Below are positions 1 to 64,000 of a stretch of 64,000 nt of DNA, piece after piece. Source of the DNA: a virus (lineage: Duplodnaviria; Heunggongvirae; Uroviricota; Caudoviricetes); the IMG/VR virus record IMGVR_UViG_3300042940_001755; one strand, written 5' to 3'. A program made the translations under genes and the position numbers. Below the pieces are notes generated by a model. That model was not told the origin of the DNA. It did not search any database and saw nothing but the letters and a program-made list of their open reading frames with translations. Numbering within the stretch: the stretch's first letter is position 1; each line of letters begins with the position of its first letter.

Positions 1-322
1 AAGCTCCTTTATAGATACTTTAAAGTACTTTAATAGTATATTGTAATAATTATTATCATAATTTCCATTATGGCCTTTAATGACCTTTAAAGTACCATAA
101 TAGTCTTTAAAGGCCTTTAACACCCATTATGGTTCTTTAAAGCTTCTTTTCAGTCTCTTTAAAGCTCCTTTATAGATACTTTAAAGTACTTTAATAGTAT
201 ATTGTAATAATTATTATCATAATTTCCATTATGGCCTTTAATGACCTTTAAAGTACCATAATAGTCTTTAAAGGCCTTTAACACCCATAATGGTTCTTTA
301 AAGTCAACTTTTCAGCCCTTTA
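1..322. repeat. Two tandem ~161-bp direct repeat units (1-161 and 162-322), degenerating to ~400. Each unit has ~5 palindromic CTTTAAAG octamers, CTTTAA half-sites and CCATTATGG motifs. The array runs off the left edge of the window.
   Basis: Unit 1-161 is repeated almost exactly at 162-322 (e.g. cccattatgg vs cccataatgg). CTTTAAAG is its own reverse complement. No ORF. Confidence 0.85.
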
Positions 323-1025
323 AAGATTTCCATAATAATAATTATTATAGATTTCCTAAAGGGCTTTTCAGAATCTTTAAAGAGGCTCTGGCGAGGGCGA
401 TGCCCGACCTATTCGAGGTGTGGTCTCGAAGATAGGCGCTGGTCTAGTAGTCAATAACTGACCTTAATCATTACTCTCCACCTATCTGTAAAGATCTGGC
501 GGGGGTCACTTGACAGCTTAGTCAAGAGTAATGATGAAGATTAACTATTGGGAGGGTGCTTCCTCGCCTAAAGGCACATTGCTGTACTTTTATTCTTTGT
601 GTTACTCTCATTTAGACTCGCTCATATGAAAGTTATACTCAAAGCTATCAACTGCACAATCCACATCGCTTCTGGTGGTGATACCAAAATTGATTATATC
701 GCCAATGAGGGTTGACTTCATAGGTTGCCCCTATGCCGTGATGGTATCTCTCCACCTACTCATTTGTTTGATTGCAGCAATAACAGTCTGATTAGGACTG
801 ATACACCTTAACGCAACCTACGATACCCATACCTTCTCGCTCTTCTCGAGCCTTTCTTTCGACTAGCGGGGTTGCTTGCGCTCCCCCAACCACATACTGT
901 CGCCCTCAATAAGGGTCGATATCCTAGTCTACTCAATCTCTCATCCCTTAGGCCGATTCAAGCCTAGGATAAGAGATACATAAGGGGTCTGCCGCGAATT
1001 ACTCCGCGTTTTGTGACCCATCATT

Positions 1026-1250
1026 ATGCAGGCGCACCGTTTCGCCGCCGCCACACCCGCCGCCGCCCGTTCTGCCCACCGCGCTGGCCCGACACGCCAC
1101 GCGCCGCGAAATTTTGACTCGCGCCCAGCCCCAGTTTCGTGCCACACGCGGCCAGTTTCGCGCCCCCCGCCAGCCCATGCGCCGCAAGGCCTCCGGGACT
1201 TTCCAGTGCTGGCGAGACCTGGCGCTCGTTACCTCGCGAGACCTGCGGAG
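1026..1250. repeat. GC-rich island 1 (~70% GC), member of a dispersed family (cgccgccgc ... gcgaaatt(t)tgact.cgcgc core)
   Basis: Local GC far above flanking sequence. Shares the core ccgacacg..cgccgccgcgaaatt..gac..cgcg with islands at 8268, 33395 and 50745. The ORFs that overlap it (941..1187, 1026..1442) are just translations of the repeat. Confidence 0.65.
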
Positions 1251-1330
1251 GGTAAGGTTTGGCTTACTGAGGGTAAGGTTTGGCTTACTGAGGGTAAGGT
1301 TTGGCTTACTGAGGGTAAGGTTTGGCTTAC
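1247..1330. repeat. 4 x 21-bp perfect tandem repeat GAGGGTAAGGTTTGGCTTACT; each unit holds a small inverted repeat (GTAAG..CTTAC)
   Basis: Read directly; it sits immediately 3' of the stop codon of CDS 1330..1671. Confidence 0.9.
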
Positions 1331-1671
1331 TAGATGTCTAAGTTTAAGGCATTATGGACAGCTCTGCTCGCCAAGGCATCTGCCTGCGCTTGGAGCTTCC
1401 CCTCTAGCATCTTCTCATGCTCTAGCTCCCATGCCCAATTAGTAGTATGAACTGTAATATGCTCAAATGGTTCCTTTGTCCGACCTCTGGCGTATAACTT
1501 TAGAGGTGGCTGGCTAGTGATAATCCTGATTGCCTCTTCACGTATCTTCTTCTTACTGGGAAGGTATTTATAGCCAGTGAGTATTCCGCTATCACTTCCT
1601 CCCGCCCATGCAGCGCCCCATGCAGCTACCCCTTGCTCTACTTTAACTCCTATATACACTGTCTTCATCAT
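1330..1671 (-). CDS. hypothetical protein (113 aa); start moved to MMKTVYIG
   Basis: The ORF track N-terminus (ATYFFFVRE) is a translation of the terminator A-run. An ATGATG at 1666-1671 is preceded by GGAGAGGAAG. Confidence 0.5.
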   Translation of the reverse strand: MMKTVYIGVKVEQGVAAWGAAWAGGSDSGILTGYKYLPSKKKIREEAIRIITSQPPLKLYARGRTKEPFEHITVHTTNWAWELEHEKMLEGKLQAQADALASRAVHNALNLDI

Positions 1672-1684
1672 CTTCCTCTCCCTC

Positions 1685-1738
1685 ACAAAAAAAAAATAGG
1701 TAGCAGGCACCCTCCGAAGAGAGCACCTGCCGGTAACT
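1685..1738 (-). terminator. Intrinsic terminator T1: GC-rich stem-loop followed by CCTATTTTTTTTTT on the minus strand
   Basis: rc reads GGCAGGTGCTCTCTTCGGAGGGTGCCTGC TACCTATTTTTTTTTTG. The architecture and tail are shared with 4688, 12978 and 44944. Confidence 0.7.
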
Positions 1739-1971
1739 GTTAATGTCTCACTGCTAGCGAGGCACGAGCCCCTTCAAAGAGCAATTCAGGCCTGACCCGC
1801 TTGTACTCAGCTCTGTCAGCTTCACTTTAGTACCAGCAACAAATTCTGCATCAAAGGAGTAGCGCTCGCTCACGCTCCCACATAAACACCCTGCCATTGT
1901 TATCTACTACTGACAAAGAACAATCACCACATTCCTCGATAGCTGACATGATATTCTTCAAGAGCACCATC

Positions 1972-2436
1972 TTACAACCCCTGCGCTAAAACATCGGCGA
2001 AGCTTCTAGCTGACTTCGAAGCTCTTTTATCGACCAACTCATTTCCCTCAATACCTGAATGGCCTTTGACCCACACCCACTCAATATCATGAGGAGCATG
2101 CGCGATATGCAGTCTCTCCCACAAATCAGCATTCTTGACAGGTTTCCCGTTAGCCAATTTCCAACCCTTAGCTTGCCACCCTGCTAGCCATTTAGTAAAG
2201 CCTTCAAGCACATACTTCGAATCTGTATACAACTTACGCACCACACCATCCTCTAGCGGCAATCGTTCTAAGGCGTCAATCACTGCCATCAACTCCATGC
2301 GATTGTTTGTCGTATGGTAGTCGCCACCACTGCCGAAACATACCTTTACATCACCTCTCATGAAGTCCCACGCCCATCCGCCAGGCCCTGGATTACCTAA
2401 ACAAGCACCGTCTGTGTATATCTCTGTTACCATCAT
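1972..2436 (-). CDS. rnhA: Ribonuclease HI
   Basis: IYTDGACLGNPGPGGWA .. TNNRMEL .. YTDSKYV .. VKGHSG..NE..D motifs of the RNase H fold. Confidence 0.85.
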   Translation of the reverse strand: MMVTEIYTDGACLGNPGPGGWAWDFMRGDVKVCFGSGGDYHTTNNRMELMAVIDALERLPLEDGVVRKLYTDSKYVLEGFTKWLAGWQAKGWKLANGKPVKNADLWERLHIAHAPHDIEWVWVKGHSGIEGNELVDKRASKSARSFADVLAQGL

Positions 2437-2666
2437 AAAATTGCCTCTATTGCTGCTACAAGTTTGGAAATTTCCTCAAAGGATAATCCTCGAGGAGTAA
2501 TTACTGAAAAGTCTAAATGGAAACAGCTCTCTCCCTTGTAAGGGGCTATTCGCTGGAGAGGTTCGACAATCAACACTCTGCCATTACTGCCACTGGGAAC
2601 ATCTATCTTTACCATATTAAGACATCCTGAAATTGTTAATAACTGCTTGCTTGAACGCCAACCCAC
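2433..2666 (-). CDS. hypothetical protein (77 aa)
   Basis: Co-oriented ORF whose end overlaps its neighbour (translational coupling). Confidence 0.4.
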   Translation of the reverse strand: MGWRSSKQLLTISGCLNMVKIDVPSGSNGRVLIVEPLQRIAPYKGESCFHLDFSVITPRGLSFEEISKLVAAIEAIL

Positions 2667-2901
2667 TCAACGAATCTGAAGTGGGGTAGCCGCATACTTC
2701 CACCCTGTTGGCACTAACGAAATACACAATCGTACCATCAGCACACTGCCACGATCTCTTATCAGGAGATAGTTCCCAGTCAAAACGACGAGTAGCCAGC
2801 TCGAACATCAGTTCTTCTTCTGACAAAGGAGGTACTCTTGAATACCACCAATACATCAAGATTAATGTCAACACAACAGCCAAGAAATAACTCATAATCA
2901 C
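2617..2901 (-). CDS. hypothetical membrane protein (94 aa, N-terminal TM helix)
   Basis: Hydrophobic N-terminus FLAVVLTLILMYWWY. Confidence 0.4.
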   Translation of the reverse strand: MIMSYFLAVVLTLILMYWWYSRVPPLSEEELMFELATRRFDWELSPDKRSWQCADGTIVYFVSANRVEVCGYPTSDSLSGLAFKQAVINNFRMS

Positions 2902-3281
2902 ACCTCGTACACATAGAGAGAATTCTGAGCGTCTACCGTAACTAGACGCGTTCTACTCTCGGTCCATCCAACAAACCGAAGAGGTCCTACAGTTCCCGGA
3001 AGGATCTCTAAAGCCGCTGGAAGCACTTGAGGATTCTGGCTATTTCCCCAAGCGCTAAATAACGCTTCAATGTTAGAGCGACCTTCTTCTAAATTAGAAG
3101 ACCCGATCAATGCACGATTTGGACTCACAATCAACCGCGTCTTAGCTCTTAATTGCCCTTCCTCATTACGAGTTACAAGCTGACATTCTGCCACATAGCA
3201 GAGGCCTGAAGGTAGCTGTTCTCTCTTCATTTCCCATGCCATGCTGTTTGCTACTGCTACTGTTAACGCTTCCAAAAACAT
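2898..3281 (-). CDS. hypothetical protein (127 aa)
   Basis: Co-oriented ORF tightly packed with neighbours. Confidence 0.45.
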   Translation of the reverse strand: MFLEALTVAVANSMAWEMKREQLPSGLCYVAECQLVTRNEEGQLRAKTRLIVSPNRALIGSSNLEEGRSNIEALFSAWGNSQNPQVLPAALEILPGTVGPLRFVGWTESRTRLVTVDAQNSLYVYEV

Positions 3282-3283
3282 TA

Positions 3284-4201
3284 CTATTCCTCGCCTTTAA
3301 GTAATTTAACAACACCGATATGCGACAGCTTAGCACCTGGTACAGATAGCGGCCAAGTAGTCACTTTAATATTTAGAACTTTCAAGAATACATCAGAATC
3401 TCCTCTCACCTCATAGTCCCTTTTAAGGCAATCCACACTATAATCACAGTGGAACAGTCCTAGGTTACTGAGCGCCAAATTGTTAGGATTCAAATCAATG
3501 AAGCCTACGTACATAAGAGGAGGGACTCTGCCATTGACGGAGATATAACATGTCGTTGCAATATCGTAATAGTAGCCGCCGCTTCTTTCACGTACTACAG
3601 GACGCTTATTAGTCATGTCTCTGACCCCATAGACTGAGATGTACGGTCTGCGTGAGAACAGCACACCTGTTTCTTCGTCATAATGGAACCACTCATTAAA
3701 CTTAGTAAGACTAAGAGGAGTTAGCCCTCCTGGCATGGCATTAACCGGCAATCTGTAGTCATAGAAATTACGCGCTAACGTCAACTCTAAATTACATAGC
3801 CGATTGTCGTTGACATCTCTGAAGCCCTGAGGGCCTACTTTATGGCGTACCCAATAATTAGCAGGGATTTGCCCGTTATGCTCTGTCCAGATAGCAGAGG
3901 CAACATCTAACAATAAATCTGTATAGGTCAGATATGTAGCTCTCTTGGACTCTCTGTAGTCCTCCTCGTCTACCACGCCTGGAAGTGTCTTTACTATTCT
4001 TACTTCTTCAGTCCAGTAGCGAGGATTCTGAATCCATCTTGGCGTTGTCTTGGGCGCAGTAGGAAATACAATGAGACCGTCCTCATCTTTGACCACGCCA
4101 TTTCTTAACTTCTTTGCAACCCCGACTGCGACTGCGTAACTCTTGTATCTAACATTCTGTTCACCGCCGTGGATTTCTCCTGTCACAAAATACATGCTCA
4201 T
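3284..4201 (-). CDS. Putative HNH (HNH_3-like, His-Me finger) endonuclease-domain protein, possibly a free-standing homing endonuclease
   Basis: VRHKVGPQGFRDVNDNRLCNLELT matches the H..(N/D)..DN..NLEL pattern of the HNH_3 family. The remaining ~150 aa are unassigned. Confidence 0.35.
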   Translation of the reverse strand: MSMYFVTGEIHGGEQNVRYKSYAVAVGVAKKLRNGVVKDEDGLIVFPTAPKTTPRWIQNPRYWTEEVRIVKTLPGVVDEEDYRESKRATYLTYTDLLLDVASAIWTEHNGQIPANYWVRHKVGPQGFRDVNDNRLCNLELTLARNFYDYRLPVNAMPGGLTPLSLTKFNEWFHYDEETGVLFSRRPYISVYGVRDMTNKRPVVRERSGGYYYDIATTCYISVNGRVPPLMYVGFIDLNPNNLALSNLGLFHCDYSVDCLKRDYEVRGDSDVFLKVLNIKVTTWPLSVPGAKLSHIGVVKLLKGEE

Positions 4202-4473
4202 CTCCGAGGTAGTCTAGATAATGGAATTACAGTGTTGTTCGTAATGGGCGCGTAAGAATACGGTTCGCCTGGAGGATGCATATGCAACCGGCCATGAGAG
4301 TCATATTGCTGAATCCACGATGGACCATTTTGGTAATTGCTACTTGTCGCAGTATGCCTACCAGATGCTGCGAATTTGCGAACACCACACTCATCGGTAT
4401 AGAAGCCTTCATGCGGCTGTTGCCCTATTGTACAGCAACCTGTCAAGGTTAACGCTGCTAATAAAATCTTCAT
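4198..4473 (-). CDS. Small lipoprotein (signal peptide MKILLAALTLTGC with lipobox LTGC)
   Basis: Internal Met followed by a classic SPII signal and lipobox. The upstream in-frame extension lacks an RBS. Confidence 0.5.
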   Translation of the reverse strand: MKILLAALTLTGCCTIGQQPHEGFYTDECGVRKFAASGRHTATSSNYQNGPSWIQQYDSHGRLHMHPPGEPYSYAPITNNTVIPLSRLPRR

Positions 4474-4687
4474 AGTATTGTCTCCTAAGGAAATATTACT
4501 GTATTGGTAATGCTGTCCCAAACTTCCGCTTGGGTTAATTGTCGCGCCAGCCTTAGAGCTGCATGCCGCTTAATGAAAGATACACACACTGCTACGCCCT
4601 GACAATCTGAACCCCTTGCCACATACCTTCTCGGTGCCCACTTCGTCCGAGGATCAACCACGGTAATTAACGTGCCCATACTTGCTC

Positions 4688-4738
4688 ACAAAAAAAAAAA
4701 ATAGGAAGGAGAGGACTGCCGTAATGACAGCCCTCCGG
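4688..4738 (-). terminator. Intrinsic terminator T2
   Basis: rc reads GGAGGGCTGTCATTACGGCAGTCCTCTCC TTCCTATTTTTTTTTTTTG. Confidence 0.7.
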
Positions 4739-4746
4739 TTAAAGAA

Positions 4747-4971
4747 CTACTCGCCAGTGAGACAGAGATTGACGATTGATTGCGCGTCTTTCTCAACACG
4801 CATGCAGGCCACAGCCTCCTTCAACTCAGCTAACACCCTGCTTAGCTCTGCATCGAGCTCCACAATGCGCTCAAACACTGGATCAGAGACTTCATTGCAT
4901 TCCACATCCAGCACTCGCACATCTACATTGACACGAATACAAACATTGTAATACATTTGCTGTTCTCCCAT
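4747..4971 (-). CDS. hypothetical acidic protein (74 aa)
   Basis: Co-oriented ORF. Confidence 0.4.
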   Translation of the reverse strand: MGEQQMYYNVCIRVNVDVRVLDVECNEVSDPVFERIVELDAELSRVLAELKEAVACMRVEKDAQSIVNLCLTGE

Positions 4972-4972
4972 A

Positions 4973-5554
4973 TTAGAACCCCTTTACGAATTCTTCAACA
5001 GTACCGTCAGCTACAGCTGCTTTATACAAAGCATACTTAGCGCGGCAAGCATTACCATGAGCGGCTGAGATTTCTTTAGCTGCCTTACAATCTGCCAAGT
5101 ACAGATCTCTACCAGCAGCTGCGGCTTCGTTCAATTTAGGCTTCACAGCCTCTTTAATTGCTTCGTAATTGGCAGTTACAAACACAGCTAAATCTTCATC
5201 ACCTTTCGCCAATTCTTTAACACCTGACGCAATCTTCGCAGCCAATTCAGCTGTAGAAAGCTTCGGCATTGCGATAGAAATACGGTCGGCATTGGCGATG
5301 AACCACGCGTCACCTGTAGCAGCTAAATGGTCCGCTAGCTCTTTCTTGACAGCAGCTGCATCGCTCTTAGTAATGCCCATAAGCGCAGTACGGTTGTCTA
5401 GAATCCAAGCAGTGATCTCTGCGTTGTCTTTGGTGATGATGTCTACCGCTGGCTTCAATTCAATTGCTGCTTGGGCCGCTGAGTGAGCTTTGGTAGCTTC
5501 AGCCATTGTAGAGAATTCAGTCATAACGCCGTTGATTTCGATTTTAATGCTCAT
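4973..5554 (-). CDS. Hypothetical Ala-rich protein, paralog family member 1 (start MSIKIEING)
   Basis: ~70% identical to CDS 7574..8155, including the identical C-terminus GNACR.KYALYKAAVADGTVEEFVKGF. A class A motif lies 60-80 bp upstream. Confidence 0.6.
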   Translation of the reverse strand: MSIKIEINGVMTEFSTMAEATKAHSAAQAAIELKPAVDIITKDNAEITAWILDNRTALMGITKSDAAAVKKELADHLAATGDAWFIANADRISIAMPKLSTAELAAKIASGVKELAKGDEDLAVFVTANYEAIKEAVKPKLNEAAAAGRDLYLADCKAAKEISAAHGNACRAKYALYKAAVADGTVEEFVKGF

Positions 5555-5609
5555 TGTAACACTCCTAAGGATTTGCGAGGAACGAGTCCCCATTAAATAA
5601 AGTTATGAG

Positions 5610-5632
5610 CAGTTGAAAGGCATGCTCAGGCC
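5610..5632 (-). promoter_or_regulatory. Class A conserved 23-bp upstream motif (sense GGCCTGAGCATGCCTTTCAACTG), candidate phage promoter
   Basis: One of six copies of the consensus GRCCTGRnCATGyCnyTnAACTG, each 25-85 nt upstream of a minus-strand start codon. Confidence 0.5.
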
Positions 5633-5643
5633 TTAACACAATA

Positions 5644-5829
5644 CTACGCGGGGGCACCCACTAAATTGAAGAACTTGATAAGTCTATCATAGTCCTCTTT
5701 CAACTCGATCGGACAATTGTCAGTCCCCACGAATTCCCAATCGGTCAATTTATTGACCTTCACAGTTTCGATCAGGACCAGCACGCTACCACTAAGACAC
5801 ACGATGGATAGCTCGAAGTCGCTGGTCAT
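5644..5829 (-). CDS. hypothetical protein (61 aa)
   Basis: Co-oriented ORF. Confidence 0.35.
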   Translation of the reverse strand: MTSDFELSIVCLSGSVLVLIETVKVNKLTDWEFVGTDNCPIELKEDYDRLIKFFNLVGAPA

Positions 5830-6161
5830 AATACAAGACTCCCGTACTCCTCTAGCCTGTCACTTAACATGTTCAGATTAAAGTCGTTGTCGTCTAGCTT
5901 CCACAAATAACGTACAAGTGGGCCGAGACCTTTACAATCATTCCAGCAGTACATCCAGTTGTCACCAATCCGGATGCGAGTGTCTGCTGTATTCAACATC
6001 TCGACAGACTCAATGTAGTCATCTGTTTCGAATTCTTCATAGTCGAAGGGCCCGTGCATGCGGAGCTCTTTGTCAGCCGCAGATGTAATTGACAATGTAA
6101 CGATTAGCGCTGCCATCTTAGTATCCTCCTTCGGATTTGTAAGACAAATCAAATGAACCAT
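5826..6161 (-). CDS. hypothetical protein (111 aa)
   Basis: Co-oriented ORF with overlapping stop and start. Confidence 0.45.
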   Translation of the reverse strand: MVHLICLTNPKEDTKMAALIVTLSITSAADKELRMHGPFDYEEFETDDYIESVEMLNTADTRIRIGDNWMYCWNDCKGLGPLVRYLWKLDDNDFNLNMLSDRLEEYGSLVL

Positions 6162-6774
6162 TCACTGTGTATCTCAACGCCCACTCGGACGCTTGACCTT
6201 CGTAATGGCGGCTGTGAACTAGCATTTCTGTTTGTTCAATAGCGCGGATCATGTCTTCCGATAAAGGAATGTCCATGTTTCTCCCCCACCATTCTTTCAC
6301 GTTGACCATCTTAGTAAGCGCAGCTACTTCAGAGTTAATGAACTTGGCTAAAGCGACTACTTCAGGATTCGCCGCATGTTCTGCAGAGAGGTATGTTCGG
6401 CTCGATAAGCTCAGATGGTCTACGTCTTCTAATATAACCCCAGCTTCTTCTAAGAAGTTGTTGAGAGGCCATTCAGCAGGACCATCTCCTGGCACCTTGA
6501 AGCCAGCCAACAAGGCAAATTCCAAGTCCCAAGGAACGGTCATGCTGAAGCTAACATCTTCAGCCTTAGGAAACCAGCCACCCCACTCCTTGTAACCGAA
6601 TCCAAATCCAGAGTGCTCACCGTACAGCGCCACTAACAGCTCAATCACATCACCCTGCAAGTAGCCTGGAACAGTTGCGAAGTTATCCTGAGTGATTACA
6701 ACACCTCTGTCTATACGGCGATCAGAAGGCATTGCTGCGATGATGTCATCTAATAATACGATATCGATACTCAT
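6118..6774 (-). CDS. hypothetical protein (218 aa)
   Basis: Co-oriented ORF. Confidence 0.5.
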   Translation of the reverse strand: MSIDIVLLDDIIAAMPSDRRIDRGVVITQDNFATVPGYLQGDVIELLVALYGEHSGFGFGYKEWGGWFPKAEDVSFSMTVPWDLEFALLAGFKVPGDGPAEWPLNNFLEEAGVILEDVDHLSLSSRTYLSAEHAANPEVVALAKFINSEVAALTKMVNVKEWWGRNMDIPLSEDMIRAIEQTEMLVHSRHYEGQASEWALRYTVNGSFDLSYKSEGGY

Positions 6775-7202
6775 TTTGAAACTCCTAGGTGGTTGTTAAG
6801 TGCTTTAGGCAATCGTGTAATTCTCGCAAAACAGTCAGGATCGTCAGCTTCAACATCTCCAATGTTCTCAATGTAGACGTCTACACAATACGCCAAGTCA
6901 TTGAACTGTTCAGGTGTCAAGTCTGTCAAAGAGAAGACAGTCTCAACATAAGCTGGCTCTTCCTTCTCGTAGATGCCAGGAAGCTTAGCAGGATACTCTG
7001 TGGCAAGACCTTTCAACTTGTCAAGCAGATTGTCTAGAGTGTCCACAAACTCCGCTGAGTAAGATTCCTCTTTCTCGGTGTACGCTAAATCAAACGCCAT
7101 TTCCGCTGCGTAAGCCATCATGTTGAGCTCTAACGCTGTGAATGTAGTTACCATTCTAATTCTCCTAGTTGATTGCCACGATGTTGACATAGTACTTCGC
7201 AT
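6771..7202 (-). CDS. hypothetical acidic protein (143 aa)
   Basis: Co-oriented ORF. Confidence 0.5.
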   Translation of the reverse strand: MRSTMSTSWQSTRRIRMVTTFTALELNMMAYAAEMAFDLAYTEKEESYSAEFVDTLDNLLDKLKGLATEYPAKLPGIYEKEEPAYVETVFSLTDLTPEQFNDLAYCVDVYIENIGDVEADDPDCFARITRLPKALNNHLGVSK

Positions 7203-7488
7203 CCAGATTGTCTAGCAGCGTAGGTGGGAGCAACAGCTCAATGCAACATTCGTTACAGGAATAACTTGTCACATCTGATACACGGATGTCTTCAACATGT
7301 TGCCCTTCGCACCACTGCTCCGCTCTTTCTGCGGCGGTAGTAAGCGCGAACTCCCAATCGGTCAAGGGACTGCCCATGTAAGTGTCTACAACAGCGCTGC
7401 AATATCTCGTAGTATACAAGACATGTGCCATGTATTTAGTTCCGATAGTTGCGTTGCGTACTGCGTCTTTGATAGCTTGCTCAATCAT
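7165..7488 (-). CDS. hypothetical protein (107 aa)
   Basis: Co-oriented ORF. Confidence 0.45.
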   Translation of the reverse strand: MIEQAIKDAVRNATIGTKYMAHVLYTTRYCSAVVDTYMGSPLTDWEFALTTAAERAEQWCEGQHVEDIRVSDVTSYSCNECCIELLLPPTLLDNLDAKYYVNIVAIN

Positions 7489-7518
7489 TTTGAATCTCCA
7501 CTAGTTAATTAAATACTA

Positions 7519-7555
7519 CGTTAAACGTTTAACCCCCGCAATCCATTATGGACTA
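7519..7555. other. Perfect 10-bp-stem hairpin TTAACCCCCG-(17 nt loop containing CCATTATGG)-CGGGGGTTAA in the intergenic region
   Basis: Read directly; the loop motif CCATTATGG also recurs in the left-end repeats. Confidence 0.5.
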
Positions 7556-7573
7556 CGGGGGTTAATTTGCTTC

Positions 7574-8155
7574 TTAGAAGCCTTTTACGAATTCTTCAAC
7601 AGTACCGTCAGCAACAGCTGCTTTATACAAAGCATATTTTGAACGGCAAGCATTGCCATGAGCTGCACTGATTTCTTTAGCTGCTTTAACGTCAGCTAAG
7701 TACAAGTCACGACCTGTTGTAGCTGCTTCGTTCAATTTAGGCTTCACAGCCTCACGAATTGCTTCATAATTGGTTGTAACAAACGCAGCAACTTCTGGAT
7801 TGCCAGAAGCTAAAGTTTGAATACCGGCAGCAACCTTAACAGCTAATTCAGTTGCAGTTGGTTTAGCTACAGCGATTGAAATGCGTTCTGCATTAGCAAT
7901 CAACCAAGCATCGCCTGAAGCAGCGATATGGTCAGCTAATTCTTTCTTAGCTGTTGATGTATCAACTTTGGTTAAACCAACTAAAGCAATACGGTTGTCA
8001 ATGATCCACTGGCTTAAAGCTTCGTTGTTGTTAGTCAATACGTTGACAGCAGGTAACAATTCGATAGACGCAGTGTAAGCAGAATGAGCTTTAGTTGCTT
8101 CTGCCATTGTGTTGAACTCTACCATTTCGCCATTGATTTCGATTTTAATGCTCAT
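7574..8155 (-). CDS. Hypothetical Ala-rich protein, paralog family member 2
   Basis: Paralog of 4973..5554 (same N-terminus MSIKIEING and same C-terminus). Confidence 0.65.
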   Translation of the reverse strand: MSIKIEINGEMVEFNTMAEATKAHSAYTASIELLPAVNVLTNNNEALSQWIIDNRIALVGLTKVDTSTAKKELADHIAASGDAWLIANAERISIAVAKPTATELAVKVAAGIQTLASGNPEVAAFVTTNYEAIREAVKPKLNEAATTGRDLYLADVKAAKEISAAHGNACRSKYALYKAAVADGTVEEFVKGF

Positions 8156-8267
8156 TGTAACACTCCTAAAGGATTTGGCTTTCGCCGTTTAAATAAAATT
8201 AGTTAAGATAAGTTATAGGGAGTTCAACCCCGAACACGTCAAATCCACGTCTGACGCGCTCCTATCA

Positions 8268-8400
8268 TTATGTATCGACAGCGAGGGCGCACGCCACCGC
8301 CGCCGCACACATTTCTAGCCGCCCCCGCGCCCCGACACGGCACGAACACGCCGCCGCCGCGAAATTCGCAGACGCGGGAGAGGACTTACGCGGTTACTGA
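8268..8400. repeat. GC-rich island 2
   Basis: Contains ccgacacggcacgaacacgccgccgccgcgaaattcgcagacgcgg; same family as 1026, 33395 and 50745. Confidence 0.65.
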
Positions 8401-8903
8401 ATAGCCCCGCGCTTACACTCACTTGCGGGACAGAAGGGATGTTGATCCTCCTGAACCTTAGTGTACCGCTCCTTGATGTACTGAGGAACAAAACTCTTGT
8501 TGGTCTTTAAGCGACAAAGATCCAAGCCCTCACTCTCATCAGCGTAGATTGCTTCACCGCTAGTAGACCACCGTAAAGGCAGCCACTCACCTTTGTCCAA
8601 GTACGCTCCATGTATTGCCTCATCTATTTCAGCAAATAGACGCACCGCCTTTCCACTCTTGGTTTCGCACAAGCTCTTCACAGTGAACACTTGAGTTGGC
8701 CGCAGTGACCAATCCACATTGTTAGGACTGATACCCGACAACCACCATCTGTGGATTTCAGGTACATCATCCACGAAGTCAATGATTCCGTAGATGTACG
8801 TATCATCGACTCTGAATATCTCCACAGGATGTCCAGTTGCTGTGAACATCTTTTGTGATACCTTGATAGCAGGTTTGTTCTGCCCATAATTACCCATTGC
8901 CAT
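8394..8903 (-). CDS. hypothetical protein (169 aa)
   Basis: Co-oriented ORF. Confidence 0.5.
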   Translation of the reverse strand: MAMGNYGQNKPAIKVSQKMFTATGHPVEIFRVDDTYIYGIIDFVDDVPEIHRWWLSGISPNNVDWSLRPTQVFTVKSLCETKSGKAVRLFAEIDEAIHGAYLDKGEWLPLRWSTSGEAIYADESEGLDLCRLKTNKSFVPQYIKERYTKVQEDQHPFCPASECKRGAIQ

Positions 8904-9312
8904 TGTTGCCTCCTTTGTGTGAAATATTGGCGGTTAGTGGAATTTCAGAGATGGTGTATTCCCGATCACCGACTATATAGCAGCGCATGCCTGCCAAGCT
9001 AAATAGCGCGTCGTAAGAGGTGCTTGCGGGAAATGCAAGACGCAAGTCGTCAACAGTAGGCCGTGCCTCCCAGATAGCGACCACCCCAATACTAGAGTGC
9101 AATAGCCACAATATAGCAGGCTGGGTTGAAGACATGCACTTACGAGCCTTCACCAAGCCATCGGCCACCATCGCACCTACGAGTGATTGCATGGTGCAAT
9201 CTAGCTCGCTGCGGAGAGTCTCTAACGCTGCAGGGACACGTACTGTGATACTACGTTGGTTGACACGAAGGGGTGCTCCGATTGACTTCTTGATAACGTC
9301 TTCAATGCTCAT
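8890..9312 (-). CDS. hypothetical protein (140 aa)
   Basis: Co-oriented ORF. Confidence 0.5.
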   Translation of the reverse strand: MSIEDVIKKSIGAPLRVNQRSITVRVPAALETLRSELDCTMQSLVGAMVADGLVKARKCMSSTQPAILWLLHSSIGVVAIWEARPTVDDLRLAFPASTSYDALFSLAGMRCYIVGDREYTISEIPLTANISHKGGNNGNG

Positions 9313-9509
9313 CTCAAACTCCTTGCAAAATTGCGGATAGCTACTGAGGCAGCAAATGCCTCTTCGTAGGTGTCATAACAGAAGCCATTACGGACTGCTG
9401 CTAAATACTGTGGGTCTTTCTTCATTTCAGGAGGCAAATCAGCACCTTCCACTAATTCGTCATCGTTATCAAACATTGGTGTGCAAATAAAGGTGTTTTG
9501 TTCTTCCAT
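9309..9509 (-). CDS. hypothetical protein (66 aa)
   Basis: Co-oriented ORF. Confidence 0.35.
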   Translation of the reverse strand: MEEQNTFICTPMFDNDDELVEGADLPPEMKKDPQYLAAVRNGFCYDTYEEAFAASVAIRNFARSLR

Positions 9510-9691
9510 TAGTCGATCTCCCGTATCAGAGTGTAATATATCGCACCAGGAAATAGAAGATCTGTTCCTGGCAAGTGCATAGCACCAATGATGTGCCAGC
9601 CTTCTGCCAGTTCTCTGTTAAGCGCGTTTAAGCTTATTTGCATATGTTGCACTAATACTGCTACTTTTGTTTCTTGTACCATTTTATCTCC

Positions 9692-10018
9692 TTAATTTCC
9701 AAACAGCAACATTAATGACAATGCCAAAGGATCTGTGAGATCCTTGACAGGCTCTTTTTGGTATATCCCATGCATACCTGAGTGACTTAACGTAAAACAG
9801 AACCCATCCTTACGCAATACCAATGTTTTAGTCTGGTCATTGGTGTTAGGTACATGCCCCCAAGGAGTGACAGTGTCCACAAACTCCGGAACTTGCTCAG
9901 ACAGCTCCACTGTAACCTCCCAGTCGTCAGTTAAGGCGGTATCCACTAATAAGTCCAAGAAGACTCTCCCCAACCCTGCAGGGCTATTTTGAACATAAAA
10001 CTTGATAGCGTCCCTCAT
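9692..10018 (-). CDS. hypothetical protein (108 aa)
   Basis: Co-oriented ORF. Confidence 0.45.
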   Translation of the reverse strand: MRDAIKFYVQNSPAGLGRVFLDLLVDTALTDDWEVTVELSEQVPEFVDTVTPWGHVPNTNDQTKTLVLRKDGFCFTLSHSGMHGIYQKEPVKDLTDPLALSLMLLFGN

Positions 10019-10584
10019 CAGTTTAACTCCACAATGTTTAATTGATAGCTACAGTCTACCGCAGAATGTGACACTTCTACGATATAAGTATTGCAGCCAG
10101 GGTCTAGCTCTTCCTCTCTCCATGTATTTATTTCCAGGTCCGAGCTGTCCGAGAATCCCTCCACTCGATAGAGAAGATACTCAAACCCTTCTCGTATGTT
10201 AGCTTCGTATGTCGAAGTAAAGAAAGAGTCCACTACTGACACACCATCTGGATTACAGAAGAGCACATGCGCGGCAAACTTTCCTTCACCAAGCAGCTTA
10301 TTAATGATGAAATTTTCTCTTCTCTTCAACTTCTTCCACAAAGTATCGATTTCCGCTGTAGCTGGGATTGTAAGCGCCTTGAACGCATTCGCTACTTCCT
10401 CAAGCTGCTTAATGCACAGTTCTGACTCGTGAGGAAGGGTGACAGCCAATTGCTCCGCTGCCTCCACGTCTTGCATAATAGGCGCACCTTCTAGACCTTT
10501 GAAGTACGCTACATCAACTGCCGTGGACACGATTGCGTGGAAGTCGCCTGCTTCTGAGTTGATTCTTACTAATTTTAAAGCCAT
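10018..10584 (-). CDS. hypothetical protein (start moved to MALKLVRIN, 188 aa)
   Basis: AGGAGA RBS 8 nt before the ATG at 10584. A class A motif overlaps the ORF-track N-terminal extension. Confidence 0.5.
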   Translation of the reverse strand: MALKLVRINSEAGDFHAIVSTAVDVAYFKGLEGAPIMQDVEAAEQLAVTLPHESELCIKQLEEVANAFKALTIPATAEIDTLWKKLKRRENFIINKLLGEGKFAAHVLFCNPDGVSVVDSFFTSTYEANIREGFEYLLYRVEGFSDSSDLEINTWREEELDPGCNTYIVEVSHSAVDCSYQLNIVELN

Positions 10585-10610
10585 TGTATCTCTCCTAAAG
10601 GATTTAAAGG

Positions 10611-10632
10611 CAGTTAAGAAGCATGCCCAGGC
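10611..10632 (-). promoter_or_regulatory. Class A motif copy (sense GCCTGGGCATGCTTCTTAACTG)
   Basis: Consensus match; ~30 nt upstream of the 10584 start. Confidence 0.5.
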
Positions 10633-10639
10633 TTGTAGA

Positions 10640-10831
10640 TTAATTAATGATTTCTGCCACAACCAGATCAAACAAGTAGTCACCATCTGAAATGGCTTGG
10701 AGCAGTAATAGCGCGTCGATTACCTCTGGAGGCACCCACTCTGCCAGCTCAATGCCGATAGGTCGATGCGCCCATACAGCTAGCACTTCTGCGATGCTGC
10801 TCTCCGTTCTGGTAAGAATCCAGACTTTCAT
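10640..10831 (-). CDS. hypothetical protein (63 aa)
   Basis: Co-oriented ORF. Confidence 0.35.
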   Translation of the reverse strand: MKVWILTRTESSIAEVLAVWAHRPIGIELAEWVPPEVIDALLLLQAISDGDYLFDLVVAEIIN

Positions 10832-11175
10832 CTAACCTCCTTGTAGAACTTTACGATGAGGTGGGGAGGGATCGGCGAAGATAGCTTCAGAGGGGTGATT
10901 TCAGTGTTTACACAAGCTGAAATACCGCAACAGCTACTGGCTGTCTCAAAGGAAACCCTAACTTCATCAGTCACTGGGTCCACCATTATTGTGTTCAGCA
11001 TGTCATACACGGGACCGCTAAACTCATGCGCCGCCTTGTTTTGGTAGTACACCCGCGCATGTAAGCCCAGCGTGTATACTTCCTTCGGCCCGGAGACGTC
11101 ATCTTCTTCCGTCAATGTCAAGTAGCCTATTTTCTCGTAAGCTGCCTCAAGTAACTCTTCAATCGTTGTTGGCAT
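10828..11175 (-). CDS. hypothetical protein (115 aa)
   Basis: Co-oriented ORF. Confidence 0.45.
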   Translation of the reverse strand: MPTTIEELLEAAYEKIGYLTLTEEDDVSGPKEVYTLGLHARVYYQNKAAHEFSGPVYDMLNTIMVDPVTDEVRVSFETASSCCGISACVNTEITPLKLSSPIPPHLIVKFYKEVR

Positions 11176-11176
11176 A

Positions 11177-12448
11177 CTATAACCCCTTAATATAGTCTAA
11201 TGTGTCCGCGTCATCTTTGTCAAGACGCAGTTCTTCAAAACGCGGTTGAGATAAGCTGTACTTTCCTTTCTTATCCTGAGACACCGATTCGAACTTCACA
11301 GTAATGACGTTAAACATGTAGTCATCAATATTATTCCAAATCATTTGTCGCTCAGCCTCAGTAAATCCACTCACATTCACGACGAGATCACCTTCTTCGC
11401 TGATGCATTCCAGACTTCCGAATGTAGCGGCAAAGGCACCCTTTCCAGGCTTGTAGCCTGTCACTCTGAGTTCGCAGGTCGCTTCTTTCTTGAGTTTCAC
11501 CTGATCCCTACTAGTGCCGTCTCGCCACAGAAAGTATGCCTTCTTGACGACAGAGCCTTCCCCACCAGCTGCAGTGATTTCTTTGAAGTGCTCAAGCGCC
11601 TCTGCATGACTTGCTGCCATTTTAGTAGGCACAAGACGGATAGTCTTCAATGTTGTCTTTTCGCACAATTCCTTGACGAAGTTGTAACGGTCTAAGTAGA
11701 ACATTGAAGAGTCCTTGATATCCCACAGGATAGCCACAGGCCGATAACCTTCTGGAATTCCTGTCCCTTTCTTGAGGCAAGAGTTGAAGATACCATTAGA
11801 GGTCTTCCGCGCCATGAAAGGACCTCCTACGATAGGCTCTAGCATTAGCTCGCCGTGATACTGGACACCTTCTTTTAAGACGCCCTTGATGTCATTGATG
11901 AGCTCTTTGAAATAGGCAGAGTCGAATACATGCCCTTGCCGCGTATGCAGAACGACCGCATCACCGAGATAGTCGATGTTAACAAACATGCCATCTAATT
12001 TCTCTTGGGAGAAGACCCCAGACGTCCAAGGCCACAAGCGCAAATCAACTTCATTCACAGTACTGCAGCGCATGTAAGTCGGTTGGTAAATTAGTCCTGG
12101 GATGGCACGGTTGATAAGACTGTCCCCAATGTCAGCTCGTAAGTCTTTGTTGATAACGCGACGCAATAGCTCCTGAGCGGATGGATTTAACCCCATCATG
12201 TGCTCTAGCAACTCCTTACGACCAGCCTGACGGTTAGATAATTTCGCCAACAAGCACCATGTATCATCCCCTAAGTCATGGATACCAGCGCCAGAAGGCA
12301 TCTCCGGATCGATAATGTAGTAGCGCAAGCGTGTATCGTACGCCGCGACTAAGACTCTTCTCAGCTCTTCACAGTTGTGTTGAGCTAGTAAGGCCACTTT
12401 ATCAAGTGTTCCAGGGGTTGCAGCGATTGCGTCAATTACTTCAAGCAT
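11177..12448 (-). CDS. lig: ATP-dependent DNA ligase
   Basis: KLDG adenylation motif I (QEKLDGMF), EGSVVKK motif, and a size typical of T7/T4-type ligases. Confidence 0.85.
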   Translation of the reverse strand: MLEVIDAIAATPGTLDKVALLAQHNCEELRRVLVAAYDTRLRYYIIDPEMPSGAGIHDLGDDTWCLLAKLSNRQAGRKELLEHMMGLNPSAQELLRRVINKDLRADIGDSLINRAIPGLIYQPTYMRCSTVNEVDLRLWPWTSGVFSQEKLDGMFVNIDYLGDAVVLHTRQGHVFDSAYFKELINDIKGVLKEGVQYHGELMLEPIVGGPFMARKTSNGIFNSCLKKGTGIPEGYRPVAILWDIKDSSMFYLDRYNFVKELCEKTTLKTIRLVPTKMAASHAEALEHFKEITAAGGEGSVVKKAYFLWRDGTSRDQVKLKKEATCELRVTGYKPGKGAFAATFGSLECISEEGDLVVNVSGFTEAERQMIWNNIDDYMFNVITVKFESVSQDKKGKYSLSQPRFEELRLDKDDADTLDYIKGL

Positions 12449-12698
12449 AATTTTCCTCGAATGGTCTAGGTTTGATTTCTACGACAGTGATGTTGGCTTT
12501 AACGCCAAGAGTATTGGCCTCAAAGGTTACTTTCAGTTTAGCCTTAGGATCATGAAGGCGCGAATGAATATGCGCCTCGATAATCTTGACAAGCTCTTTC
12601 TGGTCCATGACAATGTTCATCTTAGCGCACCATTTGGATGATAGGCGCTTTGTAAACTTCAGCCACAAGGAAGTTGAGTTGTAGACGGCCAGTGTCAC
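12441..12698 (-). CDS. hypothetical protein (85 aa)
   Basis: Co-oriented ORF. Confidence 0.4.
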   Translation of the reverse strand: MTLAVYNSTSLWLKFTKRLSSKWCAKMNIVMDQKELVKIIEAHIHSRLHDPKAKLKVTFEANTLGVKANITVVEIKPRPFEENYA

Positions 12699-12960
12699 TA
12701 AGTGGGATCATAAATACTCCTACATTGTTGTGGTTGGGTTCTGATTGATAGATCTCATATGTAGCGACCTGCCCATCAGTAGTGTGAATTTGGTCAGCAA
12801 TGCCGCAGAAATGACTGAATGCAGATTTGACATCAGGCATTACATTTAACACCTGTGTAATCTCTGCATCGCTGATGGTGATGATGCCCAAGCTTTCTTT
12901 ATAGACAGCCATTGAGAGGACGAATGAAGCGTAGGCTTCGCTTTGAAGAAAAGAATGCAT
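12622..12960 (-). CDS. hypothetical protein (112 aa)
   Basis: Co-oriented ORF. Confidence 0.4.
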   Translation of the reverse strand: MHSFLQSEAYASFVLSMAVYKESLGIITISDAEITQVLNVMPDVKSAFSHFCGIADQIHTTDGQVATYEIYQSEPNHNNVGVFMIPLSDTGRLQLNFLVAEVYKAPIIQMVR

Positions 12961-12977
12961 GTGGTAACTCCTTAGTA

Positions 12978-13041
12978 GAAAAAAAAAAAATAGGTGGATA
13001 GCCTCACCCTACCTCCCGTTAGGGAAGTAAGATGAGGAGGG
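12978..13041 (-). terminator. Intrinsic terminator T3
   Basis: rc reads CCTCATCTTACTTCCCTAACGGGAGGTAGGGTGAGG CTATCCACCTATTTTTTTTTTTTTC. Confidence 0.7.
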
Positions 13042-13045
13042 TGCA

Positions 13046-13297
13046 TTAACCTGCCGGTGTTGAATACTTTCCAGGCCAATCTAAGGCTTCTTGTAATGAC
13101 ATCCCGAATACCCAGGACGCCACTAGTACGTCACCTTTCCAAGCCAGTCTGACCATGTCATCCCATATAGTCAAGCCCGCTGCGTAGATTTCCTCGCTGA
13201 GTGAGAAGCGAACTTCTTCTTCCATCTCGGTAATATCTCCAGTAAAAATAAGATAACCTTGTTCTTCGTAACATAATGCTTTAATAGCTGCGTGCAT
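13046..13297 (-). CDS. hypothetical protein (83 aa)
   Basis: Co-oriented ORF; a class B motif lies ~45 nt upstream. Confidence 0.45.
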   Translation of the reverse strand: MHAAIKALCYEEQGYLIFTGDITEMEEEVRFSLSEEIYAAGLTIWDDMVRLAWKGDVLVASWVFGMSLQEALDWPGKYSTPAG

Positions 13298-13337
13298 GAG
13301 AGTATCTCCAATTTAGATTGAAACGGAATTGTTTCTT

Positions 13338-13367
13338 TCTTTCATATAAGATACCCTCATTTGCGCG
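13338..13367 (-). promoter_or_regulatory. Class B T7-promoter-like motif (sense CGCGCAAATGAGGGTATCTTATATGAAAGAAAG)
   Basis: One of five copies of CGCGCAnAAAnnnGTATCTTATATGAAAGA; CTTATATGAAAG resembles the CACTATAGGGAGA core of T7/SP6 promoters. Confidence 0.5.
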
Positions 13368-13532
13368 TCCTCTTTTAGCCCTTCAGGTCAACACTTACAT
13401 CGAACACAACTTCGTCATCGCGCAAAGACAACTGTTCACATTGCTCTGGCGTTAACTTGATGATAACATCTCTCACATCTTGGATGTGTTCAGGCTGGTC
13501 TTTTGTCACAACTACTAATCTGAACGCTGGCA

Positions 13533-13913
13533 TCATGCACCTCTCTTTTCTAGTTTATAAACAGTGTGGCCGACAGTAGTAATCTGTAGACCAGCGTAAA
13601 GGTCATCAAGATTCTGCAAGTCAATATCAGAATCAATGAAGAATATATCATCTGGCTCAGGTTCTTTGCCAATCCAGATGTTCTCTACTGCCAGCTCATT
13701 CTGCGCTGGGTTCCAGCTCAACATCACATAATTGTACTTCTCATCAATAACCACATCAACCTCCGTTGCATACTCTAAATTACAGCCATTACACTGAAAT
13801 GTCTCTTTACCTTCAAAAGGTGCTGAAGGATGAAACACATTACACCCACAATTACAGGTAAAAGACTCACCCGCGATCCTTAACATAGATTGCTGCATCA
13901 TTCTTCCACCCAT
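13533..13913 (-). CDS. hypothetical zinc-ribbon protein (CNCGCN ... CNGCN)
   Basis: Two CxxC pairs. Confidence 0.45.
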   Translation of the reverse strand: MGGRMMQQSMLRIAGESFTCNCGCNVFHPSAPFEGKETFQCNGCNLEYATEVDVVIDEKYNYVMLSWNPAQNELAVENIWIGKEPEPDDIFFIDSDIDLQNLDDLYAGLQITTVGHTVYKLEKRGA

Positions 13914-14110
13914 TCGCTGTACTCATTGAAGATACGCTCACACTCCTCAAAAGAGACTGCCAGGAAAGCAGAAGGCCCAATAGATGCTAACTCACTACCG
14001 TTAGCATTTCTAATTACCAAGCGCTGTGAGGCTGTGTTCAAGTCCATCACTGCCACGTGGTGCGGATCTATTACTAATCGCGCTGTTGCTGCTTTTATTT
14101 CTATCTTCAT
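13898..14110 (-). CDS. hypothetical protein (70 aa)
   Basis: Co-oriented ORF. Confidence 0.35.
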   Translation of the reverse strand: MKIEIKAATARLVIDPHHVAVMDLNTASQRLVIRNANGSELASIGPSAFLAVSFEECERIFNEYSEWVEE

Positions 14111-14112
14111 TA

Positions 14113-14502
14113 TCAGTGCACCACAGCAGGAGGGACATTCCCTACAATAAGGAACCCAATACCAGGCTGCACTAACAAGAAGAAGATAAGTGCTGCACCC
14201 ATGTGTGAAAGCTCCCCTGATGTATTGATCTCCATCACACCAAACTCACCAGTCTGTTGTTCTTCAATACTTGCGATAATGGCACCAAAGGCTGTTTTGC
14301 AATCAGGGTACTCCACAAGCGGACTACAGATATTCTCGCTCATGTTCAAGTACTGGATTGTCCAGCCTGCCGATTTAACAGCTGCATCTCTTGCAAGGAC
14401 TTGATCAGGCCCAAGTAACCGCCCTTGCATGAACTCCCACGTCGCCAGCGCATTGTAGCCTTCACGGAGTGACTCTGGTATTGGTTGGTAAATTATACTC
14501 AT
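14113..14502 (-). CDS. hypothetical protein with C-terminal TM segment (129 aa)
   Basis: Hydrophobic C-terminus ALIFFLLVQPGIGFLIVG. Confidence 0.45.
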   Translation of the reverse strand: MSIIYQPIPESLREGYNALATWEFMQGRLLGPDQVLARDAAVKSAGWTIQYLNMSENICSPLVEYPDCKTAFGAIIASIEEQQTGEFGVMEINTSGELSHMGAALIFFLLVQPGIGFLIVGNVPPAVVH

Positions 14503-14714
14503 TGTGCATTTCTCTCTTTACAGTGGTTAATAAATTCTGCGTGGATCTCATCACACGCTTCTTCGCTCAATAAATGGGCTATATCATAGCCCCCGATCAC
14601 TACATCCCGTAGCACTCCATCTTCCAGGGTGACTCTCATTCGGATTTCGCCGAGTTGAATAATTGCTACATCTTCGTTACGCTTATCTGCCATACCAACC
14701 TCTCTTAGGGCCAT
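14499..14714 (-). CDS. hypothetical protein (71 aa)
   Basis: Co-oriented ORF. Confidence 0.35.
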   Translation of the reverse strand: MALREVGMADKRNEDVAIIQLGEIRMRVTLEDGVLRDVVIGGYDIAHLLSEEACDEIHAEFINHCKERNAQ

Positions 14715-14770
14715 TGTGCAATGCTTCTTTGCATCTTCGTTTAAACTCCCACCATGTTAGCGGGACTTTC

Positions 14771-14959
14771 TTAGTTTGAGCAGCCATACACCGCTCCACT
14801 CAGACTTGATGCGCCACGCCATGCAGACTCTTCAAGCTGTCTACGTGTTGGTTTCTGACGCGGCTCAGGATGCGTCAACTCTGCCTTCTCGGTTCTTTGA
14901 GGTCTGATAGGCATTTCGCGTGTCCTCATCATTACTTCACAATACTGCATTACGCTCAT
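14771..14959 (-). CDS. hypothetical basic protein (62 aa)
   Basis: Class A motif ~25 nt upstream, then an AGGAGG RBS. Confidence 0.4.
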   Translation of the reverse strand: MSVMQYCEVMMRTREMPIRPQRTEKAELTHPEPRQKPTRRQLEESAWRGASSLSGAVYGCSN

Positions 14960-14982
14960 GATTCGCCTCCTGTAGTTGCGGA

Positions 14983-15005
14983 CAGTTAAGGAGCATGTCC
15001 AGGCC
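14983..15005 (-). promoter_or_regulatory. Class A motif copy (sense GGCCTGGACATGCTCCTTAACTG)
   Basis: Consensus match. Confidence 0.5.
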
Positions 15006-15012
15006 CTTGAGG

Positions 15013-15267
15013 TTACTCTTCCTCTTTCAAATAATCAATAAAATAGGACAGCTCACTTTGGAGCAGTTCTAGCTTAGCTATGAACGCAGACATCCCGAAG
15101 TTCTTATCGGCATGTAATCTCACCTTGCCATGGCAACTGGCGATCTCTACGAAGGTATATCTCTCCGCAGGCTTTCCTTGGTTGGCCACAACACCATCAT
15201 GGCACACCACTGCACCGGTGAAATGACTGTCAATCTCATTGAGCCACATTCGTGAATTGTATGTCAT
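15013..15267 (-). CDS. hypothetical protein (84 aa)
   Basis: Co-oriented ORF. Confidence 0.4.
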   Translation of the reverse strand: MTYNSRMWLNEIDSHFTGAVVCHDGVVANQGKPAERYTFVEIASCHGKVRLHADKNFGMSAFIAKLELLQSELSYFIDYLKEEE

Positions 15268-15467
15268 GACTTATTTCTCGGCCAATTGCTAAAGTCATGG
15301 TTGCACACAAGAAGAATGAGACCCGACATCGCGACCCATCTGAATCCAAACACAGTAATAGCTGCATACTGGGTCTGCCAGTGTTCTAAACTTACAAGCG
15401 CACGTAGCTCTGCGGACAACCCTAACACTTGCGCCATGATAAACGCTAACTTCAAAAACAATATCAT
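15264..15467 (-). CDS. hypothetical small membrane protein (67 aa)
   Basis: Two hydrophobic segments. Confidence 0.4.
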   Translation of the reverse strand: MILFLKLAFIMAQVLGLSAELRALVSLEHWQTQYAAITVFGFRWVAMSGLILLVCNHDFSNWPRNKS

Positions 15468-15707
15468 TTATTCCTCCAAATCTAATGCTGACATTGTGTA
15501 GCCAGCTGTTTCAATTACAACGGTTTCTTTCCAGCTCTTCTTTGACTCCCTCACAGTCACCTGCAACTTGGCGTCATAAACACCATGGAGATCACTGCAA
15601 TCCGCACATTCAAACTGAATTGTAGCATCATAGCGCTCCAAGAGATCCTTTAGTTCTGCTTTCAGATTGGTCAGGCTAGTACTCATTGTGCAAGCACTCC
15701 AGCTCAT
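15468..15707 (-). CDS. hypothetical protein (79 aa)
   Basis: Co-oriented ORF. Confidence 0.4.
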   Translation of the reverse strand: MSWSACTMSTSLTNLKAELKDLLERYDATIQFECADCSDLHGVYDAKLQVTVRESKKSWKETVVIETAGYTMSALDLEE

Positions 15708-15870
15708 CCGTATAGAACCGCTTGAACAAAGTCCCGACCTGAACTAGAACCATAAAGGTGTCTACTCCATCCTCTATGCGTAGAACAGGGAAAGGGTACG
15801 AGACACAGCGCCCCGTAGAATAGGCGCCTGCATCGGTTCGACAAGGAATCTTAACACGTAGCCCCTTCAT
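15676..15870 (-). CDS. hypothetical protein (64 aa)
   Basis: Co-oriented ORF. Confidence 0.35.
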   Translation of the reverse strand: MKGLRVKIPCRTDAGAYSTGRCVSYPFPVLRIEDGVDTFMVLVQVGTLFKRFYTDELECLHNEY

Positions 15871-16021
15871 TTCTGCACCGCCTCGGAGATGACATCTAGC
15901 ATCTTACGTTTAGCGGTTAGCTTTCTACGAAGGTGATCAGTGCGCTGCTCTGACATCTTCAACTCCCTTTTGACTTCCTCAATCTCTTCACGTAAGGCCA
16001 TCTCAGCGATATGCAACGGCA

Positions 16022-17341
16022 TTAGCATATAACACCTGCTCTTGCTCTCTTGCGAATGTCTTCAAGGGAATCATCACAGTACGGCTGACCATTGAAGTAA
16101 TAGTCAACAAAGTCTGGATGTGTCAATCTGCCGCCCTTAGAGCGCTTACCAGGGTCTGTGACAGGGTCTTTCACAGTATCCACCCATTTGCCATTGATCT
16201 CCATCGCTGAAGTCTTTTGAGCAAACTTATAGGTGTCTCTGTTTAGTTTCTGTAGCAAGCCGCCTCCAGAACCATACACGACATTCTCGGCTGCGTAACC
16301 TTCTTGTTCCACTACTTGTGTCAGCTTTACTAACGTCTCGAAGTCAATACCATCCCCTTGAATGATGCCGACATTGCTCAAGACCTTGTAGCCTTTCGAG
16401 TTAACTGTGCTTTCAAAATACGCGTCAAGTATCTCCAGGATTAGAGGGATTACTTCGACAGCATCACCACTGTCAGGGCGGATAACAGCCTTGATTTTTC
16501 TTCTCTGAATTTCTGCACCGAAGACATTACAGAACATGGAGGTATCATTGTAGATATCATATCCGTCTAACACGATTGACACTATGCCACCATCAGGGAT
16601 AGCATCTAGTACTCTACGTAAATATCCTCCCTGATTGTCCCTTCCGTACGCACATTGAACACTATGTTCCGTCGCAGGGATAGAGAAGCCAGCCATTCTG
16701 CAGAAGTAATTGTCACGCGCCATTATCAGCGCTTGCAGGTTATCAGTTCCTTGGAAGTTAACTAAATGTGCCACACCACCAATTGCAGCTGACTCTCTGG
16801 AAGTTACGCCCCTGGCACCAAAGTCATGGAGAGCGTACGCAGCCATTTCAGGTACATCTGAAGTCTGTGCATACAACGATTCCAACAGCAATCGAGCCTT
16901 TAGGCCGTTAGAGGCAATCGTTGTAGGATACCAGATAGCTCTCTGCAACGCCGTTTCAATATACGACGCTAGCCAGAACAGTCTTGGATCTGTTGTCTCA
17001 ATCACCACTAAGGGTGTCCGAGATGGTACCACAGAGCCTTCAGGTAAGCCTTGTATTAGCAGTGGCAGAAAGCCATTGTGCTCGTCCACAATAATCTCCC
17101 AACCAATCTTATTAAAGGGCACCCCATGCGCGGAGAAGAGTTTCTCCGCTTCTCTTATATCCCCGTGAGTAACAGGCGTTGAGAGATACTCACGGATGAA
17201 CATTTGAAGACCAAAGAAGCAAGTAGCTTCGTTTGCTACTCTCGCTTCGATATAGGCGAACTGGCCTGTGCTGCCTTCTGGGTAGAATGCTGCATGTGAA
17301 GCTTTGTAGCTGTCAGCGTTTAAGATTAAATTGTGACTCAT
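16022..17341 (-). CDS. nadV: Nicotinamide phosphoribosyltransferase (NAMPT/NadV)
   Basis: N-terminal ADSYKASH motif diagnostic of NAMPT, plus ~440 aa length and the GDG/GSGGGLLQ phosphoribosyltransferase core. Confidence 0.85.
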   Translation of the reverse strand: MSHNLILNADSYKASHAAFYPEGSTGQFAYIEARVANEATCFFGLQMFIREYLSTPVTHGDIREAEKLFSAHGVPFNKIGWEIIVDEHNGFLPLLIQGLPEGSVVPSRTPLVVIETTDPRLFWLASYIETALQRAIWYPTTIASNGLKARLLLESLYAQTSDVPEMAAYALHDFGARGVTSRESAAIGGVAHLVNFQGTDNLQALIMARDNYFCRMAGFSIPATEHSVQCAYGRDNQGGYLRRVLDAIPDGGIVSIVLDGYDIYNDTSMFCNVFGAEIQRRKIKAVIRPDSGDAVEVIPLILEILDAYFESTVNSKGYKVLSNVGIIQGDGIDFETLVKLTQVVEQEGYAAENVVYGSGGGLLQKLNRDTYKFAQKTSAMEINGKWVDTVKDPVTDPGKRSKGGRLTHPDFVDYYFNGQPYCDDSLEDIRKRARAGVIC

Positions 17342-17682
17342 TGTTGTTCTCCTCTAGTCAGATTAGCCGCGTTGTCTTCGGCGTAGGTGTTAGGGTTTCT
17401 TTCAGGGTAGTAGCTTTTGCTGAAGCTGCTGCAGTCAGCGACATCAACTCTTTTCTCATACCCTACAGTAGCTTCAGGGTGACTGTGTAACCAGATGTCG
17501 CCCATTCTACTAGCGCCTGTGACGCGGTAGCGATTGCCCTCGAAGGTGCAGAATAGCTTGTACTCTGCGATAAGCTCCTTGAAGGCTATCTGATTGATTG
17601 CTGGGAGCCGCATCAGTAGTAACGCAAATCTCGCATACGTCACTGTGTCTGGCCCATGATCGATAAAGTCATCTACATCCAT
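17338..17682 (-). CDS. hypothetical protein (114 aa)
   Basis: Co-oriented ORF between nadV and the NMNAT-Nudix gene. Confidence 0.45.
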   Translation of the reverse strand: MDVDDFIDHGPDTVTYARFALLLMRLPAINQIAFKELIAEYKLFCTFEGNRYRVTGASRMGDIWLHSHPEATVGYEKRVDVADCSSFSKSYYPERNPNTYAEDNAANLTRGEQQ

Positions 17683-17688
17683 TATTTC

Positions 17689-17988
17689 TTACCCCACAAA
17701 GTTGATTTGAATGGCGAAGTTAGAGCCATCATAGAATAGCCGCTCGATAACAACCTGCTCCACATCAAAAAGGCCTACATCTGTATCGACAATATAGGGC
17801 TCACTTGGTGCGTAGTTGTCATCATCTTCTTTCCACTCGGCTAGCCACTCAGCGACGGCTAGCTCGGCCACTTCCTGCGCTTTACTGAACTCGTTTCCAT
17901 GAAGGACTGCTAAAACTTCCGCTACTTCTTGCACAGCCAATACGACAATGTACTTGGCATCAGTCGGTACTTCTAACTTACTGTACAT
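17689..17988 (-). CDS. hypothetical highly acidic protein (99 aa)
   Basis: Co-oriented ORF. Confidence 0.45.
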   Translation of the reverse strand: MYSKLEVPTDAKYIVVLAVQEVAEVLAVLHGNEFSKAQEVAELAVAEWLAEWKEDDDNYAPSEPYIVDTDVGLFDVEQVVIERLFYDGSNFAIQINFVG

Positions 17989-27247: not shown

Positions 27248-28704
27248 TCCATCTCAATAAAAGTTAAGATACTTTTTGCGCGTGTGATAGCTACATACAG
27301 AAGGTTATACTCCTGTTCTACTTGCCAAGGTAGCTTGGCTGAAGCCAATGGCATATCTTGAGGATTCAGGATAAACACTCTGTCAGCTTCAAGCCCCTTA
27401 CTCTTATGGACACTGCACAAGGTAATGGTCGAGGAAGCATCAGATGTGTCGTCTGAGAACATCCCCTCTATTACACCAATCAATCCCTGCACCGTGTCTA
27501 CCGACTGCGTCTGCAGCAGCGTAGTTATACAGTTTGCCTTATCAGTGAGCTGATCAATTAGCACAGCGTCCTTCTCAGGGTCTAGATTGGCTTTCTCATC
27601 TGCCAGCCACTTGCGGAGCTTGCCCCCTAATTCTGGGAGAGATTTAGCACGTAACTTCTTGATCAGAGAGGTTAAGCCGCTAGAGATGTCTCTACCAAGG
27701 ATACGGCAGCCAACACCTGACCCGACAAGTTTCCATGCCAGCGACATTAACGGTGCGTTACGTCTGCTTACGACCATATCACCGATTGTGAATATGCCAA
27801 GTTTCCAGTCAAGTCCGTAGTACTCCACAGCACCTTCTTTGGCTGTATCGGAGAACTCGATTGCCGGCATTACCTTCTGAGCAGCTCTCACAATACTTTT
27901 AGCGCAACGGTAAGAGATTGACAAAGGAAACTTACAGGCATTAAATACCTCTGAGAAGGAATTCATTGCATCAGAGTCAGCACCTGTAAACCCATAGATG
28001 GCCTGAGAAGAGTCACCGCAGGCTACTACACGCCCTCCAGGATTCAGACTGAGTTTGGCTAACTTGATACGTGTCTTAGAGGCGTCTTGAGCCTCATCCA
28101 CAAACACCCAATCATATGTATCAGCAGCGAACCCTTTACGCATTGAAGGTATGTAGATCTGATCATCAAAATCAACTATCTTCTCATGAATAGCCATTTC
28201 TACGCTTCTGTTGAGAGCTGCTCTAGCGTAATTGATAGCCTCTTCACGAATGTCAAGTTCTATTGTGATACCGAAATGGTGCAAGACATCTTCCCACTTA
28301 GTCTCATCAGGAGAGGCAGAAAGACCAACTCTGCGAGCGAAGTTAGCCAAGGCTATGACCTCCGTTCCGAATTCAGTAAATTCTTCCTTCTCCATTGAGG
28401 CCCTCACGATGTCTCTCATTTTCCATGATGATAGCTCAAGCTTGCCTAACCGTTTACTTAGAATAGAGTGGCCTAGACCATTGAAGGTCTTTACAACTAC
28501 ATGAGGCGGCACTCTGGACTTTAGCTCATCAGCGATAGATTTATTGAAAGCTAACATCAGTACTGCAGACGTGCAAGGTATTAACTTCAGCACCTCCAAT
28601 ATTGTACTCGTCTTTCCACTGCCCGCCACGGCTTCAATTACAGCGCTGCCTTGGCCATTACCGACCCAGTCATATATTGCGCTTTGGTACTTCGAAGGTG
28701 TCAT
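27244..28704 (-). CDS. UvrD/PcrA-like SF1 DNA helicase
   Basis: AGSGKT Walker A, VDEAQD motif II, QAIYGFTGA, SVHKSKGLEADRV, YVAITRAK. Confidence 0.85.
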   Translation of the reverse strand: MTPSKYQSAIYDWVGNGQGSAVIEAVAGSGKTSTILEVLKLIPCTSAVLMLAFNKSIADELKSRVPPHVVVKTFNGLGHSILSKRLGKLELSSWKMRDIVRASMEKEEFTEFGTEVIALANFARRVGLSASPDETKWEDVLHHFGITIELDIREEAINYARAALNRSVEMAIHEKIVDFDDQIYIPSMRKGFAADTYDWVFVDEAQDASKTRIKLAKLSLNPGGRVVACGDSSQAIYGFTGADSDAMNSFSEVFNACKFPLSISYRCAKSIVRAAQKVMPAIEFSDTAKEGAVEYYGLDWKLGIFTIGDMVVSRRNAPLMSLAWKLVGSGVGCRILGRDISSGLTSLIKKLRAKSLPELGGKLRKWLADEKANLDPEKDAVLIDQLTDKANCITTLLQTQSVDTVQGLIGVIEGMFSDDTSDASSTITLCSVHKSKGLEADRVFILNPQDMPLASAKLPWQVEQEYNLLYVAITRAKSILTFIEME

Positions 28705-28717
28705 CTTTATCTCCTGA

Positions 28718-29146
28718 TCAGATATCTAAATTAACAGTGTCACGCACTACAGGGCCACCGCTGTATATGTCCATCTCACAAGCTAGCGCTACTGCCTCTG
28801 CAGCATTCTTACCGCAGCGCATAGCCGCTAACGCGATATTCTGGCCGCTACCGCCGGCCCAGGGAATACAGGTCTCAAAGATTCGTAGTTGAGATGATAT
28901 CTCAAAAAAGGTACCGTCAGGATGGACAATGATTCCATTAAGGTTGTCTCCCTCCTTGATCTCAGGCTTTACCCCACCGTCTAACCAGTCTACTACCGCA
29001 GAATAGAGACTAAGCGAACCGCACAGTGCCACAATAGCACCGCCCTTTAAATAGTACAGCTTCTGCATACTGCCAAACACAAATGCACCATCTGTGACTT
29101 GTGAATCCGTAGCGATGATTGTGCCATCGAATGCAATTGTTGACAT
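28718..29146 (-). CDS. HslV/proteasome-beta-like Ntn hydrolase (N-terminal Ser nucleophile after Met removal)
   Basis: MSTIAFDGTIIATDSQVTDG .. GGSGQNIALAAMRCG aligns with HslV TTIVSVRRNG..GDGQ and GSGGPYAQAAARAL. The protein is compact at 142 aa. Confidence 0.45.
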   Translation of the reverse strand: MSTIAFDGTIIATDSQVTDGAFVFGSMQKLYYLKGGAIVALCGSLSLYSAVVDWLDGGVKPEIKEGDNLNGIIVHPDGTFFEISSQLRIFETCIPWAGGSGQNIALAAMRCGKNAAEAVALACEMDIYSGGPVVRDTVNLDI

Positions 29147-29200
29147 CTAGTTACTCCTATTGGAAGGTTGGACGCGACGGATGTCGCGCCCTGGTTGTTA

Positions 29201-32200
29201 CTAAAATTCTACCATGTCACCATCTGGGTCAAAGTCAGCTAGCTCTAGCCGCCCTGTGTCATAATGGTATTGTGCCCCTCTGACATTCCCTGTCAGACCT
29301 GTGTAGCGCGATTTAAGTACACGCATGAGGATTGTATTACGCTCCTTAGGATCTTCAGCGATAAGATTACGAGCGAAAGAGATTATGTCGAAGGAAATCT
29401 GCTTGATAGATCCAGAGTTGTGTGTCACTGTATGATTCTCTAATAGGAACCTGCCGTTTCCGCTTAGCTGAAAGCCGAAGTAAGGCTGCACATCAAGCTT
29501 CTCAATAAGAATACCACGCTTCAAAGGATCCGTGCGACGGACCTTAGCAACAATTCTAGTGGATTTCTGTGCAGGAATCTTTTTAATATCTCCTGAGATT
29601 GCCACTTCAAAGATAGTGCTTCCGTTAGAACCTGTATAGCTACCAGAAATTATTCTAGGGTGTACAGTGGAATACAAGCCTAGTGAACGTGCAATTCTGA
29701 CCACCTTTCGAGCAGTGTCCTCACACTTCTGGTAGAAGTAGTAGGCATTGTCTTTCACATTATAACAGCCATCTGTATCAATCAAGCCAGCGAGCAAATT
29801 GTACCTTACCGCCTTAGAGTTAAATACATAGACGTCAGGTACATGCTTATTCTCCCACACGCCTAGTTGACGAAGTTTGTCAAGCATTTCACCTTTCAGT
29901 CCCGTGTTGAAGTTGAAGTACTCCCGGTTTGGATCAGAAGGCGCTAATAATTCAGCGCCAATCTCGCCAGCTACTCTGTTTGAAATACCAAGATCACTGG
30001 CATCCATTATTCGGAAGGCAGACTTCGAACCATCGCCAAGCCAAGCTCCGAATGAATACGCAGGAATCAAGACAGGGATTTCAGGCAACTCATAACCTGT
30101 AGAGTAGTGCTGTTTGCACCTAAACTGCCAATTTTCTGACTCCTTCAAAAAATCACCAAGACGGACATCTCTCATGCGATCATTGTGTGACAGAGTTAAG
30201 ATATGGTCCTCATTGCAAATGAACGAATCATTAGAGGTCTTGGTGGTGATACGGTACATCTGTTGCTCGCCATCAAATAGGCGTAACACTTCACGAGGCA
30301 GACCATCATCGCCCATTAACAGGTCGCCAACTTTGATATCCTGCACTGCCCTCGCTCTTCCATTAGATAACAAAATTCCTGTATCGTACGCTAAGCAACC
30401 TCTGATATCATCTATAGAAGGCAGTCTCCCCTCCTCGAATGACTTCTGCCCCGATTGGGCCTTTCTCAGATGGCTCACCAGCCCAATCCAGACATTGTGC
30501 TTCTTGACAATGCGCAGTAGATGATTCATGATCTTGTCAACAGCTTCGTTACCGGTGAGATCCTCCGCACCTTCTGAGACCAAAATGGTAATGTGATCAA
30601 TGAAGAGATACTTACAACCCATAAGCGCCATATACTCCAGCTGATTCACAATAGACACGTCAGCCATCGATCCTTGATGATCTAGACAGAATACTCTGTC
30701 GTTTCCGAAAACATCTTCGAAAGCTGGTTGCAAATCCTCGATGGAGATCTCTTCTGCTGCAGGGTTACGCATTAGCTGCATCCCAGCTAACTTTCTAGCG
30801 GTCTCCGCAGGCGACTCTTCTAGCGCGATAATTCCTATCGCGTCTTGTGTCGTCTGAATGATATGCAGCATTGTCTCGCGTAACATAGTAGACTTACCTG
30901 AATTGTAAGTAATAACGCCATTTCCCAGCACAAAACGGTTGTCCGCGTTAACTTCAAATCCGTAAAACTCGCCGATGCCTATTGGCTCTACTACGAAACT
31001 AAAGCCGATCATGTTGCCTGCCTTATACTGTCTGGCTTGACGGCGTTTCTTTTCGGGCCAAGTAAGATACTCACTGACTAATACAGGGAACATCTCGCCA
31101 TTGGTTCGTATAGCTAGTCGATGAGAATCGTTGCATACAAAGGAAGTGCCATCTTCCAATGTAATGCGATGCATGAGTTCTTCACCTGTAAACAGCGTCA
31201 GAACTTCGCGGGGCATATTACAAGGGCCCATTACATAGTCACCAACCTCGATGTCTTCAACGCAGGACACTCCTCCGTCTAACATCCGAATCATAGTGCC
31301 TGGCGCAAAACAGCCTGTGCCACTAATGAAGAGGGCGATTTCACCCATTCTCATGCCCTTTAACTTAGAGTTTAAGCCCCCTAGACATGGCGGGTAAGGC
31401 AAGCTCTCAGCTTCATTGTACTCGACGAGAGCTTTCCAGATCTCCTCTTTACTGACAATCCCTGCAGGTGTATATCTGCCGGCTTCGAAGATCGCTGTCA
31501 TAAGGGCTGGGGACCCTTTGGTCGTCAACATCTCAGATGCGTCTTTGACTGGGAGCTTCGCTATCTTGATCTTCTCGGCACCGATAATCTTGATACACTC
31601 TGCTAGACACTTCTGCCCAGCTTCATCATTATCTAAGCAAAGGACAACTTCAGCGAATGAGCGGACCCAGTCACGATGTTTCAGCAGCGCCTTTGTGCCA
31701 GAAGCACTTGGCAGAGATACTACAGGGTAAATCTTATTATACTTACTGTGGGCCGCTTGAGCGATACTCATCGCATCTAACTCGCCTTCTGTGATAATGA
31801 GACGTTTGCCATCACTAGAGAATTTATCACGACCGAACAGTTCATCAGATTTACCGACCCAGTAGAACTCCTTATCTTCTACAACGCGGCACTTAAAGGC
31901 TTTATCGCCATATGGGTAGAAGTGTTTTGCTACAGTACCATCTGCTGCCACCTCAGCTCTTACCCCGAAGAACTCTGTAACACTTTTGGTAATTTCACGT
32001 TCTTTAAAGCCTCTAATCGGCAGACCTTGAATGTCTGCTATTTTTTCATGCCCGCTCACATACAGCTCCTCTTCTACTTCGAAAGAATCCCTGTTCTTAC
32101 CACCAGGGCGTTTACCTTTGTTGCAGACGAAACACCACCAATCATCAGGCCCGTATTCCACCTTGCCATCACTGCTGCCACACACATCGCAGCTTACGTG

Positions 32201-32209
32201 TTTAGCCAT
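29201..32209 (-). CDS. T7 gp4-like bifunctional primase-helicase, interrupted in-frame by two inteins (extein ~538 aa)
   Basis: N-terminal zinc ribbon CDVCGSSDGKV..CFVCN. Walker A is split as ISGTG|C...N|SGKST, and helicase motif H4 as IRG|C...N|SGSIKQ. Confidence 0.9.
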   Translation of the reverse strand: MAKHVSCDVCGSSDGKVEYGPDDWWCFVCNKGKRPGGKNRDSFEVEEELYVSGHEKIADIQGLPIRGFKEREITKSVTEFFGVRAEVAADGTVAKHFYPYGDKAFKCRVVEDKEFYWVGKSDELFGRDKFSSDGKRLIITEGELDAMSIAQAAHSKYNKIYPVVSLPSASGTKALLKHRDWVRSFAEVVLCLDNDEAGQKCLAECIKIIGAEKIKIAKLPVKDASEMLTTKGSPALMTAIFEAGRYTPAGIVSKEEIWKALVEYNEAESLPYPPCLGGLNSKLKGMRMGEIALFISGTGCFAPGTMIRMLDGGVSCVEDIEVGDYVMGPCNMPREVLTLFTGEELMHRITLEDGTSFVCNDSHRLAIRTNGEMFPVLVSEYLTWPEKKRRQARQYKAGNMIGFSFVVEPIGIGEFYGFEVNADNRFVLGNGVITYNSGKSTMLRETMLHIIQTTQDAIGIIALEESPAETARKLAGMQLMRNPAAEEISIEDLQPAFEDVFGNDRVFCLDHQGSMADVSIVNQLEYMALMGCKYLFIDHITILVSEGAEDLTGNEAVDKIMNHLLRIVKKHNVWIGLVSHLRKAQSGQKSFEEGRLPSIDDIRGCLAYDTGILLSNGRARAVQDIKVGDLLMGDDGLPREVLRLFDGEQQMYRITTKTSNDSFICNEDHILTLSHNDRMRDVRLGDFLKESENWQFRCKQHYSTGYELPEIPVLIPAYSFGAWLGDGSKSAFRIMDASDLGISNRVAGEIGAELLAPSDPNREYFNFNTGLKGEMLDKLRQLGVWENKHVPDVYVFNSKAVRYNLLAGLIDTDGCYNVKDNAYYFYQKCEDTARKVVRIARSLGLYSTVHPRIISGSYTGSNGSTIFEVAISGDIKKIPAQKSTRIVAKVRRTDPLKRGILIEKLDVQPYFGFQLSGNGRFLLENHTVTHNSGSIKQISFDIISFARNLIAEDPKERNTILMRVLKSRYTGLTGNVRGAQYHYDTGRLELADFDPDGDMVEF
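29417..30397 (-). mobile_element. Full-length intein (~327 aa) with a LAGLIDADG homing-endonuclease domain, in helicase motif H4
   Basis: Begins CLAYDTGILL and ends FLLENHTVTHN followed by Ser. LAGLIDADG motifs: FGAWLGDGSK and LLAGLIDTDGCY. Confidence 0.85.
30902..31312 (-). mobile_element. Mini-intein (~137 aa) inserted in the helicase P-loop (Walker A)
   Basis: Begins CFAPGTMIRMLDG (block A) and ends FVLGNGVITYN followed by extein Ser; no endonuclease domain. Removal restores GTGSGKST. Confidence 0.75.
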
Positions 32210-32379
32210 GTCGCACTCTCTTACCTCGCCAACAAGCTTGACGTTTAGGCGCTTTGTTTCTAGCCGGTTTCACAGAGTGTGTCTTATGAGTGACGTGATA
32301 TTTCTGAAGTACAGACTTTACTACTGCGCCTGACGTTATGTCAAGAACACCGTCCAAACATCTTATACACCACCACATG

Positions 32380-32817
32380 TTAGCCCTCCAATAACGCGTT
32401 TAATCTAATAAGTTCAGCCTTGTGGGCGTCTGTTACAGGCTCTTTTATGAACCAAGAAACTTCTTCCACTCGCTTATTGATCCAGTTGGTCTTGCACGGT
32501 GCATCCACGCTACATAGAGACCAGGTCTCGGCGTAAATGAGACCGCTTGCAGTCTTGTACTCACCCAGCACATAGAAGTCGAAAGACTCCTTTCCATATT
32601 TCTCCACGGTTGCTGCGAGGTCTTTGTTACTACTGACATAGTCTCTCCACTTACTAGGAGCTCCCTTCTGAGCGCCTCTCTTAACGAAATAGTCCTTCTT
32701 CCCTATGTACATCTTATTCTCAGGAAGATCGTGGATAATGTAGACGAATCCAACATATTCAGCTCCGCCCATCTGTGTAGGGTATTGCCAGTGCCCGTTG
32801 AATGTTACTTGCGACAT
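32380..32817 (-). CDS. GIY-YIG nuclease-domain protein (possible free-standing homing endonuclease), start MSQVTF
   Basis: GFVYIIHDLPENKMYIGKK matches the GIY-(x9-11)-YIG spacing; GAGAGG RBS before the ATG at 32817. Confidence 0.45.
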   Translation of the reverse strand: MSQVTFNGHWQYPTQMGGAEYVGFVYIIHDLPENKMYIGKKDYFVKRGAQKGAPSKWRDYVSSNKDLAATVEKYGKESFDFYVLGEYKTASGLIYAETWSLCSVDAPCKTNWINKRVEEVSWFIKEPVTDAHKAELIRLNALLEG

Positions 32818-33182
32818 AGTGCACCTCTCGATTTGATAAATTTGCCGAACTCTGCAAAGGCGACAATACGGTCCACAGACCACTTATACTCGCGTAGCTC
32901 ATCTGGCTTGAAGAAGTGAGTGAGGATGCGGTGCTCATAGACGTAAGGGACCTGCGACACAAGGTAGCCACTGCAGCGCATGTACTCGACGCCTTTGTCA
33001 TCAACCTCATGACTCCAACGAGGGTGAGATGAGCCGTGAGCTTCGCTGTCCGATGTCAAGACTACATAGCATAACAGACCGATACCGCAGATCATGGACC
33101 ATTTAAGCATTATCAGGTCTCCACTCAGTGTTAACTTCCTCTGTAACTTCAACAATGTGGTATAACGTATGATCACCGTCAT
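32805..33182 (-). CDS. hypothetical protein, possible signal peptide (125 aa)
   Basis: Internal MLKWSMICGIGLLCYVVLTS hydrophobic segment. Confidence 0.4.
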   Translation of the reverse strand: MTVIIRYTTLLKLQRKLTLSGDLIMLKWSMICGIGLLCYVVLTSDSEAHGSSHPRWSHEVDDKGVEYMRCSGYLVSQVPYVYEHRILTHFFKPDELREYKWSVDRIVAFAEFGKFIKSRGALCRK

Positions 33183-33345
33183 GCCACCCTTTACCTAGCA
33201 GGGAGTTGGCTACAACAGCCTCTATATCAATGTCCGCATCACGAGCAATGTAGTTACAAAGTTCATCAACGGTGGGCATGTGGTCGAAAGACAGCTCTTT
33301 CACTACTTGATCGTTTTCATCATCTGCACTGAATAAAATAAACAT
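33103..33345 (-). CDS. hypothetical acidic protein (80 aa)
   Basis: Co-oriented ORF. Confidence 0.4.
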   Translation of the reverse strand: MFILFSADDENDQVVKELSFDHMPTVDELCNYIARDADIDIEAVVANSLLGKGWHDGDHTLYHIVEVTEEVNTEWRPDNA

Positions 33346-33394
33346 AATAGACTCCTATTAGATGAGCTGTACCGAGATTGATACAGCTGAAATT

Positions 33395-33545
33395 TTTGTG
33401 TGACACGGCAACGCGAGCGCACCAAACTGGCCACCAGACCGCGCCGCCACGCCACGTTTTTCCGCCGCCGCGCCGACAGCCACGCCGCCCCGCGAACGCG
33501 CAAATTTGACTACGCGCTTGCGGCCTAGACACGTCGAAGCAGTGC
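33395..33545. repeat. GC-rich island 3
   Basis: Contains ccgccgccgcgccgacagccacgccgccccgcgaacgcgcaaatttgactacgcgc; closest to island 1. Confidence 0.65.
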
Positions 33546-33549
33546 TAAG

Positions 33550-34467
33550 CTAGAACCACTCTTCAGTTGTAAACTTATCGTCATAGCTGCGCTTGATATG
33601 GATCAACGCTCCATTAAGCTCGAGCTGCTCCAACCATTCATCTTCCGGAAACGCCGCCATATACGCGTCAATACACGCCATGCGGTAGTCTTCGTGCGTT
33701 TTGCAGTGCGCTGTAAGTTTCTCAGCTGTCTTAGGGCCGAGTTTAGGAATTCCTTTAATACCATCTGTACTGTCCCCCATCATGATTTGTCGATAATACA
33801 ACTGCATCGCGTCCTCTTCGGTCTGATGCAGATGCGTGTTGGTCCAAGGGTTATAATGATACCCTGGAATACATTTTAAATCTTTATCAATAGACACTAC
33901 GCAGAATTCTTCACCGCGTAAACGATGCTCTTCTGCCCAGATGCGTAGGTAATCATCTGCCTCTTGTCCGTGAGCTTCAACAGCGTAGCCGTTCTCGATA
34001 GCCCACTCGCGGAGCAAAGGCACAAACTTGTTTGTCACATTGCGTGACCGGTTAGCCTTGTAGGCAGGGAACATATCTTGACGGAAATTACCTACACCCT
34101 TTGTAGCGCCCCTTCTGTGTGTGGCAAATGTAGCACTCATTGTTTGACGCACTTGGTTCTGAAACACGTCAATGATTGCGTCTAAGTACTCAGCATCTTG
34201 TGCCTCTGAGTAGACCTTTGTGCCATCCTCCTCTTGGTAGAGATGCAAATGGAGCCCATCTCTGCCGAAGCAAGACTTGTGCAGATAAACGTCAATGTCC
34301 AGCAACGCTACAATGTCGCCTGGTTTGATTGCTTCTCTTTCTTTGATGACTTCGTCGCCTTTTAGGATTCGATGCCCCCACATGTTGTGAAAGAACGCAC
34401 GTGCTTTTTCTTCGTGATCAAACAGCCCTTCAACATCTTCCCCGTGTACTACTTTAAATTCACTCAT
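33550..34467 (-). CDS. 5'-3' exonuclease / flap endonuclease (T7 gene 6-like, PIN-5'3'-exo)
   Basis: Acidic catalytic clusters (EADD, SIDKDL) and helix-3-turn-helix DGIKGIPKLGPKTA. Confidence 0.8.
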   Translation of the reverse strand: MSEFKVVHGEDVEGLFDHEEKARAFFHNMWGHRILKGDEVIKEREAIKPGDIVALLDIDVYLHKSCFGRDGLHLHLYQEEDGTKVYSEAQDAEYLDAIIDVFQNQVRQTMSATFATHRRGATKGVGNFRQDMFPAYKANRSRNVTNKFVPLLREWAIENGYAVEAHGQEADDYLRIWAEEHRLRGEEFCVVSIDKDLKCIPGYHYNPWTNTHLHQTEEDAMQLYYRQIMMGDSTDGIKGIPKLGPKTAEKLTAHCKTHEDYRMACIDAYMAAFPEDEWLEQLELNGALIHIKRSYDDKFTTEEWF

Positions 34468-34838
34468 CTTCCCACCAGTTTATTGTAAATTGAAATTGCA
34501 CATTCGTCAGCGGTTGAACCGTCTCTGAATGTACTGTTGAAATAACGCTCGAACACATAAACGGCCACTTTGACTTCATCACCACTTATTAGGGCAATGC
34601 TGTCCATATCGATATTTGATTCAGGCGGCAAGGTGCTAACACCGCAGCCTTCTTTGGCACACAACAAGGCAGTTGCATTGTTCGCTTCGAAGTACTCGAG
34701 AGCTTCCAACGGCTTCAGAAACTCCCGTTTGACGTTATTAGGCATCACAACAATATTAGTAGGCATTAGTCCACCCAGTAATAGATAAAAGAATCCCCAC
34801 CCTTCGATTCCCCAATGAAGGCAGTCAACTGTGCCCAC
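34464..34838 (-). CDS. hypothetical protein (124 aa)
   Basis: Co-oriented ORF. Confidence 0.45.
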   Translation of the reverse strand: MGTVDCLHWGIEGWGFFYLLLGGLMPTNIVVMPNNVKREFLKPLEALEYFEANNATALLCAKEGCGVSTLPPESNIDMDSIALISGDEVKVAVYVFERYFNSTFRDGSTADECAISIYNKLVGR

Positions 34839-34978
34839 ATCGTGAAATACTCATTCTCGGAGCAGTCTCCGACAGCCTTACTGAAGGCTGTGCCAAGAGC
34901 ACAACTAGAAGCGTTGACATCAACTCTGACAGCATGCGCAGGCGCCATCGATTTATACGCAGTCATTCTCAACTTCAT
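34766..34978 (-). CDS. hypothetical protein (70 aa)
   Basis: Co-oriented ORF. Confidence 0.3.
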   Translation of the reverse strand: MKLRMTAYKSMAPAHAVRVDVNASSCALGTAFSKAVGDCSENEYFTMWAQLTAFIGESKGGDSFIYYWVD

Positions 34979-35262
34979 TAATCCACCTTTATGTTAAATT
35001 TCTTAGCCAACGTAACTAGCTCCCATCTGAAATCAGAGCCAATAGTACGGTCTAGACAAGTCCGCACAGCCCTGCTAAAGAGCTGCATGTCTTCAACACT
35101 TACAGTTCTCGGCAGCTTTTCCTGAGTTAAAGGGCCGTCTACTTCTATTAAAGTAGCACCAGGAATCTTATACAGGTAAACTTCTGCAGAAAGCTGATGG
35201 CTGAAGTAGTTTACACTGCCATCAGGGCTTACTACACAGTAATTGCTGGCACCCTCACTCAT
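34978..35262 (-). CDS. hypothetical protein (94 aa)
   Basis: Co-oriented ORF. Confidence 0.45.
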   Translation of the reverse strand: MSEGASNYCVVSPDGSVNYFSHQLSAEVYLYKIPGATLIEVDGPLTQEKLPRTVSVEDMQLFSRAVRTCLDRTIGSDFRWELVTLAKKFNIKVD

Positions 35263-35558
35263 TCAATAACTCCCATGCTGCGACTGATATGCAACGTTTG
35301 GGACTTACGCCGCGCCCTGTCTAGCACGACATCGTCATCGATACTAGGCTGCTCACCTATTTCCAGCATGGCTAAGTAATACACCGCGATGAGGTCAATC
35401 ACCTCATCTTTGAGCCGGTCCAGATTAGACTCATGATAAGACGCGTAAGTGTGGTGTGGCGTAAATCTGATGCACTTACCGGCTGCTTGACCTACTTCAC
35501 AGGCCTCCTCGGCCAGCATTGAAAACAATAATTCACTGACTTGCATGTTCTTCCCCAC
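35259..35558 (-). CDS. Possible MazG-like nucleotide pyrophosphohydrolase
   Basis: LAEEACEVGQAAGK resembles the MazG EExGE metal-binding helix; weak. Confidence 0.3.
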   Translation of the reverse strand: MGKNMQVSELLFSMLAEEACEVGQAAGKCIRFTPHHTYASYHESNLDRLKDEVIDLIAVYYLAMLEIGEQPSIDDDVVLDRARRKSQTLHISRSMGVIE

Positions 35559-35736
35559 GTGTTAGTAAGTAGTGCGCTTCACCAGGCAGCTTTATTGAAG
35601 CATGCACTGATGCACCATGAGAGGCCGCACCTTGGATGATAGCAGCGACTCTATCTATCCGCCAGCCTTCTTGAAATAGCTTTGTAAGCTCAAAGCCGCC
35701 TTGCCCTTGTTGTTGTACAAACATCATAAATTCCAT
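35533..35736 (-). CDS. hypothetical protein (67 aa)
   Basis: Co-oriented ORF. Confidence 0.35.
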   Translation of the reverse strand: MEFMMFVQQQGQGGFELTKLFQEGWRIDRVAAIIQGAASHGASVHASIKLPGEAHYLLTRGEEHASQ

Positions 35737-35893
35737 AAATTACCTCTATCGGAGTGGTGCCACAGTTTCGAATAGGCCTGTGGCGGTGCCTTATGTTAGT
35801 CTTCGCTAACAGGTTCTGCGAGCTTTCTCTTGAATGCCGAGATTGCACTTTGTAGCGCTGACTTGATGCTGTTTTGAAGTTCAATCTCCGCAT
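35690..35893 (-). CDS. hypothetical basic protein (67 aa)
   Basis: Co-oriented ORF. Confidence 0.3.
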   Translation of the reverse strand: MRRLNFKTASSQRYKVQSRHSRESSQNLLAKTNIRHRHRPIRNCGTTPIEVIYGIYDVCTTTRARRL

Positions 35894-35962
35894 CCACTAC
35901 AACGAGATTCTCTTCCCAAAAGCCAATCATCAGTTCCACTTTGTCCCTCAATCGCTGATTCA

Positions 35963-37912
35963 TCAGTGAGTCTCCTGCCAGTTATGCCCAATCTTGGCCT
36001 CACCTGCCATAATCATGACGTTGAACTGTTTTGGTCCCTCTGCAAAGGCCAGCGCAGCTAGCTCTGCAGCACGCGTAGCATCCTTCTCAAGAACCATGAA
36101 TTGGCACTCATCGTGCATAATAATACACGGCTTGTACTCAATCCCTTCTTCCTCAAATTTCTGCATCATCCACGCCACAGCTGACATACAAGTAATCTTC
36201 TCAGCTGACTGTAGCAGATACACCAACAGCTTGTGTTTGCTATCTACGTAGATACGATTGCCGGCCAGTGAAGGAATGTACGGGTCTCCTTTCTTCTTAG
36301 CTTGGACAAAAGTGTCATTGAGTCGTTTCAGCAGACCCTCGAACCCTGGCACTGACTTCGTAAAACCATCCTTGAATTCATTGCCGAGAGTGCTGTCTTG
36401 AGTCCCGAAGATATAGCTCCACAACTTACCGCCTGCTGCTCCGAATAAGAAGGCATACAAGATACGCTTAGCTGCCCCTCTTTTCTTACCGAACAAGACT
36501 TCTTCCAAGGTATGCTTCTCATCCGCAGCAGCGCCCTTATCAATCAAGTATTCATCCCAGCTGATGCCCATGCCAGTCAGCACCTTGTCAATGTTAGCTG
36601 CATTAAAGGCGTGGATGTCACCGCTCAAGAGTGTGTTGGTGAAATCTTCATTGTCAAGATAATGCGCGAGAGATCGTGCTTGGTTTCCTGATGAATCAGC
36701 TCCAATGAGTACATAGCCAGGATCTGCCATAAATAACTCACGCATCTCTTTACCATAAGCGCTAGTACTTGCAGGCACGTTAACGATAATACTATGACGA
36801 CTCCGCATACTAGGAGTGCCAACCAACATGCAGTCTCCGTGAACCCTACCATTTTTACACTCCTTAATCCAAGTATTGACAACAGCATGACGTGACTTTA
36901 CAGTCAAGAAATGCATATATAACGCGCCATCTCCTCCGAGGAACTCCAAAGACTCTAGAGTGATCTTTGGAGATGACTTCTCTTTCTTTCCGGTTTCTGG
37001 ATTCATCTTATAATTCCAATCCATCGGTTTCCAACCCAGCCTGTGCAAGAAGAGCTTCACATCATACACACTATTCAATGAAAGCTTCTCTGCTACACAT
37101 TTAGTGTAGGGACCGTCCATTAGTGGATCCGGGTCATTACCTGCTATAGGGTCAATATCGAACCATTTAGCCTGATGATGATTGTAGTTCCCATTCTTGA
37201 TCCACAAAGGGTGATGCACCTTTACCTCGCCTTTGCAGGCATCTGGTGCGGTTATCTTCCACCCAAGCTTGGTCTCTAACGTAAGGTACGCGTTGTCAAG
37301 CTCTAATTGCAAACTATCGCGCAGCACAGTGGCTTTGTCCAGGTCAAACGCCCAACCAGCTTCATTCGCTCTAGACACAAAATCAGCTACTGTGTGCTCA
37401 ATCTCGAGATAACGTTTCAGCTTGCCCTTAAGTACATCTACATTCTTCTTAGCGAATTCAGCCATTAAATGTGTGTAGACCTTATGACTCACCTCTACGT
37501 CTTGCTCACAGTACGTCAACATCTCTTCTGTGTAGTGAGTCCAATCGTGGTAATCCCCTTTAGCACAGCCAAGAAACTCACCCCAACGAGCCAGAGAATG
37601 CCCGGCTCCAGGACCGAACCGCCAATAGTCTAATACCTGGCTGAGTATCAGCGTGTCAACGATTCTACAATATTTCGGAGGCGAGTAGTGGAATAACTTA
37701 CGAAGTACTGCAAGGTCATAGTTGATGATATTGTGCCCTACCAATTTCTTAGCATGATCGAGCAGTACTCTCCAGCCTTCGTCGCCCTGCAGAAAGGTAT
37801 ACTTCTCACCTGTGTCGAGGTCTTTAGCGTGAAAGATCCACATAGTTGTGACATCTTTTAAGAGGTTGTCAGTCTCTATGTCAAATAGCAAGTTCATATC
37901 TTTGCCACCCAA
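35963..37912 (-). CDS. Family A DNA polymerase (T7 gp5-like) with 3'-5' exonuclease domain
   Basis: Exo I LLFDIETD; Pol motif A IGADSSGNQARSLAH; motif B RGAAKRILYAFLFGAAG; motif C IIMHDECQF. Confidence 0.9.
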   Translation of the reverse strand: MGGKDMNLLFDIETDNLLKDVTTMWIFHAKDLDTGEKYTFLQGDEGWRVLLDHAKKLVGHNIINYDLAVLRKLFHYSPPKYCRIVDTLILSQVLDYWRFGPGAGHSLARWGEFLGCAKGDYHDWTHYTEEMLTYCEQDVEVSHKVYTHLMAEFAKKNVDVLKGKLKRYLEIEHTVADFVSRANEAGWAFDLDKATVLRDSLQLELDNAYLTLETKLGWKITAPDACKGEVKVHHPLWIKNGNYNHHQAKWFDIDPIAGNDPDPLMDGPYTKCVAEKLSLNSVYDVKLFLHRLGWKPMDWNYKMNPETGKKEKSSPKITLESLEFLGGDGALYMHFLTVKSRHAVVNTWIKECKNGRVHGDCMLVGTPSMRSRHSIIVNVPASTSAYGKEMRELFMADPGYVLIGADSSGNQARSLAHYLDNEDFTNTLLSGDIHAFNAANIDKVLTGMGISWDEYLIDKGAAADEKHTLEEVLFGKKRGAAKRILYAFLFGAAGGKLWSYIFGTQDSTLGNEFKDGFTKSVPGFEGLLKRLNDTFVQAKKKGDPYIPSLAGNRIYVDSKHKLLVYLLQSAEKITCMSAVAWMMQKFEEEGIEYKPCIIMHDECQFMVLEKDATRAAELAALAFAEGPKQFNVMIMAGEAKIGHNWQETH

Positions 37913-38085
37913 TAGCTTACAGCCCCGGCTCTTTGGCGCGTGCCATTACGGACCATGCCCATCTGATCGTCAGTCAAATCAGCTCTTAACATTCGATGTA
38001 GATTTGCCACACTAGGTCTGCTGCCTGTTTCTTTGATAAGAAAGGTTTTACCACTATCGTGGTTCTCACACATTACACAAAACAT
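37894..38085 (-). CDS. hypothetical protein (63 aa)
   Basis: Co-oriented ORF. Confidence 0.35.
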   Translation of the reverse strand: MFCVMCENHDSGKTFLIKETGSRPSVANLHRMLRADLTDDQMGMVRNGTRQRAGAVSYWVAKI

Positions 38086-38127
38086 AAAACTACTCCTATA
38101 AAGATTGCACTTCCCTGTGCAGATATC

Positions 38128-38670
38128 CTAAATTGTTGAAATGATTGTTTGAACTTCTTCAACACTCACTACACGACCAGTGTGCATACAAGCGATGAGG
38201 TAGTCGGTGTACCAGCGTGCTTTAAGTAGCTCTTGCACTCCGGCATCTTTCTTCCCCAAACGGTCTAGATACTTTCTGATCTGCAGCTCAATCGCTGCAT
38301 AGAATTTACCATTGCTGAGATCTCTGAAGTTAGGTAGATGACCCATTGTCTCCATCCATTGCATGTCCTTCACGTACCCCTTGTAATGTGAAGGATTAAC
38401 AGCAGAGGCCACTTTAGTTAGTGGTGCGATCAAATCAGCATAAGCAGTATTGTGCGCCACCATGTCTGGTTTCCACGCAAAATCACGCTCTAGCATGTCA
38501 CGCCATGTAGCGAACTGCTCAGAAGTGTCAAGAACACAAACTACTTCGCTGTTGTCCTTGCGTGTAACTGTTACAAGACCTGTAACATGATCTTCGACAT
38601 GAACGAAGTTCTCAGTAGTTTCTAAGGCACCTACACCGTTAGAATACTCATATACGAATTTACTGCTCAT
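38128..38670 (-). CDS. Hypothetical protein, possibly DUF3310-like (NPSHYKGY motif)
   Basis: The C-terminal region NPSHYKG..IE.. is recalled from phage DUF3310 proteins. This is memory only and not verifiable here. Confidence 0.3.
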   Translation of the reverse strand: MSSKFVYEYSNGVGALETTENFVHVEDHVTGLVTVTRKDNSEVVCVLDTSEQFATWRDMLERDFAWKPDMVAHNTAYADLIAPLTKVASAVNPSHYKGYVKDMQWMETMGHLPNFRDLSNGKFYAAIELQIRKYLDRLGKKDAGVQELLKARWYTDYLIACMHTGRVVSVEEVQTIISTI

Positions 38671-38700
38671 TTACTACCTCGTGGTTGAAGTTGAAAGATC

Positions 38701-39192
38701 TTAATAGTCGCCGTTGTCTTCTGGGAAGTCATCGTCATCGTCCTCATTTACTGCGAAATCAGGGTCTTCCTCGCGTACGTATTCGACAAGGTTAATGACC
38801 TTCATTGCCTCTAAGGTCGCTGCAATACCCTTCTTACCTTCAAAGTTGTATTCAAAGGTGCTGATCTTAATGAGGCCTGTTGAGCCGTTACCGATCAACT
38901 CGCCCTTTAGGATCTTGTTCTTAGCGTTCAAGATATTAGGTTTGCGGAACGGTTCACCTGTTTTAGGATTCAGGTAATTTTGTTTAGCAGTGAAGCTGTA
39001 GGTTACAGCGTCTGTGTTATCATCCACTTCCTTCTTAATGTGGATGCCCAATGCTTTGACAGTTGGCAACAATTCTTTGTCGAACTCACAACGCACAGAC
39101 CAAGCCAACTTGGAGCTTAAGTCTTTACGAGGTTTGTCAGACAAGTTAGGGAATAAGAATGTTACTGCCAAAGTTGTTGTTTCACGAGCCAT
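38701..39192 (-). CDS. T7 gp2.5-like single-stranded DNA-binding protein, copy 1 of a tandem duplicate
   Basis: Small OB-fold-sized protein with an acidic C-terminal tail ending in an aromatic residue (EDDDDDFPEDNGDY). It sits between DNAP and RNAP as in T7. Confidence 0.6.
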   Translation of the reverse strand: MARETTTLAVTFLFPNLSDKPRKDLSSKLAWSVRCEFDKELLPTVKALGIHIKKEVDDNTDAVTYSFTAKQNYLNPKTGEPFRKPNILNAKNKILKGELIGNGSTGLIKISTFEYNFEGKKGIAATLEAMKVINLVEYVREEDPDFAVNEDDDDDFPEDNGDY

Positions 39193-39290
39193 GATACATC
39201 TCCAATATAGGGTTAGAGGACGACGGGATTGCCGCCCTCACAGATACTACGGTGACACAGATTAGAGACTGCGCCTCTCTCTTTTACTGC

Positions 39291-39782
39291 TTAGAAATCA
39301 GAATCATCTTCCGGAAAGTCATCAGATTCATCTTCATTTACTGCAAAGTCAGGGTCTTCCTCGCGTACGTATTCGACAAGGTTAATGACCTTCATTGCCT
39401 CTAAGGTCGCTGCAACACCCTTCTTGCCTTCAAAGTTGTATTCAAAGGTGCTGATTTTGACCTTACCAGTCGACCCATTACCGATCAACTCCCCCTTTAG
39501 GATCTTATTCTTGGCGTCGAGGATGTTAGGTTTGCGGAACGGTTCACCTGTTCTAGGATTCAGGTAATTTTGTTTCGCAGTGAAGCTGTAAGTTACAGCG
39601 TCTGTGTTATCATCCACTTCCTTCTTAATGTGAATGCCCAACTCTTTTACCTGAGGTAACAAAGCTTTATCGAACTCGCAGCGGACAGACCAAGCTAACT
39701 TGGAGCTTAAGTCTTTACGAGGTTTGTCGCTCAAGTTAGCGAATAAGAATGTTACATCTAGAGTTGTTGTTTCACGAGCCAT
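39291..39782 (-). CDS. T7 gp2.5-like SSB, copy 2 (about 92% aa identity to copy 1)
   Basis: Same length of 163 aa; tail ESDDFPEDDSDF; long runs of identical DNA with copy 1. Confidence 0.6.
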   Translation of the reverse strand: MARETTTLDVTFLFANLSDKPRKDLSSKLAWSVRCEFDKALLPQVKELGIHIKKEVDDNTDAVTYSFTAKQNYLNPRTGEPFRKPNILDAKNKILKGELIGNGSTGKVKISTFEYNFEGKKGVAATLEAMKVINLVEYVREEDPDFAVNEDESDDFPEDDSDF

Positions 39783-39791
39783 GATAGTTCC

Positions 39792-40136
39792 TTAGTTAGT
39801 TAATTGAATTGATTCAAGGACATTTGCAGTCCAAAGTTGTTTAGGGATGAAGAAAGTGGCTCCCCCTGAGTTACTGGTAATACTTACAAATACTGCATGC
39901 TCCCCGCCTGGGAGCTCTTCCGCCACATCAAAGCCGCCAGCAGCAGATGCTAAAGTAGCACCATCACTGTCAAGATCCCACACAGCCACCTGCGCTAAAT
40001 CATCTAGTGTTTCCAACAGAAATACATCACCTCCTAGATAGTCCATGAATTTGTCTTCAGGACAGATTTGCAGCATGTGCGCCCACAAATCTTCAGGCAC
40101 TTCTGCCATTTCTGAAATATCTTTAAATACTTGCAT
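39792..40136 (-). CDS. hypothetical acidic protein (114 aa)
   Basis: Co-oriented ORF. Confidence 0.45.
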   Translation of the reverse strand: MQVFKDISEMAEVPEDLWAHMLQICPEDKFMDYLGGDVFLLETLDDLAQVAVWDLDSDGATLASAAGGFDVAEELPGGEHAVFVSITSNSGGATFFIPKQLWTANVLESIQLTN

Positions 40137-40320
40137 TTCTCACTCCATCCAATACGCCGTTAAGTGCTGAAACAGTTTCCTTAAACTGCTCCAACGTTAA
40201 GTAGTCAATGTCAATAAACACTTGCATCAACCCATCCTCGCCCACTTGCACTTCCCCCAAGTGGGTTCCGTCATTTGCCTCAAATACATACGCTTTGAGG
40301 CGTTCCTGCTTAATCACCAT
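40123..40320 (-). CDS. hypothetical protein (65 aa)
   Basis: Co-oriented ORF. Confidence 0.35.
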   Translation of the reverse strand: MVIKQERLKAYVFEANDGTHLGEVQVGEDGLMQVFIDIDYLTLEQFKETVSALNGVLDGVRNASI

Positions 40321-40534
40321 CTGTTCCTCCTTTGTTAATCAACACAGCTAAAGTGCAGAGCTGCTCCTGCGTAGTTACCTTTTGGACAATCTTACTCTTC
40401 TCAGCGAGGAGGTGGTACTTGTCGAATCCAAAGTTAGGCAGGCTGAATCTGACCATAATATCTTTGAATTCGGTTGTTTCTGCGTCCTTCTTAGAGGTGT
40501 CAGTGTCTACAACGACAAACTTCCAATCACTCAT
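40310..40534 (-). CDS. hypothetical protein (74 aa)
   Basis: Co-oriented ORF. Confidence 0.35.
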   Translation of the reverse strand: MSDWKFVVVDTDTSKKDAETTEFKDIMVRFSLPNFGFDKYHLLAEKSKIVQKVTTQEQLCTLAVLINKGGTDGD

Positions 40535-40866
40535 TCTAGCTCCTTTTCTTCTAAGCTAAGAGCCTCACCATTGACCATCACTATCTCGCCAGCACCAATG
40601 CTTCTAACAGCAGCAACGCTATCGATAAAGTCAACTAAGTCTTGGGAGAGTCTGTCTAGACTCGGCTTATTGCGGTACACTGCAATCAGGTTTACACGTG
40701 GACTCCCCTCTTCCCACTTAGTATGTAAATACCCAGAACTCAACACCCACACTGTCGTGACCGGCACAGGTGGTGTAAAATTAGGTCGTGACTCAGCTGC
40801 CAGAGCTGCGTAGTACGTATCATTTCCGCCCATTGTTTCCTCTATAATTGGATTAAGTGAAAGCAT
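40531..40866 (-). CDS. hypothetical protein (111 aa)
   Basis: Co-oriented ORF. Confidence 0.45.
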   Translation of the reverse strand: MLSLNPIIEETMGGNDTYYAALAAESRPNFTPPVPVTTVWVLSSGYLHTKWEEGSPRVNLIAVYRNKPSLDRLSQDLVDFIDSVAAVRSIGAGEIVMVNGEALSLEEKELE

Positions 40867-41617
40867 ATTCGCTCTCTAATACTGCATTGATGTCAAGTGA
40901 GCCGATTTCAAGACCTTCCCAGTTACCTGAGATATCATTCATCAGCGCTACTAGTGGATCGCTAGAGTACAGCTCAACAAACTTCTCTCTAGCGACTCTG
41001 AACAATACATCCATATCCGCACACAAACATCCGTAAGAGTCGTGGATGGTTGTCACAGGGAACTCACAGCCCACCTTAATCATCATTAAGTGTGCTGCAT
41101 CCATGCTATGAATGATATTAGGCGCTGCTCCTTGGCCTTGCTTGCGCTTAGCAGGGACTCGTTCTTCCTTGTGAAGTAGGCTAATCTTGATATCCTTGTG
41201 TCCATAAGACAGGATAACAGGCTTAATAGTGCCTTCTTCATAATGCTGAACCACTTTGAAGCCCGTTACAGGGACAGTCCAGCTGAGGAATTCACCTCTT
41301 TTCTCAGCAGCAATCCCTGCATTACTGAATATCTCAAGAAGCTTCATGGGTTTATTCATGCTATCTTTGCAGCTAGCGTAGATTAGTCTTCCCATGAATG
41401 CTCCCCATTTCCTGTCCAGGTCTAAGAGCGAATCGATGCCGTGCTTCTTGGCATCTTCTATGACCTGCTCAGACATCCCATAAGAAACTGCACCGTATGG
41501 GATAGTCATTACTCCCGCTTGTGTTCCGTAGATGTCGTTAGTTTCTACGCGTAGTTGGTCGCTTGTGTTATCTGACAAAATTGCCAAAAATCTTCTTTCT
41601 CGCTTTCTTCGCTGCAT
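40853..41617 (-). CDS. Single-subunit (T7-like) RNA polymerase, C-terminal segment (exon 2 or C-terminal half of a split gene)
   Basis: AGVMTIPYG .. APNIIHSMDAAHLMM .. VTTIHDSYGCL .. terminal EYAFT aligns with the T7 RNAP C-terminus (SVMTLAYG .. PNFVHSQDGSHL .. LIHDSFGT .. FAFA). The real 5' boundary is unresolved. Confidence 0.8.
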   Translation of the reverse strand: MQRRKRERRFLAILSDNTSDQLRVETNDIYGTQAGVMTIPYGAVSYGMSEQVIEDAKKHGIDSLLDLDRKWGAFMGRLIYASCKDSMNKPMKLLEIFSNAGIAAEKRGEFLSWTVPVTGFKVVQHYEEGTIKPVILSYGHKDIKISLLHKEERVPAKRKQGQGAAPNIIHSMDAAHLMMIKVGCEFPVTTIHDSYGCLCADMDVLFRVAREKFVELYSSDPLVALMNDISGNWEGLEIGSLDINAVLESEYAFT

Positions 41618-42008
41618 TAGCCGCAGCCTCTACCGTTGCAAAGGTACCTACAGTCTTGTTAACACCCCCTTCACAGACTCTAGCACGGTATTTACCAGAC
41701 TTCGTTGCAGTTACACCTTTAGCGCCGGTCTTCGCTCCTTTATTAGGAAGCGTGTTAATACGGTTCTCAGCCACTGAGGCTGCCCTCAGATTAGATATCT
41801 TGTTATTAGCAGGATTTCCATCCTTATGATCAACAACCTTCCCTTTCGGCACTGCTCCTTTATGCATCTCAAACACAATACGATGCACCATTGTCTTCTT
41901 GCCATTCTTCTCTACTTGCACATGCCCTTTGCTATTAGGCGAACCTGCCTTGCGGCCATTCTTGTGCAATAGCCCACCATTCTCTTTATCATAGAGATAC
42001 TCTACCAT
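41568..42008 (-). mobile_element. HNH-AP2 homing endonuclease ORF inserted within the RNA polymerase gene
   Basis: HNH motif GHVQV..MVHRIVFEMHKG..VDHKDGNPANNKISNLR and AP2 domain GVTATKSGKYRARV..TFATVEAAANA. It has its own strong RBS AAGAGGAGG and is in a different frame from the RNAP pieces. Confidence 0.8.
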
Positions 42009-42111
42009 ACAACCTCCTCTTTTGTAGCGACCAGCTACTGCTGCATATTCCGATGCAGGCCAGACTATATCACGATAGCAAATAGCTACCTCCCCCGTTT
42101 CCTGACACTTG

Positions 42112-43653
42112 TCAGTACGCCTTACGGCTAGTCGTTGAACCTTCTTTCAAACCATACTTCCCAGCATTATTTGAAACCTTGGCTGCTGATTGGCCATTAG
42201 CATCACACCATTGGGCTGTTCCAGCAATTAAAGGGATTTTACAAGCGCCTGTAATTAAACGCTTGACTATCTTTCTACGTTCTTTCTTGTCCTTGATACG
42301 ATTCCAGAATATGAAACAAGCAGAATCTTCTAGGAAATGATTTGCCTCTCTGTAGTTCTTTAGTCGTTCCCCTAAGACAACTCTGAGATCACTCCCACGC
42401 TCTGCAGCTCGCACTTCAGCCTTCATTTCTGTAACGACTGTGACGTAATTATCAGCAGCCGCCACTAATTTAGGGTCTAATTCTGCGATTGTCAGCGCGA
42501 TAAAGTTCCAGAGAGAATTTGCAACATACGCATACAAGTCACCAGGAAGTACTGATTTGACAAGATTCACATAGGGCGCAGATGTTTCATCTCTCGTCAG
42601 CATAGCTAGATGTTGACTTCCATTGGTGCTTCCGTCTATGAAGCACTCAAGATGGCTCACAAAAGTCTCTGGATTGCCACTTCGCCATGCTGCTTCATAC
42701 TCCATACAGGCTGCTAAGAACTGCCAGCACTTGTCAGCGCCCATCCACCCTTTAAAGAGCTTGGGTGATGTAGCATACGCCATGATTAGCTCATGATTAT
42801 CATCTACCCACTGCACTCTTTCCTCCAAAGGGATCTTGTCAGTCTTTGCTTTGTCTTCTCTGGCAGAAGTGCCCGCCCAGTTACTGGCAATTGATATCTT
42901 CAGCCATTTAAAGCCAATAGCTCCTAGCGGTTTTGCATCAGCTCGTAGTAGAAGGCCTTTGGCAACATCAGCGCCTTGTTCATGGAGGTAAGCAGATGCG
43001 ACATAGATACGTCCTCTGAAGTCTGTGTAGTAACCATGGTAGAAGATAGCACCTGCCAGATCTTGCGCCATTGTCAGGACTGTGTTGACTTCTCTACCTT
43101 TGGTGATTCTTGCCTCCTTTGAGACTTGTTTCCAAATATCTGAGAAGGCTTCCTCACGGTACTTATGCGCCCATATAGCAATTGCCAGCACTCTCTCGTT
43201 TACTTTCCATCCTACTGCTTGGGCACGGTTAACAGCGTCCAATACCATTGCAGGAACAGCCGGTAATACTGCTCGCGTCTTGATAAGTGGGTAAGTCAGC
43301 TGATCGTGTGTCCTAGAAGTCCAAGGAGAGTAAGGAATAAGTGAAGGGTAGACTGTAGTACTCTGTTTGGAACACTTCCGCCAAGCCTCCACAATAGCCT
43401 CATCATTCAGAACAGCCACTGTGTAGGCACTCTTCTTCCCTATACGTTCTACCTGTATCTTGAGAATCCTGGCAGCTTCAAGGTCGTAGACAAGATCTGC
43501 TGCTGCTTGTGCTCTTACTCTGGAACTGGGATCTCTGGAGAGTTTCGAGCCGAGCGCTGTCAGCACCTCTGACAACACTATTGGCTCATTATATTTAGCC
43601 CTTGTGTACAGAAACAACACCTCCGTAACAGTAGGACAAAGTTCACTAAGCAT
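42112..43653 (-). CDS. Single-subunit RNA polymerase, N-terminal segment (exon 1 plus read-through into the insertion)
   Basis: YHGYYTDFRGRIY and ECFIDGSTNGSQHLAMLTRDE align to T7 RNAP DWRGRVY and DGSCSGIQHFSAMLRDE. The last ~90 codons have no RNAP similarity, so they are probably intron or insert-derived. Confidence 0.8.
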   Translation of the reverse strand: MLSELCPTVTEVLFLYTRAKYNEPIVLSEVLTALGSKLSRDPSSRVRAQAAADLVYDLEAARILKIQVERIGKKSAYTVAVLNDEAIVEAWRKCSKQSTTVYPSLIPYSPWTSRTHDQLTYPLIKTRAVLPAVPAMVLDAVNRAQAVGWKVNERVLAIAIWAHKYREEAFSDIWKQVSKEARITKGREVNTVLTMAQDLAGAIFYHGYYTDFRGRIYVASAYLHEQGADVAKGLLLRADAKPLGAIGFKWLKISIASNWAGTSAREDKAKTDKIPLEERVQWVDDNHELIMAYATSPKLFKGWMGADKCWQFLAACMEYEAAWRSGNPETFVSHLECFIDGSTNGSQHLAMLTRDETSAPYVNLVKSVLPGDLYAYVANSLWNFIALTIAELDPKLVAAADNYVTVVTEMKAEVRAAERGSDLRVVLGERLKNYREANHFLEDSACFIFWNRIKDKKERRKIVKRLITGACKIPLIAGTAQWCDANGQSAAKVSNNAGKYGLKEGSTTSRKAY

Positions 43654-43990
43654 ATTGTCTCCAATTAGCAGTTTTACATCATGCTTAGGATATCGGAAAT
43701 GTAATGTTACCTTTTCTTGTGCGCAGGTGGCTTGCGTGGCTTGCCAGATAATTGACAGACTACTGCCGACACTAAGTAAATTACGAGGAATCTAACCAGC
43801 ATCGTGGACTCCTTTCGCTACAAGATAAATAACGCTTGATACAACGATTGCAGGGACACTAGGCCCCAATAAAACAGCACCTGCAATAACAGCAATTAAC
43901 ATAATGGTCCTCACTGTGATCGCAGATACGAACAGCTAATTTGAGTTGAATTTAAAAAGATAAAGGAAATACACTAAAGTCCCTAACAGC

Positions 43991-44209
43991 TTAACTGGGC
44001 ACTACCCTCGACACGCAGGAATGATTCGCATCCCTGTCTATGTCTTTCTTCTTAGCACGAAGCGAACGCTCCCACGCTTTCAGATATACTTCGATATCAT
44101 CTAGTTCCCACTCAGCGCGGTCAGGTATCCGACCAGAATACCTTGCACACTTCATCTGTATGCTGTCTATTCCTAGACGCCCCATCACATACGTTTCATC
44201 AACTATCAT
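43991..44209 (-). CDS. hypothetical protein (72 aa)
   Basis: Co-oriented ORF. Confidence 0.35.
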   Translation of the reverse strand: MIVDETYVMGRLGIDSIQMKCARYSGRIPDRAEWELDDIEVYLKAWERSLRAKKKDIDRDANHSCVSRVVPS

Positions 44210-44356
44210 TGGACCATTCTCTTGCTAGGAGGGTACGTCATGATTTCCTTCTCATACAACTGGAAGGCACCGATAAGCTCTCTGTACTTGAAATCGAGCT
44301 TTGTGTAATTGCGGATAACAATCACATTCACTAGAATAGAGATAACCAGAAGCGTC

Positions 44357-44563
44357 TCAGTCATCTAACGACTCCTTCAGTAAATACGCATCCTTCCAGT
44401 GATGATCGTAGGTGGCGTCTCTTAAGACTTCTCTCAAGATTTCTGTCTTATCCAAGTCAAACTCTGGGATAGTCTCTGACACATACTCCACAAAGGAGAC
44501 CGTTTCTTCTGCCATTACTCTTTCGGCGACTCTACGCGCCAACACATTATCTACCACATTCAC
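44357..44563 (-). CDS. hypothetical acidic protein (68 aa)
   Basis: Co-oriented ORF. Confidence 0.35.
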   Translation of the reverse strand: MNVVDNVLARRVAERVMAEETVSFVEYVSETIPEFDLDKTEILREVLRDATYDHHWKDAYLLKESLDD

Positions 44564-44568
44564 CCCCC

Positions 44569-44931
44569 CTAATAGAAAACTAAATCACCTGAAGCGACCA
44601 TCAAGTTCTTAGTCTTGAAGCGCTTCCCTTTCTTCCTCGTATTGAAGAATTTGAACTTCTTGCCTTTCATGCCCTTCGCTCTGGCCCCGTGTAGCGCCGC
44701 CCTGGCCGCCCTCTTAGCTAGCAACACTGCTTTTGCTTCAGCAGGATTCTTAGCCTTGAACGGCCTTAAACGATGACGCGGGTACCAAGAGAACTGCCCA
44801 GGCGCTGTAACTACGCTGCAAGGCTTTCCTCCTCTGTCTAATATTACATTCGCTACTCCTAAGTTAGTGTTAAGACCTTGATTCTGGCTTTCCATCAATA
44901 ACGCCAGTACTATACAGCCGAAATCTGTCAT
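44569..44931 (-). CDS. Putative endolysin: SleB/CwlJ-type cell-wall hydrolase (Hydrolase_2) with a cationic C-terminal tail
   Basis: ALLMESQNQG..GVANVILDR..KPCSVVTAPGQFSW matches the SleB-family catalytic region. The C-terminus KKGKRFKTKNLM is highly basic. Confidence 0.5.
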   Translation of the reverse strand: MTDFGCIVLALLMESQNQGLNTNLGVANVILDRGGKPCSVVTAPGQFSWYPRHRLRPFKAKNPAEAKAVLLAKRAARAALHGARAKGMKGKKFKFFNTRKKGKRFKTKNLMVASGDLVFY

Positions 44932-44943
44932 AAGCTTCCTGTA

Positions 44944-44992
44944 AGAAAAAAAAAAATAAGGGGAGTACAGACCACCCCGAAGGGTGGTCTGT
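44944..44992 (-). terminator. Intrinsic terminator T4
   Basis: rc reads CAGACCACCCTTCGGGGTGGTCTG TACTCCCCTTATTTTTTTTTTTC. Confidence 0.75.
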
Positions 44993-45000
44993 ATAGTCAG

Positions 45001-45345
45001 TTAAAGAGCTTTGCAACGCTCTACTAGAGCGAAGACATGAGGAACTACTAAGATGGGACGCTCTCTAGGCGTCACAGATATTGCACGATACATGCAATCG
45101 TCTAACACCACATCTCTCTCAACCAAGATAATGGTAGCGAGTGTGAGCTTTTGAGTGTCTGCGTAGTACTCCTTAGTCTTAGGGTCCCAAGACAAACAGT
45201 CCACTTGCAACGTTCCAGAGATTCTTGCTGCAGCTAAAGCCTTCTCTGTAGACTCTACTAATTCCGCTACAGTCTTGTTGTATTGTCGGGAGCACAGACC
45301 GACAACTAGAACGAACAAACCACCTACCAATAATAAAGCTGGCAT
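45001..45345 (-). CDS. Membrane-anchored protein (N-terminal TM), possibly i-spanin-like
   Basis: N-terminal LLLVGGLFVLVVGL; position next to the endolysin. Confidence 0.3.
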   Translation of the reverse strand: MPALLLVGGLFVLVVGLCSRQYNKTVAELVESTEKALAAARISGTLQVDCLSWDPKTKEYYADTQKLTLATIILVERDVVLDDCMYRAISVTPRERPILVVPHVFALVERCKAL

Positions 45346-45450
45346 ATTAACCTCCCGTCATGATTGCATAAAGGACTGCGATAAAGTACGCAAATTTCAC
45401 AGGTGCCAAAGCTGCGATAAACGCGATTAATAACATCACATGAATTAGTT

Positions 45451-45717
45451 TCATTTGTTGAACCATTTCACCAAGCTGTAAACTGTCAAGCCTACAGCGG
45501 CGCCTAAGATAATTGGATTAACCGTTACAACTGCTGCTGCTGCTGAACGGGCCACGAATGGTAATACAACTTCCATACCAAGTGCTGTCACTGCCACTTG
45601 GGTTTCTACTGCAGCCAAACCTACGCTGACGACCATTGGCGCCATTTGTGTTGCCACTGCTGTTCCTGCTGCTGCTCCGAATGCTACTGCTGCTGTGTCT
45701 TGTGTTACTACTTTCAT
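45451..45717 (-). CDS. Small Ala/Val-rich membrane protein, family A copy 1 (88 aa)
   Basis: ~85% identical to 48677..48943; 2-3 predicted TM helices. Confidence 0.55.
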   Translation of the reverse strand: MKVVTQDTAAVAFGAAAGTAVATQMAPMVVSVGLAAVETQVAVTALGMEVVLPFVARSAAAAVVTVNPIILGAAVGLTVYSLVKWFNK

Positions 45718-45733
45718 GATAATACTCCTAAAT

Positions 45734-45810
45734 TGTGTTTAAAGTAGAGAGACGGAATTGTCTCTCTACCTGAATAGACTGTGGTCTGGTAAAACGGGAT
45801 ATCCGCTGCC
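45734..45810. repeat. Post-stop hairpin-pair element copy a (AGAGAGACGGAATTGTCTCTCT plus ACGGGATATCCG)
   Basis: Perfect 8-bp inverted repeat around GGAATT plus a GGATATCC palindrome; four copies in 45.7-48.7 kb, each starting at a stop codon. Confidence 0.7.
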
Positions 45811-45814
45811 TCAG

Positions 45815-46051
45815 TTATACGTTGATGTACAGTTGAGCGTAGCCGCCCAATTCTCTTTCTTCCACGCCAACGATGTAGACAGAGTCTTCTCTGCCTTCAA
45901 CGATGCGACCGAGGGCTTCACAGCCTCCGGCAAGGTACGCAATGCCATTGTACACGTGTCCTCTTACTGCCTCATTTTCGAACACTACTGCTCCGGCTTT
46001 CGTAGTGTATGTTACGTCGAAAGTGGTACCAAATAATTTAATTGTGCTCAT
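45815..46051 (-). CDS. hypothetical protein (start MSTIKLF, 78 aa)
   Basis: AGGAGA RBS before the internal ATG. Confidence 0.45.
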   Translation of the reverse strand: MSTIKLFGTTFDVTYTTKAGAVVFENEAVRGHVYNGIAYLAGGCEALGRIVEGREDSVYIVGVEERELGGYAQLYINV

Positions 46052-46231
46052 TGCGGCTCTCCTAGTTTGATGATAAAAGTGTTCTGAAGAAGTTGTCTTC
46101 TTCACGAGCTGATTTGCGCTCTTGCGCGATTTGTTTCAATGCCATCTCGATTGTGGCATTTAAACGTTCTTCAAGACTTCTAGTGTCTTCTACTAATGGT
46201 AATTCTGTGTTCATGATAATACTCCTAAAGG

Positions 46232-46298
46232 GGATAAGGCAGAGAGACGGAATTGTCTCTCTGCAGCGGTCTGATGAAACGGGATATCCGTTACCGCA
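46232..46298. repeat. Post-stop hairpin-pair element copy b
   Basis: Same two palindromes. Confidence 0.7.
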
Positions 46299-46725
46299 TT
46301 GATACTACATAACCGCGCATTGAGCCTGTAACTGATGCACCGATTGCATCCGCTACAGCTGTTTGGCGAGCCATTGATTCTCCAGCTAGCAACTGAAGAT
46401 TTACTTCTGATACACGAATGCGAACAAATCCGTTGTTCATTAGACCTGTTTCACGGAAAGTGTTGTAGCCGTCTCTTTCAAGCTCAACACCCATTGAGAT
46501 CAACTTAAGGATGATGCGTTGCGCATCACGATTGAAGATACCTCCGACTACTTCGTCGAGACCTTCTTGATACATGTCCATGTCGATGCATACTCCTGGG
46601 TTGTTTGCGATTACTTCGCGGATGGCTGCAAACTCACCACGCATTTCAATACGGGTGCCATTGTCTTCGAAACGGATACGAACGTTGTTTGCTGTAGTTG
46701 CTGCTGTTGTGTTCAATAAGTTCAT
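46291..46725 (-). CDS. hypothetical protein (start MNLLNTTAATT, 144 aa)
   Basis: Conserved initiation context GGAGTATTACCATG shared by the module genes. Confidence 0.45.
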   Translation of the reverse strand: MNLLNTTAATTANNVRIRFEDNGTRIEMRGEFAAIREVIANNPGVCIDMDMYQEGLDEVVGGIFNRDAQRIILKLISMGVELERDGYNTFRETGLMNNGFVRIRVSEVNLQLLAGESMARQTAVADAIGASVTGSMRGYVVSMR

Positions 46726-46801
46726 GGTAATACTCCAAATAAGATAAAATAATTGTGACCGGAATTGGTCTTGAAGGAACATCTTATGATGCAGGTGCCG
46801 C

Positions 46802-47077
46802 TTACGCAGCAGCTTTAAAGAATTTGACGACAGAGTACCCAATATCAGCATCACCTGTCAACTCCATTCCACCGAACTGCTCTGCCAAATACGCAGCGCG
46901 GTCAGCGTCATAGCTGAGGACGCTTAATTGCACTTCTGTGATGCCGACACTGATACGACCCATTTCATCACGGCGACTGTCATCGTAGTTGAAGCGGTCA
47001 TAAGCCACTTCGTTAAAGACCATACCTAATTTCAACGCTGCTGCTACTACTTCTTTTGCCAATACTAATGTGCTCAT
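46802..47077 (-). CDS. hypothetical protein (start MSTLVLAKE, 91 aa)
   Basis: RBS GGAGATTCAAAATG; class B motif ~70 nt upstream. Confidence 0.45.
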   Translation of the reverse strand: MSTLVLAKEVVAAALKLGMVFNEVAYDRFNYDDSRRDEMGRISVGITEVQLSVLSYDADRAAYLAEQFGGMELTGDADIGYSVVKFFKAAA

Positions 47078-47136
47078 TTTGAATCTCCGAATAAAATAAT
47101 TGTGACCGAATTGGTCATGAAAGGATACCTTTATCT

Positions 47137-47163
47137 CTTTCATATAAGATACTGCTTTCCGCG
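47137..47163 (-). promoter_or_regulatory. Class B T7-promoter-like motif copy
   Basis: Sense CGCGGAAAGCAGTATCTTATATGAAAGAGATAAAG. Confidence 0.5.
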
Positions 47164-47173
47164 TATTTGCTGC

Positions 47174-47461
47174 TTACACTCGTGACACTGAAGAGAAAAT
47201 AGCGATGATCAACCCACACATCAACATCCACCCAACGAGATAGATTGCCATCAACACTTTGAAAGAAAGAATCGCGACTGGAAGGAATGCTGCTCCGCAG
47301 TACGCTTCTGCAATAACGCCAATAATTGAAGCAGACACTGCTGCATCAGCTGTTACTTCAACTAATTCTGCTGCTGCTGTTTTAACTTCTAATACGCTTT
47401 TTACTGCTTTGATTGCTAATGAAACTGCAACTGCTGTGCCTAAGATTGCTAATGGTAACAT
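47174..47461 (-). CDS. Small hydrophobic membrane protein, family B copy 1 (95 aa)
   Basis: Paralog of 48271..48561; multiple TM segments. Confidence 0.55.
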   Translation of the reverse strand: MLPLAILGTAVAVSLAIKAVKSVLEVKTAAAELVEVTADAAVSASIIGVIAEAYCGAAFLPVAILSFKVLMAIYLVGWMLMCGLIIAIFSSVSRV

Positions 47462-47476
47462 GATAATACTCCTGAA

Positions 47477-47552
47477 TTGTGTTTAAAGTAGAGAGACGGA
47501 ATTGTCTCTCTACCTGAATGACCAGATTGTGGCGCAGGATATCTGCTGCTGG
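47477..47552. repeat. Post-stop hairpin-pair element copy c (variant second hairpin GCAGGATATCTGC)
   Basis: Same first palindrome. Confidence 0.7.
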
Positions 47553-48023
47553 TTAGTTGATTAATTTTGCAAGCTTGTGAACGCGTATCTCGGTCATGCA
47601 CCAGACCCACATACGACGAAGTAGACTTTTTTCCGTAGTCTTAAACGTTTGATACGCTTTCTTCAAGAAATCAATACCAGCTTCTGGAGACGCACCTAAA
47701 GACATCGCAACCGCGTCAGCAGCTGGTTCATCTCGTTCTGAAATCAGACGATACCCTTCAGCGATGTGTCCGCTCAAGATATGCCCAATTTCATGCAACA
47801 CAACAAAGTTAACTTCATCGGTTGGTGCAGTTGTTACAAGTGAAATACCAAGTACTGCCACAGCTCTTTCTGTAACTACAGACGCGTTGCCTACTTCTGG
47901 TAACATTGCCCGTATTGCAGCACCACCACCAGCAACCACATCCAACTCATGGTTGGCTTCGTGATTGATCCATACTTCTACACCGTGTATCTCTGCTTGA
48001 AATACTAAATTGCCCAAGTCCAT
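47553..48023 (-). CDS. Putative Zn-metallopeptidase (HExxH, ImmA/IrrE-like)
   Basis: VVLHEIGHILSGH contains HExxH plus a downstream H; 156 aa. Confidence 0.45.
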   Translation of the reverse strand: MDLGNLVFQAEIHGVEVWINHEANHELDVVAGGGAAIRAMLPEVGNASVVTERAVAVLGISLVTTAPTDEVNFVVLHEIGHILSGHIAEGYRLISERDEPAADAVAMSLGASPEAGIDFLKKAYQTFKTTEKSLLRRMWVWCMTEIRVHKLAKLIN

Positions 48024-48049
48024 CGTAATTCTCCAAAATGTTTAATTGA

Positions 48050-48247
48050 TTAGTTGGCAGCCCTGGCTGCCATTCTTGCACGCATTGCTGCCATTTGTGC
48101 TTCACGTGCAGCTGCTTTCGCTGCATATTCAGCTTGGAATGCTTCGTGCTCTTTGTCGAGCGCATCCGCCGTTTCAAACAATTCAATGCTGAAGTCAAGA
48201 CCGGTGTTTGCTCTTAATGTTTGTAACATGTCTACTGTAGTGTTCAT
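48050..48247 (-). CDS. hypothetical protein (start MNTTVDMLQ), Ala/Arg-rich C-terminus
   Basis: AGGAG RBS before the internal ATG at 48247. Confidence 0.4.
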   Translation of the reverse strand: MNTTVDMLQTLRANTGLDFSIELFETADALDKEHEAFQAEYAAKAAAREAQMAAMRARMAARAAN

Positions 48248-48270
48248 TGTAATGCTCCTGGTAAATTGAA

Positions 48271-48561
48271 TTAAATACGTGATGATGATGCTGAAAGAAC
48301 AAAGAGAATAAATCCGCACATTAGCACCCACCCCACAAGGTACATTGCCATGAAGATTTTGAAAGAAAGAATTGCAGTTGGTAAGAATGCTGCTCCAAAG
48401 AAAGCTTCAGAAACCATACCAACGATTACTGAAGATACTACTGCATCAGCTGTTACTTCAACTAATTCTGCTGCTGCTGTTTTAACTTCTAATACGCTTT
48501 TTACTGCTTTGATTGCTAATGAAACTGCAACTGCTGTGCCTAAGATTGCTAATGGTAACAT
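48271..48561 (-). CDS. Small hydrophobic membrane protein, family B copy 2 (96 aa)
   Basis: Paralog of 47174..47461. Confidence 0.55.
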   Translation of the reverse strand: MLPLAILGTAVAVSLAIKAVKSVLEVKTAAAELVEVTADAVVSSVIVGMVSEAFFGAAFLPTAILSFKIFMAMYLVGWVLMCGFILFVLSASSSRI

Positions 48562-48573
48562 GGTAATACTCCG

Positions 48574-48597
48574 AATAATAATAATAATAATAATAAA
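48574..48597. repeat. (AAT)8 microsatellite in the 5' leader of 48271..48561
   Basis: Read directly; absent from the paralogous leader at 47461-47480. Confidence 0.9.
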
Positions 48598-48677
48598 ATG
48601 TGTAAAGTAGAGAAACGGAATTGTTTCTCTACCTGAATGGACTGCGGTCTGATGAAACGGGATATCCGTTACCGCAT
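48598..48677. repeat. Post-stop hairpin-pair element copy d (AGAGAAACGGAATTGTTTCTCT variant)
   Basis: Compensatory changes keep the stem paired. Confidence 0.7.
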
Positions 48678-48943
48678 TATCTGTTGAACCATTTCACCAA
48701 GCTGTAAACTGTCAAACCGACAGCTGCACCGAGAATGATTGGGTTAACTGTTACAACTGCCGCAGCTGCTGAACGTGCTACAAATGGTAATACAACTTCC
48801 ATACCAAGTGCTGTTACTGCGATTTGTGATTCTACCGCTGCAAGACCAACGCTCAAAACTACTGGCGCCATTTGTGTTGCCACTGCTGTTCCTGCTACTG
48901 TTCCTGCTGCTGCTGCTGTTACTTCTTGTGTTAATGCTTTCAT
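48677..48943 (-). CDS. Small Ala/Val-rich membrane protein, family A copy 2 (88 aa)
   Basis: Paralog of 45451..45717. Confidence 0.55.
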   Translation of the reverse strand: MKALTQEVTAAAAGTVAGTAVATQMAPVVLSVGLAAVESQIAVTALGMEVVLPFVARSAAAAVVTVNPIILGAAVGLTVYSLVKWFNR

Positions 48944-49004
48944 GGTAATACTCCGAATAATTTAATTGTGACCGGAATTGGTCGTTGAAGGGATATCTTT
49001 ATCT

Positions 49005-49033
49005 CTTTCATATAAGATATCCCCTTTTGCGCG
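49005..49033 (-). promoter_or_regulatory. Class B T7-promoter-like motif copy
   Basis: Sense CGCGCAAAAGGGGATATCTTATATGAAAGAGATAAAG. Confidence 0.5.
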
Positions 49034-49034
49034 T

Positions 49035-49253
49035 TTACATGTCTACCAATTTAGACTGAAACTTGTCCTTCAGCACACAATGCACGCACACATGTACATG
49101 CTTGTTTGTTGCGCTGGAGAAATGGTAAAACGAATCGTAACGCTCTACTCCACCACATTCATCACAATACCCGTGATTGCGATCTGGAGTGGTGATGACA
49201 ACTTCTTCTTTAGATTTTACTGATGACATGGTAATACTCCCAAATGGATTCAA
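49035..49253 (-). CDS. hypothetical zinc-ribbon protein (CDECG .. CVHC)
   Basis: Two CxxC pairs. Confidence 0.4.
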   Translation of the reverse strand: MNPFGSITMSSVKSKEEVVITTPDRNHGYCDECGGVERYDSFYHFSSATNKHVHVCVHCVLKDKFQSKLVDM

Positions 49254-49626
49254 TTAATTGCGTGCCCGTGGACCAACTGCGAAGTAGAGCTTGTCACGCA
49301 AGCGCCATTTCTTCGTGGCAATGAGACCTTCGTGGAACTCGTGATACAAGATCACCGCTGCATACGCTACCGTTGCAAGCAGCGTTGTCCAAATACATGC
49401 CAACCCATACGTGCTCATACGCTCATCCCTGCTAAGATTTTCTCTACCCGTTCTGCCAAAGAATTGAAATGGTCTTCGCTGTCGCCACTCAATTCTTTAA
49501 AGGCAACCCCTGCTGCTGTTAAAATCTCTGTCAAATCTTCTACATCTTGAACTTCCAATACTGCACATAGTTTTAAACTAATCATAACGCCCTCGCTAAA
49601 GTTAGGAGCAGAACCATTTCTACTCC

Positions 49627-49654
49627 TTTCATATAAGATACTGCTTTCTGCGCA
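49627..49654 (-). promoter_or_regulatory. Class B T7-promoter-like motif copy, abutting a GAAAGGAG RBS
   Basis: Sense GCGCAGAAAGCAGTATCTTATATGAAAGGAGTAGAAATG; it precedes two small untracked ORFs (11 aa, then ~56 aa at about 49415..49585). Confidence 0.5.
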
Positions 49655-49655
49655 T

Positions 49656-49928
49656 TTACACTCTTATGGAACGCACCCAACTGTTGTACTCTTCTGAACC
49701 GACAATGCCGAAGGCCTTCTCAGCTGGTGTTAACACTTTGCACCCAGCCTTCTGCCACACTGCTTTCACTTTGTTGTCTGTTGTCGGCAAGCAAGCTGCT
49801 TGTGGCTCCCCATTCTTATTCACAATATACAGAATTGCGAATTGTGATTGCCAATAACGGCTGGACAGTTCTTTTGGGGTTGCAAAGGTTGGCATCCCAG
49901 GCAATACTTCGTAAGTCTCAAATAACAT
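49656..49928 (-). CDS. hypothetical protein (90 aa)
   Basis: Co-oriented ORF. Confidence 0.4.
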   Translation of the reverse strand: MLFETYEVLPGMPTFATPKELSSRYWQSQFAILYIVNKNGEPQAACLPTTDNKVKAVWQKAGCKVLTPAEKAFGIVGSEEYNSWVRSIRV

Positions 49929-49987
49929 AATATTTACTCCACTAGATTGATAAAAGGCGCAGAACCATTCCTACGCCTGCCACTACA

Positions 49988-50485
49988 TCACAACTTAATC
50001 GCTTTGATTATTTCATTATCCGTGAGTCTACTGAGATACTTTACATCGAGACCTATAACAGTTAACTCCGCATGCACTTCAATTAGTTTAGCCCGTTCCC
50101 ACTTATGCAAAGCCTCAATAGGTGCAACTTTCAACAGTCTACCGAGAGCAAGCTTGGTGTACAGTTCCCCTCTCCTTTTTGCCTCTGCTTTTGACATACG
50201 CTTTAGCGCGGCCAGATTAGCAACTATGAAGTTAACATGGATCACTGATTTGACCCTCTCCGTCTGGAACTCAAGACTGACGGAGTTTGCGGCTTCCTCG
50301 TAAGTCCTGTATAGCTTCCCGGCTGCCAGGAATAGAGGTGTTTTAGTTGTCACCTCCATGCAGTGCTTGACTACAGCGCCAGGACCGATGTCTACTATGG
50401 GCGTAGTGGTGCAGCTGAGGTTCAGCGCACTATTGAATTCCTCTACAGAACCCTCCCATTCTTTTAGTTCGATAAAATTGTTCAT
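49988..50485 (-). CDS. hypothetical protein (start MNNFIELKEW)
   Basis: The class B motif overlaps the ORF-track N-terminus; GGAGAACTATTATG. Confidence 0.45.
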   Translation of the reverse strand: MNNFIELKEWEGSVEEFNSALNLSCTTTPIVDIGPGAVVKHCMEVTTKTPLFLAAGKLYRTYEEAANSVSLEFQTERVKSVIHVNFIVANLAALKRMSKAEAKRRGELYTKLALGRLLKVAPIEALHKWERAKLIEVHAELTVIGLDVKYLSRLTDNEIIKAIKL

Positions 50486-50524
50486 AATAGTTCTCCTAAA
50501 TGACTGAATAACGGGATTGTTATC

Positions 50525-50554
50525 CATATCATATAAGATACCTAAAAATGCGCG
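50525..50554 (-). promoter_or_regulatory. Class B T7-promoter-like motif copy
   Basis: Sense CGCGCATTTTTAGGTATCTTATATGATATGG. Confidence 0.45.
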
Positions 50555-50730
50555 AGTACAAAGTCTCGATTATTCAGTCCTATGAATCTCCACCTAGCTA
50601 TCTTCGCCGAGAAGTCAACTGCTTCGCCATTATCGTCTATTAGCACCAGCTCATCTAGCTTAACTTCATTGAGGCTTCTCAGGAACTCTGCCGCCGCCTT
50701 TACTTCGCTTATCTTGAATTCTTTATTCAT
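50542..50730 (-). CDS. hypothetical protein (start MNKEFKISEV, 62 aa)
   Basis: The longer track ORF N-terminus is a translation of GC island 4. Confidence 0.35.
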   Translation of the reverse strand: MNKEFKISEVKAAAEFLRSLNEVKLDELVLIDDNGEAVDFSAKIARWRFIGLNNRDFVLAHF

Positions 50731-50744
50731 AATTGCCTTACTCG

Positions 50745-50885
50745 TTGTTGTGAATTTTGGCGACACGCGCCCAGTCTGCCCACCACGCTGCCCCGTGACT
50801 CTCACCCGCGCCGCCGAAAAACGCGCCACACGCGCCCACAGCGGCTGCAGAACTAGTACACTCGCGTGGCTAGTCAGGAATGCCG
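50745..50885. repeat. GC-rich island 4
   Basis: Contains cccgcgccgccgaaaaacgcgccacacgcgcc; same family. Confidence 0.6.
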
Positions 50886-51127
50886 TCACCGTTACTATCC
50901 TTAGTAGCGACTAAGCCGCCGCATAGCAATACAATAACAATATTCTTAATCGCATCATATTGCTCCGGAGTCAACTCCACAAGATGGAAAGATGTTAATA
51001 AGGTCAACGTTGCAGGGAGCAATCCCATCCACGTTGACGGTTCTTTTAGTCTGTTTTTAAGATACTTCATGCACTTCTCCTGTAGTGTGTCGTAACAGCC
51101 ACCATCGTTCCTCCTCTGTCGAACCAA
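50870..51127 (-). CDS. Small membrane protein (2 TM), holin-like candidate
   Basis: GLLPATLTLLTSF and IVIVLLCGGLVA hydrophobic segments. Confidence 0.35.
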   Translation of the reverse strand: MVRQRRNDGGCYDTLQEKCMKYLKNRLKEPSTWMGLLPATLTLLTSFHLVELTPEQYDAIKNIVIVLLCGGLVATKDSNGDGIPD

Positions 51128-51549
51128 TCGTACTCCCCTAAGATTCTATTGAATACTGCGCGAGTGCTGAGAACACTATTTGCAGTGACTACTTCGTATT
51201 TCAAAGCCTCTGCGTAGTCTAGCACAAGATACTGCGCTTCTACTAGTGCCTTCACTGCCTTTCTACCGCGCAACGACGTATGGTATCCTGCCAGTGTGAG
51301 TGTCTTTCTACGGCTATATAGAGGACACCCGCCTTCCACCGCCGATAACCACCCTACTAGATCTTTACCGTCGTACTGCACCCTGAAAAGCCCTCTGCGA
51401 GATAGACCCATAAGACTCTGTAGCGAGTAGCTTTCATCTATTGGAAACTCAGGAATTTGATCTTTCTTGTATTGCGCGATAGAGATGGTCAGACAGCGGC
51501 GAAGCTCGCTAAGATTACTAAGCCGCTTAAACTCCATAATCAGCACCAA
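51067..51549 (-). CDS. hypothetical protein (160 aa)
   Basis: Co-oriented ORF. Confidence 0.45.
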   Translation of the reverse strand: MVLIMEFKRLSNLSELRRCLTISIAQYKKDQIPEFPIDESYSLQSLMGLSRRGLFRVQYDGKDLVGWLSAVEGGCPLYSRRKTLTLAGYHTSLRGRKAVKALVEAQYLVLDYAEALKYEVVTANSVLSTRAVFNRILGEYDWFDRGGTMVAVTTHYRRSA

Positions 51550-52019
51550 TTAAGGATTTCAGAAGCGCGTTCTGCTGTTAACAAATTTAGCTCTACTAAA
51601 CGGGCTACGCCGTCATTGAGAGTCTGGTCAATCTTGATCACCTTGGCTAAACGTGCATCATCAAGAATTCTAAGGAAGTCCACAACATACGCGTCAGTGC
51701 TGGCGTAAATCGCGACACGCTCGTCTGTGGTGAACCGCAGCTTGAATGCCACAGGATTTAAGGGAGAAGCCAAGGCGGTGGCAATTGCAATATCTTGAGA
51801 CGAAACAGGCGCTCCTGCCATGACAGGAGGTGGCGCTAGCATGTCCACCACCTCCTGATCTGTTTTACCAATATAGATGTCGGCCAATACACCGTTGATG
51901 ATGCGGTAGCGCTCAACAATAAGACTGTCGTTTACGCCTAATTCAAAGATGGGGAATAAGATACCATCAGCAGACGCCGATAAGTAGCCTTTATCTGGTT
52001 GTGGAAAATAAATAAACAT
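51540..52019 (-). CDS. hypothetical protein (159 aa)
   Basis: Co-oriented ORF. Confidence 0.45.
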   Translation of the reverse strand: MFIYFPQPDKGYLSASADGILFPIFELGVNDSLIVERYRIINGVLADIYIGKTDQEVVDMLAPPPVMAGAPVSSQDIAIATALASPLNPVAFKLRFTTDERVAIYASTDAYVVDFLRILDDARLAKVIKIDQTLNDGVARLVELNLLTAERASEILNWC

Positions 52020-53371
52020 TAAAAGCCTCCAATATAAAGTCGGTTACCGCTAGACGTCTTAGGCGACGCCAGCGATGTTGTTGTTGTTCCTGCAAGTAGA
52101 GCATTCTTGATATCTGTCATTGTTGCAGCAGGATGATACGCTTTGTAAAGAGCTGCAGCTCCTGTGACATGAGGCGCCGCCATAGAAGTCCCGTTAAAGG
52201 ACATATATTTTGAGCTCCACTCACGAGTCGTTGGATCGAAAGAAGGGACGGAAGAGTTGATACTGACACCGGGTGCACCAAGTTCTACACAGTTACTTCC
52301 ATAATTACTAAAGGAAGCCAAGGCGCCTGCGCTGTCGATTGCTGCAACGCCTATGACGTTTGCTTGGGAGTAACATACAGGATACACCGGCGTTGAATTG
52401 AGATTTACCGTAGAGTTACCTGCAGAAGTTACGAACAGTATTCCTGCAGAATTTATAGCATCAATAGCTGACGACAACGCAGTAGACGGTGAAGTGCTAC
52501 CTCCCCACGATGCGTTGATCGCCACGATAGGGACGCTTTTGTAGTTCTTCATGTAGGCTGCATAATTCAAAGCTCTAGCAGCTGCATCTGTGTAGCAGGC
52601 GCCTTTCTCGCAGACCTTAAGCGTCATGATCTTCGCCGTCCAACAGATACCTGCAACACCGATTGAATTCCCTCCTCTCCCTGCAATCGTTCCCGCAACA
52701 TGAGAGCCGTGAGAATTTGCAGACTGCGTTACAGACGCTCCAGTAATGTCGCTAGAGTATCGTGGCACGTAGGCAGAGCCGTTCCATGTCAGCTCCATTC
52801 CTCCTGAGTCATATATCGAGGAGTTGTTGCCATCGAAGTCCCATCCGTAAAGATCGTCTTTGTAACCATTGGCATCATCGTCATAGGTGTTAAAGCTCTC
52901 TCCAGGATTGGACCAGATGTTATCGATTAAGTCCTCATGCAGATTATACGTACCTGTATCAGTGATACCTACGACTACGCTACTACAATCTGTTCTACCA
53001 TTCGCCCACGCCGAGCTAGCACCGCTGCCGTATGTGCCGAACATGCCCCACAAATATGAACTGTTGGCGTACGTATCATTTGCAGTGGCGTCTGTCTTGT
53101 AGATCTGGTTCTTCTCTACATACTTGACGCCAGACTTTTTAAGGAGTATTCGGGACAGTAGCTCCAAATTACTACCTCTAGGGAGAGTAACAGACATTGT
53201 ATCGCCATCGATCATCGTCTTCAACTCGCCTTTAACAGACTTGAGGATACCTTCTCTATCTGCTTCTTTATGAAAGCCGATGATAAGTGTGTCTCTTTGA
53301 AAGTCAGCCGAGACATCTGCCGAGAACAGTATCAACGTCAAGAATAAAAATCTAATCATAATCATAATCAT
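52019..53371 (-). CDS. Secreted subtilisin-family (peptidase S8) serine protease with signal peptide and I9-like propeptide
   Basis: Catalytic triad contexts VGITDTG (Asp), HGSHVAGTIAG (His), GTSMAAPHVTGAAAL (Ser). N-terminal MIRFLFLTLILFSADVSA signal. Confidence 0.8.
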   Translation of the reverse strand: MIMIMIRFLFLTLILFSADVSADFQRDTLIIGFHKEADREGILKSVKGELKTMIDGDTMSVTLPRGSNLELLSRILLKKSGVKYVEKNQIYKTDATANDTYANSSYLWGMFGTYGSGASSAWANGRTDCSSVVVGITDTGTYNLHEDLIDNIWSNPGESFNTYDDDANGYKDDLYGWDFDGNNSSIYDSGGMELTWNGSAYVPRYSSDITGASVTQSANSHGSHVAGTIAGRGGNSIGVAGICWTAKIMTLKVCEKGACYTDAAARALNYAAYMKNYKSVPIVAINASWGGSTSPSTALSSAIDAINSAGILFVTSAGNSTVNLNSTPVYPVCYSQANVIGVAAIDSAGALASFSNYGSNCVELGAPGVSINSSVPSFDPTTREWSSKYMSFNGTSMAAPHVTGAAALYKAYHPAATMTDIKNALLAGTTTTSLASPKTSSGNRLYIGGF

Positions 53372-55572
53372 ACCATTAAGTAAGAGACAGGAGTCCATTG
53401 AGGGTTCACGTAGCCTTCGCCGGATTGTGCGTACACAGTAAAGCCGCAGTAGTAGCCTGTGTAGCCTGTAAAGGTGAAAGAAGTAGAGGTGGTGTTGCCG
53501 CTTGTGATTTCAACCCAAGCTGCGCCGCTCCAGTACCATGCCTTCCAGAAGTAAGTGTATGTAGCACCAGCGTAAACGCTCGACCACGAGCAAGTCACAG
53601 TTGTACCTGATTTCGACACAGCTGAGCCAGCTACACTTGTAGGCATAGCGACCAAAGGTCCTAAAGCTGTCAGCTCCGCTTCCGTGTAGAGGTACGCAAA
53701 ATTAGAGTAGTAAGACCCTGCAGCTATAATGTTGTAGTCTTGAACAGCGATGTTGCCCTTAAAGCCAGGTGCGATATCTGTGGTCGGTGACGATACGCTC
53801 CTTGCAGCATTGTTATACGAAGTGACTGAGCTCCATGATCCATTTATTCGCATATATACTTGGCGCCCAGTAGCCGAAGCATGAGCTGCAATCGCACAGC
53901 CGCACGTGCCCCCAGAGTAGTACTTGCTGGACAATACAGGGTCTAGCATGACCGACCAAGCAGAATAGCTACTAGAGTTCAGACTGTAGGAGGTTCTCCA
54001 CGCGTTATCGAGATACACTTCTCTCGCTGACTGCACATACAACTTGATCAATACACCGTCGGCGCAGTCCACTCGATACGTTGCGGACTTAGCAAGGAAA
54101 CGACTAGAACCGATCACACCGTTAGTCTCCACCCAGACGATCATTGCGGTGGCAGCTGCAGGTAGCGATGTCGTGAACACCACATAAGACGTGAAATTCT
54201 CACTGAAGCCTACAGTCGGGTCTGCAAGATAGCAATACGAATACCATTGATAGTAATACTGTGACCACGCAGTTCCATTAGCTGTAACACGCTTAGAGGC
54301 TACCGCACATTTGATAATAGCTCCCGGCGTTACTGCTCCTCGGCCAGTGCCGAATCCCGCAGAGCTGTTTATTGTTTGAGGTGAATCAGCTACTCCGTCA
54401 ATACTCCAGATGAGCTCGACATCAGTCCGATAGGCGTCACCATCTATCCACATCTGCGCACCATTCGCCGTCGGTGAAATAGTCCCGGTAACGGCAGATA
54501 GGTATGTGAAAGTGGTATACGCCATATTGTACTTCGAGTAAGACTCACCATCAGGGATAGTACGGTACGCGTACCCTGTTACTTTGACTATTGTCCCCGG
54601 GTTAAGCGTCTTAGGAATGTTAAGCTCTGAGACAGTAGGTTGTTTGACTTGAGCTGCAGCCACACCGTCAATGGTGACAACATAGTAAAAGCCGGTCTGA
54701 TTGGCCACTGCGCCTAATGAAACCGTCACAGTAGTAGTCGTCCTATTGGACTCCCCGAACACGACGTCAGCTAGCCAACAAAAGCTCCATGTAGTCCACT
54801 CTCTGGAGTTAGGAATGTTTGTTAAAGTATCTGCGTAGTACCTTAGTACTTTAACTTCAGTCCCCGCTGGCACGCCCGAGAAGTCAACGTTGACTACTCC
54901 GTTAGCAGCCACGGCAACCCCTGTGTAGCTGGCGTCAAGCACTCCATCCACCCACTTTCGGTAGAAGACCTTATTGGCTTTATTGACATTATTCGTCAAA
55001 GTGAATCTGAAAGCAGAGGTGGTTCTTTGTGCCTCCACAACTACCGCATCACCGACCGGATCATCCAAGCAAGTATAGTAGTTCGTCATGTAGAAGTAAT
55101 TCATGGAGTTACCTCTGACGGAATAGAGTTTTACACAATACTGAGTAGCCGCTGCCAACAACCACGCGCTATTGGCGTCCATAATGTTTAGATTGAACGA
55201 CGTAGCAGGCGCGATATCGGCACCTCCAATATACACGCCCCAGTCTTTGGCGTAGAACAATATCTCGTAGTAATCGGCTGCAATATCTGTTGACACACCA
55301 GAGAAGGAAAAGCCATGCGGAAAATACGACCACATATTTGACGTCAATAATTCAGCAGGCCTAGTACATCCGTATAGTTCTCTCAAGGAAATAGGGGCGC
55401 CTGCGTAACCCGCTTCGTCCCCTCCTGCGTTTCCTGTTAGAGTTGCCGATAACGCCGCCAGCCTTCGAAGATTGTCTAGAGACACCTTCGTATTGGAAGC
55501 CACACCTCTTTCAGTGTTCACTGCAGATAATGATAACGAACCGTTAAAGGGCGTTGCGACTAATGTCATCAC
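53368..55572 (-). CDS. Large virion structural protein, likely tail fibre or receptor-binding (734 aa; T/S/Y/W-rich beta repeats)
   Basis: Composition and position between the tail-fibre gene and the protease; no catalytic motif recognised. Confidence 0.45.
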   Translation of the reverse strand: MMTLVATPFNGSLSLSAVNTERGVASNTKVSLDNLRRLAALSATLTGNAGGDEAGYAGAPISLRELYGCTRPAELLTSNMWSYFPHGFSFSGVSTDIAADYYEILFYAKDWGVYIGGADIAPATSFNLNIMDANSAWLLAAATQYCVKLYSVRGNSMNYFYMTNYYTCLDDPVGDAVVVEAQRTTSAFRFTLTNNVNKANKVFYRKWVDGVLDASYTGVAVAANGVVNVDFSGVPAGTEVKVLRYYADTLTNIPNSREWTTWSFCWLADVVFGESNRTTTTVTVSLGAVANQTGFYYVVTIDGVAAAQVKQPTVSELNIPKTLNPGTIVKVTGYAYRTIPDGESYSKYNMAYTTFTYLSAVTGTISPTANGAQMWIDGDAYRTDVELIWSIDGVADSPQTINSSAGFGTGRGAVTPGAIIKCAVASKRVTANGTAWSQYYYQWYSYCYLADPTVGFSENFTSYVVFTTSLPAAATAMIVWVETNGVIGSSRFLAKSATYRVDCADGVLIKLYVQSAREVYLDNAWRTSYSLNSSSYSAWSVMLDPVLSSKYYSGGTCGCAIAAHASATGRQVYMRINGSWSSVTSYNNAARSVSSPTTDIAPGFKGNIAVQDYNIIAAGSYYSNFAYLYTEAELTALGPLVAMPTSVAGSAVSKSGTTVTCSWSSVYAGATYTYFWKAWYWSGAAWVEITSGNTTSTSFTFTGYTGYYCGFTVYAQSGEGYVNPQWTPVSYLMV

Positions 55573-58500
55573 GTAACTCCTTTATAATCGATTTAAGATC
55601 GTCAATCTCGGTCTGTTGCGCCTTGAAGCCCTCTATGAGCAGCGGGATGAGCTTCTGATACGCCACTCGTAAATACCCATCATCTTGTTGATGCACAGCT
55701 TCTGGTAGCACTGCTGCAACTTCTTGGGCAATAACAGCAACATCCTCCTTCTTGAAATACTTAGCATTTTGAGTAGAGTAATACTCATCAGACCACGTCA
55801 CAGTATTCCCTGATAAGCGCAGTAGTTTACGAATCGGATCCCTTATCGGCTGCACATTTTCTTTCCAGCGAATATCAGAGCCGTCGTAGGCAGTGACGTT
55901 GCCAGAAGCAGTGATGTTCCCGTTCGCTGAGAGTGCATCTGTTCCGTTACATAAATCGACTGACTGAGCCGCTGTAGAGAAGTAAGCTCTACCGACGCCT
56001 TTAACGGAGTATCCCGGAGTAGCGATATAAGCAGAAGTGACCACGCCACTGACAGATAATGAAAAGTAACCGCCATAGGACTGGCCAGCTCCGGTTAGGT
56101 AAGAGAGTCCTAGGTCAGCGGTGGAGTTGATGGTACCAGCGGAGTTAGCACTATAGCTTGCGAATGACTTGCTGAGAGATACTACTGGCGCTGTGATGTC
56201 TACCTTACCGTTGATCCACGCTGTTCCTGTAGTGTTCGTAGAGCCATTGAAGCTAGCTGCAAAGCTTGCACTCCCTAGTATGGTAGAGTTGCCACCAAAC
56301 TCAAAGCTACCCGCGTAACGAGTTCCAGATGAGCTATAGTTTAGATACACTAGAGTATCTGAGCCAGCAGCAGTGTCCCTCTGAGAGCCATAGAAACTAG
56401 TATGAATGTTAGGCAGGCCAGTTACGCCAGCGCCGGTCCCATCCCATCCGAGTACAGCCGCCATCAAGGTGTTGTTACTAGGGTCCCTAGACCTATGCAC
56501 TAATCCGTACGTATGGCTGTTGCTGGCATAGGTAGCGTCAATAATCAGCTCATTGAAGAAACCTACTGTTGCTCTATTGGTCGCGTGCGTTGCACTCAGA
56601 GAATATGGGTTTGCGTAAAACACTGATTCAAAAGCAGTGCCGCTAGTGGTATCCCCTATGGCGGCCATTAGACCCCCGGAGTTGCGCACCCTAAATTCGT
56701 GGGAATCACCAGCCGTACCTAAAAGTGTCCAATAGCTTGTGCCCGGTGCCTGCGTGCTAGTAGATGTAACATTTCTATAAATACTTCCGCCATACTCTAC
56801 CGTCTGATCAACCAAATATGCAACGCCATACGCCCACGTGCCTCGTGTCCCTTTGTCCTTCTCATTGATTGTCAAGTAAGAGGAATTAGAAGAAGAAGAT
56901 GTTAAGCTGCCAGTATTTACCGCCCACGCATCGAGTGAGCCTACCTTCAATGTCGACAGGTAAGGAGTGGTCCACGTAATCGCGCTACTTCCTTCAGGTG
57001 ACGTTCCGTCGCACTGATACATTACGTTATTAGCACCTAGCGTAGGCGGTTGTTGGTACCAAGTCGCCATTGACGTGCCGGATACCGAAATAGAAGCTAT
57101 CGCATTCCCATTAGCTGGCGCGGCCGGCATAATAGCGGAGTTGTTCGCTACGTAGGCGTAAATACGGTAGTTACTGGCACCCTTAGGTCCTGCCTGCGTG
57201 CTCTGCGCACCTTGCTTAGACTTAGTGACAGTGCACGTCTTAGTAAGCGTTGCGTAATTAGTACGAGAAAAAGTCCAAGTCAACGTCTCTAGCGTAGCGC
57301 CCGCACTGAATAAGGAGATAGTCTGCGACGCACTTGACCAATTCTCTGTGGTATTCAAATTAGACGTATTAGACGAAGAGACTAGGCATGACCAGTTAGC
57401 TGTATCATCTGTGCCACCTTTGATGACTTTACCAACTATGTTCTTAGAAGCAGTCGCTAATGCGTTTAAGTCCACAGTACCATCACTGCTTGCAGGTATT
57501 ACAATAGACTCTTTGGAAAGGACAAGAGAGCAACCATCAGCGCCATTATCACCTCTAATGATTGTCCAGCTATAACTGGCAGGGCTCAGTGACTCTGTAG
57601 GCGAAGCTTGATTAGTCGCAATCCCGATATACTTATGTCCAGCAGGTGCGCCTGTTGTAAAATTGGTGCTTCCAGAAGCATCATCAGCATAAGCAACCCA
57701 AGTGTATACCGGATCCCCTTGGACCCCTCTTTCTCCTTTGATCAATACGCCAGCGGGGTTGTCCCAGTTGGTGCCGTCGGTGCTAGTAAGAGAGCGCATA
57801 TACAGAGCGCCAGTAAATGGCGTATCTGACCAAGATGTATTATCTGTACTGAACTGGAATTTATGACGTGCGTCGTTAGCAATCGCAGTAGGTGTAGACC
57901 ACACAGACTGCTGAGGAGATGCGCCATCGGATGTGAAGATTCTCGTAGATTGCCATAGCTTGCCTGTACCTGCTGTTACCCCGTCTGTCCAGCCGGCTGC
58001 TGTGGCATTTGGCGAGCTAAAAGAGCCCCCAGAAGGTGCACTCGGCTGGCTGACCGAACGAGTAAATGAAACGCCCTTCACCTGCCCCTGGCCTGGATCC
58101 CCCTTGACCGATAACCCCTGCTCTCCTTTGATCTTCACCGGAATGCTAGAATCTTGCCAAGTAACATTGTCCGAGGAAGTTTGCGACTTCATCCATTCAG
58201 CACCAGCCTGCGATGTCGAGTATGCGCCGTTCTCAGTCAGACTGAAGACAACGCGGACACCCTGCCCAACGACACCATTCTTAGATATCGCCTGCGGCGT
58301 AGACCACACAGACTGCTGAGGAGATGCACCATCAGACGTAAACATCCTCGAAGTCATATAGAGTTGGCTGTCCCCAGGCGGAATGCCGTCGGACCAGTAA
58401 ATACCAGCCACATTGCTGCCACCGACCTTCACCTGCCCAGACGCGTTAGGGGAGTTGAAGGTACCATCTGATGAAGAGGGCGCATCTGGCGCAGCTGTAT

Positions 58501-58876
58501 GCCGGGTAAAGCTGATAGCCTTGACAATCCCCTGGCCCTTGCGCACGAGGATAGACCACCCACTGACGATAGACGAGTAGTACTGGGCGGTGCCAGCGTC
58601 ACAAATGTAGGCATCGCCGCCATAAGTCACCATGTCGCCTTTACTGTACAAGCCAGCGACGAATGCGCCTTTGAACTCGTTGCGAGTAGCCTTGTCCGCA
58701 GGCCTGTTTGGGTCACTAGGGTTTATTGCACTCCAATCTACCAGCTGAGTCTCCCAGTCCGTCCCGGTCCACTCATACGTTACACCGTTTTTGAGAAGAG
58801 TACCTGTAGCGGGACAGGTTAAATCCATCCCGCTATTATTAACCCATCTCTCACCTGCAGAGATGAAATCTGTCAT
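55544..58876 (-). CDS. Tail fibre/tailspike with collagen-like G-x-x tracts, an internal duplicated segment and a C-terminal intramolecular chaperone (peptidase S74-like) domain
   Basis: KGDPGQGQVKG, KGERGVQGDP and RGDNGADG collagen-like triplets. Duplicated MFTSDGASPQQSVWSTP. C-terminal GSDIRWKENV..IAQEV..LPEAV..YQKLIPLLIEGFK resembles the autocleaving ICD of endosialidase and L-shaped fibres. Confidence 0.65.
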   Translation of the reverse strand: MTDFISAGERWVNNSGMDLTCPATGTLLKNGVTYEWTGTDWETQLVDWSAINPSDPNRPADKATRNEFKGAFVAGLYSKGDMVTYGGDAYICDAGTAQYYSSIVSGWSILVRKGQGIVKAISFTRHTAAPDAPSSSDGTFNSPNASGQVKVGGSNVAGIYWSDGIPPGDSQLYMTSRMFTSDGASPQQSVWSTPQAISKNGVVGQGVRVVFSLTENGAYSTSQAGAEWMKSQTSSDNVTWQDSSIPVKIKGEQGLSVKGDPGQGQVKGVSFTRSVSQPSAPSGGSFSSPNATAAGWTDGVTAGTGKLWQSTRIFTSDGASPQQSVWSTPTAIANDARHKFQFSTDNTSWSDTPFTGALYMRSLTSTDGTNWDNPAGVLIKGERGVQGDPVYTWVAYADDASGSTNFTTGAPAGHKYIGIATNQASPTESLSPASYSWTIIRGDNGADGCSLVLSKESIVIPASSDGTVDLNALATASKNIVGKVIKGGTDDTANWSCLVSSSNTSNLNTTENWSSASQTISLFSAGATLETLTWTFSRTNYATLTKTCTVTKSKQGAQSTQAGPKGASNYRIYAYVANNSAIMPAAPANGNAIASISVSGTSMATWYQQPPTLGANNVMYQCDGTSPEGSSAITWTTPYLSTLKVGSLDAWAVNTGSLTSSSSNSSYLTINEKDKGTRGTWAYGVAYLVDQTVEYGGSIYRNVTSTSTQAPGTSYWTLLGTAGDSHEFRVRNSGGLMAAIGDTTSGTAFESVFYANPYSLSATHATNRATVGFFNELIIDATYASNSHTYGLVHRSRDPSNNTLMAAVLGWDGTGAGVTGLPNIHTSFYGSQRDTAAGSDTLVYLNYSSSGTRYAGSFEFGGNSTILGSASFAASFNGSTNTTGTAWINGKVDITAPVVSLSKSFASYSANSAGTINSTADLGLSYLTGAGQSYGGYFSLSVSGVVTSAYIATPGYSVKGVGRAYFSTAAQSVDLCNGTDALSANGNITASGNVTAYDGSDIRWKENVQPIRDPIRKLLRLSGNTVTWSDEYYSTQNAKYFKKEDVAVIAQEVAAVLPEAVHQQDDGYLRVAYQKLIPLLIEGFKAQQTEIDDLKSIIKELRDDISRNAL
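55547..55879 (-). other. C-terminal intramolecular chaperone / autoproteolysis domain (predicted cleavage before Ser in GSDIRWKEN)
   Basis: S-D-x-x-x-K-E-N-(I/V) motif and downstream conserved helices. Confidence 0.5.
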
Positions 58877-58886
58877 TCATTTCTCC

Positions 58887-61800
58887 TTAAAATAATTCGG
58901 CAGGAAAAGGCACACCTACTTCTGATGCCTTTTTGACTACCGCCTTGAAGTTAGATAGATCTACCTGGTAGAAAGGCTTCGCTACTCCATTAGGAGCAGG
59001 ACTATACCACATAGTATTATCGGTTAGATTAAACACTCTACGAATAGAAGGATTGGCAACTAGATACGCCGCATCGGGAGTTGCTGTGACTACAGCTGCC
59101 TTCGCAAACGTAAACTTAGGAGACCACTTACCACTAGCCTCTGTCATGAAGACGCTCCACCCGTTACTGTCTCTGCACAAGACGCTACAATCAGCATAAC
59201 ACGTCAAAGAAGCTACAGCAGTCTTTGCAGCGGTCTTTGCAGCAGATTCAGTCGCGGCAGTAATGCTCACTATTCGAAACTTAACATAATCGGATGGAAT
59301 ACTTATTACTCTCCAGCTACTAGCGGCGGCATCCCATATTGCTCCGTGATTCCTCTGCACACCCTCTATCGTTGTTGTCGATGAATTGACCCATACATAA
59401 TGCGGAGAAGGCGGCGTTGGCGCTGTCGAAGACGTGCGTCGGATACTAGCGTTAGTAGCTAGCTCTCCAGTGATCAGCGCGGTGGCCTCGGCATCAGAGC
59501 ATTGAACAAATCCTGACACTGTTTTAATGTTGAGGCGCCAAGTTGTCGTATTAAGCCAGCGATCCGTTAAACTTGCATTAGCTGGCTGTGTTGCACTAGC
59601 GATCAAGACTGGCTTATATGGAGTACTCGTTAGAACAGCGGAAGTAACTGGCGCAGATACTAAATACGGTGTCGACGTGGACTGCAGCTTACCTCCTGTA
59701 CTCTCTGTCACAATAGGCTGAGTAGCGACTTTCGAGCTGGCAACGCTTATTGATCGCAGCGCCCGAAGCCAGACCTTGAATACTCTTCCTTTCGGAACGC
59801 TGCGAGTAGCGGAAGTGGCAGCACCGTCTAATAAGCCTGTCCAAATATCCGCTACAGACGCATTCTTCAGCTTAGCCTCAGATACTGCAGTCTTAATGTC
59901 AAGCGCCCAGTGCGTCACATCCGTCCGTGCGTCCCACGTTACCACTACATCAGTCATTCCGTCACCATCTACGTCACCCGTTTGCGTGACAGCGAACCCT
60001 GTCGGAACTTCGACATCAGACAAGTCATCATGATTATTGGTAGGTGATTGCGTGATTGGAGGATAGTAACTAACAGGCCCTACTACATAGTTTGAAGAGC
60101 GCACCTTAGTAACAACACCGGTTACGTTATGAAGGCTCTCCAGCTTCCTCACCGCAAAAGCGTAGAATCGGAGATAACCCTTATCTGGCGCATCTTTCAC
60201 AGCATGCTGTAGGTCTGTACCGGTTGTTATCGTCGCCAGCGGCTTGGTGCTCTCCATTATCGTCTTCGGGTCTACCGGTGTCTTATCTGTCTTCCCCGAC
60301 GCAGTAACCACACCTACATACAAGTCAACATTGTCGTCAGGTGTCTCACTGCGGCTATAATTATACTGTAGGTTAAACTGTTGTGTTGTCAAAGAGAGGA
60401 TATCTCCCGCCGAAGCGGACGTTAAAACGACAGTGCCTGGGTCTTGATTGGCAATGAAGTCCACCACAGTAGAATACTTGCTAGAGATGAGATATGCCTT
60501 CTTTTTCCGCCAGAATAGCGCCTCAGGCGGCAATCCGAACGGATCCACTTCGCGCACCATTATCGCTGTGAGGCTCAATCGGGTGAAAGCGTCTACAGCA
60601 GGTGTGATTGCCGATCCGCCTATTGGAAATTCAACGACGTTCGAGGTGGCGTTAAATACCTCAATATGATTAAACGTCTCTGGAGTATCTAAGTCAACAT
60701 CTTCATATACGACGCGAATAGTTACGCCCGCCGTATCATCTCCTGCATCCGCTACTGCTGATATCGTGAAAGGTGCTGTGGCTTTCTTAGTCAGCTTGCC
60801 TCTGGTGACGGAAACTGCAGTGGGCGTATTAATAATAGTGTTGTCAGTCCACATATGCGCATCCGAACTCGCAGAAGGGCTGAAGACCAGCGAGTTGACG
60901 AGATATGGGTCCTTCGCAGCGTCATAGACAACGGTACCTGTTACCCCACGCGTCCCCTCTAGCTTTCTTACGATAGCCATCCAGAATCTGAAATACCCAT
61001 GCTCTGTGTCGCATTTCAAGCGCTGAACATGGGTGCCCACTGTTTTATCAAACGCCGTGTAATTTTGAAGCATCACTTGGCCGTCTTGAAAAACCTCTAA
61101 CCGCTTGGCAGGTGAAGCATCCTCATCGTAATCAATAAGCCCTCCGATAATCTTGACATCCGCATCAGTATTATCTGCTGAAGAACTATAATGTAACTCA
61201 CCATATACTCTATTGTTCGAATACCAAGGAGTTACATTCGTTAGAGTGAAAGTACCAGTGCTTGTCTTTATCGCAAAGCTCTTAGTGATAGAATGCACAC
61301 CATCTGTTATATACCGTTCTTCTCTACCGGCCTTGTCAAACAAATGCCACCCTGCAGGGATAACTGCGTGTTGACTAATTTGTCGCGCAACCATCCAATA
61401 CACAGTCCAGTCTTCAAAGCTGTCCACTCCCTTTACAGAACACGCAAGAGTCGCTCCATTGGTCACTGTCAATTTACCCTCGACGGTTTTGAAAAGAGTC
61501 TCTTCAGTCAAGGCAGCATCCTCAGCAGGTCTCACTGCAATGTACAGCAAATCCCGATTCAGAAGATCTAAGCTGGAGGGCTTGACGCAAGATAGGGTCA
61601 GAGCCGCCTGGACTTTCTTAGGGAGCTTCAACACCTGAGTAAAATCTGTTGCAGTAAAAGGCAAGGCAGGTGGCAGTTCTACATTAAAGTCAATAGAGTG
61701 CGCGGCCTGTGCTAGGGTGTACGCCTGTTTACCTTCTCGAACGATCGTCGCAATACCGAATTCGTTCACAGCTCTAAATACAGCCACATATACATCCACT

Positions 61801-63998
61801 TGAGCGAACGCATCGAATGTTCCAGACTCGAATGACATCGCTGTAGCTGTCATTGTCTTTGCTGCCACAGCTTTGCCTTTGGACAAGAAGTCAGCGAAGA
61901 CAGGGGCGTCCTCTCCTCTATACTGGAAGATAGCGCGGCACACCAATCCCTCCGTTGAGTACGCGCCAGAAACCGCAACTGTTGACAACAGTTTACATTT
62001 AACCACTTGCTTATTGAACGCTGTCTGCACGAGTGTAATTGCGCCAAGTGTAGGCAGTCGGCTGTCGTCCTTGATCGCGTAACAATCGTCGGCCACTGGA
62101 GGGTATGTTAGCACACTACTACATATCGCCTTCGGAAAAGACTTGACATTGTTGATGACTTTAGACTTATCTAACACGAAGCCGCGAACAGTCTGTCTCG
62201 CTACGAAAGCGTGAACGGTATAGTACGCGTAAGCATCAACACCCTTAAACGTGACAGTGACAGGTCCAGCTACGGCAGATACTTCAGCAAACATCGCAGA
62301 AGGCTTTGAGACAATCTCTTTCACTGTCATCGCGTCCACCTTACCATATCCTTCTCCGTCGCCGTCGCGCACTAGCAGCGCCATGATCTTAGTTGAGGCC
62401 GTCGTTTCACCAACCCACTCAAGATTAACAGCAACGTTAGTCTTGGCGTTAGCGATCCGACCATCGTGTGACGCAGCCTTGTCAGTTCCGTACGTGACTG
62501 GTGTAGCGGTAAACGCTAACGTCCCGAGATCCGCGTCCTCATAGATAAACGTTGAGCCTGAGTACTTGACAAGGTCATCAGCAACAAAAGGCTTCCCTGA
62601 CTGAATAGCTGGAAGACGAAGTGCGCCATCCACCAGTGCGTTCACTGTCCTGCACGCCAAGACATGGTATCCGTATACTCCGTACATATCAGGCCATTCC
62701 GGTTTGACTTCTGTATTAACAGAAGTGGTGCCGAGCCCTTTCGCAGCCAAAAAGTCAGCCACAGAGATGGTTGGAGGAATTGCGTCAGGATCAGTACTGT
62801 AGTACGGCAAATAAAGAAGAAAGCTGTTCGCAGAAGGGATTGTCCCGATTTTTGTCACCGTAAACTTTCTAGAAGTAGTTACACTTCCAGGCTGGATATC
62901 GACGACAGTGTCCAGTTTGCTGTATTCAGAAGCACTAGTAGCGATAGCCGCCTTGAGGTCCTCATCTGTATCCCCCGAAAATTGCTTAAATAGGCGTTGG
63001 AACTTAGTCTGAGTAAAAGTATCATTGCCTATGCGGTAGTGCGCGGTGAATTCTACATCAAGAGCATCCCCGCTAAATCCTGGATAGTCACCTACAACAA
63101 GCGCTGTATTCGAAGACACAAACGTAGACACAGTGCCTTGGAGGCCATCCGTAGAGAGTTCCAAAGCCCACTCGCCTGCCGCCAGCGTAGTCGGCCACAT
63201 CCCTTTACATGTCAGTAGCTTGCCTCCAGATGTGAAGACCGCTGTCGTGCCTGAGCCTACCATTGAGAGTGTGCCATTAAGCGCCGTCGGGATAGCCACA
63301 AACGAATTAGTAAGCGACAGACCGGAATCTACAACGCCTTGCATGTTAGCGCCAACCTCCACCACGTCGGCACCTAATAGCTTACCGGAAGGATTGAAGA
63401 TCTCCACCCGCACTCGTAGCGGCAACGCGAGGATATCCGTAGTTGATGTGTTAACTACCAAGGTTGTACTGCTTTCAGTCTGAAGCGTGTCATTGACGTA
63501 CCACTTGATGACAGGGACTGCCACATCACTCAACAAGATACCTAGGTCGCAAGTAAACTTAGCCGACGGTGACTCACATACAAAACTCTGCGAGAATTGC
63601 AATGAAACAGGTCCTTTTATTGAAACAGGTACTGACGCTACTCTGAAGTTTGCTAGAACAAGCTCGACATTTACAGAGGCGTACGTGGCGGCAGAAAGAA
63701 CTAGCGTAGCCTTGGCATGCTCCGTAAGGTCACCAACAGCGATCTCTCTGATGAACAATGCGCCCTCTGTGATGTCGGCTGTAATCCACGAAGGAGACGT
63801 TACCTCTAAATCTAAAGGCGCCGCCGCTAATTCGTTATTGACATACGCACGCACAGGCACCTTGATAGGCAACACCCCTGGCGCCACCACTTGCAGGCCG
63901 TCCAGCGGAACTGAAACATGGGTGTCGACGATTAATGCACGAGAGTTATCAGCTACAGATTTCACAGTAAATTCGTCAATGAGGCCATCAGCTACCAC
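58887..63998 (-). CDS. Giant (at least 1703 aa) virion fibre/adhesin-like structural protein; the 5' end may lie beyond the window
   Basis: Uninterrupted minus-strand ORF rich in T/S/V/A beta-type repeats; no enzymatic motif recognised. Confidence 0.5.
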   Translation of the reverse strand: MVADGLIDEFTVKSVADNSRALIVDTHVSVPLDGLQVVAPGVLPIKVPVRAYVNNELAAAPLDLEVTSPSWITADITEGALFIREIAVGDLTEHAKATLVLSAATYASVNVELVLANFRVASVPVSIKGPVSLQFSQSFVCESPSAKFTCDLGILLSDVAVPVIKWYVNDTLQTESSTTLVVNTSTTDILALPLRVRVEIFNPSGKLLGADVVEVGANMQGVVDSGLSLTNSFVAIPTALNGTLSMVGSGTTAVFTSGGKLLTCKGMWPTTLAAGEWALELSTDGLQGTVSTFVSSNTALVVGDYPGFSGDALDVEFTAHYRIGNDTFTQTKFQRLFKQFSGDTDEDLKAAIATSASEYSKLDTVVDIQPGSVTTSRKFTVTKIGTIPSANSFLLYLPYYSTDPDAIPPTISVADFLAAKGLGTTSVNTEVKPEWPDMYGVYGYHVLACRTVNALVDGALRLPAIQSGKPFVADDLVKYSGSTFIYEDADLGTLAFTATPVTYGTDKAASHDGRIANAKTNVAVNLEWVGETTASTKIMALLVRDGDGEGYGKVDAMTVKEIVSKPSAMFAEVSAVAGPVTVTFKGVDAYAYYTVHAFVARQTVRGFVLDKSKVINNVKSFPKAICSSVLTYPPVADDCYAIKDDSRLPTLGAITLVQTAFNKQVVKCKLLSTVAVSGAYSTEGLVCRAIFQYRGEDAPVFADFLSKGKAVAAKTMTATAMSFESGTFDAFAQVDVYVAVFRAVNEFGIATIVREGKQAYTLAQAAHSIDFNVELPPALPFTATDFTQVLKLPKKVQAALTLSCVKPSSLDLLNRDLLYIAVRPAEDAALTEETLFKTVEGKLTVTNGATLACSVKGVDSFEDWTVYWMVARQISQHAVIPAGWHLFDKAGREERYITDGVHSITKSFAIKTSTGTFTLTNVTPWYSNNRVYGELHYSSSADNTDADVKIIGGLIDYDEDASPAKRLEVFQDGQVMLQNYTAFDKTVGTHVQRLKCDTEHGYFRFWMAIVRKLEGTRGVTGTVVYDAAKDPYLVNSLVFSPSASSDAHMWTDNTIINTPTAVSVTRGKLTKKATAPFTISAVADAGDDTAGVTIRVVYEDVDLDTPETFNHIEVFNATSNVVEFPIGGSAITPAVDAFTRLSLTAIMVREVDPFGLPPEALFWRKKKAYLISSKYSTVVDFIANQDPGTVVLTSASAGDILSLTTQQFNLQYNYSRSETPDDNVDLYVGVVTASGKTDKTPVDPKTIMESTKPLATITTGTDLQHAVKDAPDKGYLRFYAFAVRKLESLHNVTGVVTKVRSSNYVVGPVSYYPPITQSPTNNHDDLSDVEVPTGFAVTQTGDVDGDGMTDVVVTWDARTDVTHWALDIKTAVSEAKLKNASVADIWTGLLDGAATSATRSVPKGRVFKVWLRALRSISVASSKVATQPIVTESTGGKLQSTSTPYLVSAPVTSAVLTSTPYKPVLIASATQPANASLTDRWLNTTTWRLNIKTVSGFVQCSDAEATALITGELATNASIRRTSSTAPTPPSPHYVWVNSSTTTIEGVQRNHGAIWDAAASSWRVISIPSDYVKFRIVSITAATESAAKTAAKTAVASLTCYADCSVLCRDSNGWSVFMTEASGKWSPKFTFAKAAVVTATPDAAYLVANPSIRRVFNLTDNTMWYSPAPNGVAKPFYQVDLSNFKAVVKKASEVGVPFPAELF

Positions 63999-64000
63999 TT

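Follow-up and report, generated by a model that had tools for sequence, protein, structure and literature searches.

A predicted mobile group I intron in the compact T7-like RNA polymerase gene of an environmental phage

The DNA analysed here, referred to as the window, is a 64,000-nt stretch of a Caudoviricetes record (IMGVR_UViG_3300042940_001755), in which two RNA polymerase (RNAP) reading frames of the minus strand are separated by sequence that carries a third. The features of this locus are:

40853..41617, minus strand: ORF for the C-terminal part of the RNAP, 254 aa; Pfam RNA_pol positions 162-373, E 3e-31
40853..41515, minus strand: RNAP exon 2, 220 codons and stop
41516..42258, minus strand: group I intron, IA2 type, 743 nt; Rfam RF00028; missing from the relative L002
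41527..41549, minus strand: conserved hairpin CGUAGA...UCUACG, just 5' of the 3' splice site
41568..42008, minus strand: HNH_3 and AP2-like homing endonuclease, 146 aa, located 3' of P9.1
42013..42020, minus strand: Shine-Dalgarno sequence AGAGGAGG, 4 nt 5' of the endonuclease ATG
42024..42264, minus strand: ribozyme core, from Rfam and pair counts
42112..43653, minus strand: ORF for the N-terminal part of the RNAP, 513 aa; Pfam RNA_pol positions 1-139, E 6e-38
42259..43653, minus strand: RNAP exon 1, 465 codons; end placed from the P1 U·G pair and the L002 alignment

It had been claimed in a first-pass annotation that the two outer ORFs represent the N- and C-terminal halves of a T7-like RNAP, and both their exact coordinates and the RNA_pol matches bear this out. 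The motifs quoted at that time are likewise all in place, with DFRGRIY (residues 211-217) and DGSTNGSQHLAMLTRDE (residues 340-356) in the upstream ORF, and VMTIPYG, HSMDAAHL, IHDSYG and a terminal AFT in the downstream one. Exon 1 encodes a reduced N-terminal domain as well as the T/DxxGR motif (D211-R215) and motif A (D340); it also contains the first half of motif B, with R460, K464 and R465, and ends in ...AAG CGU. Exon 2 begins with GGA GUA AUG (G466 V M T). It completes motif B with Y472/G473 and also encodes the specificity-loop region, motif C (H623 D624) and, at the C-terminus, ...EYAFT. The mature protein would thus comprise 465 + 220 = 685 aa, close to the 680 aa or so first estimated. 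On the other hand, the non-RNAP tail of the upstream ORF had been put at about 90 codons, which is too many: only its 48 terminal codons are read into the intron, and residues 404-465, which resemble T7 RNAP poorly, are nevertheless conserved across the family. Intron sequence likewise accounts for the initial 34 codons of the downstream ORF.

The intervening ORF matches Pfam HNH_3 (PF13392) with 65.5 bits against a cut-off of 24.8, and its conserved DH...N...N signature (...VVDHKDGNPANNKISNLR) aligns with that of I-HmuI (PDB 1u3e, E 8e-5). Annotated HNH homing endonucleases from many phages share about 37% identity with the protein, and the orthologue in the relative L001 is 77% identical. 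The earlier designation of the protein as an HNH-AP2 endonuclease holds for the first domain, whereas the AP2 match (PF00847; 28.7 bits, E 1.6e-6) falls under the Pfam cut-off of 33.3; a ribosome-binding site of its own is indeed present. An intein was considered and rejected, because there is no in-frame insertion and the intervening ORF lies in another frame.

The covariance-model search recommended earlier gave a clear result, as RF00028 was matched at 68.1 bits (threshold 50, E 2e-16), which is the sole Rfam match in the window, and the homologous introns of L001 and L137, the latter at the same site, scored 64 and 80.7 bits, respectively. The base that follows the U of the U·G pair (42258) is the first of the intron, and the terminal G (41516) is its last. 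At its 5' splice site P1 consists of 6 bp (AAGCGU/...GCGCUU, the slash marking the break, here and below) that include the U42259·G pair, and its 3' end reads ...AAGCG; these P1 and terminal-G features recur in L001 and L137. All core helices are present (the P3-P7 pseudoknot, P4-P6, P7.1/P7.2, P8 and P9), P2 is absent, and P10 is weak and offset, formed by exon-2 GUAAU with AUUAC of the P1 loop. The helices, all on the minus strand, are:

P1: 42264-42259 with 42248-42243
P3: 42236-42231 with 42096-42091
P4: 42226-42221 with 42189-42184
P5: 42216-42214 with 42195-42193
P6: 42183-42181 with 42141-42139
P6a: 42176-42169 with 42152-42145
P7: 42133-42129 with 42067-42063
P7.1: 42128-42119, GCC-GUAA-GGC, covarying
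P7.2: 42115-42102, CUGAC-AAGU-GUCAG, covarying
P8: 42090-42074
P9: 42058-42041
P9.1: 42038-42024

The inverted repeats that had been thought to fit intron helices do so, CTGACAAGTGTCAG corresponding to P7.2 and CTGCATCGGAATATGCAG to P9. The core occupies roughly the first 235 nt and is followed by a 3' extension past P9.1 with the endonuclease ORF, then by the hairpin and the terminal G. Assignment to IA2 rests on the defining features of this subgroup, namely the additional helices P7.1/P7.2, which separate P7 from the 3' strand of P3, together with likeness to the T4 type. The reading frame of exon 1 enters the core for those 48 codons, its stop codon lying within P7.2, so that translating ribosomes could hinder folding of the core, an interference that has been shown for T4 introns.

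Comparative evidence argues for this structure. In a comparison of the core with the L001 intron (73% identical), 62 pairs were scored and 99.2% of their cells were paired, 5 of the pairs being compensatory, as compared to 32-47% in slid-partner controls; the 3' hairpin retains 6/6 pairs in L001, three of them through compensatory changes, and P3 and P4 of L137, judged by eye, are fully compensatory. A model of the 3' half retrieved 71 related viral introns (69 distinct sequences), among which 97.3% of cells were paired and 27 of the 30 3'-half pairs covaried, a level matched by 0/500 shuffles; the alignment used to score covariation had itself been fitted to the model, and this tilts the count towards the structure. 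For these divergent introns the covariance-model alignment was used, MAFFT alignments (A5, A8) being out of register in the variable helices.

Removal of the intron yields an uninterrupted, conserved frame in which ...RRKIVKR is joined to GVMTIPYG... inside motif B, at the equivalent of T7 R632/S633. The predicted junction in the spliced RNA is ...AAGCGU/GGAGUAAUG..., and the predicted junction-spanning peptide is ...IVKRGVMTIPYGAVSYGMSEQVIEDAK. Comparison with a relative that has no insertion supports this, since the RNAP gene of P0001/L002 (77% aa identity) reads ...KIVKRGVMTIPYG... without exactly these 743 nt, carries the predicted spliced sequence and is identical across KR/GVMT. An AlphaFold model of the 685-aa protein (pLDDT 92.4, pTM 0.88) shows helix 456-468 unbroken over the junction, and its top Foldseek match is the T7 RNAP promoter complex 1cez (TM 0.77, E 1e-28). 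Sequence searches agree (PDB phmmer E 7.5e-31; hhalign probability 100%), and the catalytic residues align, with R460/K464/Y472 corresponding to T7 R627/K631/Y639, D340 to D537 and H623-D624 to H811-D812. The T/DxxGR motif, motifs A, B and C and the right-hand fold of a T7-like single-subunit RNAP (PF00940) are accordingly all found.

It could alternatively be argued that the polymerase is made as two chains, of 513 and about 220-254 aa, that assemble, the ribozyme being dead or irrelevant and the endonuclease free-standing. Such enzymes do exist, N4 RNAPII (gp15 + gp16; 269 + 404 aa) being a natural two-chain T7-like RNAP, and both the in-frame 48-codon tail of exon 1 and the ATG of the downstream ORF at 41617 would suit this arrangement. 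Nevertheless, the break at R465/G466 falls within the O-helix of motif B (T7 R632/S633 equivalents), which disfavours two polypeptides, whereas N4 RNAPII is split after T/DxxGR, at about residue 240 of the present protein; an intron-free split between T/DxxGR and motif A, as in N4, was not found here. Moreover, the tail and the leader of the second ORF are unconserved as protein, and the exon-1 ORF of L001, like that of L137, terminates at a TAA that directly follows ...KR as the first codon of the intron. The downstream ORF also begins inside the last part of the endonuclease gene and has no evident ribosome-binding site of its own, while the ribozyme scores well over the Rfam threshold and keeps its helices by compensatory changes. 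Taken together, these observations make a split enzyme quite improbable.

A decaying pseudogene, disrupted when a selfish element inserted, in a phage that uses a host or other polymerase, would be a further explanation, and it draws some support from the fact that the window holds only 64 kb of the roughly 107.6-kb genome and from possible sigma70-like repeated motifs in the early region. Against it, both exons are intact and in frame with every catalytic residue conserved, the spliced product is modelled with a pLDDT of 92, and the arrangement is preserved in several diverged phages. In addition, the exons are closer to those of L001 as protein (82% identity) than as DNA (70-77%), which is what purifying selection would produce, and we regard a pseudogene as very improbable. 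Since the sequence derives from metagenomic assemblies, the interruption of a truly continuous ORF by chimeric assembly was also considered. However, four independent assemblies from four samples (JGI 3300044516, ENA ERZ28008667, Logan SRR27420449 and JGI 3300044632) are 99.98-100% identical across the region and L001 carries a 73-77%-identical version, which leaves an artefact with an almost vanishing probability.

We therefore consider, with a probability of about 0.9, that the two RNAP ORFs are exons of a single T7-family RNAP gene separated by a mobile, self-splicing IA2 group I intron; the earlier proposal of a group I intron with an HNH-AP2 endonuclease in one RNAP gene is upheld by the splice-site features, the intron-less relative and the compensatory changes. 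In the proposed mechanism, guanosine would attack the pre-mRNA directly 3' of the U in the U·G pair of P1; exon ligation after the terminal G would join ...RRKIVKR to GVMTIPYG... and restore the motif B O-helix, and with it an active 685-aa polymerase. The endonuclease would be made from either the precursor or the excised intron and would cut or nick, close to the insertion site, those RNAP alleles in co-infecting relatives that have no intron; repair would then copy the intron into the cut allele.

Homing of this kind is proposed to explain the patchy distribution of the intron among relatives. It occurs at the same site in the window and in L001, L137/L138 and L141/L142, that is, in at least three further relatives, and is missing from L002 and from most of the approximately 120 full-length homologues listed. 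Such variation in presence even among close relatives lends indirect support to homing. Further group I introns were found at no fewer than four other RNAP sites, in the T/DxxGR motif and in motifs A and B, and some RNAP genes carry two. At least five insertion sites could be read (FYH/LYYYDFRGR, YIDG/SNNG, KR/xVMT, V/MT and one inside the Tyr639-equivalent codon), and the resolved breaks lie in or beside the T/DxxGR motif, motif A or motif B, a pattern in keeping with homing endonucleases whose targets are invariant sequences. Two candidates were discarded: P0149/L131, taken for a split gene, is an uninterrupted gene ending at a contig end that only resembled the exon-2 ORF, and L008, taken for the endonuclease in a new context, is no more than a short fragment of this locus. 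A megablast search with the region found no match among 50,697 phage records, scanning IMG/VR for a 24-nt core motif and for close relatives of the RNAP returned nothing useful, and protein patterns and an intron DNA pattern found nothing in a metagenome contig collection, the relevant samples evidently lying outside that collection.

The polymerase itself is short, and the position first given for DxRGR, some 200 residues from the N-terminus rather than 420, is accurate (residue 211 versus 421 in T7). The compactness that had been called unusual is real at 685 aa, but it is a family-wide trait, shared by a large clade of 685-775 aa that includes the 732-aa enzyme of cultured Naomviridae; a length of 685-760 aa is typical of the relatives. 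Likewise, the N-terminal domain is strongly reduced, as had been stated, in that Pfam RPOL_N (T7 residues 1-325) has no match in the spliced protein; it is truncated rather than absent, however, and a segment equivalent to T7 residues of about 200-325 is kept with its intercalating hairpin, as is the specificity loop. The family HMM aligns to T7 only from residue 294, confident hhalign coverage within the T7 N-terminal domain is confined to residues of about 200-325, and a counterpart of residues 1 to about 190, including the AT-rich recognition loop, was not found in the RNAP. Separate encoding of this domain within the window was rejected, as no ORF of the 64 kb matched an RPOL_N-type domain. 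The clade consists of short T7-like enzymes of uncultured phages, which are probably marine, as judged from their closest cultured relatives.

A broader reading joins these observations, and we offer it tentatively, the odds being somewhat against it as a whole. The catalytic motifs of T7-family RNAPs would be a recurrent target of mobile group I introns in environmental phages; the intron endonucleases may, by analogy with PhiPA3 gp210, cripple the RNAP gene of co-infecting relatives; and the 685-aa enzyme may be a natural example of a minimal RNAP, single-chain and promoter-specific, that dispenses with the AT-rich-loop half of the T7 N-terminal domain. For such genes, gene callers and GenBank give two "RNA polymerase" fragments and a hypothetical protein, as in Pseudomonas phage Draal02 and all metagenomic records examined, and recognising the intron would lead to the true 685-aa product. 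The T7-type RNAP thereby joins the phage genes colonised by group I introns and offers a natural system for testing intron-mediated phage competition, while the short clade is a natural experiment on the need for the RNAP N-terminal domain and a possible source of smaller transcription enzymes.

With regard to known systems, the type of element is familiar, and it is the host gene, a T7-type RNAP, for which no published example was found: our literature searches, incomplete in coverage and thus no proof of absence, returned no description of a group I intron in such a gene. The closest ribozymes are the T-even IA2 introns (nrdB/I-TevIII, td/I-TevI and nrdD/I-TevII), which belong to the same class with P7.1/P7.2, contain an endonuclease ORF that is free-standing and has a ribosome-binding site of its own, and interrupt an essential phage enzyme gene where it is highly conserved; nt 112-222 of the intron are 74-76% identical to the nrdB/I-TevIII intron. 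In contrast to these, the intron described here interrupts a single-subunit RNAP gene and encodes an endonuclease of the HNH_3 and AP2 type, P2 is missing and the exon-1 frame extends deep into the core. The placement of the ORF after P9.1 resembles nrdD/sunY and differs from nrdB, whose ORF lies in the P6 loop. The DNA polymerase introns of SPO1 (I-HmuI), Bastille (I-BasI), Pf-WMP3 (I-PfoP3I) and the T7-like phiL7 also encode HNH endonucleases, of the nicking type, and occupy a polymerase active-site motif, although of a DNA rather than an RNA polymerase; that of Pf-WMP3 is an IA2 intron in a T7-like phage (PMC3428280). The DNA polymerase of the present phage (35963-37912) is one 649-aa ORF.

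Among RNAP genes, PhiPA3 gp210 is an HNH endonuclease in a putative group I intron of a multisubunit RNAP beta-subunit gene, for which a competitive role has been demonstrated (PMC11620839). As here, a highly conserved site of a phage RNAP gene is occupied, but that polymerase is RpoB-like and multisubunit, belongs to a jumbo phage and has a fold unrelated to T7 RNAP. In Draal02 (PP179321), a cultured T7-like podovirus, the RNAP is annotated as two CDS and is broken in motif B by intron-like sequence with an ORF, the break being read as KTPV/MTYVYG, 5 nt downstream of the site in the window. Unlike the enzyme described here, its RNAP is of the classical long form with RPOL_N; the 174-aa ORF has no Pfam match and lies upstream of P7, and it splits the ribozyme core, which accounts for an Rfam match of only 25.6 bits. 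This intron is unannotated and is not mentioned in the paper on the phage (PMC11256456).

As for the enzyme, it shares its fold and every catalytic motif with T7 RNAP (883 aa) and mitochondrial RNAP, and with the former also a specificity-loop region of equal length and a hairpin that aligns with the intercalating one. Its chain has 198 residues fewer than that of T7 RNAP, with no counterpart found of the N-terminal subdomain, the AT-rich recognition loop or subdomain H. N4 RNAPII, with 673 aa in total and a similarly short N-terminal part, is an older precedent for compactness, although it is encoded by two genes, is split elsewhere and is 25-27% identical over short stretches. The closest cultured relative is the 732-aa RNAP of DSS3_PM1 (33% identity), which matches the family profile from end to end (E 3e-175) and, in contrast to the polymerase of the window, is encoded by an uninterrupted gene in Naomviridae (DSS3_PM1/VP1).

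It had been proposed in the first-pass annotation that a T7-like RNA polymerase (RNAP) gene is interrupted by an HNH-AP2 endonuclease gene, and the three corresponding minus-strand ORFs are found at exactly the coordinates it gave, here with the predicted exons and intron:

42112..43653, minus strand: upstream RNAP ORF, 513 aa; Pfam RNA_pol, first 139 positions
42259..43653, minus strand: predicted exon 1
41516..42258, minus strand: predicted intron
41568..42008, minus strand: endonuclease ORF, 146 aa; Pfam HNH_3 above cut-off, AP2 below cut-off
40853..41617, minus strand: downstream RNAP ORF, 254 aa; Pfam RNA_pol positions 162-373
40853..41515, minus strand: predicted exon 2

T7 RNAP residues 398-601 align to the upstream ORF, as does mitochondrial RNAP (E about 1e-30). 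An Rfam scan of 40500-44000 with all families, the covariance-model check suggested at first reading, returned a single significant match, which places a group I intron (RF00028) at 42323..42041 on the minus strand with 68.1 bits versus a gathering score of 50 (E 2e-16); no other Rfam family reaches threshold in the entire 64 kb. The 3' end of exon 1 (...AAG CGU) pairs with GCGCUU, 11-16 nt inside the intron, to form P1, in which the last exon base, U42259, faces G as the canonical U·G, while the intron ends in ...ACACAAGCG at 41516 and exon 2 opens GGA GUA AUG. Joining 42259 to 41515 (predicted RNA junction ...AAGATAGTCAAGCGT joined to GGAGTAATGACTATC) leaves the frame intact and produces a protein of 685 aa, ...ERRKIVKR/GVMTIPYGAVSYGM... 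(the slash marks the junction), in which motif B (T7 R627-S-V-T-K631-R-S-V-M-T-L-A-Y639-G) is restored. If the two splice sites were moved together by one base, the protein would be identical but the U·G and terminal-G rules would be broken, and the sites stated here are therefore the canonical choice. Judged from its sequence, the DNA between the RNAP exons is a group I intron, with ribozyme sequence and structure, canonical splice-site features and a coherent predicted spliced product all in evidence, and it would self-splice in vivo.

A search of the spliced protein against 5.8 billion proteins retrieved hundreds of homologues. Among these, P0001 (77% identity) is unbroken, reading ...RRKIVKRGVMTIPYGA..., and its DNA, locus L002, lacks exactly the 743 nt, with L002 2988 corresponding to window 42262 and L002 2992 to window 41515. 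In this regard, the comparison with a relative lacking the insertion, also suggested at first reading, gives a match to the predicted spliced sequence at the junction, and at the sequence level the correspondence to an intron-less allele is exact. Another homologue, P0004 (82%), terminates exactly at ...KIVKR, and its contig, L001, has the same three-part arrangement, with a 736-nt intron 73% identical to that of the window (Rfam score 64 bits) and an endonuclease 77% identical. The exons are conserved, which contradicts the view that the RNAP is a pseudogene. That the interruption is an artefact is likewise contradicted by the agreement of independent assemblies: the identical endonuclease protein is present on 13 contigs, and over this region the loci from JGI 3300044516 (107,670 bp), ENA ERZ28008667 (107,624 bp), Logan SRR27420449 and JGI 3300044632 match the window at 99.98-100% identity. 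Thus, the genome is ~107.6 kb and the interruption is reproducible.

Helices P1, P3, P4, P5, P6, P6a, P7, P7.1, P7.2, P8, P9 and P9.1 were scored on the window/L001 alignment, in which 99.2% of cells are paired, compared with 32-47% after sliding the partners by 1-3 columns, and five pairs are changed on both sides; a hairpin just 5' of the 3' splice site keeps 6/6 pairs, three via compensatory change. Since these two sequences afford little statistical power, a covariance model was built for the 3' half, from P7 through P9.1, and run against 98 loci, most of them fetched via the 16-mer AAGGTTCAACGACTAG, which is present in at least 120 viral contigs. This gave 71 matches, whose alignment, being fitted to the model and hence favouring the structure, has 97.3% of cells paired versus 31-41% when slid, and changes on both sides in 27 of 30 pairs; none of 500 shuffles reaches the observed values. 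Two inverted repeats that had been read as possible intron helices correspond to P7.2 and P9. Intron nt 112-222 are 74-76% identical to the T-even nrdB (I-TevIII) intron, and this likeness, together with P7.1/P7.2, assigns the intron by sequence to subgroup IA2.

The main rival explanation, a polymerase genuinely made as two chains as in N4, is unlikely, because i) the break falls inside the O-helix; ii) the ORF extensions are not conserved; and iii) the ribozyme is under structural selection. As for the extensions, the exon-1 frame in the window reads 48 codons into the ribozyme, from P1' to P7.1 (42112-42258, minus strand), and ends at a UGA within P7.2, whereas in the homologous introns of L001 and L137 (a 72.6-kb NCBI contig, GCA_006365055.1) TAA is the very first intron codon; the frame is open in the window because of one extra U at the intron start (UUAAUU versus UAAUU). 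Translation affects the splicing of T4 introns; in this phage ribosomes may be able to enter the catalytic core, and the 48-codon read-through might reduce splicing efficiency.

The endonuclease ORF sits 3' of P9.1, within the 3' extension of the group I intron, and has its own ribosome-binding site, as first noted (AGAGGAGG, four bases before the ATG). Its sequence indicates an intact gene, the sole one of its kind within the 64-kb window, and it shares ~37% identity with HNH homing endonucleases annotated in many phages, Felix-O1-like and T5-like ones among them; its HNH region aligns to the intron-encoded nicking enzyme I-HmuI (1u3e, E 8e-5). A separate free-standing 305-aa HNH endonuclease is encoded at 3284-4201. 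An exact 10-nt direct repeat, AACACAAGCG, is found at 41560-41569 and 41516-41525 (minus strand), one copy overlapping the endonuclease stop codon and the other making up the 3'-terminal 10 nt of the intron; the L001 version is imperfect, and the repeat may be a trace of ORF entry into an ORF-less intron, or chance.

With exon 2 alone as query, dozens of 218-233-aa ORFs were found inside long contigs: some open MTLPYGG... or MNVMT..., others have homology only from ...GGTAYG, after residues such as EHND, and further ORFs of 353-358 aa open MSNNGSQH. Several cases were checked as DNA. L137 (exon 2 54% identical) is interrupted at the site used in the window, reading ...RRKVVKR/UAA... with the same P1 (AAGCGU/GGCGCUU, here the two strands) and exon 2 opening NVMTLPYG; its intron (Rfam 80.7 bits) carries an HNH_3 ORF, and in P3 and P4, read by eye, nearly all positions differ from the window with pairing retained. 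L141 also has an intron at this site, with an HNH_3/AP2 ORF. In L132, L133 and L134, group I introns (55, 44.8 and 77.3 bits, respectively) are inserted 19 nt downstream, after base 1 of the codon for the Tyr that corresponds to T7 Y639; there is no ORF in the L134 intron or in the retained 3' part of the L132 intron, the rest of which lies beyond the contig end, and in L133 a 106-aa ORF is called upstream of the intron core. The L134 polymerase is of the classical long type with RPOL_N, and an integrase adjoins it. The 3' ends of L133 and L134 (GAACACUAAUG) are similar to that of the window (GGAACACAAGCG). The RNAP gene of a related phage, L139 (Logan ERR12387305, 1854-5574), is cut into three pieces by a pair of group I introns, both with an HNH ORF, which score 67.3 and 55.6 bits in Rfam and are located at FYH/LYYYDFRGR and YIDG/SNNGSQH. 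In P0002, from JGI 3300059473, which shares 83% identity with the window protein, the break comes after GVMTIP, and the HNH_3 ORF that follows is a different one. For Draal02 (GenBank PP179321, 8042-11276), a Pseudomonas podovirus in culture, two CDS are annotated as RNAP, and between them lie a 174-aa ORF that belongs to no known family and a core similar to that of L134; on our reading of the break, KTPV/MTYVYG, this is an unannotated intron in the motif B codon equivalent to Val634, and the Draal02 paper makes no mention of an intron. The majority of family members among the matches listed in the 5.8-billion-protein search are uninterrupted, and the pattern is therefore patchy, as expected of homing. 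These distributions point to a mobile intron in the window and to repeated targeting of RNAP motifs; homing would be driven by the intron endonuclease.

The polymerase is also compact, as first described: the ~680 aa estimated, compared with 883 in T7, become 685 in the predicted mature protein, DxRGR lies at residue 211 versus 421, and the N-terminal domain is reduced, a Pfam search detecting no RPOL_N and profile-profile alignment giving T7 residues 1 to ~190, including the AT-rich recognition loop, no convincing counterpart. With a profile built from 74 family members (typically 738-760 aa), the alignment to T7 starts only at T7 residue 294, which falls on profile position 157; compared with most of the family, the window protein is shorter by a further 29 residues at the N-terminus and also lacks some short segments, and its closest relatives, P0002, P0003 and P0004, begin at the same place. 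The AlphaFold model of the spliced protein is confident throughout (pLDDT 92.4, pTM 0.88) and superposes best on the T7 promoter complex 1cez (TM 0.77). Profile-profile alignment places residues ~41-100 (helix, β-hairpin 64-81, helix) on T7 ~200-275, which contains the intercalating hairpin, and the specificity-loop region is kept at about T7 length. No T7 N-terminal domain-like ORF occurs elsewhere in the 64-kb window; ~44 kb of the genome lies outside. Compactness is common to others and not unique to this phage: in a 1.8-billion-protein library the nearest ~60 matches consist mainly of cluster representatives 650-775 aa long; roseophage DSS3_PM1 (Naomviridae), the closest relative in culture, encodes a 732-aa RNAP that matches the family profile end to end; and a short T7-like enzyme was known earlier from N4, whose RNAPII has 269 + 404 aa.

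Every large ORF of the window lies on the minus strand, and the gene order resembles that of T7: small early genes, RNAP, two tandem SSB-like genes, a kinase-like gene, family-A DNA polymerase, exonuclease, primase-helicase, helicase, ribonucleotide reductase, NAD-salvage genes and ligase. Further features are:

52-64 kb: tail-fibre-like and very large proteins
38717-39196 and 39307-39786, minus strand: 163-aa gene in two tandem copies, 88-89% nt identity
16022-17341 and 18234-19193, minus strand: nicotinamide phosphoribosyltransferase and NMN adenylyltransferase-Nudix fusion (NAD salvage)
4973-5593 and 7574-8155, minus strand: paralogous ~200-aa gene pair, 73-76% nt identity, 2.6 kb apart; PHROG search of one copy, no match
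47193-47472 with 48293-48572, and 45453-45731 with 48679-48957: duplicated gene segments, both 84% identical

In a related contig, the 163-aa gene has faint or weak ssDNA-binding Pfam matches (Enc34/T7 SSB). The DNA polymerase shares only 32-33% identity with the enzymes of Pelagibacter phage Kolga and the Naomviridae, and therefore the phage is an uncultured one, distant from all isolates and probably marine. The early region, 45453-50560, is repeat-rich, with four copies of the hairpin AGAGAGACGGAATTGTCTCTCT and four of the five copies of TTTCATATAAGATAC, the fifth being at 13333; read on the coding strand, the copies of the latter could be early promoters. A 161-nt tandem duplication at the window start (1-322) and a 21-nt unit (GAGGGTAAGGTTTGGCTTACT) repeated in an array about 4-5 times at 1227-1352 possibly mark an origin or genome-end region.

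[quoted passage not shown] In the literature available, the coverage of which is incomplete, no group I intron was found described for a T7-type RNAP gene; going by sequence, unannotated examples of RNAP introns are already present in GenBank. The broader pattern, with several intron sites in RNAP catalytic motifs across a large clade of short polymerases, is most worth pursuing. A published parallel in an RNAP gene is the PhiPA3 intron with its HNH endonuclease, gp210 (PMC11620839), but the PhiPA3 RNAP is multisubunit, whereas that of the window is of the T7 type.

Follow-up and report, generated by a model that had tools for sequence, protein, structure and literature searches.

Paired-hairpin elements among early genes of an RNA-polymerase-encoding siphovirus-like phage: candidate members of a recombining family of 5'-leader RNA cassettes

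What is the role of hairpin pairs that recur between the small early genes of a phage? The question is raised by a gene module in the window (the whole stretch of 64,000 nucleotides analysed here), part of the genome of an uncultured siphovirus-like phage of ~107.6 kb that encodes a split T7-type RNA polymerase. All module genes lie on the minus strand, in an orphan-gene early region that adjoins a cell-wall hydrolase gene just upstream of the T7-type RNA polymerase gene. Independent JGI and ENA assemblies show the identical module arrangement, which excludes an assembly artefact. A preliminary description of this DNA, which had read the module as a recently duplicated cassette whose transcripts are cut at RNase III-like sites, is partly supported as an interpretation; the sequence features that it described are real, although some were overstated. 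The module comprises the following genes.

45451 to 45717, minus strand: gene A1, 88 aa
45815 to 46214, minus strand: two orphan genes, 50 aa and 78 aa
46291 to 46725, minus strand: orphan gene, 144 aa, with its last codons and stop codon within a conserved element block
46802 to 47077, minus strand: orphan gene, 91 aa
47174 to 47461, minus strand: gene B1, membrane-type protein, 95 aa
47553 to 48023, minus strand: HExxH protein, 156 aa, with HEIGH and a downstream ExxAD-like motif
48050 to 48247, minus strand: orphan gene, 65 aa, with ribosome-binding site GGAGCATTACAATG
48271 to 48561, minus strand: gene B2, membrane-type protein, 96 aa
48677 to 48943, minus strand: gene A2, hydrophobic Ala/Val/Gly-rich protein, 88 aa

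Genes A and B each occur twice, at the positions first reported, and the duplication is real; the copies share, however, 84% of their nucleotides and 84% (A) or 77% (B) of their amino acids, and not the 85-90% initially given. The duplication cannot be called recent, because the two copies of A show a synonymous divergence (dS) of 0.44 and those of B, in their 3' part, one of 1.16; both duplications are old, and purifying selection acts on the two pairs. A duplicated A-B unit is contradicted by the gene order, A2-B2-...-B1-...-A1. The 5' part of B is a clear conversion tract: B1 and B2 differ by one base over their first 123 nt, and dS is 0 over codons 1-41. No homologues of A and B were found outside this phage, nor any of the HExxH protein, whose presence was borne out. 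Judged from their sequences, A and B are best explained as lineage-specific small membrane proteins with early, accessory functions; the same kind of function best explains the HExxH protein, a candidate minimal M48-like metallopeptidase. The part in lysis timing or superinfection exclusion suggested earlier for A and B is conjectural.

Four non-coding elements, designated a to d, each carry two hairpins.

45718 to 45814, minus strand: element a, leader of A1; hairpin 1 at 45793-45807, AATTCC hairpin at 45742-45771
46215 to 46300, minus strand: element b, leader of the 50-aa gene; hairpin 1 at 46266-46297, AATTCC hairpin at 46239-46264 with a compensatory outer pair
47462 to 47552, minus strand: element c, leader of B1; diverged hairpin 1 at 47521-47553, AATTCC hairpin at 47486-47515
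48562 to 48676, minus strand: element d, leader of B2; hairpin 1 at 48643-48676, AATTCC hairpin at 48605-48634 (GAAAC/GTTTC variant), (ATT)8 at 48574-48596

The pattern AGAGARAC-AATTCC-GTYTCTCT is present in all of them (45746-45767, 46241-46262, 47490-47511 and 48609-48630), with 0 matches expected from shuffled sequence, and the AATTCC stems reach 10-12 bp. Folding yields two hairpins in 4/4 elements (z-scores -4.3 to -5.2), and compensatory stem changes, claimed earlier for one copy, are evident in two, from G-C to A-U in copy d and from U-A to C-G in copy b. That each element starts exactly at a stop codon is true only approximately, since in copies b and d the TAA falls within the conserved block AATGCGGTAACGG or immediately ahead of it; what the elements track, at a fixed distance, is the downstream start codon and not the upstream stop codon. 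The initiation context GGAGTATTAYCATG, thought to be common to all module genes, is exact in seven, has two mismatches in two others and is replaced by another sequence in the 91-aa and 78-aa genes. Halves of the elements are 98% identical over 61 nt between a and c (3' half of a) and 100% identical over 35 nt between b and d (hairpin 1), as compared with 84% for the duplicated genes, and this conservation far exceeds that of neighbouring synonymous sites (dS of 0.44 to 1.16 in adjoining genes).

The four elements belong to a larger hairpin family, with 11 sense-strand hairpins that share a C-AAT(T/C)(C/T)C-G hexaloop, while their stems vary and covary. Several members lie outside the module.

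13320 to 13354, minus strand: promoter-like motif (13342-13354), then GAAAC-AATTCC-GTTTC hairpin (13320-13335)
18008 to 18031, minus strand: AGCCTCGTC-AATTCC-GGCGGGGCT, with two G.U pairs
33365 to 33388, minus strand: AGCTGTATC-AATCTC-GGTACAGCT, 19 nt upstream of an 80-aa gene
39216 to 39239, minus strand: GAGGGCGGC-AATCCC-GTCGTCCTC, 23 nt upstream of a gp2.5-like SSB gene
50505 to 50526, minus strand: TGGATAAC-AATCCC-GTTATTCA, directly after a promoter-like motif (core 50529-50541)

Eight hairpins with an AATTCC loop and at least 4 bp of stem lie on the coding strand and one on the opposite strand, where 300 shuffles gave 0.19 on average and never more than 2. In 11/11 cases the family hairpin ends 19-43 nt upstream of the Shine-Dalgarno sequence (SD) and ATG, and the spacing is 24 nt in elements a, b and c, although the spacer sequence of b differs. 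The loop columns are invariant or nearly so, while all nine stem pairs show changes on both sides; pairing holds in 86.7% of cells versus about 37-42% with the partner slid, in a set chosen for at least 4 paired bases, so that the inner stem pairs are paired by construction. Owing to G.U pairs, the sense strand is more stable than the antisense strand (e.g., -15.5 versus -8.3 and -14.9 versus -7.2 kcal/mol), and with its two such pairs the 18008-18031 hairpin is stable on the sense strand only.

These properties bear on whether the hairpins are signals at the DNA level, either extruded promoters like those recognised by the virion RNA polymerase of phage N4 or sites bound by a regulatory protein. 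The fixed hairpin-to-gene distance is consistent with such a signal, and the phage polymerase belongs to the single-subunit family, which includes the N4 enzymes. However, the G.U pairs favour the mRNA sense over the template strand, variable stems speak against a double-stranded DNA operator, and N4 promoter hairpins have stems of 5-7 bp and loops of 3 nt. There is moreover no candidate virion RNA polymerase, the giant open reading frames encoding a tape-measure-like protein and a T5 pb3-like hub. N4-type hairpin promoters are thus poorly supported, and a DNA-level signal of either kind appears very improbable.

Three further leaders carry GACC-type hairpins, two of them downstream of a promoter-like box of ~30 nt, CGCGCA-N8/9-GTATCTTATAT and then GAAAG, found upstream of the phage RNA polymerase gene.

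46726 to 46801, minus strand: leader of the 144-aa gene; GACC-AATTCC-GGTC hairpin (46757-46770), without promoter-like motif
47078 to 47173, minus strand: leader of the 91-aa gene; promoter-like motif (core 47140-47152), hairpin from the predicted +1, degenerate GACC-AATTC-GGTC hairpin (47103-47117)
48944 to 49034, minus strand: leader of A2; promoter-like motif (core 49008-49020), hairpin from the predicted +1 with GATATCC, GACC-AATTCC-GGTC hairpin (48970-48983), ribosome-binding site GGAGTATTACCATG

The conserved GACCAATTCCGGTC element attributed to these three leaders is exact at 46757 and 48970, the third copy (47103-47117) being degenerate with one loop base lost. Hexaloop hairpins follow the promoter-like motif by about 5-40 nt in four instances, one of them degenerate. 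At least 11 IMG/VR loci with a polymerase of the same clade also have the motif, 0.7-3 kb upstream of the RNA polymerase gene, and there it is often followed by a hairpin starting at the predicted +1. As a sigma-70 promoter it was discarded, given its poor fit.

T7 early genes are separated by RNase III sites whose helices span roughly two turns, and on this precedent RNase III, or a similar double-strand-specific enzyme, was proposed to cut an early polycistronic transcript into its cistrons here. Like the T7 sites (R0.3, R0.5, R1, R1.1, R1.3), our elements are structured, stably folded and placed between early cistrons upstream of a single-subunit RNA polymerase gene. Their helices, however, are much shorter, being simple hairpins of 10-12 bp (down to 4-5 bp in other family members) with no internal-loop architecture, and what is conserved in them is the loop, a part that is not read by RNase III. 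Members are also found near predicted transcript 5' ends, identical hairpins standing right after the promoter-like motif, where cutting would release no upstream cistron. RNase III-type cutting is consequently poorly supported and must be considered unlikely.

The hairpins could instead be terminators or attenuators that lower read-through between genes, as is the stem-loop of the promoter-early stem-loop (PeSL) cassettes of T4-type phages (PMC2839356, PMC4122927), which works as a terminator (PMC2839356). They are stable and positioned after stop codons, the 18008 copy is followed by TTTCTTTAT, and the degenerate hairpin at 47.1 kb scored as terminator-like in a scan. Yet 0/4 hairpin-pair elements were flagged in that scan, most copies lack a T-run 3' of the stem, and those directly downstream of the promoter-like motif would abort their own transcript. 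In addition, the genome has a separate class of elements, a GC-rich hairpin with T10-12, one of which marks the downstream boundary of the module.

44946 to 44993, minus strand: element of the other class, GC-rich hairpin, then CTCCCCTTA, then T11 (T10 in other samples)

Termination is poorly supported as well, and quite unlikely.

The hairpin together with the GGAGTATTACCATG leader also occurs in unrelated metagenomic contigs: L010 has GAGAAAGAC-AATCCC-GTCTCTCTC and GAAC-AATTCC-GTTC downstream of the promoter-like motif, L028 has AGAGTAGA-AATTCC-TCTACTTT, and L108 (9-bp stem) and L111 (6-bp stem) combine a hairpin with GGAGTATTACCATG. Across 824 kb of other phage loci, this ribosome-binding string has a single further occurrence. 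In ~824 kb of loci that were collected because they match the promoter-like motif exactly, and that are mixed in kind (at least 11 encode the same polymerase clade), only three comparable leader hairpins were seen, and the hexaloop is therefore not required clade-wide.

Occurrence in the same leader position in unrelated contigs also argues against elements devoid of a present regulatory role, that is, recombination scars or selfish REP/MITE-like repeats kept similar by gene conversion alone. The mosaic identity of the element halves, the conversion tract in the 5' part of B and metagenome contig breaks inside the repeats would fit such an origin; the strict sense-strand orientation, the fixed start-codon distance, the compensatory stems and the invariant loop would not, and no terminal inverted repeats, target duplications or transposase were seen. 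This explanation is improbable in our view.

Taken together, the observations lead us to favour, at a probability of roughly 50%, the reading of the four elements as promoter-less members of a paralogous, recombining set of 5'-leader or intercistronic RNA cassettes, which would act on the downstream gene through mRNA stability or translation control. The earlier notion of an early-region gene set with common repeated regulatory leaders is supported in this respect. A cassette would consist of an optional promoter-like box of ~30 nt, two hairpins, the first around (G)ATATCC and the second with a C-AAUYCC-G hexaloop that hardly changes on a stem free to vary, an A/U-rich spacer of 8-20 nt and a strong ribosome-binding site, often GGAGUAUUAYCAUG. 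The hairpins may fix the stability and the ends of mRNA segments: near a 5' end they would protect the downstream cistron, hairpin 1 would protect the 3' end of the upstream cistron, and the ribosome-binding site would be kept exposed. The hexaloop may be read by a putative trans-acting factor, although its conservation could partly reflect common descent and gene conversion instead of recognition. In this manner, the cassettes would allow A and B to be expressed at levels of their own within operons. They may have a second role at the DNA level, in which recombination and gene conversion would use the repeats as patches of homology; this would account for the old gene duplications, for the mosaic make-up of the element halves and for the near-identity of B1 and B2 over their 5' 123 nt.

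The PeSL cassettes count as a precedent for the leader-cassette reading. Like them, the present ones are repeated intergenic units of about 75-110 nt that extend from the stop codon of one gene to the SD and ATG of the next, are concentrated in an orphan-gene region, combine a stem-loop with a promoter box (promoter-like here), show higher conservation than the flanking genes and have been associated with recombination and shuffling. In PeSL cassettes, however, the stem-loop precedes the promoter, whereas here the promoter-like box comes first, is not sigma-70-like and is absent from four copies; here, too, the hexaloop is conserved, the terminator tail is absent, and the phage is siphovirus-like and encodes an RNA polymerase, unlike a T4-type myovirus. 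The 5'-terminal stabilising stem-loops of the T7 phi10 and ompA leaders, as well as REP/BIME elements, likewise present stable hairpins near a 5' end or between cistrons, with an A/U-rich unstructured spacer and a strong SD, and hairpins of both kinds are a plausible means of setting a separate half-life for single cistrons. Those elements lack a sequence-specific loop, however, and REP elements are host elements mobilised by RAYT transposases, none of which was seen in this case. The boxB hairpins of lambdoid nut sites are also short, have a sequence-specific loop and lie shortly downstream of early promoters (promoter-like motifs here), but their loops are 5-6 nt of other sequence, occurring once or twice per genome as against 7 copies in 5 kb, and depend on N protein and boxA, neither an N-like protein nor boxA having been identified in this phage.

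Pairing of the loop with the SD (AAUUCC with GGAGU) was considered but is not supported on inspection of the sequences, as the variant loops do not covary with the SD and reduce complementarity. Finally, the (AAT)7.7 microsatellite of element d (48574-48596) varies in length between samples, as had been anticipated, with 8 units here and 7 in L005.

The four AGAGARAC-AATTCC-GTYTCTCT hairpins reported in the preliminary description are real (chance expectation 0), and in a folding check each of the four elements that carry them (a-d) formed a pair of hairpins (z-scores from -4.3 to -5.2). Their stems reach 10-12 bp and show two kinds of compensatory change. The elements sit inside operons, a before A1, b before the 50-aa gene, c before B1 and d before B2, and a promoter-bearing version is found at A2. 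The ribosome-binding site (RBS) string GGAGTATTAYCATG, which had been ascribed to all genes of the module, matches exactly at seven of the region's genes, not at all of them. The AAT microsatellite is present, as (AAT)7.7, and is one unit shorter in another sample.

Genes of the A/B module
45451-45717, minus: A1, 88-aa hydrophobic protein
47174-47461, minus: B1, the first B gene
47553-48023, minus: HExxH protein, 156-aa peptidase candidate
48271-48561, minus: B2, the second B gene
48677-48943, minus: A2, 88-aa hydrophobic protein

Across the window, eleven coding-strand hairpins display a C-AAT(T/C)(C/T)C-G loop (the hexaloop family) on at least six unrelated stems; seven lie within 45.7-50.5 kb and four elsewhere, at 13.3, 18.0, 33.4 and 39.2 kb. 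Coding-strand hairpins with an AATTCC loop and a stem of at least 4 bp number 8, vs 0.19 in shuffles; the other strand has one. All 11 members of the family end 19-43 nt upstream of a Shine-Dalgarno sequence (SD) and ATG. Every loop column is invariant or close to it, and 9/9 stem pairs vary on both sides, the inner pairs having been a selection criterion of the set. Members bearing G.U pairs are far more stable as the mRNA-sense strand than as the antisense strand, which points to a role at the RNA level. Rfam 15 covariance models gave 0 matches at E<=1 over 43500-52100, and a literature search on the AAUUCC loop returned nothing relevant.

The reading best supported by these features is that of a cis-acting RNA leader, predicted to comprise a hairpin (near the 5' end or intercistronic), then a spacer rich in A/U, then a strong RBS. 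The promoter-less copies have an additional hairpin where the upstream cistron ends (its 3' end). Such a layout is classic for setting mRNA stability and translation individually for each cistron. The invariance of the loop suggests that it may be read by an additional factor. A pseudoknot between loop and SD was considered and is kept as speculation only, because changes in the loop are not matched by changes in the SD.

The preliminary description had instead taken the elements for RNase III processing sites within a recently duplicated, co-regulated cassette. T7-type RNase III sites are irregular hairpins with a coaxial helix of ~20 bp, whose upper and lower stems surround an internal loop, whereas the hairpins described here are simple 10-12-bp stems with a 6-nt loop, and other family members have 4-9 bp. 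With helices too short and the loop as the conserved part, processing by RNase III is improbable; of that interpretation shared regulation stays plausible, and neither the cleavage nor the recent duplication is supported. It is also doubtful that the hairpins act as intrinsic terminators: a T-run is absent after the stem, the tails being ACTTTAAAC or CCTTATCC; a terminator scan flagged 0/4 hairpin-pair elements and listed only the degenerate hairpin at 47.1 kb; and hairpins plus T10-12 form a class of their own in this genome. Promoters of the N4 type, which consist of a 5-7-bp stem with a 3-nt loop on the template strand and are used by a virion-packaged giant RNA polymerase (RNAP), are similarly unlikely, given that the loop here has 6 nt, the sense-strand preference is wrong and a vRNAP-like protein was not found in the genome.

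Five leaders carry, upstream of the hairpins, a box of ~30 nt, CGCGCA-N8/9-GTATCTTATATGAAAG, at 50.5, 49.6, 49.0, 47.1 and 13.3 kb.

Cores of the promoter-like motif
13342-13354, minus: core of the 13.3-kb box
47140-47152, minus: core of the 47.1-kb box
49008-49020, minus: core of the 49.0-kb box
49629-49641, minus: core of the 49.6-kb box
50529-50541, minus: core of the 50.5-kb box

A hexaloop hairpin follows the box after ~5-40 nt in four of the five leaders (degenerate at 47.1 kb), and the 49.6-kb box instead precedes a hairpin of a second family. This second leader-hairpin family, AGG(A/C)GTAG(A/G)A-ATGG-TTCTGC(T/G)CCT, has copies at 49604-49627 and 49955-49978 (minus) with a compensatory change; both stand ~20-25 nt before start codons, one of them directly after the promoter-like motif.

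The exact 16-nt core of the box occurs in 96 IMG/VR loci, ~35 of which also have the upstream TGCG(G/C)AAA part, and an RNAP of the same clade lies 0.7-3 kb downstream of the motif in at least 11 of the 96. A bipartite motif, (T/C)(T/G)CG(G/C)AAA-N4/5-GGTATCTTATAT|GAAAG, is common to many uncultured 63-81-kb contigs with the same RNAP clade (metagenomic loci L010, L017, L028, L029, L037-L041, L048, L051, L063, L068, L071, L075, L098, L104 and others), usually just upstream of the RNAP gene; among cultured phages no convincing instance was found. In several motif-bearing phages a hairpin begins exactly at the G of GAAAG, which would fit this G as the transcription start. A sigma-70 reading of the motif was rejected because spacing and -35 region do not fit, and a sigma-70 scan gave no enrichment (16 found vs 13.5 expected). 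The box may be read by the phage enzyme, as suggested by TATA|GAAAG, which resembles the promoters of single-subunit RNAPs such as that of SP6; the position of the box upstream of the phage polymerase gene would suit the host or another early polymerase, although for the host enzyme sigma-70 does not fit the box.

The type-2 leaders (46.7, 47.1 and 49.0 kb) and the 5' half of the hairpin-pair elements share a block, (G)ATATCC(C)-TTCA-GACC, delimited partly by inspection; therefore, elements a-d seem to be relatives of one and the same cassette that lack its promoter. Elements a and c precede different genes, yet their 3' halves share 98% identity across 61 nt; b and d follow different genes, yet their 5' halves match at all 35 nt (100%). 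Such identity is far above that of synonymous sites in the neighbouring genes, implying selection, gene conversion or both. Beyond this phage, L010 and L028 show a promoter-like box followed by hairpins with AATCCC or AATTCC loops, and a single metagenome pattern scan gave five matches, among which L108 and L111 have 9-bp and 6-bp stems followed by GGAGTATTACCATG, an RBS string with a single further occurrence across 824 kb of loci from other phages. The exact hairpin string had two IMG/VR matches, on unrelated 130-166-kb contigs, with the look of ordinary terminators; we took these as possibly coincidental. Metagenome contigs from other samples begin or end right within the repeated hairpins or within the B paralogues (start of L005, ends of L006; window positions 47490 and ~48633), and therefore the repeats break short-read assemblies here.

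The A and B pairs are true duplicates, with lower identities than the 85-90% first given, namely 84% at the nucleotide level and, for protein, 84% (A) and 77% (B).

Divergence between copies
A, whole gene: dS 0.44, dN 0.11
A, C-terminal 48 codons: dS 0.59, dN 0.03
B, codons 42-92: dS 1.16, dN 0.27
B, codons 1-41: dS 0, dN 0.011 (123 nt, a single difference, non-synonymous)

The dS of 0.44 for A and 1.16 for B codons 42-92 are those of old duplicates, contrary to the recent duplication first proposed, and these dS and dN values indicate that selection maintains both copies of each gene. Over the 5' part of B, the near-identity is best read as a recent gene-conversion or recombination tract. The gene order, A2-B2-65aa-peptidase-B1-...-A1, is not that of a tandem duplication of an A-B unit. 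Both proteins are strongly hydrophobic (GRAVY 1.1-1.6), and as holins or superinfection-exclusion proteins they found no match in PHROGs, Pfam or NCBIfam. Searches of 5.8 billion and 1.84 billion proteins returned no relatives of A, B or the HExxH protein outside this phage. A candidate A-like or B-like protein in L008 was rejected, its E-values of 5.1 and 0.12 not being significant.

In the HExxH protein, HEIGH and ERDEPAADA align with Ste24p motifs, the marks of family M48 being HExxH and, downstream of it, a Glu ligand (ExxAD-like); the Pfam M48 score is 19.8 bits vs a gathering threshold of 20.3, and the M48-like likeness consists of motif matches only. Lit-like and M48 matches cover the HExxH neighbourhood alone, with scores under the cut-offs. 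The AlphaFold model (pLDDT 40) is unusable.

Every sizeable ORF within the window is on the minus strand, and independent assemblies contain the same sequence as contigs of ~107.6-107.9 kb; the phage is abundant in JGI 3300044516 and 3300046832 and in ENA ERZ28008667.

Gene order around the module, minus strand
preceding the hub gene: tape-measure-like protein, 4092 aa
window's end: T5 pb3-like hub protein, 2751 aa
after the hub gene: tail-fibre gene and S8 protease gene
51.5 to 43.7 kb, next after the virion genes as transcription runs: small orphan genes over ~8 kb
downstream of the orphan genes: T7-type RNAP, then replication genes

The module is therefore assigned to an early-type accessory region, a short way upstream of the polymerase gene. 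An N4-like virion RNAP was considered for the giant ORF and rejected, this being the hub beside the tape-measure-like protein. No close cultured phage was found: megablast of the region against GenBank phages gave no match, and the best RNAP identity to cultured phages is 33%. An IMG/VR scan for RNAP relatives returned none; relatives at 82% and 69% identity are short contigs only and, as these end before the module, they do not show whether the elements are conserved.

Phages try out new genes in their orphan-gene regions, and the way in which these genes come by expression signals is, to our knowledge, little understood except in T4-type phages. As DNA, the cassettes would supply homology for exchange, as in the promoter-early stem-loop (PeSL) cassettes of T4-type phages, which have been shown to provide it (PMC2839356, PMC4122927). 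Like PeSLs, the present elements form a repeated intergenic cassette that fills the interval between a stop codon and an ATG and is concentrated among the orphan genes of a plastic region; in PeSLs, however, a sigma-70 early promoter lies downstream of a terminator stem-loop, whereas here a non-sigma-70 box lies upstream of the hairpins. The mosaic element halves and the conversion tract in B suggest that exchange between cassettes may occur; the assemblies, identical save for repeat lengths, showed no indel variants or circles. The feature is best placed among the repeated phage regulatory cassettes, as a new form with a hexaloop RNA motif that is possibly new. A bolder proposal, to which we give a probability of roughly 0.3, is that the C-AAUYCC-G hexaloop would be a new cis-regulatory RNA motif, read by a phage or host factor co-ordinating an early-gene regulon, and that the ~50-nt hairpin-spacer-GGAGUAUUAYCAUG would be a mobile "plug-in leader", exchanged across lineages and installing orphan genes. 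The feature as such would add to the PeSLs another case of repeated regulatory cassettes, the second one and built differently. It is linked to uncultured phages of one clade that encode a single-subunit RNA polymerase, and it suggests a wider generality of cassette-mediated shuffling. The invariant hexaloop offers a concrete handle on a binding factor, mRNA stability or translation, and the promoter-like motif could help to annotate early transcription units in that RNAP clade; as a practical warning, it is this very region that the repeats break in metagenome assemblies.

Further features of the genome were observed. The T7-type RNAP gene (40853-43653, minus) is split into ORFs of 513 aa and 254 aa by a gene for a 146-aa HNH_3/AP2 endonuclease (about 41.6-42.1 kb), a split also found in the 82%-identity relatives, most clade members having an intact enzyme of ~745 aa; the insertion may be a free-standing homing endonuclease, an intron or something intein-like. 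A small gene for a SleB-type cell-wall hydrolase (Hydrolase_2) lies just upstream of the RNAP gene (44569-44931, minus), a placement kept in the 82% and 69% relatives (L007 826-1203; L008 414-749) and unusual for an endolysin. T7 RNAP is regulated by T7 lysozyme, which this arrangement may recall.

In a separate element class, a GC-rich hairpin, long and of variable stem, precedes 4-10 nt (often ..CCTA), T10-15 and a start codon ~10-20 nt further on; with the T-run set apart from the stem, these differ from textbook terminators.

GC-rich hairpins with T-run
44946-44993, minus: T-run at 44946-44956, T11 vs T10 between samples
12979-13037, minus: same class
4690-4750, minus: same class
1687-1731, minus: same class
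L007 760-800 and 1640-1695: same class, in the 82% relative
L008 300-365: same class, in the 69% relative

The genome also encodes a nicotinamide phosphoribosyl transferase (16022-17341, minus) and an ATP-dependent DNA ligase (11177-12448, minus). At 1-325 and 1248-1331 there are a twice-repeated 161-nt unit, rich in CTTTAAAG-type short repeats, and a perfect tandem array (21 nt x 4) of GAGGGTAAGGTTTGGCTTACT; both may be origin-like or regulatory arrays. The small-gene region is bordered upstream by an apparently non-coding GC-rich stretch, GCGGCGCGGGTGAGAGTCACGGGGCAGCGTGGTGGGC... (50735-50880, minus), which could represent a genome end, serve in packaging as a signal or have a regulatory function. 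Finally, an apparent Illumina adapter remnant, TTCCCTACACGACGCTCTTCC, opens the contig of the 82% relative (L007 1-21); this start may have arisen as an artefact of assembly or may mark a physical end of the DNA, ~1.7 kb upstream of that relative's RNAP gene.
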